Origin: an uncultured virus (IMG/VR IMGVR_UViG_3300045971_000981)
Lineage: Duplodnaviria > Heunggongvirae > Uroviricota > Caudoviricetes
Strand: one strand, 5' to 3'
Length of the DNA stretch: 64,000 nucleotides
Virus record (IMG/VR): IMGVR_UViG_3300045971_000981
Position 1 is the first letter of the stretch. Every line of letters begins with the position of its first letter. Both the position numbers and the translations under genes were made by a program. Positions 1 to 64,000 of the stretch are shown piece after piece. The notes beneath the pieces were generated by a model that had not been told where the DNA came from, did not search any database, and saw nothing but the letters and a program-made list of their open reading frames with translations.

Positions 1-493
1 AGCATCATTCCGCAAGCAACGCAGAGATAAGGGGCGGAAGCGCGGGAAGCGGCTTGGAGCAGGCAAAGCCCTGCTTGCAGGAACCGGGATAGGCGGTGGT
101 ATAGGGCTTGCGATCGGAGTTAGAAAAGCAAATAGTGCCGTAAAAGACGTGAGGGATCGGGCATTAGGTGCGATGGGCATGGCTAGAGATCGCCACAAGA
201 AAATGATTGGCGATCTCCAGAAGCGAGGCATGGCAGCGAAATCACATGAAGAAGTCCTCAAGGTTAACCAGGAGTTCTTAAAGGGTACTCAACAATATCA
301 AAATGTCTTAAACAAGGTGGCACGAACCAGTAACGAGAAGGTAGCTGAAATGGCTCCATCCCTCAGGAAAATGGTTGGCAAGAAAGCACTAGTTGGTGCG
401 GGCGTGGGTGCTCTAGCAGGCTTAGGCGGGTACGGGGCTTACCGTGCAGTCAAGGCAATCAAGAATCGTAAGAAGAAAGCTAAGAAGAGGTAA
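1..493 (+). CDS. Basic Lys/Arg-rich protein, paralogue 1 (5'-truncated by window edge); putative virion internal protein
   Basis: Frame open from nt 2 (ASFRKQRRDKGRKRG...), in frame with ORF 149..493; nt 1-42 identical to 532-573 in the next gene; Gly/Ala hydrophobic segments. Confidence 0.7.
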   Translation, partial: ASFRKQRRDKGRKRGKRLGAGKALLAGTGIGGGIGLAIGVRKANSAVKDVRDRALGAMGMARDRHKKMIGDLQKRGMAAKSHEEVLKVNQEFLKGTQQYQNVLNKVARTSNEKVAEMAPSLRKMVGKKALVGAGVGALAGLGGYGAYRAVKAIKNRKKKAKKR

Positions 494-496
494 GCC

Positions 497-961
497 ATGA
501 CCACGATCGCGCAATTCATCACCAATACTCAAGCATCATTCCGCAAGCAACGCAGAGATAAGGGGCGGAAGCGAGGGAGGCGTATTGCCATGATTGGCGC
601 GGGGTTATTAGGTGCGGGCGCTCTAGCCTATGGATTGAAGAGAATAGCAAAAAAGCCGAAACCTAATTCTCAAAAGTCTCTACCGGCAAGCAAGAAACCG
701 ATCGGCTATCCAACTGAATCAAGCCAAGGAGTGGTTAACGAAATGCAGCAGCCAGTAAAGAGTCCGGCGAAGAAGCCAGCGAAAAAGCTGAAGGTTATCA
801 AGTCTAAGCCGAAGGGTGATTTTGTGGCAGACAAGACAGCCTTCAAGAAGAAAAGCAGTAGGAAGGAAACAGTTAAGACAACAGGCTGGCAATCATTCAA
901 ACCCCCATCAAGAAATGGTGGCGAGTGGAAACCACGGAGCAGTAAGTCGAGGAAGGGGTAA
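497..961 (+). CDS. Basic protein, paralogue 2 (MTTIAQFITNTQASF leader, one hydrophobic helix)
   Basis: ORF; leader shared with 965..1390; very K/R rich. Confidence 0.75.
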   Translation: MTTIAQFITNTQASFRKQRRDKGRKRGRRIAMIGAGLLGAGALAYGLKRIAKKPKPNSQKSLPASKKPIGYPTESSQGVVNEMQQPVKSPAKKPAKKLKVIKSKPKGDFVADKTAFKKKSSRKETVKTTGWQSFKPPSRNGGEWKPRSSKSRKG

Positions 962-964
962 GCC

Positions 965-1390
965 ATGACAACGATCGCGCAATTCATCACTAAAACCCAA
1001 GCATCCTTCGGTAAACCCCACAAGCAGCGCAAAGACAAAGGCATGAAGCGGGCGAAGCGGATTGCCTTGATTGGTGCTGGGTTGGTGGGTGCTGGGGCGA
1101 TCGGCTATGGTATCGGACGCATGACTGCACCAAAGAGCAAGAACTATAACCCAGCAGCACCTGTCGGGGCTAAACGCCGTGTAGGGATGCCACCAACCTA
1201 TGATTCTAGTGCCCCTACTGGGTCAAGAAGACGGCAGAACGGATCGCCTTCTGCACCAAAATCTAGGCGGTCTTCGCCCAAAAAGATAGGCATCCCTCAA
1301 GCAAACGGCACCGTCATATCGCCGGACTCCGCCAATAAATTCACCAGATCCCGAAAAAAGAATCAGGGAACCTGGGACAAAAAGAAATAG
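965..1390 (+). CDS. Basic protein, paralogue 3 (MTTIAQFITKTQASF leader)
   Basis: ORF; 957-990 matches 489-522 at 33/34 nt. Confidence 0.75.
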   Translation: MTTIAQFITKTQASFGKPHKQRKDKGMKRAKRIALIGAGLVGAGAIGYGIGRMTAPKSKNYNPAAPVGAKRRVGMPPTYDSSAPTGSRRRQNGSPSAPKSRRSSPKKIGIPQANGTVISPDSANKFTRSRKKNQGTWDKKK

Positions 1391-1510
1391 GGGATGACGC
1401 ATGGCAACGCTACAAGATGGGATCGTCACGAACCCAGCCCTGGAAAAAATTACTTCGCTGAAGACACGGGGTTTTAGACTAAAATCTTTTGATAAAGATA
1501 GTGACTGAGC

Positions 1511-2350
1511 ATGACAGTATTTCGGATCGTCAACGCAAAACGACTGAACATGCTTGGCACCGTTGCTAGGAATCCATCCGCTGTTGCGAAAACGCTGCTG
1601 GCTGCGGACAAGGCTGCGGTGGCAGCAGGCACCCTAAAAACTGGCAGAGGGCGACTTGGGCAACTAGGTGATGCTGTAACTGAATCAGAAATAGCCAGGA
1701 CATTGACCCTCTCTACAGGCGGTCGGGTAGGCAATATCGCAGGGACTTCCATTGCCGGTCCTTTTATCGCCATACCTGCGGTTGGACCATTAGCAGGCAT
1801 GGCTGGTAAAAAAATTGGCGAAACCGCGACAAGAAAAACACTTAATGCTGCATATGTAACTCATCGCAACTTATTTAAGAAACGGAGAACCCGTAAAGAC
1901 AAAGGAATCAGACGCACTTTTGGCGCGATGAATCGCCTAGACCGCATGAAGGGCAAAAACCTTATAGCGGAAGCTACGATACCCTCAATCGTCAAGAACG
2001 CCAAGAAAGTTCATAAGGGTGAACTCGCTCCACGGCAGTTCTTGCAAGTCTCCGTCAACGATATAAAAGAAAGATTATATACAAAGCTGAACATAGAAAA
2101 GCGCATCAAGAAGGGAGAAGCTAGAGAGCGGTGGCTGAACGGCAAGATCAATAAGATGATCAAGACTGGTAAATTCCGCTATCAACGGGCAGGAATCATC
2201 TCGCTCAACCCTGCTTATTCTTACTCCAATATCGCAGCATTTCGTCGAGCATCATCACCAAAGAAAATCCGCCACCCAAAATCATCAACAGCAAAAAACC
2301 GACCACGATTATTATCTCTACCCAAGGGGGAATCGGCAGGTTTTTGTTAG
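1511..2350 (+). CDS. Basic hypothetical protein with RKDKG and AAF motifs related to the paralogue family
   Basis: 279-aa ORF, K/R rich, contains RTRKDKG and SNIAAFRR. Confidence 0.65.
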   Translation: MTVFRIVNAKRLNMLGTVARNPSAVAKTLLAADKAAVAAGTLKTGRGRLGQLGDAVTESEIARTLTLSTGGRVGNIAGTSIAGPFIAIPAVGPLAGMAGKKIGETATRKTLNAAYVTHRNLFKKRRTRKDKGIRRTFGAMNRLDRMKGKNLIAEATIPSIVKNAKKVHKGELAPRQFLQVSVNDIKERLYTKLNIEKRIKKGEARERWLNGKINKMIKTGKFRYQRAGIISLNPAYSYSNIAAFRRASSPKKIRHPKSSTAKNRPRLLSLPKGESAGFC

Positions 2351-2470
2351 GCGCTAGCAATGTGGAGATTAGCATTAATAATTAGCCGTTAGATTACCTT
2401 AATATTCTAATTGGACTTGTTAGACTAAAGGCAAATCTTTCGATCATCCTGACGATCGGGCAACAAAATC

Positions 2471-3145
2471 ATGGAATTAGAAACCGTCAAAGGCTACACC
2501 ACCAGCCTAGATCTAGGAAACGGCAGATCGCTTGGCTGTTACGAGCTACCGAGCGGTGAAAAACGTGTGGGGTTCGCTAGCGCTAGTATCGCTTTAGGTT
2601 ACGACAAAAACTGGCTAGGCAGGTTATCGACTAACGGGAAGGAACTGCTGGGGTTTTTACAGCATGAGGGCTGGGAAGGCTCTGTTGTGGTGGTCAAGTT
2701 CGATGTGTCCACTACCAGGACATCAGCTCGGACGATCTCTCTAAATGACTTCCAGCTACTTGCCAAGTATGAAGCTATGAAAGGAAACCTCAAAGCTCAA
2801 ATTCTTTTGGGGTGGAAGAGTGACACACCTGCCGCTGCTCAGCGTAAAAGAGGCGACGGAAGGAAGTGGACTGGTGATGAAGGCTATATATACTGCTTCG
2901 CAAGTCCAGAAATAGGCTGCTGCAAGATTGGATTTTCAAAAAACCCAGACAGCAGGATGAAACATGTGCAAACAAGTTTTCCATTCAAGCTTTCCTTGTT
3001 GTGGGTGATTCCTGGATCTATTCAAGACGAGAGACATCTTCACGAAGCCTTGGACGACTTAAGACTTGAGGGCGAGTGGTTCGACTTAATCGCATCGACG
3101 CTAGTTGATCACAGGTTGCCTAAAGATACTTTCAATGCCGCTTAA
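2471..3145 (+). CDS. P63C/antirepressor-like N-domain fused to a GIY-YIG (T5orf172-type) domain
   Basis: C-terminal YIYCF...KIGFSKNPDSR..VQT..P...E..LH...RLEGEWF motif; N-terminus paralogous to 3230..3745. Confidence 0.7.
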   Translation: MELETVKGYTTSLDLGNGRSLGCYELPSGEKRVGFASASIALGYDKNWLGRLSTNGKELLGFLQHEGWEGSVVVVKFDVSTTRTSARTISLNDFQLLAKYEAMKGNLKAQILLGWKSDTPAAAQRKRGDGRKWTGDEGYIYCFASPEIGCCKIGFSKNPDSRMKHVQTSFPFKLSLLWVIPGSIQDERHLHEALDDLRLEGEWFDLIASTLVDHRLPKDTFNAA

Positions 3146-3229
3146 AGCCTTGCCGCATGAGGGTCTGGACTGGTTGGTATTCCAATATGGAGACTAGGGT
3201 TAACAACGGGAGTTACTGGTAGAAAAATC

Positions 3230-3745
3230 ATGGAAGTTTCAGAGACTATCAAAGGTTATACAGCCAGCCTAGATCTAGGCAACGGTAGATTGCTTGATTG
3301 CTACGAGTTGCCTAGCGGTGAGAAGCGAGTTGGGTTTGCTGGCACCAGCGTTGCGCTAGGCTACAGCAAAGAGTGGTTTGGGCGGTTAGCCACGAGGGGG
3401 AAAAAGCTCCTTAAAGCCTTGCAGGAAGAAGGCTATAACGGGTTGGAGGTTACGGTTAGTTCCGAGACCAGAGGTAAAACCGTCACAGCAAAAACCATTA
3501 GTGTCCGCGACTTTGTGAAGGTTGTCGGTCAGGACGCGATCGTCAATCGGAACCCAAAATCCATAACATTGCTGGTCGCTTTTGCTGAAGTCGGAATCGA
3601 AAAGGTCATCAACGATCTATTCACCGGGAACAACACTGACTACCTGCTGCAAAAGATTGAGCATTACAGCCAATGGACGCAGGAAGATCTCGAAGCGGTG
3701 CTGGCATACAATAGGGAAGACGCACGATCGCTGAGACTGGGTTAA
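3230..3745 (+). CDS. P63C/antirepressor-like DNA-binding protein
   Basis: LDCYELPSGEKRVG motif; paralogue of the upstream N-domain. Confidence 0.55.
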   Translation: MEVSETIKGYTASLDLGNGRLLDCYELPSGEKRVGFAGTSVALGYSKEWFGRLATRGKKLLKALQEEGYNGLEVTVSSETRGKTVTAKTISVRDFVKVVGQDAIVNRNPKSITLLVAFAEVGIEKVINDLFTGNNTDYLLQKIEHYSQWTQEDLEAVLAYNREDARSLRLG

Positions 3746-4170
3746 TGACGACAATCAGAGAATTCATCTCAAGCGCACTCAGCGAATTCAGCGGGGTAGC
3801 TCTACAGGATTTAGACCGCACACCCGATGGCAAAGTAAAGTACCGGGGCAAAAAGCTCAAGCCAAATCAGCCTGTTGCCAGCGATCGCCCAGGTAAAAAG
3901 CGCATGGTTCTGGCAACCAAAAAAGTCGGAGGCGAAACCAAGGTCAAGTTGGTCCACTACGGAGCAAAAGGCTACTCCCACAACTACAATCCAGAAGCAA
4001 AGCGCAGTTATCTTGCCCGTTCTGGAGGTATTAGAGATAAGCATGGGAAGCTAACTAGCAAGGATAAATGGAGTCCCAATCACTGGGCGCGGAAGGATCT
4101 CTGGAGCAAGAATCTCAAGGCAGACGGATCAACCAAGTACTCGTTAAAACCCGCTCATACCAAAGACTAA
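3745..4170 (+). CDS. Basic viral protein (DUF5754-like) with MTTIREFIS leader
   Basis: KKRMVL...KLVHYGAKGY...YLARS..I...SPNHWARKDLW pattern recalled from viral proteins. Confidence 0.5.
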   Translation: MTTIREFISSALSEFSGVALQDLDRTPDGKVKYRGKKLKPNQPVASDRPGKKRMVLATKKVGGETKVKLVHYGAKGYSHNYNPEAKRSYLARSGGIRDKHGKLTSKDKWSPNHWARKDLWSKNLKADGSTKYSLKPAHTKD

Positions 4171-4210
4171 GAGGTGGTGCTACACTACTGGAAACAATTA
4201 TCGATGAATT

Positions 4211-4504
4211 ATGAATAAATTTCAATTAGTCGATGCGATCGCCGCAAAGACATCCAGCACAAAAAAAGATGCTGAGGCTGCTCTGAATGCTTTTATGGAA
4301 GTCGTCATGGATACTGTCGCAGAAGGCGACAAGGTGACACTGGTTGGTTTCGGGACGTTTGAAGCCCGCGATCGGGCTGAGCGGCAAGGGCGCAACCCTC
4401 AGACGGGAGAGACCATGACCATCCCCGCTACTCGTGCTACGGTCTTTGTTGCTGGGAAGACATTCAAGGACATAGTGACTGGCGCGGCTATAGCAGTGGC
4501 ATAG
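4211..4504 (+). CDS. hup: HU-family histone-like DNA-binding protein
   Basis: MNKFQLVDAIA...VTLVGFGTFE..DRAERQGRNPQTGETMTIPA signature. Confidence 0.95.
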   Translation: MNKFQLVDAIAAKTSSTKKDAEAALNAFMEVVMDTVAEGDKVTLVGFGTFEARDRAERQGRNPQTGETMTIPATRATVFVAGKTFKDIVTGAAIAVA

Positions 4505-4511
4505 GTCGCAA

Positions 4512-4621
4512 CCGTCGGTGGCGAAATCGGTAGACGCGGCAGCACAGGGGAGCCAGAAAAGCAACTCCGAAATACTGCTCAGCCTTTTGCAGGGTTGCAG
4601 GTTCAAGTCCTGCCCGACGGA
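4512..4621 (+). ncRNA. tRNA-Leu-like RNA with enlarged, non-canonical anticodon arm
   Basis: Acceptor CCGTCGG/CCGACGG plus discriminator A; D-arm GCGAAATCGGTAGACGC; T-arm GCAGG-TTCAAGT-CCTGC; long variable arm AGCCTT/AGGGTT; anticodon stem encloses 32 nt instead of 7. Confidence 0.8.
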
Positions 4622-4622
4622 T

Positions 4623-7436
4623 TTACAAGTTACGACGAAAGCGGATTTGCCCGTAGGTGTCACCCAGCTTGAACCCGATCGTGCGAACCTGGGAGGCGTA
4701 AAATGTTGGGCTCGATGCTCCATCCTGCCCGATCGCTGGCACCTTTGTGATCGTCAATGGGATGACACGATCGATCCCTGCCGTGAAGCTGGTCGGAGAA
4801 GGGACGATTTCTAGCAGTCCTTCCGACATGCCATTGATCTCCACCTCATTGCTAACACTCAAGACTTGCACTCGATGAGTTTCCGCAATGCCTTGCGTCA
4901 AGGTTATTTTGTCAGCGGGACGCAGCCGAGCATTAAACGGAGTCTTGCCAGAGTAATTGACGGTGTTCTGCAAGTCATTCAACTTTAGTCGGCACTTTGC
5001 CGCTATTCTTAGCTGATCCTCGGTTTCCACCTTGTCGAAGGACTCACTACCCCCGATCGGTGACTCAGTATCATATCCAGGCGTGTTCAACAGGAAGTCG
5101 AACTTTGCTTGCTCAGGATCAGCATTAACCTTGTTCTTCTCCTCTGGCGGCTCCTTGAGGGTATACATGGGAGCACGATTAGCTAGTGGGGGTCTACCCT
5201 GCGTAGGCGGGATAGAAGCAGATGTTTCGACAGCCTTGTCTTTGAAATTAGCATTCTGAGCCGAGTCTTTCGTGGTGTACTCTGTGTAGCGGTCTGGATC
5301 ACCTTTCTCTCCGGTTGTGACACCAACGGAAAGAGAGTTTTTCCGAGTGTTTTCTGAAGGCAGAATATCAACCCTGTGATATTCATAGTATTCTTCACCA
5401 GACATTAAATCGGGCGACTTCGGATCGTCCTCGCCTTTCGATAGATTTTCTGGATTCGGGACAACACAGATAGACGAATAAAAATTCAGGGACTCCTTCA
5501 CGAAAAACGCGGGTGCCCAGCCAGGGTCGATCGCTAATGCCCAGCTACTGCTGCCATCCCGATTGCAAACCTTGTACGGGAAAAATCGGGGGTCTTCCTG
5601 GGCATCAATGTAATAGTCCCAATGCTGATGCAGCGACATGAGTGTACGACCAGAGATGGGGACATAGCGGAAACGATAGGCTTCGTACTCAGCCCTAGCA
5701 ACCTTGTCATTATTGTCTGCTGCTAATGCATCAGCAGCCGCTAGCAGTTCCAGTCCGTCGTCGGACTCCTGCTTTGCTTGAGACATCCGGTAGCCAGTGG
5801 TGTAAGCAGTAAGTTCATAACCAGTGTCAGGGTCGTATATGATGTCCCTGACTTTTTGCTGACAAATTCTCCAAAACGGAAAAGGGCTGGCATCGATCGT
5901 CCTGACACGCTTATCGCCGTTAATAACCTCTCTCACCACCTCTAGGGATGTGTACCACCATCCAAAGATAGTCTCGATCACCCTGATGGGGTAGCCGTCT
6001 TCAGTGATCGTAACAATCTCTGTCTTAGTGTTTCCTGACTGGTTCCAGTTCAGGCTCATCGTCTTGATGCTTCTAGAATTCTCAGGGGGTTGACGTGGGT
6101 CAGGGTCACCCGTGACATCTCTTTTTTGTTTCCGCTGCCGTCTCTCCCAGTCCGGTTTCTGGTCAGACCTACCCTGAGTATCTTCGCCGTTGCTAGGCTT
6201 GGCTGTATTCAGGAATTCCCCAGAGACGACACGGTTATTGTACTCAAAGCCGTACCCGCGAAAATCAGGACTGCGAGTGGCTGTCCCTTGATAGCTTAGT
6301 TCTGGTGGCGATGCGCTAACGTCGTATTGCCATGATGTGAAAGCATCCCAAGAAACAACCTTGACCGATGCTGGGCTTGATAAGTCAACACGGCAGTTAT
6401 TACACTCAAGCCTAGATTGGATCTCTGAAAGCCATGATGTTGAAGCATCACGAGGGGCGCTCTGATCAATTTCGCAATCCCAAGATCCAACGCCTATTTT
6501 CGCTGCTGCCATGCTCCCGGGGGCACCAGCCGCAAAGTCAACACGAACACCTACTTGCTTAGCCAGATCAGATATTGAGATCGTTTTCTTAGCACTAGAA
6601 ATTGCAGATCCCGCCCCACTGCCACCCACTAAGCAGTCAGGATCTTGTGCTTTCCCCGTCTTTGTTACCGCTGCTTCAGGAGTATAGTAGCAAGGCTTTT
6701 GCCGATCGGTGGTGTCCCATTTGCCCGTCAAACTAACCTCACCCTCATAGATGCCTGCGGGGAAATCAGTCAGGGGTTGCAGTTTCTCCGAGAAGCTGGA
6801 CACCGAGAAACCAATATCCCAAATCTGAAACTCAGATCCCTTCTTTAGTCGTTGGCGCAGAGCGTCAATCCCAGTGCGAGTAGTCACAAAGGAAAACTGC
6901 CCTGTTGGATGACCGTTCAAGGGGATTGACCACGTTAGCTTGCCCTTGATCGGCATCGTCAATAGATCTTGCAGGAAATGGGGTGGAGCGAGGTCGGTGG
7001 GGATCGAGTCAGTGGTTGCATGAACTACGGCTTGTGCTCCAGTCACCATCTCACCGGACGATCGCTGCTTAACGGTGACAGTCTTGCTCACAGAGTTAAC
7101 CACGAATTCACCTGCCTGCGGATCGCCTGCATCCACTGCGGGCAGATAGACCGTGCCTCCAGAACTGATCGACGAGACACCATCCAGGTTTGTGGTTTCC
7201 GGCAACGTCAATACCACATCGATCGTGGATGTGTCAGGAGTTGTCACTGGCACCAATGTTGTTTCTCGCCCAGCCAGCACCCCATCTTGGTTGTAATTCG
7301 CAGAATAGTCAATCTGCGTCAAGGGCATTCCCTGAAACAAAGAAGATTCTCCACCCACAACAGCCAGCGGGAAACCAAACCCTTGCTCAACACTAAATGG
7401 CTGAGCTTCGCTGACGGTGCCTGCAACTTTCCACAT
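4623..7436 (-). CDS. Large hypothetical protein, probable tail/baseplate component
   Basis: 937-aa ORF, beta-strand-like composition, virion-module context; no diagnostic motif. Confidence 0.5.
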   Translation of the reverse strand: MWKVAGTVSEAQPFSVEQGFGFPLAVVGGESSLFQGMPLTQIDYSANYNQDGVLAGRETTLVPVTTPDTSTIDVVLTLPETTNLDGVSSISSGGTVYLPAVDAGDPQAGEFVVNSVSKTVTVKQRSSGEMVTGAQAVVHATTDSIPTDLAPPHFLQDLLTMPIKGKLTWSIPLNGHPTGQFSFVTTRTGIDALRQRLKKGSEFQIWDIGFSVSSFSEKLQPLTDFPAGIYEGEVSLTGKWDTTDRQKPCYYTPEAAVTKTGKAQDPDCLVGGSGAGSAISSAKKTISISDLAKQVGVRVDFAAGAPGSMAAAKIGVGSWDCEIDQSAPRDASTSWLSEIQSRLECNNCRVDLSSPASVKVVSWDAFTSWQYDVSASPPELSYQGTATRSPDFRGYGFEYNNRVVSGEFLNTAKPSNGEDTQGRSDQKPDWERRQRKQKRDVTGDPDPRQPPENSRSIKTMSLNWNQSGNTKTEIVTITEDGYPIRVIETIFGWWYTSLEVVREVINGDKRVRTIDASPFPFWRICQQKVRDIIYDPDTGYELTAYTTGYRMSQAKQESDDGLELLAAADALAADNNDKVARAEYEAYRFRYVPISGRTLMSLHQHWDYYIDAQEDPRFFPYKVCNRDGSSSWALAIDPGWAPAFFVKESLNFYSSICVVPNPENLSKGEDDPKSPDLMSGEEYYEYHRVDILPSENTRKNSLSVGVTTGEKGDPDRYTEYTTKDSAQNANFKDKAVETSASIPPTQGRPPLANRAPMYTLKEPPEEKNKVNADPEQAKFDFLLNTPGYDTESPIGGSESFDKVETEDQLRIAAKCRLKLNDLQNTVNYSGKTPFNARLRPADKITLTQGIAETHRVQVLSVSNEVEINGMSEGLLEIVPSPTSFTAGIDRVIPLTITKVPAIGQDGASSPTFYASQVRTIGFKLGDTYGQIRFRRNL

Positions 7437-7438
7437 AG

Positions 7439-8011
7439 TTACCCTCCAGCCACCCTGCGTCGTTCCAATTCGGTGAACGAAAAACTGATCCCCTCAGTGA
7501 AGCGATCGCGTTGTCGTCCAGGGATACCAGGGGTGAATCCCTTCTGGTCATCAGGGAGGACAATCCGCCCTCTCCTGACGGTGAAAAAACGCTCATCCCT
7601 GCCAGCCAGTTTACGATCGGCTAGCTCAGGCCGGACAAAATCCAGCAATGTCACAGGGGCATGTGCTGAAATCGTAGTGGACAGACTGGCTATTTCCTCT
7701 AGGATGTAGAGCTTGTCCACTTCAGTGTCAACCAGCGTCGCCTCAAACCCAACCCGCGCCGATCGGTAGGGAGCCATCTTCTGAAGTAATGCATCGTCAT
7801 AGGCAGGGCGCGAAGGTCTCTCCCGTTTCAGGGCATAGGTATTCGGGTCAGCCCATAGCAAGAAAAATGTCTCGCCTTCCCTCAAAAGCGATGCATACAG
7901 TGTTGCAGCCTCTGCGTCAAACCAGCTATCGGGCGCTTCAAACGTGGCTTGCACAGAAATTGGGCAGGCGATTAATAGTTTTTCAGCAGAAACAGGTCCT
8001 TGGCAAACCAT
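7439..8011 (-). CDS. Hypothetical protein, co-transcribed with the 937-aa gene
   Basis: 190-aa ORF abutting the next gene. Confidence 0.6.
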   Translation of the reverse strand: MVCQGPVSAEKLLIACPISVQATFEAPDSWFDAEAATLYASLLREGETFFLLWADPNTYALKRERPSRPAYDDALLQKMAPYRSARVGFEATLVDTEVDKLYILEEIASLSTTISAHAPVTLLDFVRPELADRKLAGRDERFFTVRRGRIVLPDDQKGFTPGIPGRQRDRFTEGISFSFTELERRRVAGG

Positions 8012-8149
8012 TGGGGAGATGTGGTCGAGATACCTCTAGTCTACTCGCACTTCGTCATTGCCGAAGTGCTTACATGATAAATACAGGTCTATTTCCCGTG
8101 GATGAGGTAAGATTGACGTGGATGCACCCAACTCCACAATGGGGGACGT

Positions 8150-8590
8150 ATGCCCGGAGACACGGCTGGATCTGAAAATCAGAAATCTCTAGATAGCATT
8201 GCACGTCAACTTGCTGACGTGCAAACCGTCCTACGGCAGGTAGTTACTCATACAAAGAAGCTCAGTGCTGACAACGTTCAGCTTACTCAGAAAGTAGCGA
8301 AGTTAAGCTTTGAGCTTCAACAAAACAGCGAACGCGATCTCAAGTTCATGAGGTCCATTCGCAAGGAAGGGATTCGGCATATTGCCCTGACCCTAACCGT
8401 GTCTGGTTTATTGGTTGCGTTCATGATCAAGCTGATTATCCAGGTTGACTTTACCACTCTTGATCTCAGCCAAGTCAATACCAATTCGTTGATAGAGAAG
8501 CTATTGCCGTACATCATTGCTGGTGTGGCAGCAGTCGGTGGGGGTGCGTACTACAACAACCGAGCGGAGAAACCTGACGACAACCTATGA
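8150..8590 (+). CDS. Coiled-coil plus two-TM membrane protein (possible holin)
   Basis: Two hydrophobic segments; upstream of the peptidase gene. Confidence 0.45.
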   Translation: MPGDTAGSENQKSLDSIARQLADVQTVLRQVVTHTKKLSADNVQLTQKVAKLSFELQQNSERDLKFMRSIRKEGIRHIALTLTVSGLLVAFMIKLIIQVDFTTLDLSQVNTNSLIEKLLPYIIAGVAAVGGGAYYNNRAEKPDDNL

Positions 8591-8597
8591 GCATCGA

Positions 8598-9185
8598 ACA
8601 ATGCCTCGTCAATCTAAAACTCCTGCCAGCAAGAGAGGCGACTTCCAAGACTGGCGAAGTTGGCTGCGAATCCGCAGTCCTGGCGGCAGTTCTGTCAGAA
8701 ATGACCAAGACGAAACTAGAAAGCCAGCCGGGGCTTTCCAAGTCGTGGACCACGGTGACAGCGAAAACGCCAAGTGGATTGTGCATCAGTGGCGCGGTCT
8801 TTGCCGGGGGCACACTATCTATTTGGCAATCACTCACCTCCGACCTGGGGTGGACAAATCTGGCAAAAGACTCGAACCGTATATTGAACATGAAGGTTGT
8901 ACCCACGAGGTTTGGATTCAGTCGCAGCTTCCTTCAGTGGGCAAGCAATGGCGCTATCTTTTTCGAGGGCAATTTAACTTTGGGGCTGGCTTTAATCGCT
9001 ACCCTTCTACAAAGGAGCTAGACGAATGCGCCTTGCGAGTCTGCGACACGATCGGCGAGTTTATTGCTGGGGACAACTCCTTGAGAGCAGAAGGCTTTAC
9101 CTATCGAGACGACGACCGCCATGACTTCTGGGTAAAGTTTATCGCGATCGCCATTCAGAAGAACACGATTACTCACCAACCATAG
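8598..9185 (+). CDS. Hypothetical protein
   Basis: ORF 8517..9185; ATG at 8598 just after the previous stop is the likelier start. Confidence 0.5.
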   Translation, partial: TMPRQSKTPASKRGDFQDWRSWLRIRSPGGSSVRNDQDETRKPAGAFQVVDHGDSENAKWIVHQWRGLCRGHTIYLAITHLRPGVDKSGKRLEPYIEHEGCTHEVWIQSQLPSVGKQWRYLFRGQFNFGAGFNRYPSTKELDECALRVCDTIGEFIAGDNSLRAEGFTYRDDDRHDFWVKFIAIAIQKNTITHQP

Positions 9186-9211
9186 ACACACAAGTAAACT
9201 CAGGAGTTTTT

Positions 9212-10465
9212 ATGGCTAAGCCAGCATGGCAATCACTAACAATTCAGAGCAGCTTTGTAGGTATCACAGCAGGCGCAGTTGTGGTATACATGATTGTGTT
9301 TGTACCTCCTGAGACACAATTCAAGGTTGGCAACCTCAATTTCAAACCAGCAGATGTTGTTAGCTTCCTGTCAACAATTGGAGCGTTACCAGCTAGTATG
9401 CTTGCCTTCATAGGTAGGCTGAAGGCTACAGATGCTGTGTTCACGCCTCGCAATGTCATTGGTTTTGATCAAGACGTTGCCCTGAAAATTGAGGCAGATC
9501 AGGCAATAGCGGTGGCAACCGCAGCAGCGACCGCGATCGGCATCCCACAGAACATCGTTCCTCAAATAGTCCAGCAAGCCGTAGCCCCAGTTGCACCAGT
9601 CCAGCAAACATTCCCTATTACTCCTCCACTCATTGAAGAACCAGCCTACATTCCGGCTCCCGTAGTCCCTCCTCTTGCAGAGCCTCCTCCTATTGGCATG
9701 ACCTACTGCCCTCAGACGTTTCCCGGCTTTCCAACCATCGAGATTGTTACTGATACAGTAGCCAAGCAAAGCACAGCCCCGTCTGGGACACTAACAGACA
9801 AGGACACAGCAATCCTGGCACCCGGCACATGGGCTGTCAGATCTATCCAACCAAAAATAGTAGGCGAGACGGTTACAGAGCATTTTGAAGTGGTCTTCCC
9901 GGAGCCGATCAAGGGCAAGTCAGCACCGAAAAACGACCCCAACAATACCGTTCTCGATGTGCCTTACTACTCGCAGAGGGACAATGTTGAGGATTACTGG
10001 AGAACGTGCAACACTTCAGCCCATGCCATGCTAGTCAGCTATCTCGAACCCGGATCTATCCGTGGGGATGATGACTACTATAAGAGATGCGTAGCGCCTC
10101 GCGGTGACACCACCGACCATGCAGTACACACCGCAGCGCTTGAGGCTCTGAGCATTTCGTCTGAATGGCGAACCAACCTCGGCTACGATGACCTAGACAA
10201 GCAACTTGCTTTAGGGCTTCCAGTGCCGATCGGCGTGCTGCACAGAGGTTCGACAACCTCCCCTAGCGGTGGTCACATCCTGCTAGTTATCGGTAAGCAG
10301 GGTGCAGACAGCTATGTCTGCAACGACCCGTGGGGTGAGGGCTTCGACACTAATTACGACACAAACCATAATGGTGAGCGAGTCGTCTATCCCAAGTCGT
10401 CGCTTGGTGCCCGATGGCTGTGCGGAGATCCTCATGGTGGCTGGGGGCGGATTGTTACAGGCTAA
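9212..10465 (+). CDS. Membrane-anchored C39-family peptidase (putative lysin/cell-wall peptidase)
   Basis: N-terminal TM helices, Pro-rich linker, VPYYSQRDN..RTCNTSAHAM (Cys)...GGHILL (His)...NDPWG (Asp). Confidence 0.8.
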   Translation: MAKPAWQSLTIQSSFVGITAGAVVVYMIVFVPPETQFKVGNLNFKPADVVSFLSTIGALPASMLAFIGRLKATDAVFTPRNVIGFDQDVALKIEADQAIAVATAAATAIGIPQNIVPQIVQQAVAPVAPVQQTFPITPPLIEEPAYIPAPVVPPLAEPPPIGMTYCPQTFPGFPTIEIVTDTVAKQSTAPSGTLTDKDTAILAPGTWAVRSIQPKIVGETVTEHFEVVFPEPIKGKSAPKNDPNNTVLDVPYYSQRDNVEDYWRTCNTSAHAMLVSYLEPGSIRGDDDYYKRCVAPRGDTTDHAVHTAALEALSISSEWRTNLGYDDLDKQLALGLPVPIGVLHRGSTTSPSGGHILLVIGKQGADSYVCNDPWGEGFDTNYDTNHNGERVVYPKSSLGARWLCGDPHGGWGRIVTG

Positions 10466-10482
10466 CAAAAGATGGTGTGAAA

Positions 10483-10656
10483 ATGACCACGATCGATCAG
10501 ATTGCTGATGCCTTCCAGAAAATGCTGGAAGCTAGCCAAGTCAAAGCCTCCACCCAGCGAGGTGGGCAAGAATTGACATTTCAGCAGGGCGACTCCGCTA
10601 AGTTGACGATTCCTCGAACTAGCTCCGGCAGACCCACTACTACTCGAAAACGATGA
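10483..10656 (+). CDS. Small hypothetical protein (MTTIDQIA...)
   Basis: ATG at 10483; stop overlaps the start of the next gene. Confidence 0.5.
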   Translation: MTTIDQIADAFQKMLEASQVKASTQRGGQELTFQQGDSAKLTIPRTSSGRPTTTRKR

Positions 10657-13004
10657 CCCGTGCCCAATTAGCCTCCGGCAGACAACAACTCCCATTTAGT
10701 AGCGGCAACGTCGCGGTCACATCCGGCGGCAGTAACAGTGTTAGCAGAACTTATTATCTTGCCTTGCTGGGCGAAAATCCCGCAGGCATGAACCTGCTCT
10801 CGACGATCGTTGGACCAGTGACGATCGCGTCTGGGCAGCAATTAGCGATCACCGTGCCCAACACCTCTCGGCTCAGTGGCGAGGGCTGGACTAATTATGT
10901 GATTGGGGTGTCAACCAGCAACACGCCCAGCACCTTTACCCAGCTTGCAAAAGTAGATGCTTACAGCGGGTCTAGCCCAATCTCTTTGCCAGCGACTCTC
11001 ACCCTAGACACTAACGAAAAGCTAGATGCAAGCCCAAATGCCGTTGGCACATCAGCATCGCTCCCAGCCAGTCCCATCCACGGCATGATCCGGGTTGTAA
11101 ATGGCCTGGGAAGTTACTACGAATTCGTTGCTGGTAGTACCGAATCGCCCACGCCAGATGGAGCGGCAGTCAAACTGATCTTGAACGCCACGGGTGGTCG
11201 ATGGTTCCGAGTGCCCTCGCGCAGTGTCTATGTTGCAGCCACGACTGATCCAGGTGGTTGCGATCGGTCGATTCAGGATATTGACCCTGACGGAATTGTC
11301 CCTAGCCGCTATGCATCAGATGGTGCTCAGGGAAAACTACTGACCTATTGGCTGCTGAATAATGATGGCAGCGCTATCACAGCAGGCAAGCGTATTGGGG
11401 CAACAGTCTACCAAAACGGAGCCGTTAAATCTGCCCTTTTTGCAGGAAAACTCAAACTGATTTTTAGGGGATATACTGACTCTGCTACGGGCTTGCTGCG
11501 AACCACCGATAACGATGACGGCTCTACGCTGGAGGGGATTGGGATTGAGCAAACCTACTCTGACAACAAATCAGGACTATTCCTGCCAGACGATCTAGAC
11601 GATGGCGAGGCATACGTTTTTGATGCCTATCCACAATTCAGCGCCAGCCAATTCAACGAGCCACTAGTTGATGGCACGATCATTACAATCATTCCCTTTT
11701 TCTACGATCAAGCAGGCGCTTACAACCCAGCAGGGGAAGTTGTTGGCAACATCATTTACGCCAAGTTCGATCGCCGTCGTGTGCTGCCCACATCGGGACT
11801 ATTCCTGAACGCCGCGAAGGGATCAGGCACGGTCTATTACAAAGACTTCATTGGCGTTGGTCCTACTACGGTTTCTGGAATTCAGGCGAACACGGCAAGC
11901 CAGAAAATCGCCATCAATGGCAATGGAACGGTTTACTGGAAAGGCAGTGCAGCGATCGAATCGACCGAAGCATTACGGGCGATCGTTAGTACGGTTTCTG
12001 GGGTTAGCGTTGCCGGAGCAGCAACAGCGGTCACGGTTAGCGGGTCACAAGGGGTCTCGCTAACCGTGGCATTTCCTACCACGATCCGGGGCGACTATCC
12101 CGATCTGATCGCTGGGGTTACCGCCACACCCAATGCCCCATCCATCACGGTCTACGCTAGGCATGTGGGCAGTGGTGTGATTCGCAAGTTCACGGGAATC
12201 GCGATCGTCCCAACAGGACCACAGACGATCGAGTTAAGTGATTGGACAGGGGCAACAACGATCGGCTCTATTCCTGCCGCACCAACAGCAGATTTCTCGT
12301 GCTTCGCTCCCGCTGGCGTTACTCCGGTCGTTTCTGCCTTCTCTGGCACCTTCCCCGCAGGCAGCATGGAGTTCTCCTATGCCTTCGAGTACACAGGAAA
12401 TACGGTCACGAAAATCACGCACACCGATCTAGCCTGCATCCACGAACAGCAGCTTAGCTATGCCGAGATCGAAGAGAACAACCTATATTGGGCTGCGCCA
12501 GTGGCGGATATTGCCGCGCTGCGGGCTGTTCCCTTCGACAAGATTGTTGGGGAGCAAACCCGTCGGGTTGTAGCAACAAGCCTACCCTATACGTTTCGCG
12601 CCACCCTACTTGGGGCGGATAACGGCACAACAGTCATTAAGCCCAACGATCGCACCGTAGATCAACCAGGGCGCTGGACTCCCTCCCAAAGCGCCAGCAC
12701 AGACTCGATCCCCATCCTGCCCGTACTCACAGCAGCAGCAATGCGGGCAATCACCAACTACAAATCACCCCTAACCGACGGTGTTGTGGATTTCCGGTTC
12801 TTCTTCCCCAACGGCAGTCTGTATTGGTTTGACCCCAACAGCCTCGAAACCGATGACGGGGTTATTTATTTTCGCCCCACGGCGATCGCCTCAGATGCCC
12901 CTGGCAGATACAAGATGTACCTGCCACCTAGCTATCACAACATTGTCGTCAGCGGTGGCGAGATCGTGACCAGCGGCGAGGAAATCGTAACAGGAACCTA
13001 CTAG
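10653..13004 (+). CDS. Probable tail fibre/structural protein
   Basis: 783 aa, G/S/T/A rich; two C-terminal repeats (IAALRA...DNGTTVIKP...GRW; AAMRA...DDGVIYFRP...GRY) typical of tailspike modules. Confidence 0.6.
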   Translation: MTRAQLASGRQQLPFSSGNVAVTSGGSNSVSRTYYLALLGENPAGMNLLSTIVGPVTIASGQQLAITVPNTSRLSGEGWTNYVIGVSTSNTPSTFTQLAKVDAYSGSSPISLPATLTLDTNEKLDASPNAVGTSASLPASPIHGMIRVVNGLGSYYEFVAGSTESPTPDGAAVKLILNATGGRWFRVPSRSVYVAATTDPGGCDRSIQDIDPDGIVPSRYASDGAQGKLLTYWLLNNDGSAITAGKRIGATVYQNGAVKSALFAGKLKLIFRGYTDSATGLLRTTDNDDGSTLEGIGIEQTYSDNKSGLFLPDDLDDGEAYVFDAYPQFSASQFNEPLVDGTIITIIPFFYDQAGAYNPAGEVVGNIIYAKFDRRRVLPTSGLFLNAAKGSGTVYYKDFIGVGPTTVSGIQANTASQKIAINGNGTVYWKGSAAIESTEALRAIVSTVSGVSVAGAATAVTVSGSQGVSLTVAFPTTIRGDYPDLIAGVTATPNAPSITVYARHVGSGVIRKFTGIAIVPTGPQTIELSDWTGATTIGSIPAAPTADFSCFAPAGVTPVVSAFSGTFPAGSMEFSYAFEYTGNTVTKITHTDLACIHEQQLSYAEIEENNLYWAAPVADIAALRAVPFDKIVGEQTRRVVATSLPYTFRATLLGADNGTTVIKPNDRTVDQPGRWTPSQSASTDSIPILPVLTAAAMRAITNYKSPLTDGVVDFRFFFPNGSLYWFDPNSLETDDGVIYFRPTAIASDAPGRYKMYLPPSYHNIVVSGGEIVTSGEEIVTGTY

Positions 13005-13013
13005 GAGAGACCT

Positions 13014-13364
13014 ATGGATCACGGATTACTGACAGACACAGCGATCGCGGTATCGACATCTGCCCCATCGAGTACCCCAAAGACGATCGGGCAAATGCAT
13101 TTACGTCAGAAAACTGCTGACAGCAACATTTACTATGTCCCTTATGTTGCCGAAGCAACTGCAAGCCCCTCGGACTGGGCGATGGCAAGATTGCAGATTA
13201 GAATTTCAAGTTCTGGTGCTACACCAATCTCGCTAACGATCGTCCCTGATTATGTGGGGCAAATAGCCATTAACGACACTAGCAACACCGCTTGGATCGC
13301 TCTTGGCACGGCTTCTGCCTATGACTGGGCACTCATAACTCTAACCACTTATGCCCCTAGCTAG
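13014..13364 (+). CDS. Small tail-fibre-associated protein with two internal repeats
   Basis: P..IGQ...SDW and PDYVGQ...YDW repeats; RBS GGAG. Confidence 0.5.
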   Translation: MDHGLLTDTAIAVSTSAPSSTPKTIGQMHLRQKTADSNIYYVPYVAEATASPSDWAMARLQIRISSSGATPISLTIVPDYVGQIAINDTSNTAWIALGTASAYDWALITLTTYAPS

Positions 13365-14529
13365 TTACGGCTTTTTAACCCACGTTTGCAGCAAAGATTT
13401 TCATTTATCCTATCGGCTGGTCTCGCAGATACGGCAACACCATCCAGGGGTGGAAATAGCTATTATCTGCGACGGTACGATGCCCGATCGCTTTTATCGG
13501 CTGATGGCGCTGGAGCCAGACGTGCATTTGTTTGGCGGAGCTTGGCTCAAATCGAGACGAGAGGGACATCTTTGGATAAAACGGATGCTTGAAACATTCG
13601 TATCGTTTGACTGGGAAATCATGATCAGGCTTGATCCTGACAGCAGCGTTAATCGTCCTTTTCGTGGCGACTTTCCCGACGGCGACGTGTTTGGCAACGT
13701 TCAATACCGCGATCATCTCCAGGCTTACCATGTGCGGGGTGGTGGGCTAGGGATGCAACGATCGGCTGCACAAGCTGTCCTCGATTCCGACCTGTTACCA
13801 GATCCTCGGTTCACGCAGCCGAACCTTTACACCTACGAACGCCACGGGCATTTCAAGCACCCTTGGGAGGCTCATGAGTCGGGGATGCAGTTGTCTGATG
13901 ATTTGGTGTTAGGAGCCATCTACACCCGTCTAGGGCTAAAACTATCGCAATGGAATGATGTCTGGATCGGCTTTCGTGAGCCATTGCCGGACAACTGGCA
14001 AGATTACGCCATAACCCATGAGCACCCATTGCTAGAAGGACAACCCAAAATCTTAGGCTTAGGACTCTCTAAAACAGGGACAACACCTCTGGCGGCGGGC
14101 TTGCGACGGATAGGCTACCAGGCTAAAGATTTCCCCCTAGAGATAGACCAGATCAGCGCTGTTGAAGCGGCTACAGACATCCAATTTACTGACCTGGAAA
14201 CACTCGATCGTCTTTACCCTGGCAGTAAATTTATCCTCACCCTCCGAGATGAAAACGAATGGATGCAAAGCTGTGAGAAATGGTATGCGGCTAATTTAGG
14301 CTGGCATCCCCGCTGGCGAGACTTGGGCTTAGTTTCCGGTGACTGGCTGGACCACTACAGGCAACACAACGAAAGAACGATCGGCTACTTCAGCGATCGT
14401 CCCGATGACCTGCTCATCCTTAATATCTGCGACGGTGAAGGGTATGAAAAGCTTTGCCCGTTCCTGGCTGAACCAGTGATCTTAGAAGTGTTTCCCCACG
14501 AAAATCCAGACTCAAGGCAGTATCCTTGA
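13351..14529 (+). CDS. Glycosyltransferase-like (DxD) fused to a sulfotransferase-family domain
   Basis: RLDPDS DxD motif; KILGLGLSKTGTT and YPGSKFILTLRD...GEGYEKLCPFL..P....FPHEN sulfotransferase motifs. Confidence 0.7.
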   Translation: MPLASYGFLTHVCSKDFHLSYRLVSQIRQHHPGVEIAIICDGTMPDRFYRLMALEPDVHLFGGAWLKSRREGHLWIKRMLETFVSFDWEIMIRLDPDSSVNRPFRGDFPDGDVFGNVQYRDHLQAYHVRGGGLGMQRSAAQAVLDSDLLPDPRFTQPNLYTYERHGHFKHPWEAHESGMQLSDDLVLGAIYTRLGLKLSQWNDVWIGFREPLPDNWQDYAITHEHPLLEGQPKILGLGLSKTGTTPLAAGLRRIGYQAKDFPLEIDQISAVEAATDIQFTDLETLDRLYPGSKFILTLRDENEWMQSCEKWYAANLGWHPRWRDLGLVSGDWLDHYRQHNERTIGYFSDRPDDLLILNICDGEGYEKLCPFLAEPVILEVFPHENPDSRQYP

Positions 14530-16470
14530 TCCCAGCAAAATTTCAGTGATTTTTTCGGCGGCAACTGGCTTTGAGAAATAATAGCCTTGGGCATAGCCAT
14601 ATAGGCCAGACTGCTGGATGAGTTCGTATTGCCATAATTCTTCCACGCCCTCGTATACAAGCCGCATCTCCAGACTTTTCGCTAACTCTGGCATGAACCG
14701 ACAAATTGTTTTCCGCACATAATCATCGGGGTTTTTGGGCATAAATGTCGAGTCCAACTTAATTTTGGTTACGACTTGCGCGACCAGCACTAGATGCTCC
14801 AGAGTGCTCATCCCACCCCCAAAATCATCCACCGACACTTTTGCCCGCACCATCTGAACAATCTCCCGGAGAGAACTCAGATAGCGATGGACATCGTGAT
14901 AAATAGCCCGTTCCGTAATCTCAATTACAACTTGTTCTGGTTCAATACCAGCCGCACGAATCATAGCAATTAGTTCAGGCACAAACGAGTCTTGCTCAAT
15001 GTCTGGGGCAGAGACGTTGACCGCGACAGAAAAGCTTGGGTCTATCCGAATCCAGGCACCTGCCTCCTTAGTTGCCATCTCGATTACCTGACGGGTAATA
15101 TCGCCAATGTATCCTCGCTGTTCCGCGATCGGAATGAATTCACTGGGCGGAATGAATCCAACACTTAAGTCCTCATGTCTCCATCGCAGCAGTGCTTCGC
15201 AGCCAATCATTTTGCCTGTCGCTATTTCGACCACAGGTTGGTACACCAGGAAAAGGGTAAGATTCTTGATTGCTGCCTTCAGCTCTGTTGCTAGCCATGC
15301 CGCCCGTGCCGATGCTGCGGACATCAGATCGACATATCCAGCAATACGATTGGCTCCAGCATCAAATCGTCTTCCAGCTTTCGCACTGCGTTCAGCTAGG
15401 TCTGCCCGCTCGTACAACGATTGTGTAGAGGAGAGCAGTCCTGACTCTTCACCGCAGACATACCCGATCGACGCATCGACTGTTAATGTCCTATAGCCAT
15501 AGATCGTGATCGGCTCTCGAATTGCGTCTGATACGCTGTGGGCAAGCTCCTGCATGTCCGCCGAGTGAAAGACAAGGATTATGAACTCGTCGCCACCCAC
15601 CCTGCTCACGACCCCAAATTCTGAGAGACGATCGGCGATCACCCTTAACACCATGTCTCCGACAACATGACCCAGATGCTTGTTGTCGTTTATCTCTTTG
15701 AACCCATCCAGGTCCAGAGAAATACAGCCCCAAGCAAAGGGATGAATCTCCAAGATTTTTCGATTCAGACAGCCACAGAGCGGGTCTTGGGTTGCCTGCT
15801 TACGCAGTTCGACGATCGCCTGTTCTTCAGAATTGCGATCGATGACCTGAACTACATAGTGCTGAAAATCCCGTCCAATAAAGAGAGGGGCGACTACTAT
15901 CCGCACATAGGAACTGCTACCGTCTGGACGGAGATAGCGTTTATTCAGGGTGTATCCGCCCAACTCTCCTGTGTAGACCTGTCTTGCTAGCTCCACGTCA
16001 GCATCCAGGTCGTCTGGGTGGGTAATCTGGGTAAAGGTTAATCGCTTTAAAGCGTCACGATCGTAGCCAGTGATAACGGTCAAGGCATCGTTAAACTTGA
16101 GAAACAACCCGTCATCTCGAACCCAAGCAAACCCGACATGGCTGGCTTCAAATGAGGTTTTCTGAGAACGAATTTCAACCCATCCGGTTCTCAAGTCTGC
16201 TGCCAATTTACGGGCGGGCACGATCGCCGCTAGGCAGATTAGCAACTCCAGCAGATCTACAATATTAGAGATGATGGCGGCATGGGGATAGCTGAGCGCG
16301 ATCGCCACGGATTCTATGCCGTGGTTGATGCAGAACAAGACAGCGATTAGCCTGATCACCTGTAAAGGTTTCCGTGCTTCCGAAGGTGCGGTGCTCAGGG
16401 GCAGTTTACCCAGTTGCCATAAAGCGATCGCCATCACCCCATAGACTATTGCGACAATCAGACTATACAC
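14512..16470 (-). CDS. Membrane PAS-GGDEF-EAL diguanylate cyclase/phosphodiesterase
   Basis: 3 TM helices, PAS (ITHPDD), LDLDGFKEIND..GH..GD, RVGGDEF, EALLRW, DDFG, EGVE, QGYYFSKP. Confidence 0.95.
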   Translation of the reverse strand: MYSLIVAIVYGVMAIALWQLGKLPLSTAPSEARKPLQVIRLIAVLFCINHGIESVAIALSYPHAAIISNIVDLLELLICLAAIVPARKLAADLRTGWVEIRSQKTSFEASHVGFAWVRDDGLFLKFNDALTVITGYDRDALKRLTFTQITHPDDLDADVELARQVYTGELGGYTLNKRYLRPDGSSSYVRIVVAPLFIGRDFQHYVVQVIDRNSEEQAIVELRKQATQDPLCGCLNRKILEIHPFAWGCISLDLDGFKEINDNKHLGHVVGDMVLRVIADRLSEFGVVSRVGGDEFIILVFHSADMQELAHSVSDAIREPITIYGYRTLTVDASIGYVCGEESGLLSSTQSLYERADLAERSAKAGRRFDAGANRIAGYVDLMSAASARAAWLATELKAAIKNLTLFLVYQPVVEIATGKMIGCEALLRWRHEDLSVGFIPPSEFIPIAEQRGYIGDITRQVIEMATKEAGAWIRIDPSFSVAVNVSAPDIEQDSFVPELIAMIRAAGIEPEQVVIEITERAIYHDVHRYLSSLREIVQMVRAKVSVDDFGGGMSTLEHLVLVAQVVTKIKLDSTFMPKNPDDYVRKTICRFMPELAKSLEMRLVYEGVEELWQYELIQQSGLYGYAQGYYFSKPVAAEKITEILLGSRILP

Positions 16471-16509
16471 TGGGGAAAATTCCTAATTCCTAAGCTCTAT
16501 CTTAACCCA

Positions 16510-17976
16510 ATGCCCCTAGACGACTCTGCCAGTGCTCTAAACAAGCTGATTGATGACGCAACGCAGACGGTGACTGGGAGGATTTCCGGCAATGTGGGTG
16601 GCAAGGTCAATGTCAAACTGGCGAATGGGCAGAGGATTGAGGGGAAAAACTATTTAGAGGCGATCGCCTTTAGTGGCTGCGATGCCCCTGGAGATGTGAC
16701 TTGCTTCAAGACCGATCGGGGTTGGCTAGCTGTAGGGAAAGGCAGGCAAGAAAACCTGCAAACACTGCGGCAATACAGACGGAGTGATACCGAGAGGGAG
16801 ACTGATGAGGTTAAAGAATGTCCGATCCTTGCCTACCGAGAAATACTGGATGTTGATGGGAATATTGAGAAGATTCAGTATTGGCTAGGGGGCGATCGGG
16901 TTCCGATCTTATTAAAGGAAATAGAGGTAAGTGATTTACCAGGATTCATCCCAGACGGTATTACCTATGAAAATGATTCACAGTACAGTTCTAATTATTC
17001 AGGAACCTCAAAAGGATCCTTAACATTTAGTGCAGGGACTTTTACTGGTTCTAGTAACTCAACCTTTACTAGTTCAGGAGGTGGGGAGAACCACTTTTCA
17101 AGAAGGGCCAGCTTCATTGTTAATAATCAGCATAAAAATATGTTTATGATCGCTGAGCTAACCTATTCCGTAAATAATCAAATAGCGCTAGGAACTGCAA
17201 GCGCAGTTTTATATTTTAGTATCGGAGGCAGTGGAGGAGGTTCACACGATGGAAGAAGCAGCTATAGTCAAGTTGGTTCATTCAGCTTTTCGGATAGTAC
17301 ACGCAAACGATTCCCTATTGATCAAGGGGACACTTACTGTTATGTGTTATGTGGTGCACAGTCTTATTCATCGGCTTACCCAGGTGAGATCGATACACCC
17401 TTCTCGGCTAATGTATCTGGTTCGGTGGCTTTTAAGTTATCCCCTATCGTTTATTTAGTATCAGAAAAACAAAACAGATACATATGGTTAGGTTTCCCGT
17501 CTGTATCAGGCGGTATTGGGTATTACATCACGGTTTCTGGGCAATCTGTAACCGTTAAAGAATTCTCTGGAACCGAAAAAGTAGATAATAAAAAGGATTG
17601 GAGAGAATCACTTGCCTACCTAGATGCCAGCAACCCGCCTCCTGAACCGACAGACTCATGCAAAGCAACATACCTCGAAGCAGTAGACGCACATCCTGAG
17701 TCTGATTTCGTCAATCTCTATCAAAAAAATCTATTCAGCATCGACCCTCATCAATCAATACCAGATGTAGGTGTTTTCAGAGAAAAGATATTACTGCAAG
17801 GCCTAACAGCCGAGGTAACTACAGCCAAGACCGCATCAGGCAAGGAATGTACTCTAGGGGCTGGAAAAACCATAAAGATGAAGGTTAAGCGATTAGGGGG
17901 GAAAGATGAAAACGGGAACAGTCTTCCCGACGACTTCGAGATTCTTCAAATAAGCCCGATCGTCTACAAGAAATAG
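16510..17976 (+). CDS. Hypothetical (probably structural) protein with AT-rich Ser/Gly-rich centre
   Basis: 488-aa ORF. Confidence 0.6.
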   Translation: MPLDDSASALNKLIDDATQTVTGRISGNVGGKVNVKLANGQRIEGKNYLEAIAFSGCDAPGDVTCFKTDRGWLAVGKGRQENLQTLRQYRRSDTERETDEVKECPILAYREILDVDGNIEKIQYWLGGDRVPILLKEIEVSDLPGFIPDGITYENDSQYSSNYSGTSKGSLTFSAGTFTGSSNSTFTSSGGGENHFSRRASFIVNNQHKNMFMIAELTYSVNNQIALGTASAVLYFSIGGSGGGSHDGRSSYSQVGSFSFSDSTRKRFPIDQGDTYCYVLCGAQSYSSAYPGEIDTPFSANVSGSVAFKLSPIVYLVSEKQNRYIWLGFPSVSGGIGYYITVSGQSVTVKEFSGTEKVDNKKDWRESLAYLDASNPPPEPTDSCKATYLEAVDAHPESDFVNLYQKNLFSIDPHQSIPDVGVFREKILLQGLTAEVTTAKTASGKECTLGAGKTIKMKVKRLGGKDENGNSLPDDFEILQISPIVYKK

Positions 17977-17977
17977 C

Positions 17978-18583
17978 TCACACCGACTGAGAGGATTTCT
18001 TCAGCAGCGGGGTTAACGCCTCGTAAAGCTCAGGGACTTTGCAGTCAGGTTTGTGGTAAAGCCGATCGTAGGGATGTTCGCTCAACGCCAGAGAATCGCT
18101 CTGACAGCAACGGCAGCGTCGATCGCTGATGGGGTCTTTAACCAGCATCACCATCGCCCTAAAAATGTCCCCTGTGCTCAGCACATGCCTGGGCTGCTCC
18201 TCGTCTTCTTCAACGCCTTCCTCCATGTCTTCTCCGATCTCGACTTCAGCCTCGTCAGGAAGAAGCAGGGGGAGCCAATCTGCAACCAGCGAGAAGCCAA
18301 TGAGTAGACTCAGGAAAAAAAATGGAGTGCCAGACAAGGCGGACAATGCCCCTAGGCAGATCAGGGAAAGGCTATAACCAGGTTTCCTGGAAAGCCTTGA
18401 TAGCCGCAACAAGATTTCGTGGGCAGAAGATGTGGAGAGCAGGCTAGCGATCGCCCCTGCCAGCAGAAAAAATAGGCAGTCTAACAGGGAGAATGTAGGT
18501 TGGACCGCAATCACAAGCTGATAGCCAACTATCCCAGCGGTCAGGATGACAAAAAACAATAACCGCCACGATCGTCCACCCAT
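17978..18583 (-). CDS. Multi-pass membrane protein with C-terminal Cys/His motif
   Basis: About 4 hydrophobic helices, acidic linker, CRCC...H..DC. Confidence 0.6.
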   Translation of the reverse strand: MGGRSWRLLFFVILTAGIVGYQLVIAVQPTFSLLDCLFFLLAGAIASLLSTSSAHEILLRLSRLSRKPGYSLSLICLGALSALSGTPFFFLSLLIGFSLVADWLPLLLPDEAEVEIGEDMEEGVEEDEEQPRHVLSTGDIFRAMVMLVKDPISDRRCRCCQSDSLALSEHPYDRLYHKPDCKVPELYEALTPLLKKSSQSV

Positions 18584-18623
18584 ACAGAAACTCCACTATA
18601 CCCCCATAATCTTAACCGCAGAA

Positions 18624-20159
18624 CTACTGAAACAAACTATTAAAAATCCCGTCATCGTCATCAGCTACAACCTTGTCACGCTGATTCAACTGAGCAATCA
18701 CCCGCAGGGTATTCTCGGTTTCTATGTACCAACCTTGGTAACGAGTGATTTTCCCAGACGTAGACAACAGCGCATCGCCCTTGCCCGCTAGCCGTGCTCC
18801 ATCTTGGTGCTTCTCTGCTTTGGAGCCAGAATAACCCAACGCCAAAGCACTATTTGACCCATTGCTTGTCTTCAGAACAACGCGAGTGTTCAGGTTGGCA
18901 ACAATATCACCACTGAACGATGCCTGGTCTAACCGCTGGGTAGACAAAACGACAGACACCCCGGCGCTGCGACCAACTCGCATGATATGTCCCAGCGAAC
19001 TCGTGATCTCTGAAGCCAGATCGCTGTAATAGCAAAGGTCAGTACCCTCTTCGATGAATAAAACAATCCACGGCAACACAGACCCATTCGGCTTTTTGCG
19101 GTTGAACCCCAGGAAATCTGAGACGTTGTGCTTCTGGAACAGCAGCGCTCGGCTCTCCATCTCTTCGGTCAATGCTGCAAGCTGCCCAAGCGCCATCTCT
19201 GGATTGTGTGCCAAGCCACGGTTCCTAAACATCAGAGACGATGAATTCTTGAAGGGAACCAATTGTTCTCCAGTGTTATTCTTCGTGTCGATCAGAACAA
19301 TACGCAGCCGATCGCGGGAATAGCAGTAAAGCAGGGTCAGTAGGGCGCAAGTCACCTGCATCCCCTTCCCGCTGCCAGTTTCCCCAGCAATCAATACCCG
19401 ATTCAATTCACAGCTCACAGATTTTCCCCGTGAGTTTTCACCCAGAAACATCAGGGGAAAATCACTAGGCTGACGGCATTGCTCTTTTATGGCAGCAAGA
19501 TCTACCTTCTGAAGGGGCAGCGGACTCCAGGCTTGTCGTTCCAATTCCACTTGCAAATAGCCAGGAACCGGAACCAAGCGAATCCTCCGGTTTTCTGACA
19601 GCCGTGCATGGAGAATCAGGTTTGTTTCCAGGGTCTCCTGAGAATTTAGGAGCTTTATCGCATCAACTGTTCGATCGACCGCGAACCGCAGAAAGTGGTG
19701 GCGACTGCCAACTTCCCTGCCAACATAGCTGACCTTGCCCAGCTTCACCAGCATCTCTTCGATCGTCTTCCCTAGCTGTTCGATTTCCTGATCTGAATCC
19801 CCTAGCTCAACAATCTCTGGCAGTGTAGAGCGCTGAGAAACGATCGCGGCTGGGGCAGAAGGGACAATCTGAGACTGGCTAGTAGGGGCGTAGGTGATCT
19901 GGGCTGGGGCGGAAGGAACGATCGCGGATGCTTGTTGGGCGATCCTGCCAGCGGCAAGCGTATGGGCATGGTTAAGGATTCCATGCCACGTAGACCGATC
20001 AGGGATTCTTAATGGCTTTGCCCACTCGCTAATCTCTCTTTGACACGAAAAGCTGTCGATCTCTTTCTGATGGAAACGCACCAATATACTCACCAGATGA
20101 TCTAGTTGCTCGAATGATGATGACTGGGCAGTCAGAGATCGAGTAGCAGAAGCATTCAT
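18624..20159 (-). CDS. FtsK/SpoIIIE-family ATPase (DNA translocase-like)
   Basis: Walker A LIAGETGSGKG, LIDTK, Walker B LFIEE, RVGRSAGVSVVLSTQR, LAGKGDAL. Confidence 0.9.
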   Translation of the reverse strand: MNASATRSLTAQSSSFEQLDHLVSILVRFHQKEIDSFSCQREISEWAKPLRIPDRSTWHGILNHAHTLAAGRIAQQASAIVPSAPAQITYAPTSQSQIVPSAPAAIVSQRSTLPEIVELGDSDQEIEQLGKTIEEMLVKLGKVSYVGREVGSRHHFLRFAVDRTVDAIKLLNSQETLETNLILHARLSENRRIRLVPVPGYLQVELERQAWSPLPLQKVDLAAIKEQCRQPSDFPLMFLGENSRGKSVSCELNRVLIAGETGSGKGMQVTCALLTLLYCYSRDRLRIVLIDTKNNTGEQLVPFKNSSSLMFRNRGLAHNPEMALGQLAALTEEMESRALLFQKHNVSDFLGFNRKKPNGSVLPWIVLFIEEGTDLCYYSDLASEITSSLGHIMRVGRSAGVSVVLSTQRLDQASFSGDIVANLNTRVVLKTSNGSNSALALGYSGSKAEKHQDGARLAGKGDALLSTSGKITRYQGWYIETENTLRVIAQLNQRDKVVADDDDGIFNSLFQ

Positions 20160-20169
20160 AAAACGTCAC

Positions 20170-20781
20170 CTAGATTACCAAGGCTAACAAATACCCCAGG
20201 ATGGGCAGTAATATTTGAAATCGCTGCCGCGTAATTGTCGTGCGAGAACTGTTGTCAGTCCAGACGATAAACACTCCGATCGCGAAGGCGATCGTGACCC
20301 AGACTAATGGAGTCATCAGAAACCATGCCACAAGGTTCCCTAGATACCATCCGACGGAAGTTTTCTGTAATGCCAACGGATTCGTAGCCCAGAATTTGCA
20401 GCCCGATTTCAACCCTTGGACAATAATGAATGACGGACAAGCCCAGCCCATGCCAGTCAGCAGCAAGCTCCAGTAGCTTTCCTCCCCGGTAGCACGAGGC
20501 GATGGTGTTTTCGTAGCAGCAGGTGCTGGTGAGGGTGTTTGCTGAGCAGGCTGCTGATTAGGTTTTGCAGCCGCAGCCGCAGGCGTTGCAGGTTGCCTCG
20601 TGGGTTTAGGCGCATTTGCTTGACGTGGAGGAACAGCCGACGATCGCGGCATAGTCGCAGCCGGGATCTCGATCGTCGGCCCAGTTGCCTGAGCTGACGA
20701 ACTCGACTGCCCCTGTTGAAGAAGCTGCTCGTACACCTGAAGATCCTCTGGGCTGATAGGAATGGAATTAATTGGTCTCAC
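20170..20781 (-). CDS. Membrane protein with Pro/Ala/Gln-rich N-terminus
   Basis: C-terminal hydrophobic helices; operon-coupled. Confidence 0.65.
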   Translation of the reverse strand: MRPINSIPISPEDLQVYEQLLQQGQSSSSAQATGPTIEIPAATMPRSSAVPPRQANAPKPTRQPATPAAAAAKPNQQPAQQTPSPAPAATKTPSPRATGEESYWSLLLTGMGWACPSFIIVQGLKSGCKFWATNPLALQKTSVGWYLGNLVAWFLMTPLVWVTIAFAIGVFIVWTDNSSRTTITRQRFQILLPILGYLLALVI

Positions 20782-21937
20782 ATGGACCTCCTGCTTTTAA
20801 GAGTGACTGCTTATTGAATTCCAATGCTGTCCGAATAGCGATCGTCCTTCGTTCCTGATCCCTGTAAACTGCGCTCATGCTATTTCCCAATCCAGGGGCA
20901 TTTAACCGTCCCGACCCATTGATATAAGATTTAGCCCTAGCATCAACGATCGCGGCGATTCCAGTCAATCCTTTTACCTTCGCCTGCTTCAGCCGATCCA
21001 TATAAGCAGCACCATCACCGGACAATGCTGCTAAAGGAGCCTGATTCGCCAAGTCAGCACCGTTGAGGATTTCTTCGACCGACAACTTTAGTCCAGCCCT
21101 CACAGACCTTTCCTCCAATTCAACTGCCTGACGGAACAGGCGCTTCATTTGCCTACGATCGGCTTCTTCAGGAGAGCTTGCACCATGCTGCCAGGAAAAA
21201 CTTCCCAAATTCCAAACACCATTACCAGGATCGACGTGACCGTGATAGGCAGGGTTCTTGCCGCCATCCGGTCTCCGAGTACCTTCAGCGCCTCCAATAG
21301 CGATCGGCGCTACCCAGAACAGATTTCTAAGGGTCAAGCACGTAGATGATTTCCCCTGACTGCTCTTGGCTGGGGACTTTTTTGCGGAAGGCTTGCTGCC
21401 AACCCCCTTGCTAGTAGGGGAAGGCTTTGCCGATGGCTGCGGAGAGCTTTCAGCAACCGACATTTTCGGCATACTTTTCGTGAACGCAGGATAGACCAAC
21501 CAGACAACCATCCCGATCGCGATCGCGGACAAGAATGCAGCACCGAGCGTCCCCAGATAATTACGCCCATTTTTCATGGGCTGCGGGTGAATGGCTGTCG
21601 GGTAGACAACATCTGTCTGCGGCTCTTGATAAAAATCTGGGTAGCAGGGCTGCTCGTAAACAACTGTCTGATGAGCGGGCGGGCTGTAAGCAACTGCTGG
21701 ATAGCTAGCCGCAGGCAGGGCTGGGTAGCTAGGAGCCGCAGGCAGGGCAAGCTGTGACGGTTGTTGGAGCACGTAGCCCAGCGGTGTGATGCCGCGCTGC
21801 AATGACGCAGCGATCGCTGCTTGGTGCATCTGCCCGACAGAGGCGAATGCTTGCAGGAAATTCACATCATCGCCCTCGTACTCGATCTCACGCATCCCTA
21901 GGGAGTGGTCAAGACCAGTGATTTTGAGTTTAGCCAT
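20768..21937 (-). CDS. Single-pass membrane protein with C-terminal lysozyme-like domain
   Basis: One TM, S/P/K linker, AIGGAEGT...YHGHVDPGNG..NLGSFSWQH domain recalled from cyanobacterial proteins; muramidase role is inference. Confidence 0.5.
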   Translation of the reverse strand: MAKLKITGLDHSLGMREIEYEGDDVNFLQAFASVGQMHQAAIAASLQRGITPLGYVLQQPSQLALPAAPSYPALPAASYPAVAYSPPAHQTVVYEQPCYPDFYQEPQTDVVYPTAIHPQPMKNGRNYLGTLGAAFLSAIAIGMVVWLVYPAFTKSMPKMSVAESSPQPSAKPSPTSKGVGSKPSAKKSPAKSSQGKSSTCLTLRNLFWVAPIAIGGAEGTRRPDGGKNPAYHGHVDPGNGVWNLGSFSWQHGASSPEEADRRQMKRLFRQAVELEERSVRAGLKLSVEEILNGADLANQAPLAALSGDGAAYMDRLKQAKVKGLTGIAAIVDARAKSYINGSGRLNAPGLGNSMSAVYRDQERRTIAIRTALEFNKQSLLKAGGPCETN

Positions 21938-22619
21938 TGTCCCTCCACGGATCGTCGTCGGCAGTCACACCCCCAAGATTAAATGCGATCGGCTGGGGTT
22001 CTGCTTGCGCCCCAATTTCCTGGAACAGACCGTCCAGGTTCAAATCGCCTAGATTCAAATCAAATTCAGCCTCACCTGTTGACACCGACTGCTGCGCGGG
22101 CGCTTGCTGAGAAGGTGTTACTGTAGCAGGGCTAGCCATCGGCAACACCCTCCTTCTTGGCGTTTCCTGTACTGGATTTTGCAAGGCGGCAATAAGGATC
22201 GCTGTATGTTGGTACAACGCATTGAACTCGTCTGTCCCAACATCTACCGTCATCATGTGTTCGGCAGTGCGAAGCGCAACGGCTTGTGTCACCTGCTGGG
22301 TTTCAGGAAAAGTAAGTCGCTCTCTACGTCCAGCCGAACGCACAACAAAGCGATCTGCTACAGCCCCCAACGCTGGCATCCCAAAGATAGCGATGCCCCA
22401 CGCCCAGCCATTAGGCTTAGCTGTTTTCATGGAAGGAATCAGGTCTGCTCCAATGTGGAAGCAACCCGCAACCACGACCCCCAGCGCCCAGAACACACAT
22501 GGAATCTTGAAGCGATCGGGCTTAGGAAATTCAAAGCCGATTTGCACCTCATCAGAAGACATGACTTCTGGGTTGATGGCGCGATCGTCTGATTGGTGGT
22601 GGAGTCCGTATCCTTCCAT
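21930..22619 (-). CDS. Two-TM membrane protein
   Basis: ORF with two hydrophobic helices. Confidence 0.6.
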   Translation of the reverse strand: MEGYGLHHQSDDRAINPEVMSSDEVQIGFEFPKPDRFKIPCVFWALGVVVAGCFHIGADLIPSMKTAKPNGWAWGIAIFGMPALGAVADRFVVRSAGRRERLTFPETQQVTQAVALRTAEHMMTVDVGTDEFNALYQHTAILIAALQNPVQETPRRRVLPMASPATVTPSQQAPAQQSVSTGEAEFDLNLGDLNLDGLFQEIGAQAEPQPIAFNLGGVTADDDPWRDNG

Positions 22620-22641
22620 GATTTAATCCCTAGCGAGGAGG

Positions 22642-23217
22642 TTATTTAGCGGATGGGAGCAGTCCTCCAACCCCATTGGGTAGGAGTCTAGCCAGCAATT
22701 TAGATCCGCCAAGTGAGCGGCTACCAGAAATCACCCTAGCCGTAGTCGCTCTACAAGCGGAAAGCGTTTCATCAAGGTCCGTATATCCAGTACCACCTGC
22801 GGCACCACTTACGATGCCAGCGAATGTCAATTCTTGGGCAACCAAAACCAACGTGGCATCTTCAGCGGCAACACGGTTCGCCGCGCTCATGGCGTTAGAA
22901 ACTCTGGCAAGCCTGTTTTCAATCTGCGCTTCAGATCCCATTTCGATTAAACCAAGGGCATCACCAAGAGAGTCTGGGGTAAAACCACCTGCCTGTTGCT
23001 GACCGGGACTAGCTGTATTTTCAGTCGTTACCCGACTTTGTTGCAGATACTGCGCGATCGTCAGATTAGCCGCCTTTGCTTCTTGGACAACTCGCGCTAC
23101 TTCAGCCTTCCGGGATTCGGGAACTTGAGCATCCCTGTCGATCCCAAGGATTGCTCTTACTTCTGCTGCGGTGATCTTGAAATCAGCCGCGATTTGAGAG
23201 TCAGTTGTCATTGTCAT
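22642..23217 (-). CDS. Hypothetical helical protein
   Basis: ORF overlapping the upstream gene. Confidence 0.6.
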   Translation of the reverse strand: MTMTTDSQIAADFKITAAEVRAILGIDRDAQVPESRKAEVARVVQEAKAANLTIAQYLQQSRVTTENTASPGQQQAGGFTPDSLGDALGLIEMGSEAQIENRLARVSNAMSAANRVAAEDATLVLVAQELTFAGIVSGAAGGTGYTDLDETLSACRATTARVISGSRSLGGSKLLARLLPNGVGGLLPSAK

Positions 23218-23587
23218 AGTAGGTAGCTTCCTTGAGCAGATTGATTATTTCGTCCTTGTAGAGTGAGCCTATGCTGACCCGCTCTAACTCTGCGCGTAAT
23301 CTGGGGGAGATCACCAACGATCGTTCATCAACTTTCCTGGCATCTAACTGCTTCCAGTTCTCCATAGAGTTAGCAGGGTTACGCCCTCTACCACCACTTT
23401 GGCGATACAGGCGCAGCAGATAAAACCTGACCAGGTTCCTGGGGTTTGGCTGCTCCCCTGTCATATCCAAGAGTCTGCGATAGTCTTTCCCGGTTGTTGA
23501 AGAGATGCGAAGTGATTTTTCGATCTCGCCCCAACTAGGATTGTGCCTGACGATCTGGCAGTCGATCGTCGCAGTTGCTGTTGCCAT
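23201..23587 (-). CDS. Hypothetical, possible HTH protein leading the FtsK operon
   Basis: RBS GGAGG before ATG 23587; SWGEIEKSLRISSTT HTH-like. Confidence 0.5.
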   Translation of the reverse strand: MATATATIDCQIVRHNPSWGEIEKSLRISSTTGKDYRRLLDMTGEQPNPRNLVRFYLLRLYRQSGGRGRNPANSMENWKQLDARKVDERSLVISPRLRAELERVSIGSLYKDEIINLLKEATYYDNDN

Positions 23588-23783
23588 ATCCTCCCCCAAC
23601 TTAGAATTTCTGGCTAACGGTTACTATTGGTTGCCCAGGTAAGAATTAGTCGGGCTTGGTAACTTACTAGTAAGGTTAGACTATATACTCTAAAGCCGCA
23701 AGTTATTTTGTGGACATTTGTGAACAAAGTTCCGCTCTAATCAGAGATTATAAATTAAACTCTGAGAACATGGAGGTGGCTAA

Positions 23784-24080
23784 ATGGTGACGGTGATGTA
23801 CGTGATCCCAGAATGGCGACTTTTTGAGGTGCAACGGCTACTCGAAGAGAATGGGCTTGACTCTTCATTGCTAGAAGTAAGTAAGCGATCCAACATCAAA
23901 TACGGAACTTTAAGGAAATATAATTGCGGCGATCGAAAACCTAGCGATCAGAGCAAAAGAAAAATGGCTAATCTCTATGAGATGCTTAAACAGCAGTTTA
24001 TAAAGGGAGACCTGTATGGATCAGACGGAGACGATCGAATTGACATCGAAACAATCACAGGCAGTTGCTCGACTGGCTAG
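23784..24080 (+). CDS. Small HTH-like regulator (divergent)
   Basis: RBS GGAGG; LLEVSKRSNIKYGTLRKYNCGDRKPS XRE-like. Confidence 0.5.
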   Translation: MVTVMYVIPEWRLFEVQRLLEENGLDSSLLEVSKRSNIKYGTLRKYNCGDRKPSDQSKRKMANLYEMLKQQFIKGDLYGSDGDDRIDIETITGSCSTG

Positions 24081-24225
24081 ATCTCTTGAGCTATCGACTG
24101 AAGAAGTCAAGAAGGTCATTATCATAGAGGGGATCGCATCCCTGTTTGAGACAGCCAATAAAACAACAGTTGGCGTGACCCTCAGCAAAAAAGGCGAGAC
24201 GGCTGAACCCATTATTGATGACTAG
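24016..24225 (+). CDS. Small hypothetical/regulatory protein
   Basis: RBS GGAG; 69 aa. Confidence 0.45.
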   Translation: MDQTETIELTSKQSQAVARLARSLELSTEEVKKVIIIEGIASLFETANKTTVGVTLSKKGETAEPIIDD

Positions 24226-24568
24226 CCGTATCATCGTTTTCAGCCAGCGCATCGCTGGCTCCCTCAATCCCCCACCCTAATTCCTGAAGCTCAGATGCGC
24301 AGACCTCCAGAGTCTGGACGATCGTTGCTATCCGTCGAGCCTGACAACTCAAGCGAACCTGCCTAGCTACCTCGTGCCAATTTCCCTTTTTGACGTAGGT
24401 GCGTTTGCGGGAGCCGCGTTGATAGAGATGGTATTGTCGCTTGTTCTTGCCATTAAAACTAGCATGGAGCGATAAGCCAGGGTCGGCACCACTGGCAAGT
24501 AGCGACGTTAACTTATCGTTCAGTATTTGCAAATCCGACTTCAATCCATCACCAAGCATTACTTCCAA
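24212..24568 (-). CDS. Hypothetical protein
   Basis: ORF overlapping the AlkB stop. Confidence 0.5.
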   Translation of the reverse strand: MEVMLGDGLKSDLQILNDKLTSLLASGADPGLSLHASFNGKNKRQYHLYQRGSRKRTYVKKGNWHEVARQVRLSCQARRIATIVQTLEVCASELQELGWGIEGASDALAENDDTASHQ

Positions 24569-25581
24569 GCCTGCCTTAAACTTATCGACAACCTAACCTG
24601 ATGCTTCATGTCCAGACGTGCGGGCATTGTCCCCGGCAGAATCCCCATTACGCCGTGATATGCATGGCGGGACTCACCAGACAATACCCATAAGTCCCCT
24701 GATTTCATCTCAAAATCACCCCAGCCGTCAACAGGCTTATTCTTGTCCACTGTCGAACCAACACGACATTTGGCGGACAGACCAAGGGCGATCGTAATCA
24801 CAGGCGACTGACTCTCTAGGAAGTCAGGATGTTCACTGCGATCCTGATGCAGCCCAAGTTTAGCGGTCTCACTGTATTGATTAACGATCGCCGTGAAGCT
24901 GTCAAAATTCTTCTCAATAAAATCAGGGTGGTCAACCCCTGCGGCTTCCAGTGCTTTTCGTGCCAGGAAAAACAGCCGCATTGAAAACTGACCATTGTTT
25001 TGGAGATAGCGATACGGCTCCCACTCCCAACCCAGGCAAGCCACCCGCACACTCATGGGTTGCCCGTTAGCAGCCATGCTCTGGAACCGTCCCCGGCACC
25101 CTTCCCGCAAGAATTCCAGCAGATCGTTCTGATCCGTCAAGGACAGGAAATCAGGCACGAAGATTGCTCCGGGTCTCACTTCTTGGGTGACCCGCTGGGT
25201 TGGGGCAAATTCTTCTAGGAGACTGAGCTGCTGTACTGGCATCTCTGGAATGAGTTCGGTTACTTCCTCATTCTCGCTTAGGGCGATCGTTTCTGGCAAA
25301 CTTTCCACGATCTTGTCCACGATTTCTTCGAGCATGTTCAAGTCGCAGCGATCTAGATGATAGGGTCGATAACGGTAATCGCCTGCAACTCTTGCGGGCA
25401 TCCTAATCAAATCATAAGGATTGATGTTATCCCATGCGATGTCCACGATCTCGCTGGTAACCATCTCAGCCACGACACCCTGAGAGAGGACAAGCGGAAT
25501 CCAATCTTTCCCAGTCTTCTTGGAGAAGGCAGAGTGATGCGGTTTTTTCAGCTTAACTTTTGAGCCAACTGCGATCGGCAT
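24559..25581 (-). CDS. alkB: AlkB-family 2OG-Fe(II) dioxygenase with N-terminal extension
   Basis: IVNQY..LGLHQD..E...VITIALG...SGDLWVLSGESRHAYHGV...RLSISLRQ. Confidence 0.85.
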   Translation of the reverse strand: MPIAVGSKVKLKKPHHSAFSKKTGKDWIPLVLSQGVVAEMVTSEIVDIAWDNINPYDLIRMPARVAGDYRYRPYHLDRCDLNMLEEIVDKIVESLPETIALSENEEVTELIPEMPVQQLSLLEEFAPTQRVTQEVRPGAIFVPDFLSLTDQNDLLEFLREGCRGRFQSMAANGQPMSVRVACLGWEWEPYRYLQNNGQFSMRLFFLARKALEAAGVDHPDFIEKNFDSFTAIVNQYSETAKLGLHQDRSEHPDFLESQSPVITIALGLSAKCRVGSTVDKNKPVDGWGDFEMKSGDLWVLSGESRHAYHGVMGILPGTMPARLDMKHQVRLSISLRQAWK

Positions 25582-25603
25582 AGTTTAATCCTACTAATGG
25601 TTG

Positions 25604-25804
25604 CTAATACTTGCCTGGGCAATCCCTAGCAACCATTAGCCGCTTTTCTTCGATCGATATTGCAGATAGTCTGTGCAGGCAGATGATCTTTTCTTTATGA
25701 CTCATCTTTATCGCCAAAAAATCACTCAGAGTATCCACTACTCTGCCTTCCCAAATCCCGTTTCTAGAAGCGACACGATCTCCGATCTTATATTTTCTTG
25801 CCAT
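25604..25804 (-). CDS. Small hypothetical protein
   Basis: 66-aa ORF. Confidence 0.4.
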   Translation of the reverse strand: MARKYKIGDRVASRNGIWEGRVVDTLSDFLAIKMSHKEKIICLHRLSAISIEEKRLMVARDCPGKY

Positions 25805-25902
25805 ACACTGGTTAATAGTTGCTAATAGTTGCTAATGATTGCCTGGGCAGGAATAAGCAATTATTAGCAACTATTCCTGCTTCAAGCATTCGTTCTGCTT
25901 CT

Positions 25903-26178
25903 CTAGTAGTCATGCGGCTCATTCATCATTTTCATAAGATCCCGAAGCGCTGGGTAAAATTCCCTGAATTTATTTAGCGCCACGCAATACTGATCGTGCG
26001 CCATTTTGTAATCAGCAATCAGCCAGGACGCAAGCTGTCGGTTAACACCCTCATGGAAAACAGCGCGTTCCCATGTGCCATCTTCGTATGGGCACGGCAC
26101 CTTAAGATCCCTAGTAAGATCTACTGCTTGTTGCCCTTCAGTCAGTACTCGCTCAATATCCTTCGCGTTGATTGTCAT
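25903..26178 (-). CDS. Hypothetical protein
   Basis: ORF, ATGA-coupled. Confidence 0.55.
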   Translation of the reverse strand: MTINAKDIERVLTEGQQAVDLTRDLKVPCPYEDGTWERAVFHEGVNRQLASWLIADYKMAHDQYCVALNKFREFYPALRDLMKMMNEPHDY

Positions 26179-26678
26179 AAATCCCGCCTCCTTCGTTTTG
26201 ATTTGAATTCGCTAACCAGCATATCCGCGATCGTATGACTCATCGCCCCTGCTTCCAAACCGACCAATGCCGTGAACCAGATATATGGATGATCCAGCAC
26301 CGCTTGCATCCAGATTTCAAGCAAGTGAGAAAGCTCTGGCACCCAAAGTACCAGGGCGATCGCCGGGATTGACAGCCACGCCAGCAGGTAGCACAGCCGG
26401 ATTGCCGTGCCCGCCACAAAGCCATGCGTCCAAAAAGCCCGATGGCTGGTAGCCTTCTGATACGGGAGCCAGATCCATCGCAACATTGCCCATCGGCGAT
26501 ATTGGATAGATTTGAGATCCAGGTCTGGACCAAACATTAATCCGGCAAACATGTAGTTTGCAACAAAAATAGGCGTGATTTCGTGGTGTTGAGTTAGGTA
26601 GCCAACATAGAGGGATGGCGGGGTTAGTAAACCAGCGGTGATATAGGTGATGCGATCGTGCGTTCTTCCTGATGGCAC
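26175..26678 (-). CDS. DUF2227-family metal-binding membrane protein
   Basis: MPSGRTHDRIT...GLMFGPDLD..S.QY.RW..LRWIWLPYQ..HR..THG...GAMSH..AD. Confidence 0.85.
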   Translation of the reverse strand: MPSGRTHDRITYITAGLLTPPSLYVGYLTQHHEITPIFVANYMFAGLMFGPDLDLKSIQYRRWAMLRWIWLPYQKATSHRAFWTHGFVAGTAIRLCYLLAWLSIPAIALVLWVPELSHLLEIWMQAVLDHPYIWFTALVGLEAGAMSHTIADMLVSEFKSKRRRRDL

Positions 26679-27251
26679 TTAGTTTTCCTCCGACAAAAAG
26701 GCAAATTCGTATCTGTAGACAGTGACGATCGGGTTGTTTTCAAACCGTTTCCCTGGTTCAGGATGCAAGGAATTCCACAGTTTCTCATAGACTTCTCTGG
26801 GAGTTTTAGCGACGATCGTCTCGCCCTTTCCGTCCCCAATAACAAACAGTTCACCCCAAGGCTGAATACCTTCAGCAAGCGCATCTTCATCCGTGATTTC
26901 CTGCAAATGCTGGGTTCGCACAGCGTCGATCTTCACAGCATGGCGGGCAAAATCCATGAGCATGAACCGATGATTAACTGGGCTGAACTTGTCTACCCGC
27001 TTATCAATCCGCTTTCGTGATTCTTTCGATATGGGCTTCCAGTACTCAATTAGCGGCTCGTCGAGATAGCGAACTCGCACAGTAGATCCCCGATCGTCAA
27101 GAATCTGAGTTGGCTCAGAATGGGCGACCAGATCGCCGACACTATGGCGCTGCTTTTCACCGTAGCGTCGGGTCTGAGTTTTTAGCCCCAGACGGTTCAG
27201 TCTGCGATTTTCGTCCGTGAATTCAATCCGACCCTTTAACTGCTGCGTCAT
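26679..27251 (-). CDS. ASCH-domain phage protein
   Basis: KTQTRR...RFM...VRTQHLQEITDEDALAEG...LWNS...NPIVTVY. Confidence 0.75.
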   Translation of the reverse strand: MTQQLKGRIEFTDENRRLNRLGLKTQTRRYGEKQRHSVGDLVAHSEPTQILDDRGSTVRVRYLDEPLIEYWKPISKESRKRIDKRVDKFSPVNHRFMLMDFARHAVKIDAVRTQHLQEITDEDALAEGIQPWGELFVIGDGKGETIVAKTPREVYEKLWNSLHPEPGKRFENNPIVTVYRYEFAFLSEEN

Positions 27252-28494
27252 TCCCTTTCCACCTCAAACAAACAACCTCCTCTCTTAACGCCACCCCCGT
27301 CACCGTCGCTTGACGCTGCCGAAACAGGTCAATGCCAGTCACTTCGTAACCCAGCGTTTCCGCAATCTCCGCTAGAATCTCACCCGTTTTGATGTGGACT
27401 TGCAAGAACGATGCTTGATCACCCACGACGTATGCTAATTGCGCCCCAGGTTTCAGACATGGGCGGAGTTCTTCCATGTGAATCGCCATACCCCCAAAGT
27501 AGTTCCGTACAACGTCTGCATACTTCCTAGAGAAGCCATCTTTCGACTTTCTTGCCAGCCTTTCAGCCGCGATCGCCTCTGCGATTTCCTGAACCGACCG
27601 AATATTTGCGACAGCATCACAATCACGATCGCCGATCAGGATCCCCTTTGAGTTCGATCGCAGAAGGTCGTGCTTAACTTCTTTCAAGTCTTCCTTGTTG
27701 GTCAAGTAGCCCAGGAAAACTGACTCCAGCCGAGTAGACCGGGTGTAGTCTTTCTCGTTGGGGTAGGGCGGGGATGTGATCACAGCGTCGATGCTATCGT
27801 GTTCGATATGCGCTGCTGGGTTTCTGGCATCACCCTTGTGGACGATCGCCTCTACGTTTTTGCGGTGGGCAAATTGTGCCAGGTCAGCAGCGATCGTCGC
27901 CACCTCCTGCTCCCAAACCTCAAACACCGGAAAGTCGTCTTTGATTTCGCCCAGCCCCACTTCAGGGGAGAATTTCAAGTTACTGGCTTGCACCAGCGTT
28001 TTGGTCAGTGCTAGCAGGTAGTGCTTCCGGTAGGGCAAGCATAGACTGTCGTTCATGATGCGCCAGCGGAGTTGCTGACATTTCCTCAAGGGACGATCGC
28101 TGACGCACAACTGCTTGCTAACGAGCAGTTCGACCTGATCCTCATTGAAATCTAGATAAGGACCAGCGCTAGCATAACCCAGAACTTGTTGGGAGTAAGT
28201 CAGAAAAGAGTCGGGGTCCATGTCCCAGTCTTTCTTCGTGGATGCCGCGAACTGCGCCACTGGGTTAGCCTCAATCCCGCCGCTTCTGATCCCCCGCTTT
28301 TTGCACTCAACAACGGTCGTGCCTGTGCCCGTAAATGGGTCAAGAACGAAGTGAGAGTCATTAATCCCAAATTTGTCCAGATAATCTCGCACCAGATGGG
28401 GCGGGAATGATAGCACGAACCGATACCAGTCGTGAACCGGGCTGTCCAACTTCCTGACTCGATTGATTGCTGGGTCTAACAATGAAGTGGTCAT
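27223..28494 (-). CDS. DNA amino-methyltransferase (SPPY, probably N4-cytosine, alpha-type motif order)
   Basis: Motif I DPFTGTGTT precedes motif IV ITSPPY; ATG at 28494 with GGAGG. Confidence 0.85.
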   Translation of the reverse strand: MTTSLLDPAINRVRKLDSPVHDWYRFVLSFPPHLVRDYLDKFGINDSHFVLDPFTGTGTTVVECKKRGIRSGGIEANPVAQFAASTKKDWDMDPDSFLTYSQQVLGYASAGPYLDFNEDQVELLVSKQLCVSDRPLRKCQQLRWRIMNDSLCLPYRKHYLLALTKTLVQASNLKFSPEVGLGEIKDDFPVFEVWEQEVATIAADLAQFAHRKNVEAIVHKGDARNPAAHIEHDSIDAVITSPPYPNEKDYTRSTRLESVFLGYLTNKEDLKEVKHDLLRSNSKGILIGDRDCDAVANIRSVQEIAEAIAAERLARKSKDGFSRKYADVVRNYFGGMAIHMEELRPCLKPGAQLAYVVGDQASFLQVHIKTGEILAEIAETLGYEVTGIDLFRQRQATVTGVALREEVVCLRWKGNDAAVKGSD

Positions 28495-28828
28495 AAATCC
28501 TCCTGAAAGCTTTTCAAGCCTGAGTGCCAAGCCATATCGACTGCGACGATCGGATCGACATCCTCGATCAGCACTTTCTCCCGCAGGCTTCGTATCGCCT
28601 TAATGTCCGCTGCCGTCAGCGTTTTACTTTCCGGGAACGGCTCCAGCAGATCAGAAACCTGAACTGAAAACGCAGCAGAGATTTTCTTCAGAATCTTAAC
28701 GCTTGGGTTCTCTTGCCATTTTCGATAGCGTTGACGCTGGAGATCTTAGCCAGCCTCTCTAACCCTTCCTGCGTTAATCCCACTATTTTTCGATAGCGGC
28801 GAATCCATTTCCCGACCATTATCAACAT
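28491..28828 (-). pseudogene. XRE-family HTH regulator with a 1-nt frameshift
   Basis: MLIMVGKWIRRYRKIVGLTQEGLERLAKISSVNAIENGKR; adding one A near 28709 continues NPSVKILKKISAAFSVQVSDLLE... to stop 28491. Confidence 0.75.
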
Positions 28829-28830
28829 CC

Positions 28831-29418
28831 TTACTCAAATTCGACCTGAACCTTTTCTCCCAGACCGCTAAGGAGATGGGTCAGGGTGAGCCTAGCTGAT
28901 TCGCGGGCAGCTACAATCAACTCTTGGTTGCCATTTATCTCCAGAGGTATCCGCTTGTTTGCGTTCGAGATCGCTAAGTCGCGGAGATCGCCAGAATTCT
29001 CTGTCGTAGCCAATCCTTTCGCACCCTCAAACAGGGTTCTTGTCTTGGCAGCATCCAAGACAGTTTCGGCAACGGGCTGGGGAATGGTCACCTTGACACC
29101 ATCATCCGTCCAAGTCATCTTTGCTTTGCTCAGGTCAACAGTAAAAACTGTCTTAGCCTGCACCACTAGTATCACGATCTGTTCCCCAACTTTCAGGTTT
29201 ACGACAGGGAGTATTTTGTTATCTGTGATTGGAGCAACCAACTCGGTGGTGACCTGGTAGACAACGAGTATTCCACGTTGCTGGATCTGGCTGATCACAA
29301 TGTCCCGTTTCTCAATCACTGGGGCAGAGGGCACTCCAGAGAAATGGCGGGCTGCGAGAGCACCGCTGCACAGGCTGATGATACAGATCGAACCAACAGC
29401 GAGAAACCGGGAAATCAT
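28831..29418 (-). CDS. DUF4230-like membrane-anchored protein
   Basis: N-terminal TM; VDLSK...VTIPQP...ARESA..L..LL..LG..VQVEF. Confidence 0.7.
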   Translation of the reverse strand: MISRFLAVGSICIISLCSGALAARHFSGVPSAPVIEKRDIVISQIQQRGILVVYQVTTELVAPITDNKILPVVNLKVGEQIVILVVQAKTVFTVDLSKAKMTWTDDGVKVTIPQPVAETVLDAAKTRTLFEGAKGLATTENSGDLRDLAISNANKRIPLEINGNQELIVAARESARLTLTHLLSGLGEKVQVEFE

Positions 29419-30254
29419 AATTGGTCTCCGATCTCGTCTTTGTAACCGCTGGCAATCTCCTCAAGCAACCAGATAATAGAGCTTGCCTCACAGTTTGCCC
29501 ATGCATCAACCTCGATTTCCGGCTTTTCTGGGAGATAAAACCGTCTAAATGACGCGATGTACCCCGCATCACGATGGTCACCATAGGCGAACTGCGGGAA
29601 TGTTAATGCATCGACTGGGTCAGCATCGACAGCTAACATTGCAGGCTGGGCAAGCTGAGTAGCTATTTCAACAGCAGCACCACAAGAACGAATTCCTGAA
29701 AGTTTGCGGATATGAATCTGTGGCGCATACATAGCTTCAACAGCCTTCACTGCGCGTTCCATCCGATCGCCACAACTTGCCGACTTAACCGCTGAGATTG
29801 CACTGGCTAACTTATCTTGAACTGTGACCCCCGTTAAAGCTGGGTCGCTTCCATAGCGGAACAAGACTAGATAGCTATCGTAGTCATCAGGATTATCGAC
29901 CAACAGAGCCGATCGCCATTTATCCTGCTTGATCGCAACCACCTTAGCATCACAGGAATCAAGTCTCAGGCAAGGTGTGTTCGTTTCCATGCCACCACTA
30001 TAAACAATGCCGTGCTCGGTCAGGTAGATGGATAAAGCTTCGATCGAATCGACTAGCCGATAGAGGCGATCGCCTAGATAGCGGCAGATTAAGCGATGAA
30101 TGACGTAGGGCATTTCGTCATCTTCTTTTTCTGGCGAAAACATTGAGACAACCTGAACGATCGATTCAACAATGTCATCCAGGTTGCAGTCTGCCATTTG
30201 CAGTTCATAGATGAACTGGCTGGTGGCTTGTGATACTCTTCCGAGGTCTTTCAT
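29415..30254 (-). CDS. Hypothetical protein
   Basis: 279-aa ORF with RBS. Confidence 0.65.
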   Translation of the reverse strand: MKDLGRVSQATSQFIYELQMADCNLDDIVESIVQVVSMFSPEKEDDEMPYVIHRLICRYLGDRLYRLVDSIEALSIYLTEHGIVYSGGMETNTPCLRLDSCDAKVVAIKQDKWRSALLVDNPDDYDSYLVLFRYGSDPALTGVTVQDKLASAISAVKSASCGDRMERAVKAVEAMYAPQIHIRKLSGIRSCGAAVEIATQLAQPAMLAVDADPVDALTFPQFAYGDHRDAGYIASFRRFYLPEKPEIEVDAWANCEASSIIWLLEEIASGYKDEIGDQL

Positions 30255-30261
30255 GGTTCTC

Positions 30262-30849
30262 CTAAATTAGCAAAACAGCATCATCGGGGATACTTTCCAG
30301 CTTCCCGTCTGGGTCAATCCAGCCAGGGACTCCCTCTGGGTAAGCTGCTTTGATTGACGCAGGGGTGAAAGCAGCGACACCAGGCATATCATCTAAAACC
30401 ATGCATAGAGCTGCCCTGACACAGCAATGGACTGGACTCTCCCAGCGATCGACAATTTCTTCCTTCAGATCCTCGCGTTTTTCCTCGTCGTCGGCATCAT
30501 CGTATTCATCCAGCAGTTCTACCTCTTCTTCGGTTGCGTAACTATGGAGCTGAAACCAGATCTCATCGAACGTCAGGATGTCGCATGGGGAAGGTGGGCA
30601 CAGCATGGCTCCGTTCATTTCATTACCATGATCTTCATGTCCTGGAGGATAGGGCAGGGTTTGACACCAACCCTCAATCAGATCAAAGTCCAGTTGAATT
30701 TCTTCAAAAAAATATTCAATCTCGTTCACGATCCACGCTAAATCGGGTTGCTGATTTTCTGCGTATTCAGCATTTGCTAATCTAAGAGCGCAGTCTAAGG
30801 CTCGACTCCACTTCTCGCTCACAATCACAGCGGATTCGTCTGTATTCAT
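30262..30849 (-). CDS. Acidic hypothetical protein
   Basis: ORF, ATGA-coupled. Confidence 0.65.
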   Translation of the reverse strand: MNTDESAVIVSEKWSRALDCALRLANAEYAENQQPDLAWIVNEIEYFFEEIQLDFDLIEGWCQTLPYPPGHEDHGNEMNGAMLCPPSPCDILTFDEIWFQLHSYATEEEVELLDEYDDADDEEKREDLKEEIVDRWESPVHCCVRAALCMVLDDMPGVAAFTPASIKAAYPEGVPGWIDPDGKLESIPDDAVLLI

Positions 30850-31478
30850 GCATCACCTCCGTTAATCTTTACTAGCAGAGAATCAAGACTTGGCAATTCT
30901 TCTTCGCTGGGCAAGCGTTCTATCTCTGCGACATCGACAGATATTTTGGTGCCATCTTCTAGTGATGAGATAATCCCGTAAACATAGACCAGATCGCCAA
31001 TGAGGTTACGGGCATCGACAATCAAGCCCAGGCTCGGATCAAAGAGCAAGTCTACGGGCTGCAACGTCACAGCATCGTTGACGAACAACGCATCATCCAG
31101 TGAACACAAAATGCCTTCAACAGCGCCATATGCTTGGTAGATGGCTACGTTTCTGGCTTCATGCTGCTGGACGATCTCGATCGCTTCAGCAGCAGCGTCA
31201 ACAAGATGGCGGAGGCAATCTACGTCCAGATCCTTATGTTCATCCAAAAAAATAACGACATCATTTCTGAGAAGAGCGGTAGCGCGATCGGGGTCGCCTT
31301 CGCTCTCAGTAAGACGCGGCTTCTGGACGATCGCAACCACTTCCCTGGCAGCACCAACAAGAATCTGGATTGCTTGCACCTTGGACTCACAATCTACCTG
31401 AAACTTCTGAGCTAAAGCCCATGCTACGTTCTCCGTAAGGGATTCGTAGAAATCCGACCTTTTCAATGCATGGTTCAC
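30846..31478 (-). CDS. Hypothetical protein
   Basis: ORF; C-terminus loosely similar to 31559..31987. Confidence 0.6.
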   Translation of the reverse strand: MNHALKRSDFYESLTENVAWALAQKFQVDCESKVQAIQILVGAAREVVAIVQKPRLTESEGDPDRATALLRNDVVIFLDEHKDLDVDCLRHLVDAAAEAIEIVQQHEARNVAIYQAYGAVEGILCSLDDALFVNDAVTLQPVDLLFDPSLGLIVDARNLIGDLVYVYGIISSLEDGTKISVDVAEIERLPSEEELPSLDSLLVKINGGDA

Positions 31479-31558
31479 GGTAAATTCCTCTTTTAATACT
31501 CAACAGTGTTTGTGCCAAGCGTCATGGCGATGATCGCTAGCTAGCGTCAATCTGTCTC

Positions 31559-31987
31559 TTATTCAATCTTCACGCGCTGCCCTGAAAGCTGCGTCACCCC
31601 CTGCACAGTAATAGAAAGTTCGCCATCAGCAAAAGAAATAGATCCATGAAGCCGAACTTGATTACCAACAAGCGCCTCAGCCTCTTTGTAAAGCTGCCTA
31701 GAATAAAGCGTCTCTTCAAATCTGCAAACGAGAACACTGCCATCGCTTGCAACCATACTCAAGACTGAATCATTTAGAGTCGGCACACCCTCGACTGCAA
31801 AGGAATGAGTGCCCTTGCCTATAAGCCCAATCATCACCATCGCGGTTCTAATTACGCTGTCCTTAGCTTTTTCAGCAGGATCGGGCTGATTAACAATCTC
31901 GAAATTCTCATTCACGAAGTCAACCAGCAAGGATACGACTTCCTTAAACAGGTCAAAACTCCCATCAGCATCTTGTCTACCGGACAT
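31559..31987 (-). CDS. Hypothetical protein (OB-fold-like C-terminus)
   Basis: ORF with RBS GGAGG. Confidence 0.6.
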   Translation of the reverse strand: MSGRQDADGSFDLFKEVVSLLVDFVNENFEIVNQPDPAEKAKDSVIRTAMVMIGLIGKGTHSFAVEGVPTLNDSVLSMVASDGSVLVCRFEETLYSRQLYKEAEALVGNQVRLHGSISFADGELSITVQGVTQLSGQRVKIE

Positions 31988-31996
31988 AGCAGCCTC

Positions 31997-32155
31997 CTAA
32001 ATTTGTCTAACCACAGCTTCTGCCTTTGCCTCCAGCTTCTGGAGCACAGGCAGAAGCGTGACCGCCCCACTCTTAGCATTTTTGCTTTGAGCTTTTTGCT
32101 TCAACTGCTGAACCACGCCCAAGAAGAGTTCAGCTTCTATTTGTTCTCGGTTCAT
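31997..32155 (-). CDS. Small protein MNREQIEAELFLGVVQQLK... (52 aa, below track cutoff)
   Basis: Manual translation; RBS GAGG upstream. Confidence 0.5.
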   Translation of the reverse strand: MNREQIEAELFLGVVQQLKQKAQSKNAKSGAVTLLPVLQKLEAKAEAVVRQI

Positions 32156-32205
32156 AAAATCTTCCTCAACTTCGGCAGTGACGAAGTGATCGTGATGTTT
32201 TTATT

Positions 32206-33446
32206 ATCGTCCACGATCTAAAATTCGTCAACGATCGTGGACGATCGTAAAAATCCTGTCGCAGATAAACTGCCTCGAATCCTAGGCAGCTTATCTGAAA
32301 CCATTGCCCTGCCTGAATCCTCGGATATCCGAGGATTGACTATCCAAAGGGTAAGAATTCTTTTCTTACCCTTTGAGGGTGCGCGAGATAACGGGGTTTC
32401 ACGGCTGCAACCCACCCCAGTAAAGCGTTTGAGGGTGCGCGAAATTAAAGGGTAGGGTGTTCGACAAATAGCACTTTTCAGCCCAAAAGTATCATGAACA
32501 GTGGAGTGTAGGGTGTTCGAGAACTAAAGGGTAGCAGATGAGTTGCTACCCTTGAATGATCCTGTTACGCAATCAATCGAGTTTTTCGGAATATTCCGAA
32601 AAACTCGAAAGTCAATCCCATCAAGAAATTCAGCAATTATCGTTAGTCGTTACGAGAATATTCTCGTAACGACTTTAACTGAGGTAAAAGCAAGGTGGTG
32701 AATTCAATGCATATCCTTAAACATTCCGGTCACACTCAAACACTTACGGGATGGTGACTTGAGTGTCGTCACTCAGATAAGCGTTTCGGGGTGCTGGAAA
32801 TAAACGATGATAGACACTTGCAACACTCTTCAGGCAAGAGGTTGAGGGTGCTGGAAATCTTAGCATTTAACTACCTCAGATCTGAGGTAGTTAAACTCAA
32901 AAGGTCAGCGGGAATTCCCGCTGACCTTTTGAGTTTTTTCCATTAATGGAAAAAACTCAAAACTCCCTTCAGTTATGTGTTTAAGGGTCTGCACTTTTCG
33001 CAGACCCTTAATGCTAGAATGATTACGTCACACAATCAAGTTTTACATTATGGTTAGAGGTGGACGCAGAGACGGCGCTGGCAGAAAAGCAACATGGGCA
33101 AAAGGGGAGACTAAAACTATTCGCGTCCCTGTAGCTTTGGCTGAAGAACTTCTGAGAATTGCTCATTTATTGGATGAGAACAAGACGGTTGACGATGTAA
33201 CAAAATCAAAGCACATTGACTTGTCTGGTGTCCCTGTTCAAGTCGTCAACGACCAATCTGCCGTGCTGTTGAAAAATCTAATAAAAGCAGGATTCAAAAT
33301 CAGACCATTCGGGCTGCAAGATTCTGTCAGAAGACAGATGGATAAGCAAGGTTACATTCCTGGGATCTTTTGAGGCTGCACTAAATCGCGTTCCCTCAGA
33401 TCTGAGGGAACGCTTAGAATTCATCCAGCATCGTGGACGATCGTAA
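32206..33446. repeat. Palindrome-dense island flanked by 33-bp imperfect direct repeats
   Basis: Perfect palindromes at 32316-32337, 32577-32608, 32645-32674, 32866-32895, 32893-32936, 32927-32962, 33388-33413; direct repeats 32218-32250 and 33414-33446. Confidence 0.9.
33050..33373 (+). CDS. Small DNA-binding protein (GGxRxGAGRK hook plus RHH-like TIRVP)
   Basis: MVRGGRRDGAGRKATW..GETKTIRVPVALAEELL, a motif common in cyanobacterial mobile elements. Confidence 0.7.
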   Translation: MVRGGRRDGAGRKATWAKGETKTIRVPVALAEELLRIAHLLDENKTVDDVTKSKHIDLSGVPVQVVNDQSAVLLKNLIKAGFKIRPFGLQDSVRRQMDKQGYIPGIF

Positions 33447-33758
33447 CGGAACCACAACCTTCGATAGATCCCTGACCAACGGCTCCAAATTGATTCGCTG
33501 CTTGCGCGGCTTCAGCACCGTAGGTAAACTCAGCTTGCGCCATTTTTTAGCCAGCGCCTGCACGATTTCCGTAGGCAATGCCCACGATCCAATCCGCAGC
33601 GGGCAGGATTGATAGCCCTCCCAGAGAAAAACGTTGTGGACTTCACAGCACAGCACGATCTCCTTGATGACTTTGGGGTCGGAGAATGTCTTGTTGTGCT
33701 GGTGCAGGTATAGGTGAATGAGTTCGAGATCTTCTGATAGGTCGATATTGCTCACCAA
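33414..33758 (-). CDS. Hypothetical protein downstream of dnaB
   Basis: ORF overlapping the dnaB stop. Confidence 0.55.
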   Translation of the reverse strand: MVSNIDLSEDLELIHLYLHQHNKTFSDPKVIKEIVLCCEVHNVFLWEGYQSCPLRIGSWALPTEIVQALAKKWRKLSLPTVLKPRKQRINLEPLVRDLSKVVVPLRSSTMLDEF

Positions 33759-35224
33759 GTCTCAACCCTCCCTAAATCCTCAAAGTAGCCATATTCGGGT
33801 TGGAATCCTAACCTGCAAACGCCACAGGGTCCATCCTTCACCTTCAACGCTCTCAGCTCAACAATGCCGCGATCGTCGGTGCCAGGGTTGTAATACTCAT
33901 CCCGATAGATGCCGACCAAAATATCTGCCTTCTCTTCGATCGCCCCACTACCCCGGAAATCAGATCGGGTAGGGCGCTTGTCGGGGCGCTGCTCCACTTC
34001 TCGGTTGAGCTGGCTCATGATCACAAGATCGCAGTTAACTTCCCGTGCCAGCTTCGACAAAGCTTTCATACTCTCCTCTAGCGCAAAGTGCTGGCGAATC
34101 TCGCCATAAGTGTTCTGGAGTTCTTGCAGGTAATCAATGAAAATCACCCCTACTTGCCCTAGAGAATCATCCCGTTGCTCTGAGATCTTCGACCTAACCT
34201 GAGCCTCAATGTACTGAGGCGTAGCATAGGTGTTGTCGTCGATCCAAATAGGCAAGTCGCTCACCATCAAATCTGAGATTGCCGATCCCACGATCGTCCA
34301 TTCCTGATCTTGGAGAGTGCCACCAACCATCCGCGAATAGGGCACCCCAGCATAATTATGCTGCCCCCAAGACGTAAACCTAGAGGCTAAAGAAATCGCC
34401 CGTCGGGTCATGGCAGAACTGGAGGTTTCCACCGTAAAACAGATTGCTCCAATTCCTTGAGTTGCCGCATTCCGGACAAGCGCACCCATCAGGGCTGACT
34501 TACCCATGCTGGTTCGACCGCCGATCACGATCGTCCGACCACCACTAACCCCAGGTCGCTTGAACCCACCCCCCAAGAATCCATCAAAGCTGGGGAACCC
34601 TGTAGACGAGTAGCTAATCTCTCCATCGGATGAGGCTGACGACATCCTTGCAGCCTCATCATTCACCAAGTCATTCAGCCGTCTGAGACCCGCAGATTCT
34701 GCTCTCTGTACCAGACGATAAACATCAGCCAGCTTCTTTTCGAGTTGCCCTAAAATCTCCAGCGTCTCCATCGCTGTCTCTCGCATCGCCATGCGCTGAG
34801 CTTCAACCCCGATCTCGGCAACAAGCCTGCGGGCATATTTATCCATCACCAGCAAGGCGTACTGATCGATGTTGACCGCAGAAATAGTTCGGTCAAGAAT
34901 CTGAACTATCCTACTCTGTCCGCCAAACTGCTCTAGAACGCCACGATCTTTCAGCCAACTAGAGATCATCATCAGGTCTGTAGGTTCCTGCCTTCTATGC
35001 AGATCCAGTAGCCCACGATAAATCATCTGATGCGCTTTCAGGTAAAACGCTTCCGGTACTAACAGCGGCTCCACCCTAGCGATCGCGCTAGGGTCAAAAA
35101 TAATCCCGCCTAAGATCGCTTCCTCAGCTTCAACATTCTGCGGGGGGATCAACTCCTCGATCGTGCGTTTTCCTCCAGAGAAATCAGCGCTTAAAACGTT
35201 CTGGCTAGATTCAGGTAGATTCAT
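33752..35224 (-). CDS. dnaB: Replicative DNA helicase DnaB-like
   Basis: PPQNVEAEEAILGG, GGRTSMGKS, IFIDYLQ, MSQLNREVEQRPDKRPT.SD.RGSGAIEEKAD, YRDEYYNP. Confidence 0.95.
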   Translation of the reverse strand: MNLPESSQNVLSADFSGGKRTIEELIPPQNVEAEEAILGGIIFDPSAIARVEPLLVPEAFYLKAHQMIYRGLLDLHRRQEPTDLMMISSWLKDRGVLEQFGGQSRIVQILDRTISAVNIDQYALLVMDKYARRLVAEIGVEAQRMAMRETAMETLEILGQLEKKLADVYRLVQRAESAGLRRLNDLVNDEAARMSSASSDGEISYSSTGFPSFDGFLGGGFKRPGVSGGRTIVIGGRTSMGKSALMGALVRNAATQGIGAICFTVETSSSAMTRRAISLASRFTSWGQHNYAGVPYSRMVGGTLQDQEWTIVGSAISDLMVSDLPIWIDDNTYATPQYIEAQVRSKISEQRDDSLGQVGVIFIDYLQELQNTYGEIRQHFALEESMKALSKLAREVNCDLVIMSQLNREVEQRPDKRPTRSDFRGSGAIEEKADILVGIYRDEYYNPGTDDRGIVELRALKVKDGPCGVCRLGFQPEYGYFEDLGRVETW

Positions 35225-35267
35225 GAGGGTAAGTCCTTAAATCAGTTTTAGGGGCAAAAACGCAGGG

Positions 35268-36461
35268 CTAGGAAGCCGCTCTATTCCGAGTCTGCATGGC
35301 AAGCTTGATCTTAGCCATAGCGTCTTTCGCTGCCTGTGCAGCCCTTGCCTTGGAATCAGGATCATCGATCGGCTGATATAACGACAATTGCTTCTGGGGT
35401 TTCTCAACCGATTGCTGCTGTTCAGCGATCGCTGTTTCGTAGATAGAGACGATCAGGTCAATGTCCGCACCCGTGACCCCTTCAGGTTTCGCCCTGTAAG
35501 CAAGATAGGAGCAAGCATCGCCATGCATCGCAGGCTTGCCGCAGGCAGCTAGCTTTTTCTGAACTGCCTTAACCAAAGCAGGATGCCAATCGTTAGAGAA
35601 CTTATCGCCATGCAGTTCCTTGTGGATAGGCTGACTCGCCTCATGAGATCGCAATGCCTTGTGATAAGTCCTGCGATCCGAAGCAAATCTTGCAGCCATT
35701 GGATCTACCAAACCTTGTTGAGAAATATTATCAACAGCGGCGGAACGGTTCGGTTGAGTCTCTGTCGGTTGCAGATCTTCGGATTGACAGGAAACGGGAT
35801 TCTGGTTTGGCGATTCTGGTTCTTCAGGAACTGGCACAGTGAGATCGCCTTCCAATTCCTGAATTTCAAAAATTTTACCTGCGCCTTCTTCTTCTTTTAA
35901 AAGATCTTCTTTTCTTATATATAGACGATCGGTAAAACTTCCGAGCGTAGAATTCGTCTGATCTTCATGTCCTGACTGCGATCGATCGCGATCTCCCCGC
36001 TCGGAAGTTTTACCGAGGGTAGCCTCGGAAGTTTTACCGAGCGGATCGGAAGATTTACCGCACGGCGGATCTGACACATCTGCTCCGCGAATTGCCTGAT
36101 TTATCGTCCTTACATGCAGGAAGAACTCCATCCCCTGATTGAAGCTGTCCGTCTGGGTGGAAATAAATCCTTTGGCTTCTAGATCCTTGATCTGAGACCG
36201 GATGGTTTTCTCTGAGACGCTGCATAGCAAACCCTCTTCGATCGACCCACCAAACTTCTCTGATTTCTTCCTGATGATGCGCTTACCTAGCGCGATCGTC
36301 TCCAGTCCGTGGTTTGGGTTGTTCGCTAATACCCCATTAGCCCAATACTCAAAAAGGCTGAGAATCTGCGCGGCAACTGGGTGCCCTGCGATCTCTAAGT
36401 AGTCTGACCGGAGCATAACGAATACATGCCCAGGCTTGTGATCGATAATCGATTCACGCAT
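35268..36461 (-). CDS. Phage replication initiator (lambda O-like, N-terminal wHTH)
   Basis: Directly upstream of dnaB; SEKTIRSQIKDLEAKGFI wHTH; internal iterons. Confidence 0.75.
   Translation of the reverse strand: MRESIIDHKPGHVFVMLRSDYLEIAGHPVAAQILSLFEYWANGVLANNPNHGLETIALGKRIIRKKSEKFGGSIEEGLLCSVSEKTIRSQIKDLEAKGFISTQTDSFNQGMEFFLHVRTINQAIRGADVSDPPCGKSSDPLGKTSEATLGKTSERGDRDRSQSGHEDQTNSTLGSFTDRLYIRKEDLLKEEEGAGKIFEIQELEGDLTVPVPEEPESPNQNPVSCQSEDLQPTETQPNRSAAVDNISQQGLVDPMAARFASDRRTYHKALRSHEASQPIHKELHGDKFSNDWHPALVKAVQKKLAACGKPAMHGDACSYLAYRAKPEGVTGADIDLIVSIYETAIAEQQQSVEKPQKQLSLYQPIDDPDSKARAAQAAKDAMAKIKLAMQTRNRAAS
35887..36062. promoter_or_regulatory. Probable replication origin: iterons plus AT-rich tract inside the initiator gene
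   Basis: CTCGGAAGTTTTACCGAG at 36000 and 36024, variant at 36045, inverted copy 35929-35945, AT-rich tract 35887-35925. Confidence 0.75.
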
Positions 36462-36661
36462 AGTTTTTCCCTTCTAATTAGCTAGCCGCAATGGTTTGTG
36501 GTGAAAAATGTGGCGAAAGAGTTGCAGCACTATCAGGGAAAATGGTAGAATCGATTAGACTAAAAAAATTGATCGGTCTTGACGGGTGAACTATTTGCAG
36601 TAGTTCTGGGCGATTCTTCCATTTCCCCTTCTCCCTGATAGCCCTTCCTCTTACGACGAGT

Positions 36662-36709
36662 CACAAAGCCGAGCTAACCCACCGAGGGTCGCTCGGCTTT
36701 GTGATTTTT
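36662..36709 (+). terminator. Hairpin, terminator-like
   Basis: CACAAAGCCGAGC...GCTCGGCTTTGTG followed by ATTTTT. Confidence 0.5.
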
Positions 36710-36855
36710 CATTGGGCATGTATTCCAAGAATTTCATTTCGTCCACATGTTTTTGAGCGTGATCGGATTCTACTTTATTTTTAATAATAAAGATCTACAT
36801 CGTTTAAGTTATTATTTTGTGGTAACTTTGTGATCATGATAGAGAAGGTGGTCCC

Positions 36856-37161
36856 ATGAGCAGGAACGAGAGTCGTGTTGTTGTTGAGATAGAGTTGCCG
36901 GAGAACTTTGGCGATCGCCTTAGGCGATTGATGCAGCTCAATAATTTCAATAGCGCTCAGGATCTTGCCGATGCTATTGGCAAGGAGAAGCACCTTTGTC
37001 ATCGGTGGCTAAAACAGTCAAAACCTCCCAGTATGGATCCATTCATCGTGAATCTTCTCCCTCAAGTTCTTAAGGTTCCCCCTGCTGTGCTGTTTGGATA
37101 TTTGCCTGACCAGCAGGCTAGGCTCGATGCAATATCGTCGTCAGAAAGACGTTGCGCTTGA
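36856..37161 (+). CDS. XRE-like HTH regulator
   Basis: FGDRLRRLM...SAQDLADAIG....CHRW...VLKVPPAVLFG. Confidence 0.65.
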   Translation: MSRNESRVVVEIELPENFGDRLRRLMQLNNFNSAQDLADAIGKEKHLCHRWLKQSKPPSMDPFIVNLLPQVLKVPPAVLFGYLPDQQARLDAISSSERRCA

Positions 37162-37499
37162 GTCGGCTCTGGCACCTCAATCTTTAGTATCGCCTGAACT
37201 TGGTCGCGCAGGCACGATCGTTGTCCTTTGTCATCAACCGCTAACCAATCAAGATGTGCCACCCTGGCTGCCTGCGCGATTGCCTCTTTGAGCGTCCCAA
37301 ACAAGCCAAGAACTTCCAGTCTTGTCCCAGTTGGTGTGTGAGAGACCCCAAAGAAGTTGCCATCAGTCATCCGGTGGGCGAAAAGGTATTGCCCAACTGG
37401 GAACCCCTCTATCTTCACCACTCCTTTTTTGGTGAATAGCGAAAACTTAGACAACTTCGATATAGCAGTCAACTGGCACCTCTGAGATCGTAATATCAT
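37062..37499 (-). CDS. Hypothetical protein
   Basis: ORF; start uncertain. Confidence 0.4.
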   Translation of the reverse strand: MILRSQRCQLTAISKLSKFSLFTKKGVVKIEGFPVGQYLFAHRMTDGNFFGVSHTPTGTRLEVLGLFGTLKEAIAQAARVAHLDWLAVDDKGQRSCLRDQVQAILKIEVPEPTQAQRLSDDDIASSLACWSGKYPNSTAGGTLRT

Positions 37500-37689
37500 T
37501 TGCTGCCGTGCAATCCCCTAGTCGTCTCACGGCAAATTCAGCAGCCAAGCGACTACGAAACATCGCCTTCTCAGGAATCCTGCCATCGCCTGGATATAGC
37601 CAAGCGCTAGCCCCGTCGATCGACGATGCGATCATAACTCCCCTAAACCCCATAGTGGGTTCAGTCCCTAACACCACAAACCTCTGCAT
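37447..37689 (-). CDS. Small hypothetical protein
   Basis: ORF coupled to the upstream stop. Confidence 0.5.
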   Translation of the reverse strand: MQRFVVLGTEPTMGFRGVMIASSIDGASAWLYPGDGRIPEKAMFRSRLAAEFAVRRLGDCTAANDITISEVPVDCYIEVV

Positions 37690-38393
37690 TATTGCTGTCT
37701 CCCGCTTAACATCTCTGCGTTGCCGCGCCGAACCGCGCCGAATGCTGAAAAGCGATCTAAGAAGCGCTCGGTCTCTTCCACCCAGTTATTTTGGCAAGGC
37801 ATGTGGACGATCGCGTTGTTGTATTGTGGGCGATCGCTGCGGATTAGCAATCCATGCTCGGTTTGCAGATGATTCTCTGGGTTACTTTTTTTCAGCGCAA
37901 TGTAGGAATCGTATTTCTCCGTCAGGAAAGCGCCTGTTTGCTTGTCTGTGAATCTGTCGATCAGTTCCTTGGATGTGGCAGAGCAGAAAAACCGCATCCG
38001 CTGTTTTGGGTAGCAGACGTTGAGACTTAGGAATTCTTGGAAGGTCCAGAGTATTGAGGCATTGAACCCCACGAAAATGAGACGATCGGCGCGACGGTGT
38101 TGCCATTCTTCTAGGGCACGTTTCGCCCAAGTCTTAGCGGGCACGTCCCCATCTATCTTGTTGTTGCCTCCCGGCGGGTTGACTAAGACCGATCGTGCTT
38201 CCCAGTATTTCGACAACCCATCGTCTTGTTCCGTGAAAAACCGCTCTGCCTTTATTAGGAGATTGGCGTAGGTGTCACTGGCAGCATCCAGTTCGATACC
38301 GTCAAGTACGTCAGAGATCGCGTCTCGGTATTCCGGCGGGGTGTAGTGAATCGGTGTAGCTGTGGAGTGTGCGAATGTCGCTGAGGTTGTCAC
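37689..38393 (-). CDS. Phage DNA N6-adenine methyltransferase-like
   Basis: HYTPP...IELDAAS...A.RFFT..DDGLS..W...VLVNPPGG. Confidence 0.75.
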   Translation of the reverse strand: MTTSATFAHSTATPIHYTPPEYRDAISDVLDGIELDAASDTYANLLIKAERFFTEQDDGLSKYWEARSVLVNPPGGNNKIDGDVPAKTWAKRALEEWQHRRADRLIFVGFNASILWTFQEFLSLNVCYPKQRMRFFCSATSKELIDRFTDKQTGAFLTEKYDSYIALKKSNPENHLQTEHGLLIRSDRPQYNNAIVHMPCQNNWVEETERFLDRFSAFGAVRRGNAEMLSGRQQ

Positions 38394-38740
38394 GATACCC
38401 TCTCCTTTTCCAGATAGTTGACATAATTCGTAATCGCCGCTGCCCAGAATTGCGACGAGTTGATCGCCTCAATCCGCTTCAGTCCGCTATACCGCGTCCG
38501 ATCGTGCACTGCTTTGGGAATCTCAACCCGCAGAGTCTTGGGCTTGTTTGGGTTTGGTTTTCTGGTGTACGGCTGATCAGACGGATAGATCGGGTCCTGT
38601 CCCAGATACCAGTTTATCGCCGTCACGATGAACTCCTGCGTTCGTCGTTGCCGTTCTCGAAACCCTCCATTAGGGCATCGATTTGCTGCAAGGTTGAACG
38701 CGCACTCCGGCACAGTTATTCTGGTTGTTCCTGGGCGCAT
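38390..38740 (-). CDS. Tandem RHH-like regulator
   Basis: RITVPE and LRVEIPKAVHD beta-alpha patterns; divergent from the HTH gene. Confidence 0.45.
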   Translation of the reverse strand: MRPGTTRITVPECAFNLAANRCPNGGFRERQRRTQEFIVTAINWYLGQDPIYPSDQPYTRKPNPNKPKTLRVEIPKAVHDRTRYSGLKRIEAINSSQFWAAAITNYVNYLEKERVS

Positions 38741-38878
38741 GTCGTATTTTACTGAATTCCAGAAAATCCATCATATCCCAAAAAAGGCAGTCAATCCAAA
38801 GTAACCATAAAGTTTCATCACAGCAAGTCGTGTTAGACTAAGGCTGCTGATTAGAGTATAAAATCCAAAACTAAGTCA

Positions 38879-39664
38879 ATGTCCAAGCTACTGACGATCG
38901 TCCCAGAAAAAATTCAAGGAGCGAGCTCAAACGGAAGGGTGACAGTCACCATTGCCTTCCGCAACGGACTGGAGGCGTATATTGTCGGCGAAGGCGAAGT
39001 TAGTTATGTCAACTTCGATCGCCAAGGAATTGAGCGTTTCGTGCAGCTAGTCCACGCAACCTTGGCGGTGCGCGGCTGGAGTCACGCGGAAATGTGTAGG
39101 CAGTCTGGATTACCGCCCACAACATTTCATCGGATATGCAAGCCGTTCAATCCCAGAAATAAAAGGTTCTTGGAACGCGGGGAGCTTAAGTCTGAGTGGG
39201 TCAAGCTCTTGGCTCCCTATGTCTATCGAGGAGAATTTAAGCCAGACGGAACGATCGAGCTTTCGGTTACTGTCGAATACGCTGATGACGGCTCGGTTCT
39301 GAGAACTGAGGGCACTGTTTATGGTGATGAAGGCTGGTATGATTTAGCGCTGGTGGCATCTACGGGCTTCAAGATAATGAGCAAGCAGGATTCAATCCAG
39401 GGATTCCTGGAGGATTTGATGCGCGATCGGGATCTGGCTGAGGACGATTTAGAAGAAATAGCGGCAGACATCGGACTACCGAAAGGTAGGGCGATCGAAT
39501 TGCTGAATGGCACACCTGTTAGCGATCGTCGGGAAGCGATTAAAATATGGCAGATCCTGCATTACTACATGATTGACGATCAAGCTGCTGCCGTTAACCA
39601 AATTTTAGACCATCCTGAATCGGTGAAATCGATTCAGGATATTTATCGAGCCGCTAGGCTTTAG
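38879..39664 (+). CDS. HTH-containing regulator (two XRE-like segments)
   Basis: GWSHAEMCRQSGLPPTTFHRI; EEIAADIGLPKGRAIELLNG. Confidence 0.6.
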   Translation: MSKLLTIVPEKIQGASSNGRVTVTIAFRNGLEAYIVGEGEVSYVNFDRQGIERFVQLVHATLAVRGWSHAEMCRQSGLPPTTFHRICKPFNPRNKRFLERGELKSEWVKLLAPYVYRGEFKPDGTIELSVTVEYADDGSVLRTEGTVYGDEGWYDLALVASTGFKIMSKQDSIQGFLEDLMRDRDLAEDDLEEIAADIGLPKGRAIELLNGTPVSDRREAIKIWQILHYYMIDDQAAAVNQILDHPESVKSIQDIYRAARL

Positions 39665-40356
39665 CTGGCGATCTCCACGCCCCACGTCAGTCTGTAGTCA
39701 TTGCCCAGCAAAGGTAGGATCTCTATCTTCTGGGCAACAAAATCAACCTTCACTTTTCGCCATTCGCCTGCGATAATCCTGTTGGTGTATGCTTGATAAG
39801 GGTGTTTGCTTAACACCCCTCTCTGCCGCAATTCTCTGTTGAGGTTGAACAGATCCGCCGCATCCCATAATTTGCTCATGTCTCGCCCCTCACCCATGAC
39901 CCACCGAGCATCTCTCCCTGCGGAAATTACTACATTTTTCGAGCAAAGGATCAAATGGTTGGTCGCTATGTCCACGAGTCCGCAAGACCTTTCGTTATCA
40001 TTGATGCGGAGCACCAGATCGACCAGTTCTTGCACTTGAGGATTGGATGGGACACTGACCATAGACAACAACCTCCCGTTGCTGGAAACAGCAACATGTT
40101 CTATCAATCGCTTGCTACGCTTGAGGTTAACACAGCCAACGATCGCTATCAAGAGGTTCATTTGCTCTAGTAGGCTATTAGCAGTGTCTTCATCTGTATC
40201 GAACAACACAATTGACGATAGGCAGTTGATTGCCATGCTGTCAGCGATCGTCCCTAATATAGTCCTAGCTGCTTTATAGATCTCTTCGGCAAAGATGCCG
40301 ATCCTGGAGTTCTTATTATTTCGTTGCATCTGCTGCGAATAGAGTGTGGAGGGCAT
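39661..40356 (-). CDS. Hypothetical protein (PAS-like C-terminus)
   Basis: 231-aa ORF. Confidence 0.5.
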   Translation of the reverse strand: MPSTLYSQQMQRNNKNSRIGIFAEEIYKAARTILGTIADSMAINCLSSIVLFDTDEDTANSLLEQMNLLIAIVGCVNLKRSKRLIEHVAVSSNGRLLSMVSVPSNPQVQELVDLVLRINDNERSCGLVDIATNHLILCSKNVVISAGRDARWVMGEGRDMSKLWDAADLFNLNRELRQRGVLSKHPYQAYTNRIIAGEWRKVKVDFVAQKIEILPLLGNDYRLTWGVEIAS

Positions 40357-40497
40357 CGATTTCAGGAAAAAAGGAAACTCCAGACTATCAATTCCTGAAG
40401 CAAAACATAAGAGTATTTAAGCTGCCTGTTTTGCGACTCAGCTTACTTAAGTGTGCCCTCGGCATGTAACCAAGAGCACACTTAGGCTAGATCACGG

Positions 40498-42018
40498 CTA
40501 GAACGGAATGTAGGCATCGGAAATTATTTGCTTCCACTGCTGCGCGATCGTCGCAGGATCCCTATCTACAAGCATCGGTTCATTCTCGATCCACTCGCAG
40601 AAAAGCTGACTTGTATCTCGATCCAAATCAGCAGCTTTAATATCTGCCCAGTAAAGGCAGAGCGAGTAGATTGCCTCGCATTTGTCTGGGATGTCGCCAG
40701 GGAATTTCGCTGCCTTGTGAATTTTCCGTGCTGTGCTCTCAGGGATTTCTAGTGCTGCCGCTAGTGTGGCTAGCATATTTTTCCCTGCCCCGGTTTTGGC
40801 TAGGGCAGGCTGAGGCTGTAAGGTAGCGGCAGAGACTTCAATCAAGTCTCTGCCGCTTTTCTCGTGGCGCGACATCCCACCCTTGATGACGATAATGCTA
40901 TCGGCAGTGCCCAGTTTGAGTAGAGCTTCACCGATCTCTCCCTCTCCCCTACATAGAACATTGCCGTTCTGAGTGGCAATTTCAGCCCATGTAATACCAA
41001 ATTTCGTGATGATTGGAGGTTTGGAGAAGGTGCCGATCACCATCACTTCAAGAACCGCATCTGCTCTCAGGCTTGTCTGAGCGATCTGCTCGGCAACTGG
41101 CTTGGGTGCTGGTCTGGATGTAGCTACAGACTGGACAGGGCTGGGATACCCACTATCTTCGTCGTAATCACTGTCTGGCTCTTCATCAGCTTGCCCATCA
41201 TGTTTTCCGAAGCCTACCGAATCATCAAAGGCTGGTCTGACGTACTTTTGCCCATCCTTAGAATCTTCGTCAAACAAGAAATTGGTTAGGGTTTCGATCG
41301 TTGGGGCATCATGCCCTACAGCTACACAGGCATTATTACTTCTGCCGCTAGACCCGCGCTCCTCGCATGTTAGATGCGGACTGAAAATCCACCATGCATG
41401 GTTTTCTTCTCCACGATCGGGAACCACTTCGCCCACTGACGCGGGTTTTTCTCCATCAAGCTGACTGAAAATGTTGTCGATTTCCCAATAAAAGCCAGAC
41501 ACATAGCCTCGCTTCTGCCTGTCCCATTTGTGGAGTTCGTCACCAATCCCGCCAGCGATCGCGCCTCCCAGTCTTAGTTGCAGCGGCTTCTTGTGCAAAA
41601 GATTGCCATCTCCACTTACAAAAAAGACGAGATTCTTGCTGAAAACTGAAAAGCCTTCTCGATTTTCGATGTACTCTTGGTAGCGCGGGTTTCCCTTCAG
41701 GAACCCAGCATCTTTCCCAGATGCTCGATCTTTAAGCTGTAGCCCGCCCCGGCGCAGGAATAAAATATGGGGATGTTCTGTCACCCAGACAGACTCTTCC
41801 TTGCCACTTCCTTTGAAAGAGTATCTGTGTTCGCTCCAGTCACTACTTATGGCTTGATCATGGTCGAATTCGATGTCTTCACGGAATCGACTGGGGACGC
41901 AAAATCCCCACGGCAAAAATTGAGTTCCAGAGACACGCGGGTTGAGAACTTGGGCGAATGGGCGCGTAACGTCTTCCTTCTTGTAATTCTTTTCTCTAAA
42001 CCGAGCAAGCTTATCCAT
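40498..42018 (-). CDS. DUF5895-like cyanobacterial mobile-element protein
   Basis: FAQVLNPR...WGFCVP...LLHKKPLQLRLGG pattern recalled; RBS GAGG. Confidence 0.5.
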   Translation of the reverse strand: MDKLARFREKNYKKEDVTRPFAQVLNPRVSGTQFLPWGFCVPSRFREDIEFDHDQAISSDWSEHRYSFKGSGKEESVWVTEHPHILFLRRGGLQLKDRASGKDAGFLKGNPRYQEYIENREGFSVFSKNLVFFVSGDGNLLHKKPLQLRLGGAIAGGIGDELHKWDRQKRGYVSGFYWEIDNIFSQLDGEKPASVGEVVPDRGEENHAWWIFSPHLTCEERGSSGRSNNACVAVGHDAPTIETLTNFLFDEDSKDGQKYVRPAFDDSVGFGKHDGQADEEPDSDYDEDSGYPSPVQSVATSRPAPKPVAEQIAQTSLRADAVLEVMVIGTFSKPPIITKFGITWAEIATQNGNVLCRGEGEIGEALLKLGTADSIIVIKGGMSRHEKSGRDLIEVSAATLQPQPALAKTGAGKNMLATLAAALEIPESTARKIHKAAKFPGDIPDKCEAIYSLCLYWADIKAADLDRDTSQLFCEWIENEPMLVDRDPATIAQQWKQIISDAYIPF

Positions 42019-42082
42019 GTTGATTACCTCGTTGATTACTTAGTGATGTTGTCGGGAGTTGGCGCGATCGAGAATCTAATGG

Positions 42083-42697
42083 CTAATCAAAATCCTTGAA
42101 TTTAAGCTTAGTGATCACCCGCTTGCCATCGCGGGTCTGAAGTTCAATCATGGGTCGTAGAACTACACCCTCGTTTCTGGCTCCTTGATGTAAAAGAGAA
42201 TCCTTAAACTCTCCAGACGAGATTGCTTCTACCCATTGCACTAGAGTCATGCACTCCAGAAGCGGACACACAGGAATATCGAGCTTAATGGCAATGTCTA
42301 AAACAGTGTCCCTTGGTTGAAAATTCCCAGAGATCATTACATCAAACAAAGCAAAGGATTGACCGTTGCTTATATAGTGTCCACCTGATTGAATTTTCGC
42401 GCCGTACCCCTCACCATAAAGGATGATGTCGGCGGGCAGGTCAGAGGTTACCAGCTTCGCTCTCACTGTTTCCAGGTGTGAATACAGCCCTTGATGAATC
42501 TGTGCATTGTCAGTTTTACCTGCAATCAAACTATTCATGTACAGACGAATGTTAGTCCCGTCCACCTTCTCTGTCCCTACCCAATGGTTATGGGCTAGAT
42601 AACCAAATTCCGGCATCGAATAATCCCGCATCAGGAACCGCTTGCTATTAGTCGCAGGGTCACGCTTGAAGACGCTTTGAATCTTGTGATATTCCAT
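42083..42697 (-). CDS. RNA ligase family nucleotidyltransferase
   Basis: Motif I TEKVDGTN, LYGEGYG, FALFDV, EGVVLRP, TKLK. Confidence 0.85.
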   Translation of the reverse strand: MEYHKIQSVFKRDPATNSKRFLMRDYSMPEFGYLAHNHWVGTEKVDGTNIRLYMNSLIAGKTDNAQIHQGLYSHLETVRAKLVTSDLPADIILYGEGYGAKIQSGGHYISNGQSFALFDVMISGNFQPRDTVLDIAIKLDIPVCPLLECMTLVQWVEAISSGEFKDSLLHQGARNEGVVLRPMIELQTRDGKRVITKLKFKDFD

Positions 42698-42705
42698 GAT
42701 TACGC

Positions 42706-43245
42706 CTATTCTCCCTTAACATCTCGACGTGCAATGCTGTCTGCGGTGCTGAACTTCTCTGGATAGCGTTCCTTCAGTCGGAGAATGTTTATTTCAAGCG
42801 CAGTCCCGAACGACAGGAATGCGCGGTGCAGCAGCATGGCGTTGTACCAAGAAACATCCCCAGACTCCTTCAGTATCTTCTGATCCGAGGATTCTGGATC
42901 TAGAATCGCTTCGACTAATTCGCCAGACTCTCCTAAGAGTCCAATACTGTTCCAGAGGTTGGAGACGCGATCTCCATCTTGACAAGGCTCTGAAGATTGC
43001 TGAATACCGTGCATTGAGAGGTCAGATCTCGCGGTGTCGATGTCTGACATGCAACTCTGGATTTTGTTATAGGCTAGACCATGCTTGTGCAAAATCCCCT
43101 TCTTGACAAGTTCGCACAGCCTAGCGGTTGCCAGAGCTAGGGCAACAGTGCGCTCAACCATTTCAATCTCGGTTACCGTGAATTCCTGCGTAGCAGTATC
43201 CGAAAGGGTTCGCGCTGCTTGTACCTGATACTCGTCTCCGTTCAT
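42706..43245 (-). CDS. MazG-like nucleotide pyrophosphohydrolase
   Basis: EYQ..A.RT...GLLGESGELVE...KESGDVSWY...NI.RL.ERYP. Confidence 0.8.
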   Translation of the reverse strand: MNGDEYQVQAARTLSDTATQEFTVTEIEMVERTVALALATARLCELVKKGILHKHGLAYNKIQSCMSDIDTARSDLSMHGIQQSSEPCQDGDRVSNLWNSIGLLGESGELVEAILDPESSDQKILKESGDVSWYNAMLLHRAFLSFGTALEINILRLKERYPEKFSTADSIARRDVKGE

Positions 43246-43547
43246 GGGGTTAGCTCCTGTGCTTGTAATTTGTCTGACGGTGATGGCAGGATGAACAGGG
43301 ATACTGGGGTCAGGTAGTCTGGGATTGCCTTGAAAGCGATTTCTTTCCCCTGTTTTTGATGGCTAACAAACATCAATTGTCCCTCCATCCGTACCACGAG
43401 ATCAACGCGCTCAATCCCTGTGCGGGTATCTTTGCTGAGTAAGCAAAAGAAGACGAGAGCCTTGCCGGGTTTGTTTTCCAGCACTCTAGACGGGCTGTAG
43501 GTCTTACCGTTTTCGTCAAGTTGCTGCCATTGGCATATTGCTAGCAT
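43242..43547 (-). CDS. Hypothetical protein
   Basis: ORF with RBS. Confidence 0.55.
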   Translation of the reverse strand: MLAICQWQQLDENGKTYSPSRVLENKPGKALVFFCLLSKDTRTGIERVDLVVRMEGQLMFVSHQKQGKEIAFKAIPDYLTPVSLFILPSPSDKLQAQELTP

Positions 43548-43558
43548 GAGATCGCCTC

Positions 43559-43774
43559 CTAAAGGTTTTTCAGTTTTCCTAGATACTTCAGGGAGTTGTC
43601 GTCCTGTTTGCGGTAGACACTCCAGTCCCCATACTCTCGCATCACGCGCTCACCTGCTCCCCATCCCTGCTCCCACACTGACGACTTGAAGGACGCGATC
43701 GCGTCCTTCAAGTCGTCCCCACGATCGCATTTGACTTGGGAGAACAGCGGGTCTATTAGAACGATTTCAAACAT
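43559..43774 (-). CDS. Small hypothetical protein
   Basis: ORF with RBS GGAGG. Confidence 0.5.
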   Translation of the reverse strand: MFEIVLIDPLFSQVKCDRGDDLKDAIASFKSSVWEQGWGAGERVMREYGDWSVYRKQDDNSLKYLGKLKNL

Positions 43775-43794
43775 TAAGCCTCCGACTCTGTGAG

Positions 43795-46700
43795 CTACAC
43801 ATCATCCCCGACCACGATTTCCTTCGCTGCTTCTTCCGCAGCGTTAACCCCCAAGTCCTTCTCCAGGCAGATCACCTGTTCTTCTAAAATTGTACGCTGA
43901 GAATAAAGATCGTGCAATCGCGCTTCTCTATCCACGATCAATCGCTGGGAGTTGTCAATCTCTGCCTGGACAGTGCGAATGCGCTCCTGAAAGCGATCGC
44001 GCTCAGTAAATGCCTCCTCCAGTGCCTTCTTCAGGCGATCCTCCGCCACAAACTTGGCAACATCTTGGATCAGCCTGACCTCATAACGTCCGTGGATAGC
44101 AATGCCATTTCCTGAGCGATGCGACTCATTATGAATCCTAGGAGAAATCAAGTGGAGCCTAAACAGGGAACCGCTACTTTGCTGGTAAGCTATGAGTCGG
44201 AACCCAGCGTAAGCCCCGATCTCCACGGCTTGCCCATGAGGACCTTCCTCAGCTATTTGGATGCGAATCTCATGGAGCTTCCGCACTGCTTCAACATAGG
44301 CTTCAGCATAGCCAGTGTAGACCTCATCCAAGATGGTTACCTGGAAGTTGTCACCGGAACAATGGGGTAGTGCCTGCTGGATAGGCTCTACGTCTTGCAT
44401 CACCAGATCTAGGTCAGCGATCGCCCCTCGCAGTTGGTACTGCTTGAATTCGCCGCTATCTCGCTGGAACGACCTCAACTCATTCCTGGTGGAAATAATC
44501 GAGTTGTCGCATACCTCTAGGTTCGTGCGGGCATTCACCAAGTCGATATAGCGAATATCCCCCGTGGCGATCGCCATCAGCGCAGCGTAGTTTGCCGCTG
44601 GGTTGCCATCTTCCGACTCGTTGTAGGTGCGAGTTCGCATATCTGGAGACAAGATGCTATTGCACATCTTCGCCTTGCGCGTCATGTGATCCAACATGAA
44701 GGCATCGAAGGAAATTGTCCCCCCAACCCCCGTGGTTAGATAGCGGAACAGCATGACCCGCTTGTGCTTGTTGCCGTACCGCTTCATCCGTCCATTGCCC
44801 TGCTTATCGATATCCGGTCGCCATTGCGGCTGAATACGATGCACGGCAAATAGCCTGTCCTGAATGTTCACCCCAATCCCGCCTTTGGAGGATGACGTAA
44901 TGAACACGGAAGCCTCCCCGCTCCGCATTTTCTGATGTTGGAGCGTTGTCTGCTCAGAAGTCTTAGCTTCCTGGGCGAACAAGATCTCGTGCTTGGGCAT
45001 CCCCATCGCCACCAGCTTGTCCCGGATGTCTCGGTAGAGATTGAACTGGGAGCCACCGTCGGTTCCTAAGTCTAGGAACACAGCTTGGGTTGCCCGCTCC
45101 ACGGCGATACCACGTCGCACTAACACACAGTCGCTAGTGCGGGTTGCCTTCCAGATCCGAAAGATCCGGCGTACAGCTTGGTTCAGCTTGCTCTTGGGGT
45201 GGTCAATCCCTAACGGGTCATAGAGTCGGTAGTCGAGCGCCCCCCATTGCCCGTGGGTTGAGATCAGCAGGTAATTGTCGTATTTCAGCTTTTGCTTCCC
45301 GGTTTCCGGGTCGATGACTGGGTTGCCCTTGTCGTCGAATGCCAGCCAGGTCTCTGGGCAGTTGCGCTGGAAATTCTCGGTTCGTTTCTGGATGTCCTTG
45401 ATCAGGGCGACCTGTGCGTCATGCATCTCTGCTTTGGCCACGTAGGTTTTCATTTCCGGCTCTGGTAGCCCAACTTCCGCCGCTGTGCGAATGTCGGCAA
45501 CATAGCGGAGCATAGCCTTCAACTCTGGGACGTTCTGCACATCCCGCAACCGCACCGTTGACTTCAGATCCCCCGTTGGTTTCACCTCCGCCGTTTGGCT
45601 GATCACCCCAAATTGGGCGATGAAGTCGTCGGCGTATTCCAGCAGCATGGAGATTGAATCCATGTGCAGGTTGCCCATGTCTCGTTTTGCCTGGGGCAAC
45701 CAGCCGTAAAGCCGCCGCAGGATCACAAGAATTTCGATGAAACTATTATTGATTGGCGTGGCAGTAGCCATGACGCAGCATTTCAGCCCGTAGGTGTCCA
45801 TTGCCCACGCCAGTTTCATGTCTAAGTCCAGAGCGATGTCGCTGTGGTCGCTGGGCAGACCAGCCACCTGTTTCAGCTTGGTATGGCACGGCGTTTTCTT
45901 GTAGCAATGCGCCTCATCCAAGATAAACAGCGGATTGGTGCAAATATCCTCCATGTAGATGGGTAGATCCCGCGCTGCCTCGCTGCGTTCAAGCAGGTCT
46001 AGGAAACGGTTCTTTTTGCGCTCTAGTTCCTTCAACTCACGGGTCGATTTCTTGGGCTTCCTAGCTCCAAAGTTCATGACTGCCAGTGCTCTTTCTGCTT
46101 CTGCAATATCCGCCTCCACCTCTGCCAGCAGATTGTCAACCATGCGCTTCACAGTGTCCGGGTGCAGACTGATCCGCTTGAACTGCTCATGGGACATGAT
46201 TACGAGATCGTAATTGCCCGTTGCCATTTGCGCCAGAAAAACAGGCGCATTTTCTGCGCTAAAGTCATCGTCTTTGGGCGAGAGGATCTGAATTCCGGGG
46301 TAGGCAGACTGGGCAAGGGAGACGGCATCGCCGATCGTGCTCTTCTGCACCACATAAATCGGGTTAACCGCCGGATTGATTTGACGAGACTTGATGGCGA
46401 TCGTGATACACGCGATCATCTTGCCCAAGCCCGTGTCCCAAGCTAGAAGGAAATTGTAGGGACAGGTCAGCGCCCCATAGATCCCGTTGAGTTGGTAGGG
46501 GCGAGACATGACCCGCTCTTGCCATAGTGTGTCCATCCCCGGCAGGGTTAGCCCGCTGCCATCCCATTCAGTAAGCCGCAGGTTATTGAACAGGCTGTTG
46601 TAGCGGGTAACTACCTCTTCTTCATAGCGTTCCTCTAGGAACGATCGGAACAGGTTACGTAACTCCGTCTGTTTCTGTCTGGCTGCTGCGGTGAGAGCAG

Positions 46701-47166
46701 CGTCTAGCAGTAATTGCCCGTCAATTTCACTACGGCGCTTGATCGTGGGCACTTCCAAGTTCAGCGCCATTTTTACCAGGTCGAACGCTGTCAGCATTTT
46801 CTGCTGAAAGTTGCCAGTGCTGGAGTAGGTGCCCCACATCAAGCCATATTCCTGGGTCACTTTTATCGTGTCCCTAGCCGACCTGACATCCAGATTCCAG
46901 AGGTTAGTGGGGCGATCGTACGTGCTCTTGACTGCGGCATCCAGCGCGTAATAGAAGAAATTGTCCAGCCAGTCGCAATCAATCCAGGGTTGCCCAAAAT
47001 TGATAGAGATCTCGCTGAACGACAATCGCTGCGGTAGCGCTGCTTCGAGTGCGGCTACGTTGACTGCAAAGGATGGGTCAGTTTCTGCTGCGGATTTCGC
47101 GGCAGCAAGTTTCGCCACTACGTCCCCAGAGGTGTAGCGATCGCGGGCAACAAGTGTTTGTGGCAT
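43795..47166 (-). CDS. SNF2/SF2 helicase, C-terminal part of a DarB-like methylase-helicase
   Basis: YTSGDVVAKL..NV.ALE..LP..L...EI...GQPWI, RPYQ, DTGLGKM, LDEAH, ATATPINNS, GIGVNIQDRL, QGNGR. Confidence 0.85.
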   Translation of the reverse strand: MPQTLVARDRYTSGDVVAKLAAAKSAAETDPSFAVNVAALEAALPQRLSFSEISINFGQPWIDCDWLDNFFYYALDAAVKSTYDRPTNLWNLDVRSARDTIKVTQEYGLMWGTYSSTGNFQQKMLTAFDLVKMALNLEVPTIKRRSEIDGQLLLDAALTAAARQKQTELRNLFRSFLEERYEEEVVTRYNSLFNNLRLTEWDGSGLTLPGMDTLWQERVMSRPYQLNGIYGALTCPYNFLLAWDTGLGKMIACITIAIKSRQINPAVNPIYVVQKSTIGDAVSLAQSAYPGIQILSPKDDDFSAENAPVFLAQMATGNYDLVIMSHEQFKRISLHPDTVKRMVDNLLAEVEADIAEAERALAVMNFGARKPKKSTRELKELERKKNRFLDLLERSEAARDLPIYMEDICTNPLFILDEAHCYKKTPCHTKLKQVAGLPSDHSDIALDLDMKLAWAMDTYGLKCCVMATATPINNSFIEILVILRRLYGWLPQAKRDMGNLHMDSISMLLEYADDFIAQFGVISQTAEVKPTGDLKSTVRLRDVQNVPELKAMLRYVADIRTAAEVGLPEPEMKTYVAKAEMHDAQVALIKDIQKRTENFQRNCPETWLAFDDKGNPVIDPETGKQKLKYDNYLLISTHGQWGALDYRLYDPLGIDHPKSKLNQAVRRIFRIWKATRTSDCVLVRRGIAVERATQAVFLDLGTDGGSQFNLYRDIRDKLVAMGMPKHEILFAQEAKTSEQTTLQHQKMRSGEASVFITSSSKGGIGVNIQDRLFAVHRIQPQWRPDIDKQGNGRMKRYGNKHKRVMLFRYLTTGVGGTISFDAFMLDHMTRKAKMCNSILSPDMRTRTYNESEDGNPAANYAALMAIATGDIRYIDLVNARTNLEVCDNSIISTRNELRSFQRDSGEFKQYQLRGAIADLDLVMQDVEPIQQALPHCSGDNFQVTILDEVYTGYAEAYVEAVRKLHEIRIQIAEEGPHGQAVEIGAYAGFRLIAYQQSSGSLFRLHLISPRIHNESHRSGNGIAIHGRYEVRLIQDVAKFVAEDRLKKALEEAFTERDRFQERIRTVQAEIDNSQRLIVDREARLHDLYSQRTILEEQVICLEKDLGVNAAEEAAKEIVVGDDV

Positions 47167-47344
47167 GGTTCTGTTTTTAGTAGGATGGCTGAAGAATTTA
47201 GTTCAGACTGGCTAAGCCTTTTTTGGAAGCACAATCGCTCACGCAGCGCAAGCTAGCTCATCATCGAACAAGCTGTTGATGGAAGGAATGTCGATTTGAT
47301 TGGGCATGGACGCTTCGCTCCAGTAAATTCGTGGATCTGTGATT

Positions 47345-47551
47345 TCAGTCTTCATGGGCAACTTCAACAAATACATCATCGCCTTCAAATTTATAAGGAA
47401 CCAGGATGTATCCTGCATCTAGCATTTCTTCCATTGTTTCGTCGTCGCATTTGTAAAATGCTTCACATGCATGATTACCGAATTGATCACAAACCCATAG
47501 CAAACCATCGTCATCTTTTTCGATTGTTGTTCCTTCAAAATTGTTAAGCAT
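47345..47551 (-). CDS. Small acidic protein
   Basis: ORF with RBS GGAG. Confidence 0.5.
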   Translation of the reverse strand: MLNNFEGTTIEKDDDGLLWVCDQFGNHACEAFYKCDDETMEEMLDAGYILVPYKFEGDDVFVEVAHED

Positions 47552-47640
47552 ATTAACTCCTGTAGGGCTTAGTTAGGTTCATGATTCAACTGTATCGGCA
47601 TGGAATTCTAGATCGTGTACGTTCTCCGATTCTAACACGA

Positions 47641-49203
47641 TCATTCTGGCTCAACAAACGCTAGACCGTGTTGCACAAGCAACTCAGCAGCACAATCTGG
47701 GGTGATGCCAAACCAAGCCCCGATCGCATCCAAGTTAATCTCACCGTAGGAACTGATAGAGCGCTGCAATGCCGCTTGCAGGGTTTCCGCGTCGGCTTCC
47801 TCGTAGCACTTGGTCAGCGCTGGCAGGATTGGGTAGTGAACACGATCGCGGAAGATTACCGCCAGTTTCCCATCCCGATCCAGTGCCTTAAGCTGGTTGA
47901 ACCGCGCATCAAAAATGTTGCCGATTTTGAGATGATCGACCGTCTGGGAAATAAATCCCCACTCGATCGTGTAGGCACGGTAGAGAGCATTGAGCCTAAC
48001 CCGTTTCGCCTCGATCTCAGCATCTAGAGCACTAGGGTCGCGCTCTAGCTCGATCTGCCGTTGCAGGCAATCGTGCAACCGAATCAGCCAACCAATCAGC
48101 GATCGCTGCTCATAGGTGACAGTCACAGGGTAAAACAGCCCTGGCTGAATCGTGAACCGCTCTGTTTTAGAGAGGACGATCGGCACTGCCTTCTTTAACC
48201 CACGGGTGCTTAGTCCCAGCACCCCATCCAATTCACCGTAGCAAAAGGGATAGCCCTCGGTCTCGCGCAGTTCGTCTCCCCGCAACAAACGAGGCTCACC
48301 AATAAGTGCGATCTTTTCCCGCTTAAGGGCTTTCCTGTGTGCTGGTTCAGAGGCTGGGGGTGCGGAGTGTGGAGTTGGGGGTGCTAAGGTGACAGGCTCA
48401 CTGACGATCTCCTCTTGTTCAGCCTCCAGTCCCGGCTCCGGCTCAATTTCTGGCTCACAGGCGATCGCCCCTGACTCGGTTTCTTGCTGCTCAAGTTGTC
48501 GCCCAATTATCAGCAGGGAAGCTGTCACCACGATCATCGTACCCAGTCTGATGGCAAACAAGTTCCAGGAATAGGGATTCTCAGCCCGCAGTTTGGCGAA
48601 TTCTAGGCTAGCCGCGATCGCCGCTTGCCTCCGCCCGTCACGTTCCAGTTCCTCTTGGGTTGCCGCAAGCAAGTTGTCCATCCAATCAAAGATGCTGGGC
48701 TGGATGTAGCTGGATTTTGGCTTAGACGATTTCGCGCTACCGATCGGCACTACATTCGATTCGGTCCTGGGTGTTGGCTTGGGCACTGACTTCGGCACTG
48801 ACGAAGTAGCAGCCTTTCGCTTTCCACCACCCCCCTTGCGACGGGTAGTAGCGGTCTGCGAAGTCTCTGGCAGATCGTTCATGTTCACGGCGGGGAGTAA
48901 GCTTGTGTCCCCATATTGTCGCGTGAAATCAACGATCGCGCTCCACGCTTCTTGGCTCTGCCTGCACCACCAGCGCGGGTCATCGTTGGTGCGACTGAAA
49001 ATCAGCGTCTTGCCAATAAACTTGCAGATTTGTTCGGGTGGGCTAACTGGGAATCGAATCTCAAACCCATTCAGAGATTGATTGACAGATACGCGAAAAT
49101 CGCGCCAGTCGGTAGACGGTGCGAGTGTTGCCATGATATTTACCCTCGTTATTTCAAAGGATTGTGATTTCGTAATATCGTCCCTGGTCATCCTCGTCGC
49201 CAA
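47641..49203 (-). CDS. Protein whose C-terminus matches the DarB-like middle region
   Basis: LQRQIELE...KRVRLNALY.AY..EWG..S...LKALD...IFRDRV...AL..S...G.INL...LAFVEP; start may be 49134. Confidence 0.65.
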   Translation of the reverse strand: MATRMTRDDITKSQSFEITRVNIMATLAPSTDWRDFRVSVNQSLNGFEIRFPVSPPEQICKFIGKTLIFSRTNDDPRWWCRQSQEAWSAIVDFTRQYGDTSLLPAVNMNDLPETSQTATTRRKGGGGKRKAATSSVPKSVPKPTPRTESNVVPIGSAKSSKPKSSYIQPSIFDWMDNLLAATQEELERDGRRQAAIAASLEFAKLRAENPYSWNLFAIRLGTMIVVTASLLIIGRQLEQQETESGAIACEPEIEPEPGLEAEQEEIVSEPVTLAPPTPHSAPPASEPAHRKALKREKIALIGEPRLLRGDELRETEGYPFCYGELDGVLGLSTRGLKKAVPIVLSKTERFTIQPGLFYPVTVTYEQRSLIGWLIRLHDCLQRQIELERDPSALDAEIEAKRVRLNALYRAYTIEWGFISQTVDHLKIGNIFDARFNQLKALDRDGKLAVIFRDRVHYPILPALTKCYEEADAETLQAALQRSISSYGEINLDAIGAWFGITPDCAAELLVQHGLAFVEPE

Positions 49204-49329
49204 CTATGTTTAGTAGCCCGCGATCTCTGAGTCTGCAAAGTTCTTGCAGCAGCGTCTCAGCACCTTTACCTTTGGGATGATAGATTGTTTTTGGGCTGGA
49301 CAGAACCAGCCCGATCTCCTCAGTGATGG

Positions 49330-49554
49330 TCATGCCGTATCAACTCGTCGTTCCTCCATGTAATCCTCAAACTCTGGGCATTCCTCAACATCAAGCCCGA
49401 ACAGTTCTTGGTATAGCTGCTTAGCGTTGTCACGAATTAGCTCGAATCCGCCATCATGAAAATCACCATCGCCGTTCAACGCCATGTTTGCGTCCGTAAA
49501 AATATTGGCGATAAACTCGCGTAACTGCTCTGCTTGCTCTGTGGTTAGGTGCAT
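49330..49554 (-). CDS. Small acidic protein
   Basis: ORF. Confidence 0.45.
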   Translation of the reverse strand: MHLTTEQAEQLREFIANIFTDANMALNGDGDFHDGGFELIRDNAKQLYQELFGLDVEECPEFEDYMEERRVDTA

Positions 49555-49793
49555 AAAGGTTGACCATCAACAAGGATGGGTTGACGTGTTTCGATCCAGA
49601 CTTTCGCTCCACAGCTCAATGGCTTCTCTGGACTGTAGATAACCGTGGCGACTACATTCCCCTCATCATCAAGAATATCGACTCTATTACCATATTGGTT
49701 AGACTTGCCAGATTTGACGGTAATGACTGGCAGTGCTGCACCTTTAATGTTGGCACGTATATTGTGCTGATTGACGTGAATTCTTGCTAACAT
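49545..49793 (-). CDS. Phage-type hypothetical protein
   Basis: RIHVNQHNIR.N...PVITVK...YSPEKPLSCGAKVWIET motif recalled from phages. Confidence 0.65.
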   Translation of the reverse strand: MLARIHVNQHNIRANIKGAALPVITVKSGKSNQYGNRVDILDDEGNVVATVIYSPEKPLSCGAKVWIETRQPILVDGQPLCT

Positions 49794-50052
49794 TTCGACT
49801 TCTCCTTATGGTTCGTTAATCCCCATCAGCGGATGCAGTTTATAGTTCGTCTCCTGTTGATTTTTCGTCGTGGAAACACCACGGTAGGCTCTGGGCTGCA
49901 TGGGCGATCGGCAGTGCTCTACCCGTGGCAACGATCGCCCAGTAGCGAACAAACATCTTGGCGATCGTTAGCCTTGATTCATGGTCTTGGCAGGAAAGGA
50001 ATCCTGCGAGAATTACGCGGATTGTATTGTCCAAAACGAAATCCTGCCGTGT

Positions 50053-50781
50053 TTAGGTTGCTAAAGATTCATGCCGACGGAAAAATCGGCTATGGCGCGA
50101 TCGTAGCCCATCAAACTCTTCATTCTTGAACCTCTCGTCAGAGAACAACCCGATCGGCGGGTCTGTGGTCACTATCTTGCACGTCCCGTATTGGTATGAG
50201 AACGAATCGTAGCTGGCTGTGACGTGCATCATCACGAGATACTTGCCCAGCCTAACCGCAGACCTAGCCAGGTTGTGGGTCGCATAAGGACCAAGCAGTA
50301 ACTCATGGCGAAAGCTGTCACCCACTGGCTTAAGAACAGAAACATAATAATGCCAGTCTGGCTGGCTGTAGCCCGTCTCCGGGAACCTGCCCGCGTCCCG
50401 CTTAGCGCGAAACTCATGCAGCCGATCGTCCCAAATTTGCTCATGCCTGCGATTTCTGTGGCAATCTGCTTTGAGATATCGCGCAGCATGGTACACCGAA
50501 ACCTTTTTCTGAAAGCGATCGTGCAGTCGCTCAATCACACACATCTCGTAGGGTAGGAATGCGATTACCTGCCAGTCTCTACGGATTTCCTTGTCGCCAT
50601 CATAGAACCGTAGGCGATCGCCCAGTTTCACGCCATGATCCGAACTGATATGCTGTCGTGCTATAAATTCAAACATAGCTCTCCTAGTCTGCCCAAGGGT
50701 CGTTTCCTTGGTTGATATACTCCGCCACTTTCTCCATCCAGGTATTGATAGAAGGCTCACTGCTAACCGGACAGTGAACAT
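50053..50781 (-). CDS. Hypothetical protein (likely start about 50675)
   Basis: ORF. Confidence 0.5.
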   Translation of the reverse strand: MFTVRLAVSLLSIPGWRKWRSISTKETTLGQTRRAMFEFIARQHISSDHGVKLGDRLRFYDGDKEIRRDWQVIAFLPYEMCVIERLHDRFQKKVSVYHAARYLKADCHRNRRHEQIWDDRLHEFRAKRDAGRFPETGYSQPDWHYYVSVLKPVGDSFRHELLLGPYATHNLARSAVRLGKYLVMMHVTASYDSFSYQYGTCKIVTTDPPIGLFSDERFKNEEFDGLRSRHSRFFRRHESLAT

Positions 50782-51016
50782 AGAGAGGGTCTTTCCTTAC
50801 TATGTTGCCGTCCCAATCTTTTAGCGCACAATTCAGCGGTCTAATCTTTGTGCCTTCTACCTGCTGGACAATGACTGTCCACCAACTCGCGTCCCTATGC
50901 TGCAACAAGCAATAGATGTTATTGCCTTGAACTGTTTCGTAGTAAATAAAATCGTTGTCTTTGCCATAGGTGAATTGAACACCTTTGACGACAAGTGTTT
51001 TGCCTATTTTGGGCAT
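50684..51016 (-). CDS. Hypothetical protein
   Basis: ORF with RBS GGAGG. Confidence 0.55.
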   Translation of the reverse strand: MPKIGKTLVVKGVQFTYGKDNDFIYYETVQGNNIYCLLQHRDASWWTVIVQQVEGTKIRPLNCALKDWDGNIVRKDPLYVHCPVSSEPSINTWMEKVAEYINQGNDPWAD

Positions 51017-51027
51017 AGTGCCTCCGT

Positions 51028-51456
51028 CTATAAGGTGTATTCCAGCGATCTGATCCAGGCTTCGCGGCTCTCGATAATCAGCGGTGGTCTAAGGGTCAGC
51101 ATCGGGTGAATTACCTGCGCCTCGCAAAAGCCGATCGCGGTTCGTAAATCATCCCTGAGAAAAACGACCTGATTCCATCGCAGGAGCTTCCGTCCGTCTG
51201 GTGCGGTAGGCGCAGCTTCCTCCCAGTAATTCAGGAGTATGAGGCTGTCCGTGCTGACAACCTCGCTAAAATCGATTTGCAGAACATTCTGATGGCTGCG
51301 GCTCCATTCGTCTTGAATCGTGCCGTAAACAGTAGACGCAACCTCTAGTGTCACCACTCCCCCAGCAACATGCTTGATTGCATATTTCTCTAAGAGGGTG
51401 TAGTTATACAGGGTCAAGAACTGAGCTTCGTTCGTTGTGATTGGTAGCATCTCCAT
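51028..51456 (-). CDS. Hypothetical protein
   Basis: ORF. Confidence 0.55.
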   Translation of the reverse strand: MEMLPITTNEAQFLTLYNYTLLEKYAIKHVAGGVVTLEVASTVYGTIQDEWSRSHQNVLQIDFSEVVSTDSLILLNYWEEAAPTAPDGRKLLRWNQVVFLRDDLRTAIGFCEAQVIHPMLTLRPPLIIESREAWIRSLEYTL

Positions 51457-51545
51457 TAGTTATCCACCTCGCCGAAGAACTGTTCCATAGCATTAATCAT
51501 TGTCCTATTCCACTCCTTCAAGTTGGTTAACTTGCAAACATACGA

Positions 51546-52361
51546 CTATTTCTCCTGCTGGTTCTCTTTTTCTTGCTCCAGAAGGCACAGTGCCCAGACC
51601 GCATCTTCGATCAGCCCGATTCCCCGCTTCGATGAAAACGCAGACTTGTCGCCACCAAATTTCTCGCTCAACACATGATGGATGCAAAAATCGGCAAACC
51701 GTTTAATACTCAGAGCTTCATCCGCTCGGTTAGGAATCACCCACCGCCCCACAGCGGTACTAGCGCGAACCTGAGCCATCCGTGCCGTGATACGCCCAAA
51801 GACTTCTTGGGAGAGGTCTTCTCCTGTGCTCCGGCTAGATTTAACAACCTCAGAGACTAGAAGCAGTGGCTTCAGAACATTAGTCCGCTCTGGGTTGTAT
51901 TTCTTGGCAGGGCGATAAAACTCCCTAATCATCTGGGTGAGTTGCTGGGGGATGGCGATGTGAGACGGATGCCTAGCAACTGCGGTCAAGGACGCTTCTT
52001 CAGCTACAATCATCTCGCAGTCTAGCTTGGCGAGTCCGATCGCATCCATCGGGGTCATGCCTGATTCTTCCAAATCCTTCCGCCATTCATCAGCAGATTT
52101 AATCTGTTGGCGGATGACAGCCTCTTGATGCTCCTCGAATCGAGAGTATTTGAGCGCTATTCGATCTGATTCGTCTGGATGCGGAGAAGGATGCTGCCCT
52201 GTCCAATCCCATAACAGCACGTCAAACACAAGCTGGAAATTATCAGCGTTGGGAACTACTGCATTAATCAACATGGCTACGTCAGCCACGCAGTCCTCGA
52301 AAGACTTCTCTTCGTTCATTGATGCAGCAAACTTATCTCTTATCTCTTGAAGGGTGGTCAT
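51546..52361 (-). CDS. Fusion: unknown N-domain plus type I-D Cas10d C-terminal (Cas11d small subunit)-like domain
   Basis: LT..IREFYR..KKYNP....VLKP...GEDL...M..V.ASTA.GRWVI.NR..E...I..FA.F....V...FGGD...LI.D....L..LE.EKE matches recalled cyanobacterial Cas10d C-termini. Confidence 0.75.
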   Translation of the reverse strand: MTTLQEIRDKFAASMNEEKSFEDCVADVAMLINAVVPNADNFQLVFDVLLWDWTGQHPSPHPDESDRIALKYSRFEEHQEAVIRQQIKSADEWRKDLEESGMTPMDAIGLAKLDCEMIVAEEASLTAVARHPSHIAIPQQLTQMIREFYRPAKKYNPERTNVLKPLLLVSEVVKSSRSTGEDLSQEVFGRITARMAQVRASTAVGRWVIPNRADEALSIKRFADFCIHHVLSEKFGGDKSAFSSKRGIGLIEDAVWALCLLEQEKENQQEK

Positions 52362-52490
52362 TGTTTTCTCCTTAGCTGGGGTAACATCTACCAGCCCCTT
52401 ACAGGGATTATGTAGCCGCGATCGTGGCAGGTTGTGCAGCCCATCTTCCCGCTAGCGGTATTCGCCCCTGCCACGATTGGATTATATCAT

Positions 52491-53054
52491 CTATTCAGGA
52501 GTGAGGTCTTTTAGGTAACTATTCATCACGATAATGTCGTAATGTTCCTGTGGCATGAGCTTGCAGCTTCCGGTCGAGACGACAATATCACCCTGGTTGA
52601 AAGTCACTTCATCTTCCAAGTCTTCGTTGTCGTCAGGGTCTTCGTACCAGTCCTTGGCGATCGCCTCCATCACGTCGAACGGATCCTGCCCTGGTTCACA
52701 ACGGAAAACAAAGCCGATCGTGTACTCGCCTCCACCTCTGTCCTCATGCATTTGCCCAAAGTAGTACCAGGTCAGAGTCCTGTCTGGCATGTAGCGACGA
52801 AGCACGTCATAGTCATGCTCTGAGATGGGCTGAAAAGATCCAGCCAGAATATCGACTTCACGATCGTTCTCGTCGTTAGGAAAATGTTCTTCGTACTCTT
52901 CCAGATACTCATTCAGGTACACGGCAGCGATCTTATTGAGTATGTCCTCTGGCTGTTTCCCTGAAGAGTCAGAGAAAACAATTTTTATCGTATCTTCAGT
53001 CCTGCCGTTCAGCTCTTTATGGAGTGTCGCGGAATAGTAAGATCTAGATTGCAT
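52491..53054 (-). CDS. Acidic protein with two internal repeats
   Basis: Two similar halves (IA..Y...EHDYDVL and IAKDWY...EHYDII); ATG at 53054 with GGAGG. Confidence 0.6.
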   Translation of the reverse strand: MQSRSYYSATLHKELNGRTEDTIKIVFSDSSGKQPEDILNKIAAVYLNEYLEEYEEHFPNDENDREVDILAGSFQPISEHDYDVLRRYMPDRTLTWYYFGQMHEDRGGGEYTIGFVFRCEPGQDPFDVMEAIAKDWYEDPDDNEDLEDEVTFNQGDIVVSTGSCKLMPQEHYDIIVMNSYLKDLTPE

Positions 53055-53070
53055 GGTAATCCTCCAAAGT

Positions 53071-54183
53071 TCAAATTCTAAACAACCGATCGCGCACCGT
53101 ATCAAACAGCGTATCCGTATCCCCAGTCCAGTTCAGCGCAAACTTGTCACCAGTCAGCTTGTCCAAGCAGGCATCCCCAACCATCTGATCTGGGTGATCC
53201 TGAAAATAACGATTGATTTTCACAGGGGAGCCAGTCTTCCCTGTAACTTCGTGCCACTCATCAACGTTGATCCAGTTGGGCTGGTCATTACTCCGGCTTT
53301 CTCGCTTTCGCAACACCAACAAATCAGTACAGACCTCCGTGCCAGAGATTTCCCTGAAAGTCTGCATGGGCAGTCTCACCGCACCTAGCAGATCGACTTG
53401 AAGGGCAAGGAACGCTCTCCAGCGAGTGTTGGATTCGTTCGCGCCCACACTGTCCAGGGTAGAAGTCGAAGTAATCAGCACTGCCATGGCACCTGGCTTA
53501 AGCAACTGCATGGTCTGATAGATAGCACTGGCATGAAGCCCCACCTTGATATTGACTTTGCTTGTAACCTTGCGCTTCACACCATCCTCGAAGGGGACGT
53601 TGCCCACGGCTAGGTCAAAGTAATTCTCTGGCAGTTGCGGCTCCAGGATGGAGCGGTGGAACCAGTTATCGGTTGGGTGTAGCAGGCTGGCAACTCGTAG
53701 GCTGGTCGGTTCAATGTCTACACCAGAAATACAGGTGGTTTTCTGAAGGGATCTAGGCATGAACAGGGCAAACTGCCCCATTGCACACCCAGGCTCAATC
53801 ACGTTGCCTTGCCAGAAGCCCTTGTGAACTGCATAGTCCCAGATGATTTGAATCAATCTAGGATCAGTCTGGTGCTGGTTCAAGACAACCGACCTAGCTG
53901 CATTGAAAGCGCTGAAACCAAGAGCCTTCTCAAGCTCTTCTCGTAGTTCCTGTTCTGAGTTTGACTGGGGGTTGATCAGCTTGGGTCCGATCGCACCGAA
54001 GCCAGGAAACTTTGTCAGCGCTCTCAGATTCTCAGGGTCGGCGTGGTCTTTGCTGAGAGCATAAACCGCATCAACACAATCGCGGAATCGCTGCAACGGC
54101 TTCCGGGTTAGCAAGTGATCGATGTATGCTTCCCATGCAGTTTCGTCCGGGAATGCTGGGTGGAAAAGATTGCTGTAGTTCAT
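53071..54183 (-). CDS. DNA methyltransferase, N-terminal part of a DarB-like protein
   Basis: FPGFGA...ARSVVLNQHQT, VIEPGCAMGQF, FDLAVGNVPF, LLGAVRLP...GTEVCTDLLVLRKR, INRYF..HP..M.G. Confidence 0.85.
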   Translation of the reverse strand: MNYSNLFHPAFPDETAWEAYIDHLLTRKPLQRFRDCVDAVYALSKDHADPENLRALTKFPGFGAIGPKLINPQSNSEQELREELEKALGFSAFNAARSVVLNQHQTDPRLIQIIWDYAVHKGFWQGNVIEPGCAMGQFALFMPRSLQKTTCISGVDIEPTSLRVASLLHPTDNWFHRSILEPQLPENYFDLAVGNVPFEDGVKRKVTSKVNIKVGLHASAIYQTMQLLKPGAMAVLITSTSTLDSVGANESNTRWRAFLALQVDLLGAVRLPMQTFREISGTEVCTDLLVLRKRESRSNDQPNWINVDEWHEVTGKTGSPVKINRYFQDHPDQMVGDACLDKLTGDKFALNWTGDTDTLFDTVRDRLFRI

Positions 54184-54199
54184 GGTTACCGCTGTTTTT

Positions 54200-54835
54200 C
54201 TATTTCGTCATCTCAAGCTCAACGATCGGAGTCCATCCCGCAGGGGCGATCGTCACCTCGTAGGGAATCTCAAACTCAATACCAAATAGCTTGGCTCGGC
54301 GATCTCCACCGTAATGAACGACCTTGACTGTCTCTCGGCTTATTTCCGGGAAATCTTGCTGGGCAACCTCAAACAGTCGATCGAACTTAGATAACGACGA
54401 TCCATAGTTTTTCTCCAGCACAACGCCGATCGCGGCATCTGTGTACGCTGGATTGCTACTGTTCTGCCTGGTTAGGCGAATTTCTTTGATCATAACCTGC
54501 TCCTTGCACATGATTAGATTGTTCAGTTCCTCCAAGTTTTCCAACAGCGCCAACAACTCAGATTCTTCCGCTTCTGCCCTAGCGATCGCATCCTTAGCAA
54601 GAACAGGTCTGAATTCGGTTGCAGCAAGTATTAGTTCATTCAGCCACGCAGCAGCTTTAAGGGCACTACTCTTTGTGCAAAGAATCGCCCCATCAACGAA
54701 CTTTTTCCCATCCTTGTCTTGACTGACAGATACCTTCCGGAGTACCCAGCCCTCTTCGCTCAATGCGTTTTTACCAGGAACCATCGTCTCGTTATTCTGG
54801 GTCGCAACAACCCAAGTCTTGAGTCTATTACTCAT
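54200..54835 (-). CDS. Hypothetical; probably two fused cassettes (second start at 54493)
   Basis: Internal AAGGAG-N6-ATG and a repeated upstream motif. Confidence 0.5.
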   Translation of the reverse strand: MSNRLKTWVVATQNNETMVPGKNALSEEGWVLRKVSVSQDKDGKKFVDGAILCTKSSALKAAAWLNELILAATEFRPVLAKDAIARAEAEESELLALLENLEELNNLIMCKEQVMIKEIRLTRQNSSNPAYTDAAIGVVLEKNYGSSLSKFDRLFEVAQQDFPEISRETVKVVHYGGDRRAKLFGIEFEIPYEVTIAPAGWTPIVELEMTK

Positions 54836-55093
54836 GATTTCCCTCTGCACATGATTAGATTATTTAGTCCATTTTACTCGATCGACTTCCCCCTAGCCTG
54901 AGCAACAGTCCCCCGCACCGAAACTATGTCATTGACGATCTCCACTCGCACCCGCCCCGTCAACGCCTGCCCAGTCCTGATCAACACAGTCAATCGATTC
55001 ATTGCCTCAGAACGATTCAGGCAGGGGGGTTCGTCCCTAATTTCAGGACTACTTTCCCCCACCCGATACCACACGAAATATCGAGTTCGCATC

Positions 55094-56695
55094 TTAATAC
55101 CCAGTATTCGCCGAGGGCAAATCTGCCCATGCTTGTTCAAGCCTGCTGAACTTTGCCGCTTCCACCACTGCCAGTGGCTTCTTTTTACTGGCTACTGCCA
55201 ACAGCCCATCCAATTCCAGGATGCGACCTTGGCTTTTAGCAGAGATCGCCGCACCCTTGACGATCGCTGCCAACTCTGCCCCAGAGAACAGATGAGTTGC
55301 GATCGCCAGTTCGCCTGCAAATTGCTGAGCCTTTCCACGATCAAGCCTTTTGGCTAGATGCAACTCCAGAATCTCAGCCCTGCCCAGTTCATCGGGCAAG
55401 TCAATCCTGAATATCTCATCGAACCTTCCAGCCCGCAGGAATTCAGAGGGTAACGCAGAGATGTCGTTCGCGGTCGCTACCAGGAACACAGGCTCCGCAC
55501 AGTCGTTCATCCAAGTCAGGAATTGCCCGAACACCCGTCTGGTTGTGCCACCATCATTATCCCCGGCACCCCCAAACATCTTCTCCACCTCGTCGATCCA
55601 TAGCACACAAGGCGCTGACGCTTCGACTAGCGCAAAGATATGAGCTGTCTTGCTCTCAGAACCACCGACGTATTTGTCCAGGAAAGCGCTGGGCTGCAAC
55701 TGGATAACTGGGCAGCCCAGAATCTCTCCAGCCGTTTTCGCTAACAAACTCTTGCCCGTGCCAGGATGCCCAGTCAGAAGGATGCCCCTTGGTCGATCGT
55801 CCCCAGCCTCTTTGGTCAGCAAGGACGATCGCTCGGTTAGCCACTGGCGCAGGTAAGTGATCCCTCCTAATTCCACATCTGGTTCTGATGCGACCAACAG
55901 CCCAGATTGCTTCAGCCGCTCAACTTTGGCATCGTGCAATGCCGCGATCGTGCTCTCGCCCAGTTCACTGTGGGCAGAAATTGCCTCACGAACGACAGAA
56001 CCTATCTGCCGAACAGATGGAAGCCCTTGCGCTGCTCGTACCAACCGCGCCCAGAACTCTGGAGTGTCGGTGTACCGGAACGCTCCCGATTCCCGCCGTC
56101 GATTGGGTAGGTCAACAACCGCCCTGATATGTTGCCCAATCTCCTCGCCTGTGGGGGGCAGAATTTTGATAACCTCAACCCGCCCATTGAGTTCTGGGGG
56201 AATCTCCAGGTTTTCACCAACGAGAATGATCCGCCGTGCCTGTGTGATCCGGCTGGTGGCTAACTCGTCGATCGTCGTCTTCAGAACTCTCTGACGGGCA
56301 AAAGTCGCTGCCGGATCGCCCGTTGCCCCGTTGATATACTTGTGGGCATCGAGCAACACGAAGATGCCACTGTCTCGCTCTTGTCCTGAGTCCCGACGTA
56401 TGCTGTCTTGAGAGCGAATCAGCCCCAGGAATTTATCAGGTGTATTTTGCAGGTAGGTCTCGTCTGTGAAGCTATCAGCCCTGAAGCCGATCTCACCTCG
56501 ATTGCTTGTCGTCACTGCCCGCAAACCGTCAGTCACGTCCCAGACGAAAACATGGGGAATATGGCTGGCTGGGCTGGTGAGGGTGGCAATTCCCTCTAGG
56601 ATTCTAAGTTCCTCACAGGAGGGGCAGTCGATCGCCACTGCCACGCCAGAATTTAACTTGTGAGCGATCTGCTCAAAAATGCTAGTTGTCGTCAT
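55094..56695 (-). CDS. Ycf46-like AAA+ ATPase
   Basis: PRGILLTGHPGTGKSLLAK, YVGGSE, APCVLWIDEVEK, FLTWM, ATAN...EFLRAGRFDEIF..LP, FSGAEL. Confidence 0.9.
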   Translation of the reverse strand: MTTTSIFEQIAHKLNSGVAVAIDCPSCEELRILEGIATLTSPASHIPHVFVWDVTDGLRAVTTSNRGEIGFRADSFTDETYLQNTPDKFLGLIRSQDSIRRDSGQERDSGIFVLLDAHKYINGATGDPAATFARQRVLKTTIDELATSRITQARRIILVGENLEIPPELNGRVEVIKILPPTGEEIGQHIRAVVDLPNRRRESGAFRYTDTPEFWARLVRAAQGLPSVRQIGSVVREAISAHSELGESTIAALHDAKVERLKQSGLLVASEPDVELGGITYLRQWLTERSSLLTKEAGDDRPRGILLTGHPGTGKSLLAKTAGEILGCPVIQLQPSAFLDKYVGGSESKTAHIFALVEASAPCVLWIDEVEKMFGGAGDNDGGTTRRVFGQFLTWMNDCAEPVFLVATANDISALPSEFLRAGRFDEIFRIDLPDELGRAEILELHLAKRLDRGKAQQFAGELAIATHLFSGAELAAIVKGAAISAKSQGRILELDGLLAVASKKKPLAVVEAAKFSRLEQAWADLPSANTGY

Positions 56696-57188
56696 GGCTG
56701 ATCTCCCAGTATCGTAGTCCCAGTTTCTTGTTCCAGTCAGCAACGATCGCCGATCGCTCCGGCTCAGGCAAAACATCCATAGTGAAATCATCGAGCAAGT
56801 CTGCGATCGTTACGTCAGCCGCATCCAGCACCGCTTGCTGCTCAGGTGTGCAGAGATACTTGTTGAAGGCTCTAGAAACAACTTCGCAATCATGATCAGA
56901 GAAGCCCTGGAACATTGTTGTCGATAGCATTTCCCACACCTGTTGTGGGATGTCAACGGTTGGTGTTCCCTGGATCATGGCATCAATCTCTTTTCTGCAA
57001 CCTCGATAGTGCTCTGTGATCACGATCGGATGAGAATGCGCCGCTTCCGCTTCCGTCACCCGCACCGACAATCTCCAAGGCTCTTTTTCAGCGTAGTCCA
57101 GCGCAATTTCAGCCGCTTGCATACCATCCTTAGCTTCGATAATCATGGTCAGGCAGACTGTGAAACACTTGCTCTGTTCTTCAGTCAT
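56682..57188 (-). CDS. Hypothetical protein
   Basis: ORF, coupled on both sides. Confidence 0.55.
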   Translation of the reverse strand: MTEEQSKCFTVCLTMIIEAKDGMQAAEIALDYAEKEPWRLSVRVTEAEAAHSHPIVITEHYRGCRKEIDAMIQGTPTVDIPQQVWEMLSTTMFQGFSDHDCEVVSRAFNKYLCTPEQQAVLDAADVTIADLLDDFTMDVLPEPERSAIVADWNKKLGLRYWEISHDDN

Positions 57189-57763
57189 GGTGAAGTTTCT
57201 CCCTTGATAACTTCTACACCCTTGGCTTCCAGAGCTAGAATCTCTGGTGAATCAGGGGCGATCGGATTGTTGCGGATGTAAAGGTGCTTCAGCTTCGGCA
57301 GTTCCAGGATTGAACTAGGAAGGCTGGTAATATTGTTCCTGGTTATATCTAGCGCGATCAGGCTGGTTAATTGTCCAATCTCGTCAGGCAGGCAATCTAA
57401 TCGGTTATCAAAAGCGCTCAAGTCTTTCAGCTTGGTTAGGTTTCCGATCGATCCTGGAAGCTGAGTGAGTTGGTTATGGCTGACGCTAAGCATGGTCAGA
57501 TTCTTCAGCGCTCCGATCTGCTCTGGAAGCCGAGCAAACTGGTTCCAGGAAATATGTAACTCTTCGAGGCTTGTGAAGTCGCTAATCCATTCCGGCAGCG
57601 TAGTCAGCTTGTTGTCAGAGATGGACATCTCTCGCAAGTTCTTCAGTAGCTGGATGCTAGCCGGGAGGCTAGTGATCTCAGACCCCATCAAATTCAATTC
57701 CCTAGTCTTCTTGGCGCTCAGAAGTCTGCGCTCAATTACATCATTCATGCTCATCACGCTCAT
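57185..57763 (-). CDS. Leucine-rich repeat protein
   Basis: About 7 LxxLxLxxNxLxxLPxxIGxL 23-aa repeats. Confidence 0.95.
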   Translation of the reverse strand: MSVMSMNDVIERRLLSAKKTRELNLMGSEITSLPASIQLLKNLREMSISDNKLTTLPEWISDFTSLEELHISWNQFARLPEQIGALKNLTMLSVSHNQLTQLPGSIGNLTKLKDLSAFDNRLDCLPDEIGQLTSLIALDITRNNITSLPSSILELPKLKHLYIRNNPIAPDSPEILALEAKGVEVIKGETSP

Positions 57764-57990
57764 GCCGTCACCGTCCCCTTCTGAGTCGTAACCACGACTT
57801 CTTCATTCGCCACCTGATGAAACTCAGGTTTCAGCGTCAACCCAGTCTGATCACCCAGCAGTGCCCGAACTTCTGCGGTTTTACCCAGGCAAGCGCTGCC
57901 CTGCATTCCATGTGCCTCTACCTTGACCGTCAGGTCAGGGTAGATCGCTACTTCAATGTATTCGTCCACGATCACAATCTCCAATTTCAA
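57760..57990 (-). CDS. DUF2997-family protein
   Basis: I.PD.TVKVEAHGMQGSACL..T....ALLG.....LKPEF. Confidence 0.8.
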   Translation of the reverse strand: MKLEIVIVDEYIEVAIYPDLTVKVEAHGMQGSACLGKTAEVRALLGDQTGLTLKPEFHQVANEEVVVTTQKGTVTA

Positions 57991-58041
57991 AAACGACTAG
58001 CTAGTGTACTTCGGCTGTGACGAAGTACAATCTCACAGACT

Positions 58042-58461
58042 TCACGCCAAAACTTTATCCCGAATCTGGAACCGAACAGCGCCATCGCCACTAGCAGGCA
58101 CTTCCACGACTTCCTTCTCGGAACCAAGCTCCCTGGTAAGCAGTGCAATCTGGTACTGTTTGACCAATTCCTGGGGAAAGTTCGGAATCCTGATGCCAGA
58201 GAACCCGTCATCCATGAGCATGTCGTATTCTTTGGTCTCGGAATTCCACAGGAAACCAAGATCAGGTTGGGCTGTGGGTGCAATATCCTTCGCCCGTACC
58301 ACGATGTTCGCCATATTGTCACTAGAACCGTCGCGGTACCAGCCCTGAATCTTGACCGGATTCATGTGAACTTCTGGTAAAACATTGAATAGCTTCTCCA
58401 ATGCGGCAATCAGAGCCGCACGATCGGTCAACTTAGCCTTAATCGTTGCAAAATGGGACAT
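58042..58461 (-). CDS. DUF1257 (Ycf35-like) protein
   Basis: MSHFATIKAKLTDR.ALIAAL...DLGFLWN...YDMLMD...L.KQY. Confidence 0.85.
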   Translation of the reverse strand: MSHFATIKAKLTDRAALIAALEKLFNVLPEVHMNPVKIQGWYRDGSSDNMANIVVRAKDIAPTAQPDLGFLWNSETKEYDMLMDDGFSGIRIPNFPQELVKQYQIALLTRELGSEKEVVEVPASGDGAVRFQIRDKVLA

Positions 58462-58484
58462 AAAAACTCCTTAAAAACTGGAAC

Positions 58485-59528
58485 CTAAGCAATCCGTCGA
58501 TACGTCACACCCTCATCATCACCCTTGGCGTATGTCTCCTGCCTGAAATTCAGGCTCAAGTACTCCATCAACTGATCTCGCATCGTTCCCACCTGGTCAA
58601 TGAGCCGATTGGCATTAAATTCCAAGTCACGCGAGACCAAATCAATTTTTTCCGCCAACTTATCTGCCCGTTCAGCGGTATTCGCCACGTAACCGCCAGT
58701 GGTTTTAGTGGCTTCCATCATTTCAGCCGCTTGTGTTAGCAGATCCTCTACTTCTGCGTTCATTTGCTCGATCGCAGGCTGCCTGAAATCCTCGATCGAC
58801 ATCATCATCTGCGGCAGCATCGTCACGTTTCCACCAGAAATCTCGCTAACAACAGCTTTCAGCGCTTCTAGCTGTGTTCGATGCACTTCCGGGATGTAAT
58901 ACAGTCCGCCTGAATCCGTCTGAGCAACAATTCCGCAGACTTTCACGAAATTCTTGATCAGCCCGCGCATTTCTTCAGCGGTCATCTGCTGAAATTCTTG
59001 ATACTTATCAATCAACTGCTGGATAGCAGGATGCCAACAGGAATAGTGGAACTCATGGGTGTTCTTGTTCCACCGCACCTGCGAAATCGTTGGGCAATCG
59101 GCATCGGTGCCCTGTTCGTTTGCCCGCCATTCCTTCAGAACCAGATTGACGCAAGGGTCTGTGTCAGCAGTCTCTGTCTCGGAAACTTTACCCCAGAACC
59201 ACCCGTCCTTTTGACGCTGTGCCTTACTGCGATTAACAGCACCGAAAGCCTTCGTGAAAAACTGCTTCGGGCGAAGTTGAGCGGGTAGAAATTCTTCTCG
59301 CAGCCCATTCACGGTCGCAGATACCTCCAAGTCTGCGTAATCGAAGCGTGTTTGGGATGGGACTGTCCAGTAAACCAGGAACCCGATCGTCCTTGCCCCT
59401 AACTTCTGCTGAATCCGAACAGACTCTCTCATCTGTTCAAACCCACTCTTAGCGGTGTGCCTGCTACCAGTCATGGAGCCGCTCTCCACAACATCGCTCA
59501 CAACTCTCGCGCCTAAATCTAAAGTCAT
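58485..59528 (-). CDS. Hypothetical protein (DUF3150/DUF6744-like, C-terminal coiled coil)
   Basis: GFLVYW...SGGLYYIP... Confidence 0.55.
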   Translation of the reverse strand: MTLDLGARVVSDVVESGSMTGSRHTAKSGFEQMRESVRIQQKLGARTIGFLVYWTVPSQTRFDYADLEVSATVNGLREEFLPAQLRPKQFFTKAFGAVNRSKAQRQKDGWFWGKVSETETADTDPCVNLVLKEWRANEQGTDADCPTISQVRWNKNTHEFHYSCWHPAIQQLIDKYQEFQQMTAEEMRGLIKNFVKVCGIVAQTDSGGLYYIPEVHRTQLEALKAVVSEISGGNVTMLPQMMMSIEDFRQPAIEQMNAEVEDLLTQAAEMMEATKTTGGYVANTAERADKLAEKIDLVSRDLEFNANRLIDQVGTMRDQLMEYLSLNFRQETYAKGDDEGVTYRRIA

Positions 59529-59653
59529 CGTTTCCTCCTTGGGATGAAAAATCCCTGAACGATTAGACTATTTCCTCTATTCCAGGATATTCCATAAAAT
59601 CCATTGATGCAAGAGAAATCCACGTCTATTTTTCAGGGAGTGTTTACCTGTCG

Positions 59654-59953
59654 CTATGCAAGTGGGTTTACCTCCTTGATTTGCTTGATCAGCTCATCGA
59701 AAACAGACTCGTTAGCCAGGGCGATCGCCTGTGCCTCCCTCTTAGCAGAGCGTCGTCCGCACTCCACCAGCAACTTGCTTTTCTGTGGGTCGCCAGTCAG
59801 GTTCCACGAGATGCTTTTCTTCCCTCCACCGCCATCGGTGATTAACAATTGGATGACATCGGCGTAGTAACCAGCAGCCTTCCCTCTCAAATCCCGGAAA
59901 TCTACAGACAGGGAATATCCGCGCTGCCCAATCTCGCCTCGAAGTTCACGCAT
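59654..59953 (-). CDS. Hypothetical protein
   Basis: RBS AAGGAG. Confidence 0.55.
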   Translation of the reverse strand: MRELRGEIGQRGYSLSVDFRDLRGKAAGYYADVIQLLITDGGGGKKSISWNLTGDPQKSKLLVECGRRSAKREAQAIALANESVFDELIKQIKEVNPLA

Positions 59954-59981
59954 GGTCGTTCTCCTTGTAAAAATGAGTAAT

Positions 59982-60013
59982 AAAAAACCGCACCATTTCT
60001 GGCACGGCTTTTT
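59982..60013. terminator. Possible bidirectional intrinsic terminator
   Basis: A-run, imperfect GC hairpin, T-run. Confidence 0.4.
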
Positions 60014-60211
60014 AACCGAATATGTGAAATCTGACTTACTGCTCTTTAGTTAAAGAGATAGCGACACCCATTGCGATACCGTTTAATACCGCCAAGAGCA
60101 GCACGATCGTGAGTTGAATCCACGTCAGCTCAGGAAGCACGAGTATAAGCGCGGTTATCAACATGAGGCTGAGCATCGGTGTTGATGCCACCACTAGAAA
60201 ATGCTGACTAT

Positions 60212-60556
60212 TCACCCACATGAATCCTCCTTGCGATCGTCGTCGCATTCAAGTACAACCAAATACGTGAACCCAGGCGCGGTTACGCTTGAGTTAACGT
60301 CCTTTTTTACTCGCCCCGCTTCAACCAGGGCATCACGAACCGACGGCTTCAAGTCTGGATAGCCTCGCTTGTCGATCGTCTCTGGAGCTAGCTGTCTAAA
60401 AACCGGAACTAGATCCGGCAGAAATAAGCAGCCCCATTTGAAATGCCTGTAGATCCGTAGCCTGTCACGCTCCGCCACCTTCACCGCACCCAGCCTCTTT
60501 TCCCTGATTGTTTCAAGGACTAGATCCAGAGCAGCGATCGCCTCAGTTTTCTTCAT
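60212..60556 (-). CDS. Hypothetical protein
   Basis: ORF; likely ATG at 60556. Confidence 0.5.
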   Translation of the reverse strand: MKKTEAIAALDLVLETIREKRLGAVKVAERDRLRIYRHFKWGCLFLPDLVPVFRQLAPETIDKRGYPDLKPSVRDALVEAGRVKKDVNSSVTAPGFTYLVVLECDDDRKEDSCG

Positions 60557-60743
60557 GATGGATAAACCCCCAGAGAGGATATATAGTTGCGACCAGGAAA
60601 AAAGCCAGCCACAATTCCATGTCAGTCTTCCGGGAAGCTTCTCGGATTGCTGCCCTGTTGAGCAGGACGTAGAGAGCACCGATACCGAAATAGAGCGCGA
60701 TCGCTGTTAGCATGACTCCACCTCCGCAGGATTGATGATTGAT

Positions 60744-61247
60744 TCATACATAGACATCCCTGTCCGTGACAGGCATGAGCAACCCTTCGATGTAGGCTAC
60801 GCCATCATCGTCTTTTCCTGATCTGACCACAAGGGGAGACGATGTGCTGGTCGTGTTAATGAACAGCCTGATGATAGGACGCTCAGTATGAGCTTCTTGA
60901 GCGGCGATCGTCATCTCCGCCAGCTTGACTAACATGTGAGGATCGACCGTGATTGCAGCATGGGTTTCAGGACTAATCTCGTCAACGTAACGCGCTACTG
61001 CCTTGGGTATCGTTTCGGCAGAGGTTCCGCCACCGTCAGCGCCCTCTTCTATTGGGATGCTCAACTCATCCAGTTTGACAATCCCGGCAGTGTCGCTGCT
61101 GTAATGTGGCAGGCGAACCGCATAGAATCCATCTGTCGCGTACAAGCCCCTCGAATTGACCTTGGCGATCGCTTCTGACTCTCCAATGCGGAATCTCGCC
61201 TTGAGTAAGGCTCTGGATAGCTTTTGCTTAATCCGTAATTCGCTCAT
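60744..61247 (-). CDS. Truncated beta-clamp (DnaN C-terminal)-like protein
   Basis: LYATDG...ITVDPHML..LA...IRL.....SPLVVR...GLLMPV. Confidence 0.5.
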   Translation of the reverse strand: MSELRIKQKLSRALLKARFRIGESEAIAKVNSRGLYATDGFYAVRLPHYSSDTAGIVKLDELSIPIEEGADGGGTSAETIPKAVARYVDEISPETHAAITVDPHMLVKLAEMTIAAQEAHTERPIIRLFINTTSTSSPLVVRSGKDDDGVAYIEGLLMPVTDRDVYV

Positions 61248-61250
61248 TAT

Positions 61251-61853
61251 TCATCTCCAGTAAGGCTCTGAATATAGGTAGGTAGCACCCTCGATCGCGC
61301 CTGGGTTATCCTGTGCGAACACTGTCCACACCACGCCATCGGTCACCTCACGCCGATAGCTGAGCGGATAAAGGCGAAGGATCGTAGCACGGGCATGACC
61401 TTCCCTCATTTCCCTCGTCGTTACATAATAGAAGTGGCGATCGCACCCATCTAGAAGAGGTTCGTAGAGAGGTCGGTCAGTGATCACGATCGCGTCCTCA
61501 CCGTAGCATTTAAGTTCGCTGTGGGCTGGTACAATCCGAGTTGGGAAAATACCATCAGTCGAACGCAAGTCCTTGCCTGTCGTCATATCTATTGCTGTGG
61601 TCATTCTGTACGATCGTGATGAAAACAGCAAATAGTTGACTCCTAGCGGTGACTGAATAACCCCTTCTTGACGTGTCAGGGTTTCTAGCTCCCAATGTTC
61701 TACAGTTTTGATTCCAGGGTGGAATGTCTGCAACAAGCAGCCTTCCCACCAATCATCGCTTAGCATATCTTCCAGGAATTCTTGGTATCGTCGTGCGGTC
61801 TCCCACGCCATCTCACCCGTTACTTGTCTGAATGGAGTGATATTGATTGGCAT
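61251..61853 (-). CDS. Hypothetical protein, tandem paralogue A
   Basis: Shares TPFRQVT, TVEHW, TDRPLYEPLLDG, LYPLSY, TYLYSEPYWR with the next gene. Confidence 0.75.
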   Translation of the reverse strand: MPINITPFRQVTGEMAWETARRYQEFLEDMLSDDWWEGCLLQTFHPGIKTVEHWELETLTRQEGVIQSPLGVNYLLFSSRSYRMTTAIDMTTGKDLRSTDGIFPTRIVPAHSELKCYGEDAIVITDRPLYEPLLDGCDRHFYYVTTREMREGHARATILRLYPLSYRREVTDGVVWTVFAQDNPGAIEGATYLYSEPYWR

Positions 61854-61856
61854 TGC

Positions 61857-62417
61857 TTACCTCCAGTAAGGCTCTGAATATAGATAAGTCGAACCGCCGA
61901 TCGCTACCACACGACCCTCGATCGCAATCACGCTGTCCACAAACACCGTCCACAACTCGCCGTTATTTACCTCGCGCCCATAACTGAGCGGGTAAAGGTG
62001 ACGGATCCTAGCCACAGTGCTGGCATGGTTTATGCCATACGGCACGAAATAGATGTGACGATCGCGCCCATCTAGCAGTGGTTCGTATAAGGGACGGTCT
62101 GTACATACGATCGCCTCATCGCCGTAACCATCAAAATCCCAGTGAATCGGCACGATCCGGTAGGGGAAAACATCACCTCCCTCTACTAGACCGCTCTTTG
62201 TATCTACTTCCATGCTGAAACGCGATGCGGGATGAATGCGTTCCCCAAATTTGACCCGTTCAAGTCGCCAGTGTTCTACGGTTTCCTCAGCAGGGCAGAA
62301 GGTCTGTAAAAAACACCGGTCGAATTGGTATAGGTTTGACAGCCAAGCATCGTATTTCTTTGCGGTGTCACGCATCATAGATCGTGTCACCTGTCTAAAC
62401 GGTGTGTTTCTGACCAT
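61857..62417 (-). CDS. Hypothetical protein, tandem paralogue B
   Basis: Same shared motifs as paralogue A. Confidence 0.75.
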   Translation of the reverse strand: MVRNTPFRQVTRSMMRDTAKKYDAWLSNLYQFDRCFLQTFCPAEETVEHWRLERVKFGERIHPASRFSMEVDTKSGLVEGGDVFPYRIVPIHWDFDGYGDEAIVCTDRPLYEPLLDGRDRHIYFVPYGINHASTVARIRHLYPLSYGREVNNGELWTVFVDSVIAIEGRVVAIGGSTYLYSEPYWR

Positions 62418-62529
62418 TGGTTTTACGCTCGTTAGGCTCAGCTAAAACTGTAAGTGAATCAAATGCTTCCTAGACGCTAGGTTACAGGGTCGATCGTCCG
62501 GGAAATGTAAGCTAAGAAAACTTGATGAA

Positions 62530-62897
62530 TCACTCTGGCACCTTTAGTACTGGCAGTGGATCCAGGAACGATTCGACTTTGATATTGCTACCATTGTCAG
62601 TCGTTCTCTGCCGTTTCACCGTGCAGCCAGTGCTAGCGATCGCCGTGGTGATCTTTTCTGCTAGCTGAAGTGTGAACTCAACACCCTGCGACCTTGTGGA
62701 AATCAGAGCGTCGTTCATATAGGTCGTTCTTCTGTTATGCAGAAGCAGCCCTTTCCGATCTAGATCGTCGATCATCTCATCAAGATCTGGAGTGGACGCA
62801 CAATAAGATCTGGAGTGGACGCACAATCAATTAGGATGTGGTCACCCTTAACGAGAACACACGCAGTCAACGGAATATCGCTCAGATCTAATATCAT
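62530..62897 (-). pseudogene. Gene frameshifted by a 23-bp tandem duplication
   Basis: AAGATCTGGAGTGGACGCACAAT at 62782-62804 and 62805-62827; removing one copy joins MILDLSDIP... to ...DLDEMIDD. Confidence 0.7.
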
Positions 62898-62980
62898 GGT
62901 TACCCTCTTCAGTTCTTGGAATCCTACGATTAGTATAAATCATCTAATCGATAGCCACTAAGAATTCGGCTATACTTTAT

Positions 62981-63406
62981 ATGCCACACCCAACCCTGCC
63001 AATCATGGAATTTTCCCAACTCCTCAGCAACCCGCTAATCAGCTTGTCGATCGGAGCTACGATCGGCTCCCTCCTCCCAACCGCCTTCAAGTCTCTCTCC
63101 ACACTAGCAACCACCCTACTGCAAACTAAGGTCATTCCAGTCGAAACCGTGACCAAGGCGTTCGATGCCCTGGATCAAGGACTGCGAACCTATGCCGGGG
63201 AAGGTAACCCAGTTTCCACCAGCGAGATTTACTGTGCAGCTCGTGTGGTTGCCCAGAATATCAGCGACAGACAACTAACCGACTCTGAATTGAAATCCTG
63301 GACAGCCTACCTTGCTAAGAAGTTCGACGGTAACGCCATGTTGTCTAAGAAGTTGCCTGCCACCTTGAGCCCGATCGCGGGTCAGGTTCTTAAAGCACTT
63401 CAATAA
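62981..63406 (+). CDS. Hypothetical membrane-associated protein
   Basis: Hydrophobic N-terminus, own terminator. Confidence 0.6.
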   Translation: MPHPTLPIMEFSQLLSNPLISLSIGATIGSLLPTAFKSLSTLATTLLQTKVIPVETVTKAFDALDQGLRTYAGEGNPVSTSEIYCAARVVAQNISDRQLTDSELKSWTAYLAKKFDGNAMLSKKLPATLSPIAGQVLKALQ

Positions 63407-63437
63407 CAAGTTTCACGCTCACAAACTCCAGTCACCC

Positions 63438-63458
63438 GCCCCCGCAAGGGGGCTTTTT
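63438..63458 (+). terminator. Intrinsic terminator
   Basis: GCCCCC-GCAA-GGGGGC-TTTTT. Confidence 0.8.
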
Positions 63459-63473
63459 ATTGCCAAGTCAACG

Positions 63474-63995
63474 TTAAACCCGATCGGTCAAGATCTTATA
63501 GCTGAACCCAAGCCCCAATTCCTCAACAACTTCACCGATCGACATTCCTGGGTACGTCCCGTCGGCATCTATATCTATTCCACTGCACTGCCATTCATTG
63601 CTAGGGATTCCGTAGACGTAAATCACACCTTCACGCTCTACCTCTACAGCGAAGCAGTAAATTGCCCCATTATTGAAAATAAAGTAATTAGTGTGGGTAG
63701 CCTCTGCGAAGCGATCGTCCCTTCTCGGTTCAGTCACAGCGCCGACATACTTGGCGCGGTACTCTCCCCGGAAATCCTCACAGACTCCATCGACGAATAG
63801 GAACGAACCTTGACCGCCGATAACCCGCAGTCGCATACTGTCTTCTGGGTCACCCTCTTTGGAAGGATCTTGAAGGCAGTCCGTAAAACGAACTCTAGCT
63901 GGATGACTACCTGAGTCACCCAGCTCTGGATGACTGCCCTTCGCGGGTTCATAGATTTTAATCGTGTGGTACATCATCAGCCATCTCCCAAGCAT
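63474..63995 (-). CDS. Hypothetical protein
   Basis: ORF near the window end. Confidence 0.5.
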   Translation of the reverse strand: MLGRWLMMYHTIKIYEPAKGSHPELGDSGSHPARVRFTDCLQDPSKEGDPEDSMRLRVIGGQGSFLFVDGVCEDFRGEYRAKYVGAVTEPRRDDRFAEATHTNYFIFNNGAIYCFAVEVEREGVIYVYGIPSNEWQCSGIDIDADGTYPGMSIGEVVEELGLGFSYKILTDRV

Positions 63996-64000
63996 AGGCT

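Follow-up and report, generated by a model that had tools for sequence, protein, structure and literature searches.

A gene on the minus strand of a cyanophage sequence encodes a two-domain protein whose C-terminal half is a true Cas11d domain, and the protein is probably an anti-CRISPR, evolved from Cas11d, that acts against the type I-D system of the cyanobacterial host. The sequence, referred to here as the window, is the whole 64,000-nucleotide (64-kb) stretch of DNA that was analysed. The open reading frame has the position, strand and length given in the first-pass annotation of the window, and the residues cited there are all present. It comprises the following parts:

51546-52361, minus strand: 271-aa open reading frame, an acidic helical N-domain joined to a Cas11d-like domain (candidate type I-D anti-CRISPR)
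51546-51965, minus strand: Cas11d-like domain, residues ~133-271
51966-52361, minus strand: N-domain, residues 1-132, six helices, net charge -14, with helix 39-54 predicted to dock

Homology to Cas11d was evident from both sequence and structure. Residues 117-245 aligned with positions 806-931 of the 946-position Cas10d model TIGR03174 (E=3.8e-11); the score falls short of the whole-protein cut-off, which a fragment would not be expected to reach. A profile built from the 16-sequence family and searched against 177,635 PDB sequences matched Cas11d (7sba_J, E=1.8e-5) and also the tail of Cas10d (7sba_I, E=8.9e-4); the single 271-aa sequence, used as query without a profile, gave no PDB match. 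All significant matches of the family were to Cas10d/Cas11d. The AF2 model of the 271-aa protein (mean pLDDT 84.5, pTM 0.57) aligned with 7sba_J in VIA-align at Z 16.9 and an rmsd of 2.3 Å over 135 residues, followed by 7sbb_I (Z 16.2), the archaeal Cas10d 6thh_C (Z 8.8) and the first non-Cas entry (Z 8.2). Cas11d homology of the C-terminal part had been proposed in the first-pass annotation from the residues alone, and is borne out by the profile comparison and by Foldseek, in which 7sba_J, 7sbb_I and 7sba_I were the top three matches. The domain retains the motifs of host Cas11d, including R-x-F-Y-R in helix 1, K-P, G-R-W and the C-terminal helix, as well as a basic charge (+3.9 versus +2.2 in hosts), and is ~34% identical to the nearest host Cas11d. 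By sequence and fold, residues ~133-268 are thus confirmed as a true Cas11d domain. The whole AF2 model had no match in BFVD, and no homologue of the 271-aa protein was found among 50,697 annotated phages.

The protein is nevertheless not a canonical Cas11d, as two defining features are absent. Its domain has the Cas11d signature and six-helix fold of the canonical subunit (7SBA_J; 10.1101/2020.04.18.045682, PMC9123187), which it resembles in fold and conserved motifs. However, canonical Cas11d is nested in cas10d and translated internally within the full-length gene, whereas the window gene is a separate, stand-alone 271-aa frame with its own ribosome-binding site and promoter motif, an N-terminal fusion and no cas operon; an operon with cas7d, cas5d, cas6d and cas3' is absent from the 64-kb window and from the 207,855-bp record of a related phage (L070). 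The earlier description of a stand-alone Cas11d therefore holds for the gene, which lies apart from any cas operon, but not for the product, which is a fusion rather than a bare Cas11d. Production of bare Cas11 by internal translation of the orphan gene was considered and rejected, since no start codon (ATG, GTG or TTG) just ahead of the Cas11 domain is conserved in 15 family genes.

The N-domain, modelled alone, was predicted with confidence (pLDDT 89.8) and is acidic across the family (mean net charge -9.8). No family was found for it in Pfam or PHROG, its comparison with PDB sequences returned nothing under E=0.1, its fold search gave no clear match (best VIA Z 6.2; Foldseek E>0.4), and its atlas matches were all under 0.9. 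Similarly, N-domain profiles did not match Cas10d, Cas7d, Cas5d, Cas6, Cas4 or the protein's own Cas11 domain, and a weak search of 7,999 scored candidates recovered no longer protein bearing the N-domain. These blank searches do not show that the fold is new. The domain occurs in one of 401 genomes of the order to which a Chroococcidiopsis genome bin (G001) belongs.

A possible role for the N-domain came from complex prediction with the full 271-aa protein and residues 760-1109 of a cyanobacterial Cas10d (L060). The median ipSAE was 0.64 (runs of 0.84, 0.64 and 0.00) against 0.00 for the best of three controls, passing a mark that is reached by 116 of 157 solved complexes and by 2 of 215 mismatched pairs; contact agreement between runs was at least 0% and partner pLDDT at least 72. 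Confident contacts joined N-domain residues 3-8, 35-65 and 86-105 (core 41-52) to residues 988-1051 of the host Cas11 domain, and the host side of the predicted interface includes a helix that is nearly invariant among hosts. The Cas11d half made no confident contact in this model, which covers the pair with the Cas10d tail only. As the host Cas10d chain was poorly folded in the prediction (pLDDT 43-49, no alignment), part of its surface may have been artificially exposed, and conservation at the predicted N-domain interface is no higher than elsewhere in the domain (0.50 versus 0.54). Since the interface runs via the N-domain, for which no solved look-alike was found, the prediction is less likely to be a recall of a solved Cascade. 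The modelling lends support to a possible binding of the N-domain to the Cas11 domain of host Cas10d. The N-domain may be the active part of the protein and the Cas11d half a docking module. The extension seen in the first-pass annotation is present and may do more than add bulk, being the predicted Cas11d-binding half; variants consisting of the N-domain only exist in the family.

The proposed course of events would begin with phage acquisition of the Cas11d-encoding 3' end of cas10d and its fusion to a novel acidic helical domain. The protein would be made upon infection from its own promoter, and its Cas11d half would occupy the small-subunit position in the belly of host Cascade, in the manner of plasmid-supplied Cas11d, with the N-domain gripping the adjacent host Cas11 domain (either free Cas11d or the Cas10d tail). 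The minor filament would in this way be capped or locked, which would leave the R-loop unstabilised or prevent the activating shift, at the cost of dsDNA binding or of nuclease activation. Published work has shown that Cascade fails to bind dsDNA when Cas11d is missing and takes up Cas11d that is provided in trans (10.1101/2020.04.18.045682), and that the Cas11d subunits move by ~5 Å upon PAM recognition (PMC9123187).

The closest known parallel is AcrIB4 from Listeria, which has 38% identity to the last 90 residues of Cas8b, corresponding to the type I-B Cas11 region, and inhibits type I-B upstream of DNA binding with assembly not blocked (10.1101/2023.06.24.545427); its mechanism was left unsettled in that work for lack of a functional tagged allele. 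AcrIB4 has been proposed to replace Cas11 (10.1101/2025.06.06.658234; PMC13131331). Both are mobile-element genes homologous to the Cas11 part of a large subunit, located off cas loci and forming their own clade, but AcrIB4 targets type I-B and is ~9 kDa (PMC13131331), whereas the window protein is a 271-aa, Cas10d/Cas11d-derived cyanophage protein with an additional acidic N-domain. The features that AcrIB3 and AcrIB4 share as a kind, namely homology to a Cascade subunit, a mobile-element site off cas operons and a diverged clade of their own, are present here, and on the best reading the window protein is a candidate for working like AcrIB4. The first-pass annotation had proposed a decoy anti-CRISPR and knew of none described for Cas11d; the decoy stands as the best explanation, with circumstantial support from the self-match in locus L005, the separate clade and the purifying selection set out below, but the N-domain may itself be active and AcrIB4, as a homologue of the Cas8b tail (Cas11b), provides a precedent for type I-B. 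For type I-D the claim holds within the literature searched, from which most subscription journals were beyond reach, as no orphan Cas11d or Cas11d-derived Acr was found there. Table S3 of 10.1101/2023.06.24.545427, which covers 358 orphan viral cas genes, could list family members.

Other inhibitors resemble the window protein in part. AcrID1 from the archaeal virus SIRV3, the only type I-D inhibitor found in the literature searched, binds Cas10d at the face along which the non-target strand is guided (PMC9123187); it is likewise viral, directed at type I-D and acts on Cas10d, but is not described as a Cas homologue, and no match to it appeared in the PDB sequence and fold searches of the window protein. 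AcrIE8.1 (PMC12883894) binds a Cas11 subunit, as the N-domain is predicted to do, but is a small stand-alone protein that targets type I-E, and no similarity to it emerged in the searches. If the proposed role is true, the window protein would be the first bacterial type I-D anti-CRISPR within the literature searched and a second, independent co-option of Cas11 after AcrIB4. The family would in addition bear on what a 2024 review calls the enigma that Cas proteins are apparently not broadly recruited as inhibitors (PMC11656645).

The surroundings of the gene are those of a cyanophage. The window encodes a MuF-like minor head protein, an endolysin-like C39 peptidase, DnaB, a replication initiator, an RNA ligase and MazG, and for two of its large genes the only matches in the annotated phage set are to cyanophages (Nodularia, Aphanizomenon and others). 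The cyanobacterial HIP1 octamer occurs in 38 copies across the 64 kb. No capsid, portal or terminase gene was recognised within the window, which is therefore either a cyanophage fragment or a phage-plasmid. A contig of 27,810 bp, perhaps from the source sample itself, spans 43688-59600 with zero differences, and misassembly of the gene region is unlikely. The first-pass annotation had reported no other cas gene or array, and this held in every search made: none was found among the 55-81 window ORFs with Pfam, PHROG and NCBIfam, a six-frame search with custom Cas7d/5d/6/4 and C-terminal Cas10d profiles detected no cas gene, and the 64-kb window contains no CRISPR array. The source contig is listed at 71,577 bp, and ~7.6 kb of it may lie beyond the window. 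The orphan cas11d gene sits in a long minus-strand run, between the methyltransferase and helicase parts of a DarB-like anti-restriction gene:

53071-54183, minus strand: methyltransferase (N-terminal) part of the split DarB-like gene, matching phrog_10089 positions 1606-1894 (E=2e-62)
47641-49203, minus strand: middle part of the split gene (weak match, E=5e-4)
43795-47166, minus strand: helicase part of the split gene (E=5e-128)

The DarB-like gene thus extends across 43795-54183 as three ORFs with ~nine small genes inserted, and is split alike in locus L001, where the order of methyltransferase, orphan cas11d and helicase is identical. Elsewhere in the family, ArdA and DUF932 genes (L003) and an ArdC gene (L069) are neighbours, giving four loci with such genes when the split DarB of the window and L001 is included, and consistent with the anti-defence-type surroundings previously described for the window gene. 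Other family loci lie among structural genes, and surroundings vary from locus to locus. No known acr or aca neighbour was recognised at the scanned loci.

This placement bears on an alternative in which the protein has a different job, either inhibiting another defence (a non-CRISPR system, or a different CRISPR type that has a Cas11-like subunit) or acting as a nucleic-acid-binding partner of the split DarB-like proteins. The gene lies between DarB-like pieces at two loci, the identity of its Cas11 domain to the nearest host Cas11d is ~34%, and the Chroococcidiopsis bin, the only genome bin with a carrier, was searched for Cas10d, Cas7d, Cas5d, Cas6 and Cas3' and yielded none of these type I-D genes, although incompleteness of the bin or wrong binning of the phage contig could account for this. 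In addition, Cas homologues can inhibit other CRISPR types, as exemplified by AcrVIA2, a Cas3 homologue that inhibits type VI. However, the DarB link is missing at the remaining scanned loci, type I-D repeats lie beside the gene in L005 and L070, and the predicted partner is a type I-D Cas11 domain, which together leave this alternative unlikely.

The link to type I-D is most direct in locus L005, a phage-like contig with a three-repeat type I-D mini-array (17-198) ~1 kb upstream of the orphan gene. The repeats are 37 nt long, and two of 301 genomes have arrays next to cas10d from which their 3' 24-mer differs by 1-2 mismatches. One spacer matches the junction between the two domains in the orphan gene of this very contig: 34 of 35 nt agree, the mismatch falls at crRNA position 15 and the PAM is GTG. 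The spacer also matches 11 further fetched loci, with 1-5 mismatches and in each case a GTG PAM; the second spacer has no match among the fetched loci. The array occupies one end of a metagenomic contig of 2,951 bp that holds no cas gene, and may be an assembly consensus. Tolerated self-targeting is a classic sign of an inhibitor, and the carrier of the L005 array appears, from its sequence, to tolerate it. As the PAM of type I-D is GTN (PMC9123187), the spacer match with a GTN-type PAM indicates that a type I-D system has sampled the orphan gene. Among 511 host type I-D spacers from 18 arrays, none matched family-bearing phages. In L070, the minus strand at ~12810-12920 carries a solitary type I-D repeat, then a spacer-like stretch and then a terminator-like hairpin; of 21,265 GTN sites, the best target of this guide is a GTT-PAM site ~70 nt upstream, making the element a candidate crRNA-like autoregulatory RNA in a phage.

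The leader of the window gene contains the following elements:

52368-52373, minus strand: ribosome-binding site AAGGAG, 6 nt ahead of the ATG, read from the sequence itself
52388-52413, minus strand: degenerate element that resembles type I-D repeats in their 3' hairpin half and has a changed 5' handle
52421-52477, no strand assigned: 11-bp inverted repeat in the leader, with arms at 52421-52431 and 52467-52477
52481-52489, minus strand: perfect extended -10 motif TGnTATAAT, 128 nt upstream of the ATG

The -10 motif is unique across both strands of the 64-kb window; it is missing from a sigma-70 scan that does not score extended -10 sites lacking a -35 box. The leader as a whole is no more stable than its shuffles (z -0.68). 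The repeat-like hairpin lies 51 nt ahead of the ATG, an offset identical in L003, and, scored against 17 distinct host type I-D repeats, 52388-52413 is the best site of the window at 18.8 bits, a score equalled in 2 of 20 shuffled windows. Repeat-like leaders occurred in 2 of 17 family genes versus 1 of 395 controls (Fisher p=0.005, a post hoc comparison in which both carriers are related genes). The element lacks the conserved GAAAC end, and its likeness to a type I-D repeat is suggestive only of mimicry; an operator palindrome is an alternative explanation for it, and palindromes of a similar kind overlap promoters in L010, L014 and L016. Racr solitary repeat units (PMC10651486), RNA elements of phages that resemble repeats and frequently neighbour acr genes, are comparable, but the window element is a degenerate hairpin half in a 5' leader with no such end. 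The possibility that the leader of the window gene or of L003 contains a crRNA-like guide was rejected because no target was found, the best match of the window's guide candidate being 13 of 20 positions, which is background level. The GC-rich repeated leader hairpins of L010 and L011 were treated as unrelated to type I-D repeats; they have 12 nt in common with a published type I-D repeat, on the antisense strand only, and precede many genes. Palindromic operator-like sites over strong promoter motifs were observed at L010:8461-8534, L010:9565-9629, L014:896-933 and in the L016 leader, upstream of the gene-bearing cassettes; no regulator was identified for them. An HTH-like ORF upstream of the gene in L005, L011 and L012 had no significant Pfam match.

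Repeats and guides beside the gene could also mean that the phage re-tools the host system, supplying a modified subunit, and sometimes guides, that turns host Cascade on rival phages or into a non-cutting repressor. The match of the L005 spacer to the gene in 11 other loci, the solitary repeat and nearby target in L070, and the retention of conserved motifs and basic charge in the Cas11 domain all agree with such a use. However, full type I-D repeats are present at only these two of the scanned phage loci, the repeat-like element of the window has no matching target, and the near-perfect self-match in L005 would be easier to survive with an inhibitor, so that re-tooling appears quite unlikely.

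The preferred reading, an inhibitor of host type I-D, fits the distribution of Cas11d domains in cyanobacteria and phages. A Cas11d-domain match was present in 65 of 401 sampled cyanobacterial genomes, from which type I-D can be considered common in these hosts, and at 72 places in all. Of these places, 67 are Cas10d frames of 955-1174 aa, three are broken cas10d genes within I-D loci and one is at a contig edge. The remaining place is the only fusion form in the 401 genomes and lies on a phage contig (L003), which identifies the fusion as a phage gene rather than a chromosomal one within the searched set. This contig, NZ_JBOFLP010000155.1 (G001:C155), is a 126-kb phage genome in the Chroococcidiopsis bin, with capsid, terminase, DNA polymerase and ribonucleotide reductase genes.

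The close family comprises 16 proteins of 268-282 aa that are 48-57% identical, and a deep search returned 96 clusters that include N-fusions, C-fusions, bare divergent forms of ~130-150 aa, N-only proteins and true Cas10d. Among the 26 related loci fetched, some of them duplicates and most on short contigs, the family is on phage contigs wherever hallmarks are visible: L003 has capsid, tape measure and terminase genes, L010 has capsid and tape measure genes around the gene, L006, L011 and L069 have tail or baseplate genes, the L001 record has a portal, and L070 belongs to a 97%-complete IMG/VR record (G403). Searches of the L070 record and of the 126-kb L003 contig for Cas7d, Cas5d, Cas6 and Cas3' found none. 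The family's plasmid matches are four ordinary cas10d genes. Direct repeats of 29-49 nt flank the gene in L001, L010 and L014 in the manner of a mobile cassette. In L023 (2069-2476) and L024 (1381-1779), two sequence variants, the same deletion removes the Cas11 domain and leaves the N-domain in a cassette that is otherwise intact, and P0040, P0041 and P0047 are N-domain-only proteins. A further set (P0033, P0044, P0048, P0052, P0054 and P0089) joins a Cas11d-like domain to a C-terminal domain that is probably beta-rich by its pattern and has no Pfam or atlas match. Viral scans with the C-fusion and bare forms P0044, P0050 and P0042 found nothing, and the cluster names of such forms carry a single 'Csc3' label and nothing else.

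A quick tree built from 127 Cas11 domains places 35 N-fusions, 6 C-fusions and 15 short forms on one side of a branch (SH-aLRT 99), and this orphan side adjoins the cyanobacterial lineage of ~1,100-aa Cas10d; the nearest host forms are cyanobacterial Cas10d proteins of ~1,100-1,170 aa. The split between orphan forms and host Cas10d recurs in a thinned tree of 71 rows, whose short rows were picked using the first tree. The trees rest on 144 columns with long branches, are unrooted (midpoint root) and omit rows covering <95 profile positions; a single old capture followed by domain shuffling may lie behind the split. Sequence comparison also indicates that the family is under purifying selection in both domains, with dN/dS of 0.15-0.31 in 21 of 23 pairs with unsaturated dS, the 21 pairs being non-independent members of one subclade; the two exceptions are near-identical pairs at 0.58 and 0.96 (L014/L016). 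For the window gene against all relatives, synonymous sites are saturated (pS 0.79-0.89; pN 0.32-0.37). It is very improbable that the gene is the small subunit of a phage-encoded type I-D system lying beyond the available sequence, or the decaying remains of a cas10d captured earlier, as might be suggested by the part of the source contig perhaps unseen, the short contigs of most relatives and the Cas11-domain deletion in L023/L024, because the 97%-complete phage and the 126-kb phage contig lack cas7d/5d/6/3', the frame is intact and under purifying selection across the diverged homologues, and true remnants differ in being broken frames within I-D loci.

An extended version of the preferred reading would combine these observations, with cyanophages having made Cas11d into a radiation of type I-D inhibitors (bare, C-domain and N-domain forms), the N-fusion being two-headed, with one half a subunit mimic and the N-domain clamping the neighbouring Cas11d, and the leader being a type I-D repeat mimic cut by host Cas6d that makes inhibitor output, or an RNA decoy, depend on whether the attacked system is present; taken as a whole, this combination is speculative and rather unlikely. 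With a two-domain protein, natural domain-deletion variants and a solved target complex, 'subunit poisoning at Cas11' is directly testable, and the protein could provide an off-switch for type I-D genome editing and type I-D transposon tools.

The window also contains other features of interest. A PAS-GGDEF-EAL gene for c-di-GMP turnover is present at 14512-16470, with a homologue on the G403 phage, and a cluster of AAA ATPase, DUF2997, DUF1257 and DUF6744 genes occupies the minus strand at 55094-59528. Within this region, a leucine-rich-repeat protein is encoded at 57185-57763, and low-depth contigs of run X2 differ from the window at 57283-57594 by 13 changes, all of them G>A. Tandem paralogous small genes with repeated starts occur at 1-1390 (three copies), 2471-3745 (two copies) and 61251-62417 (two copies).
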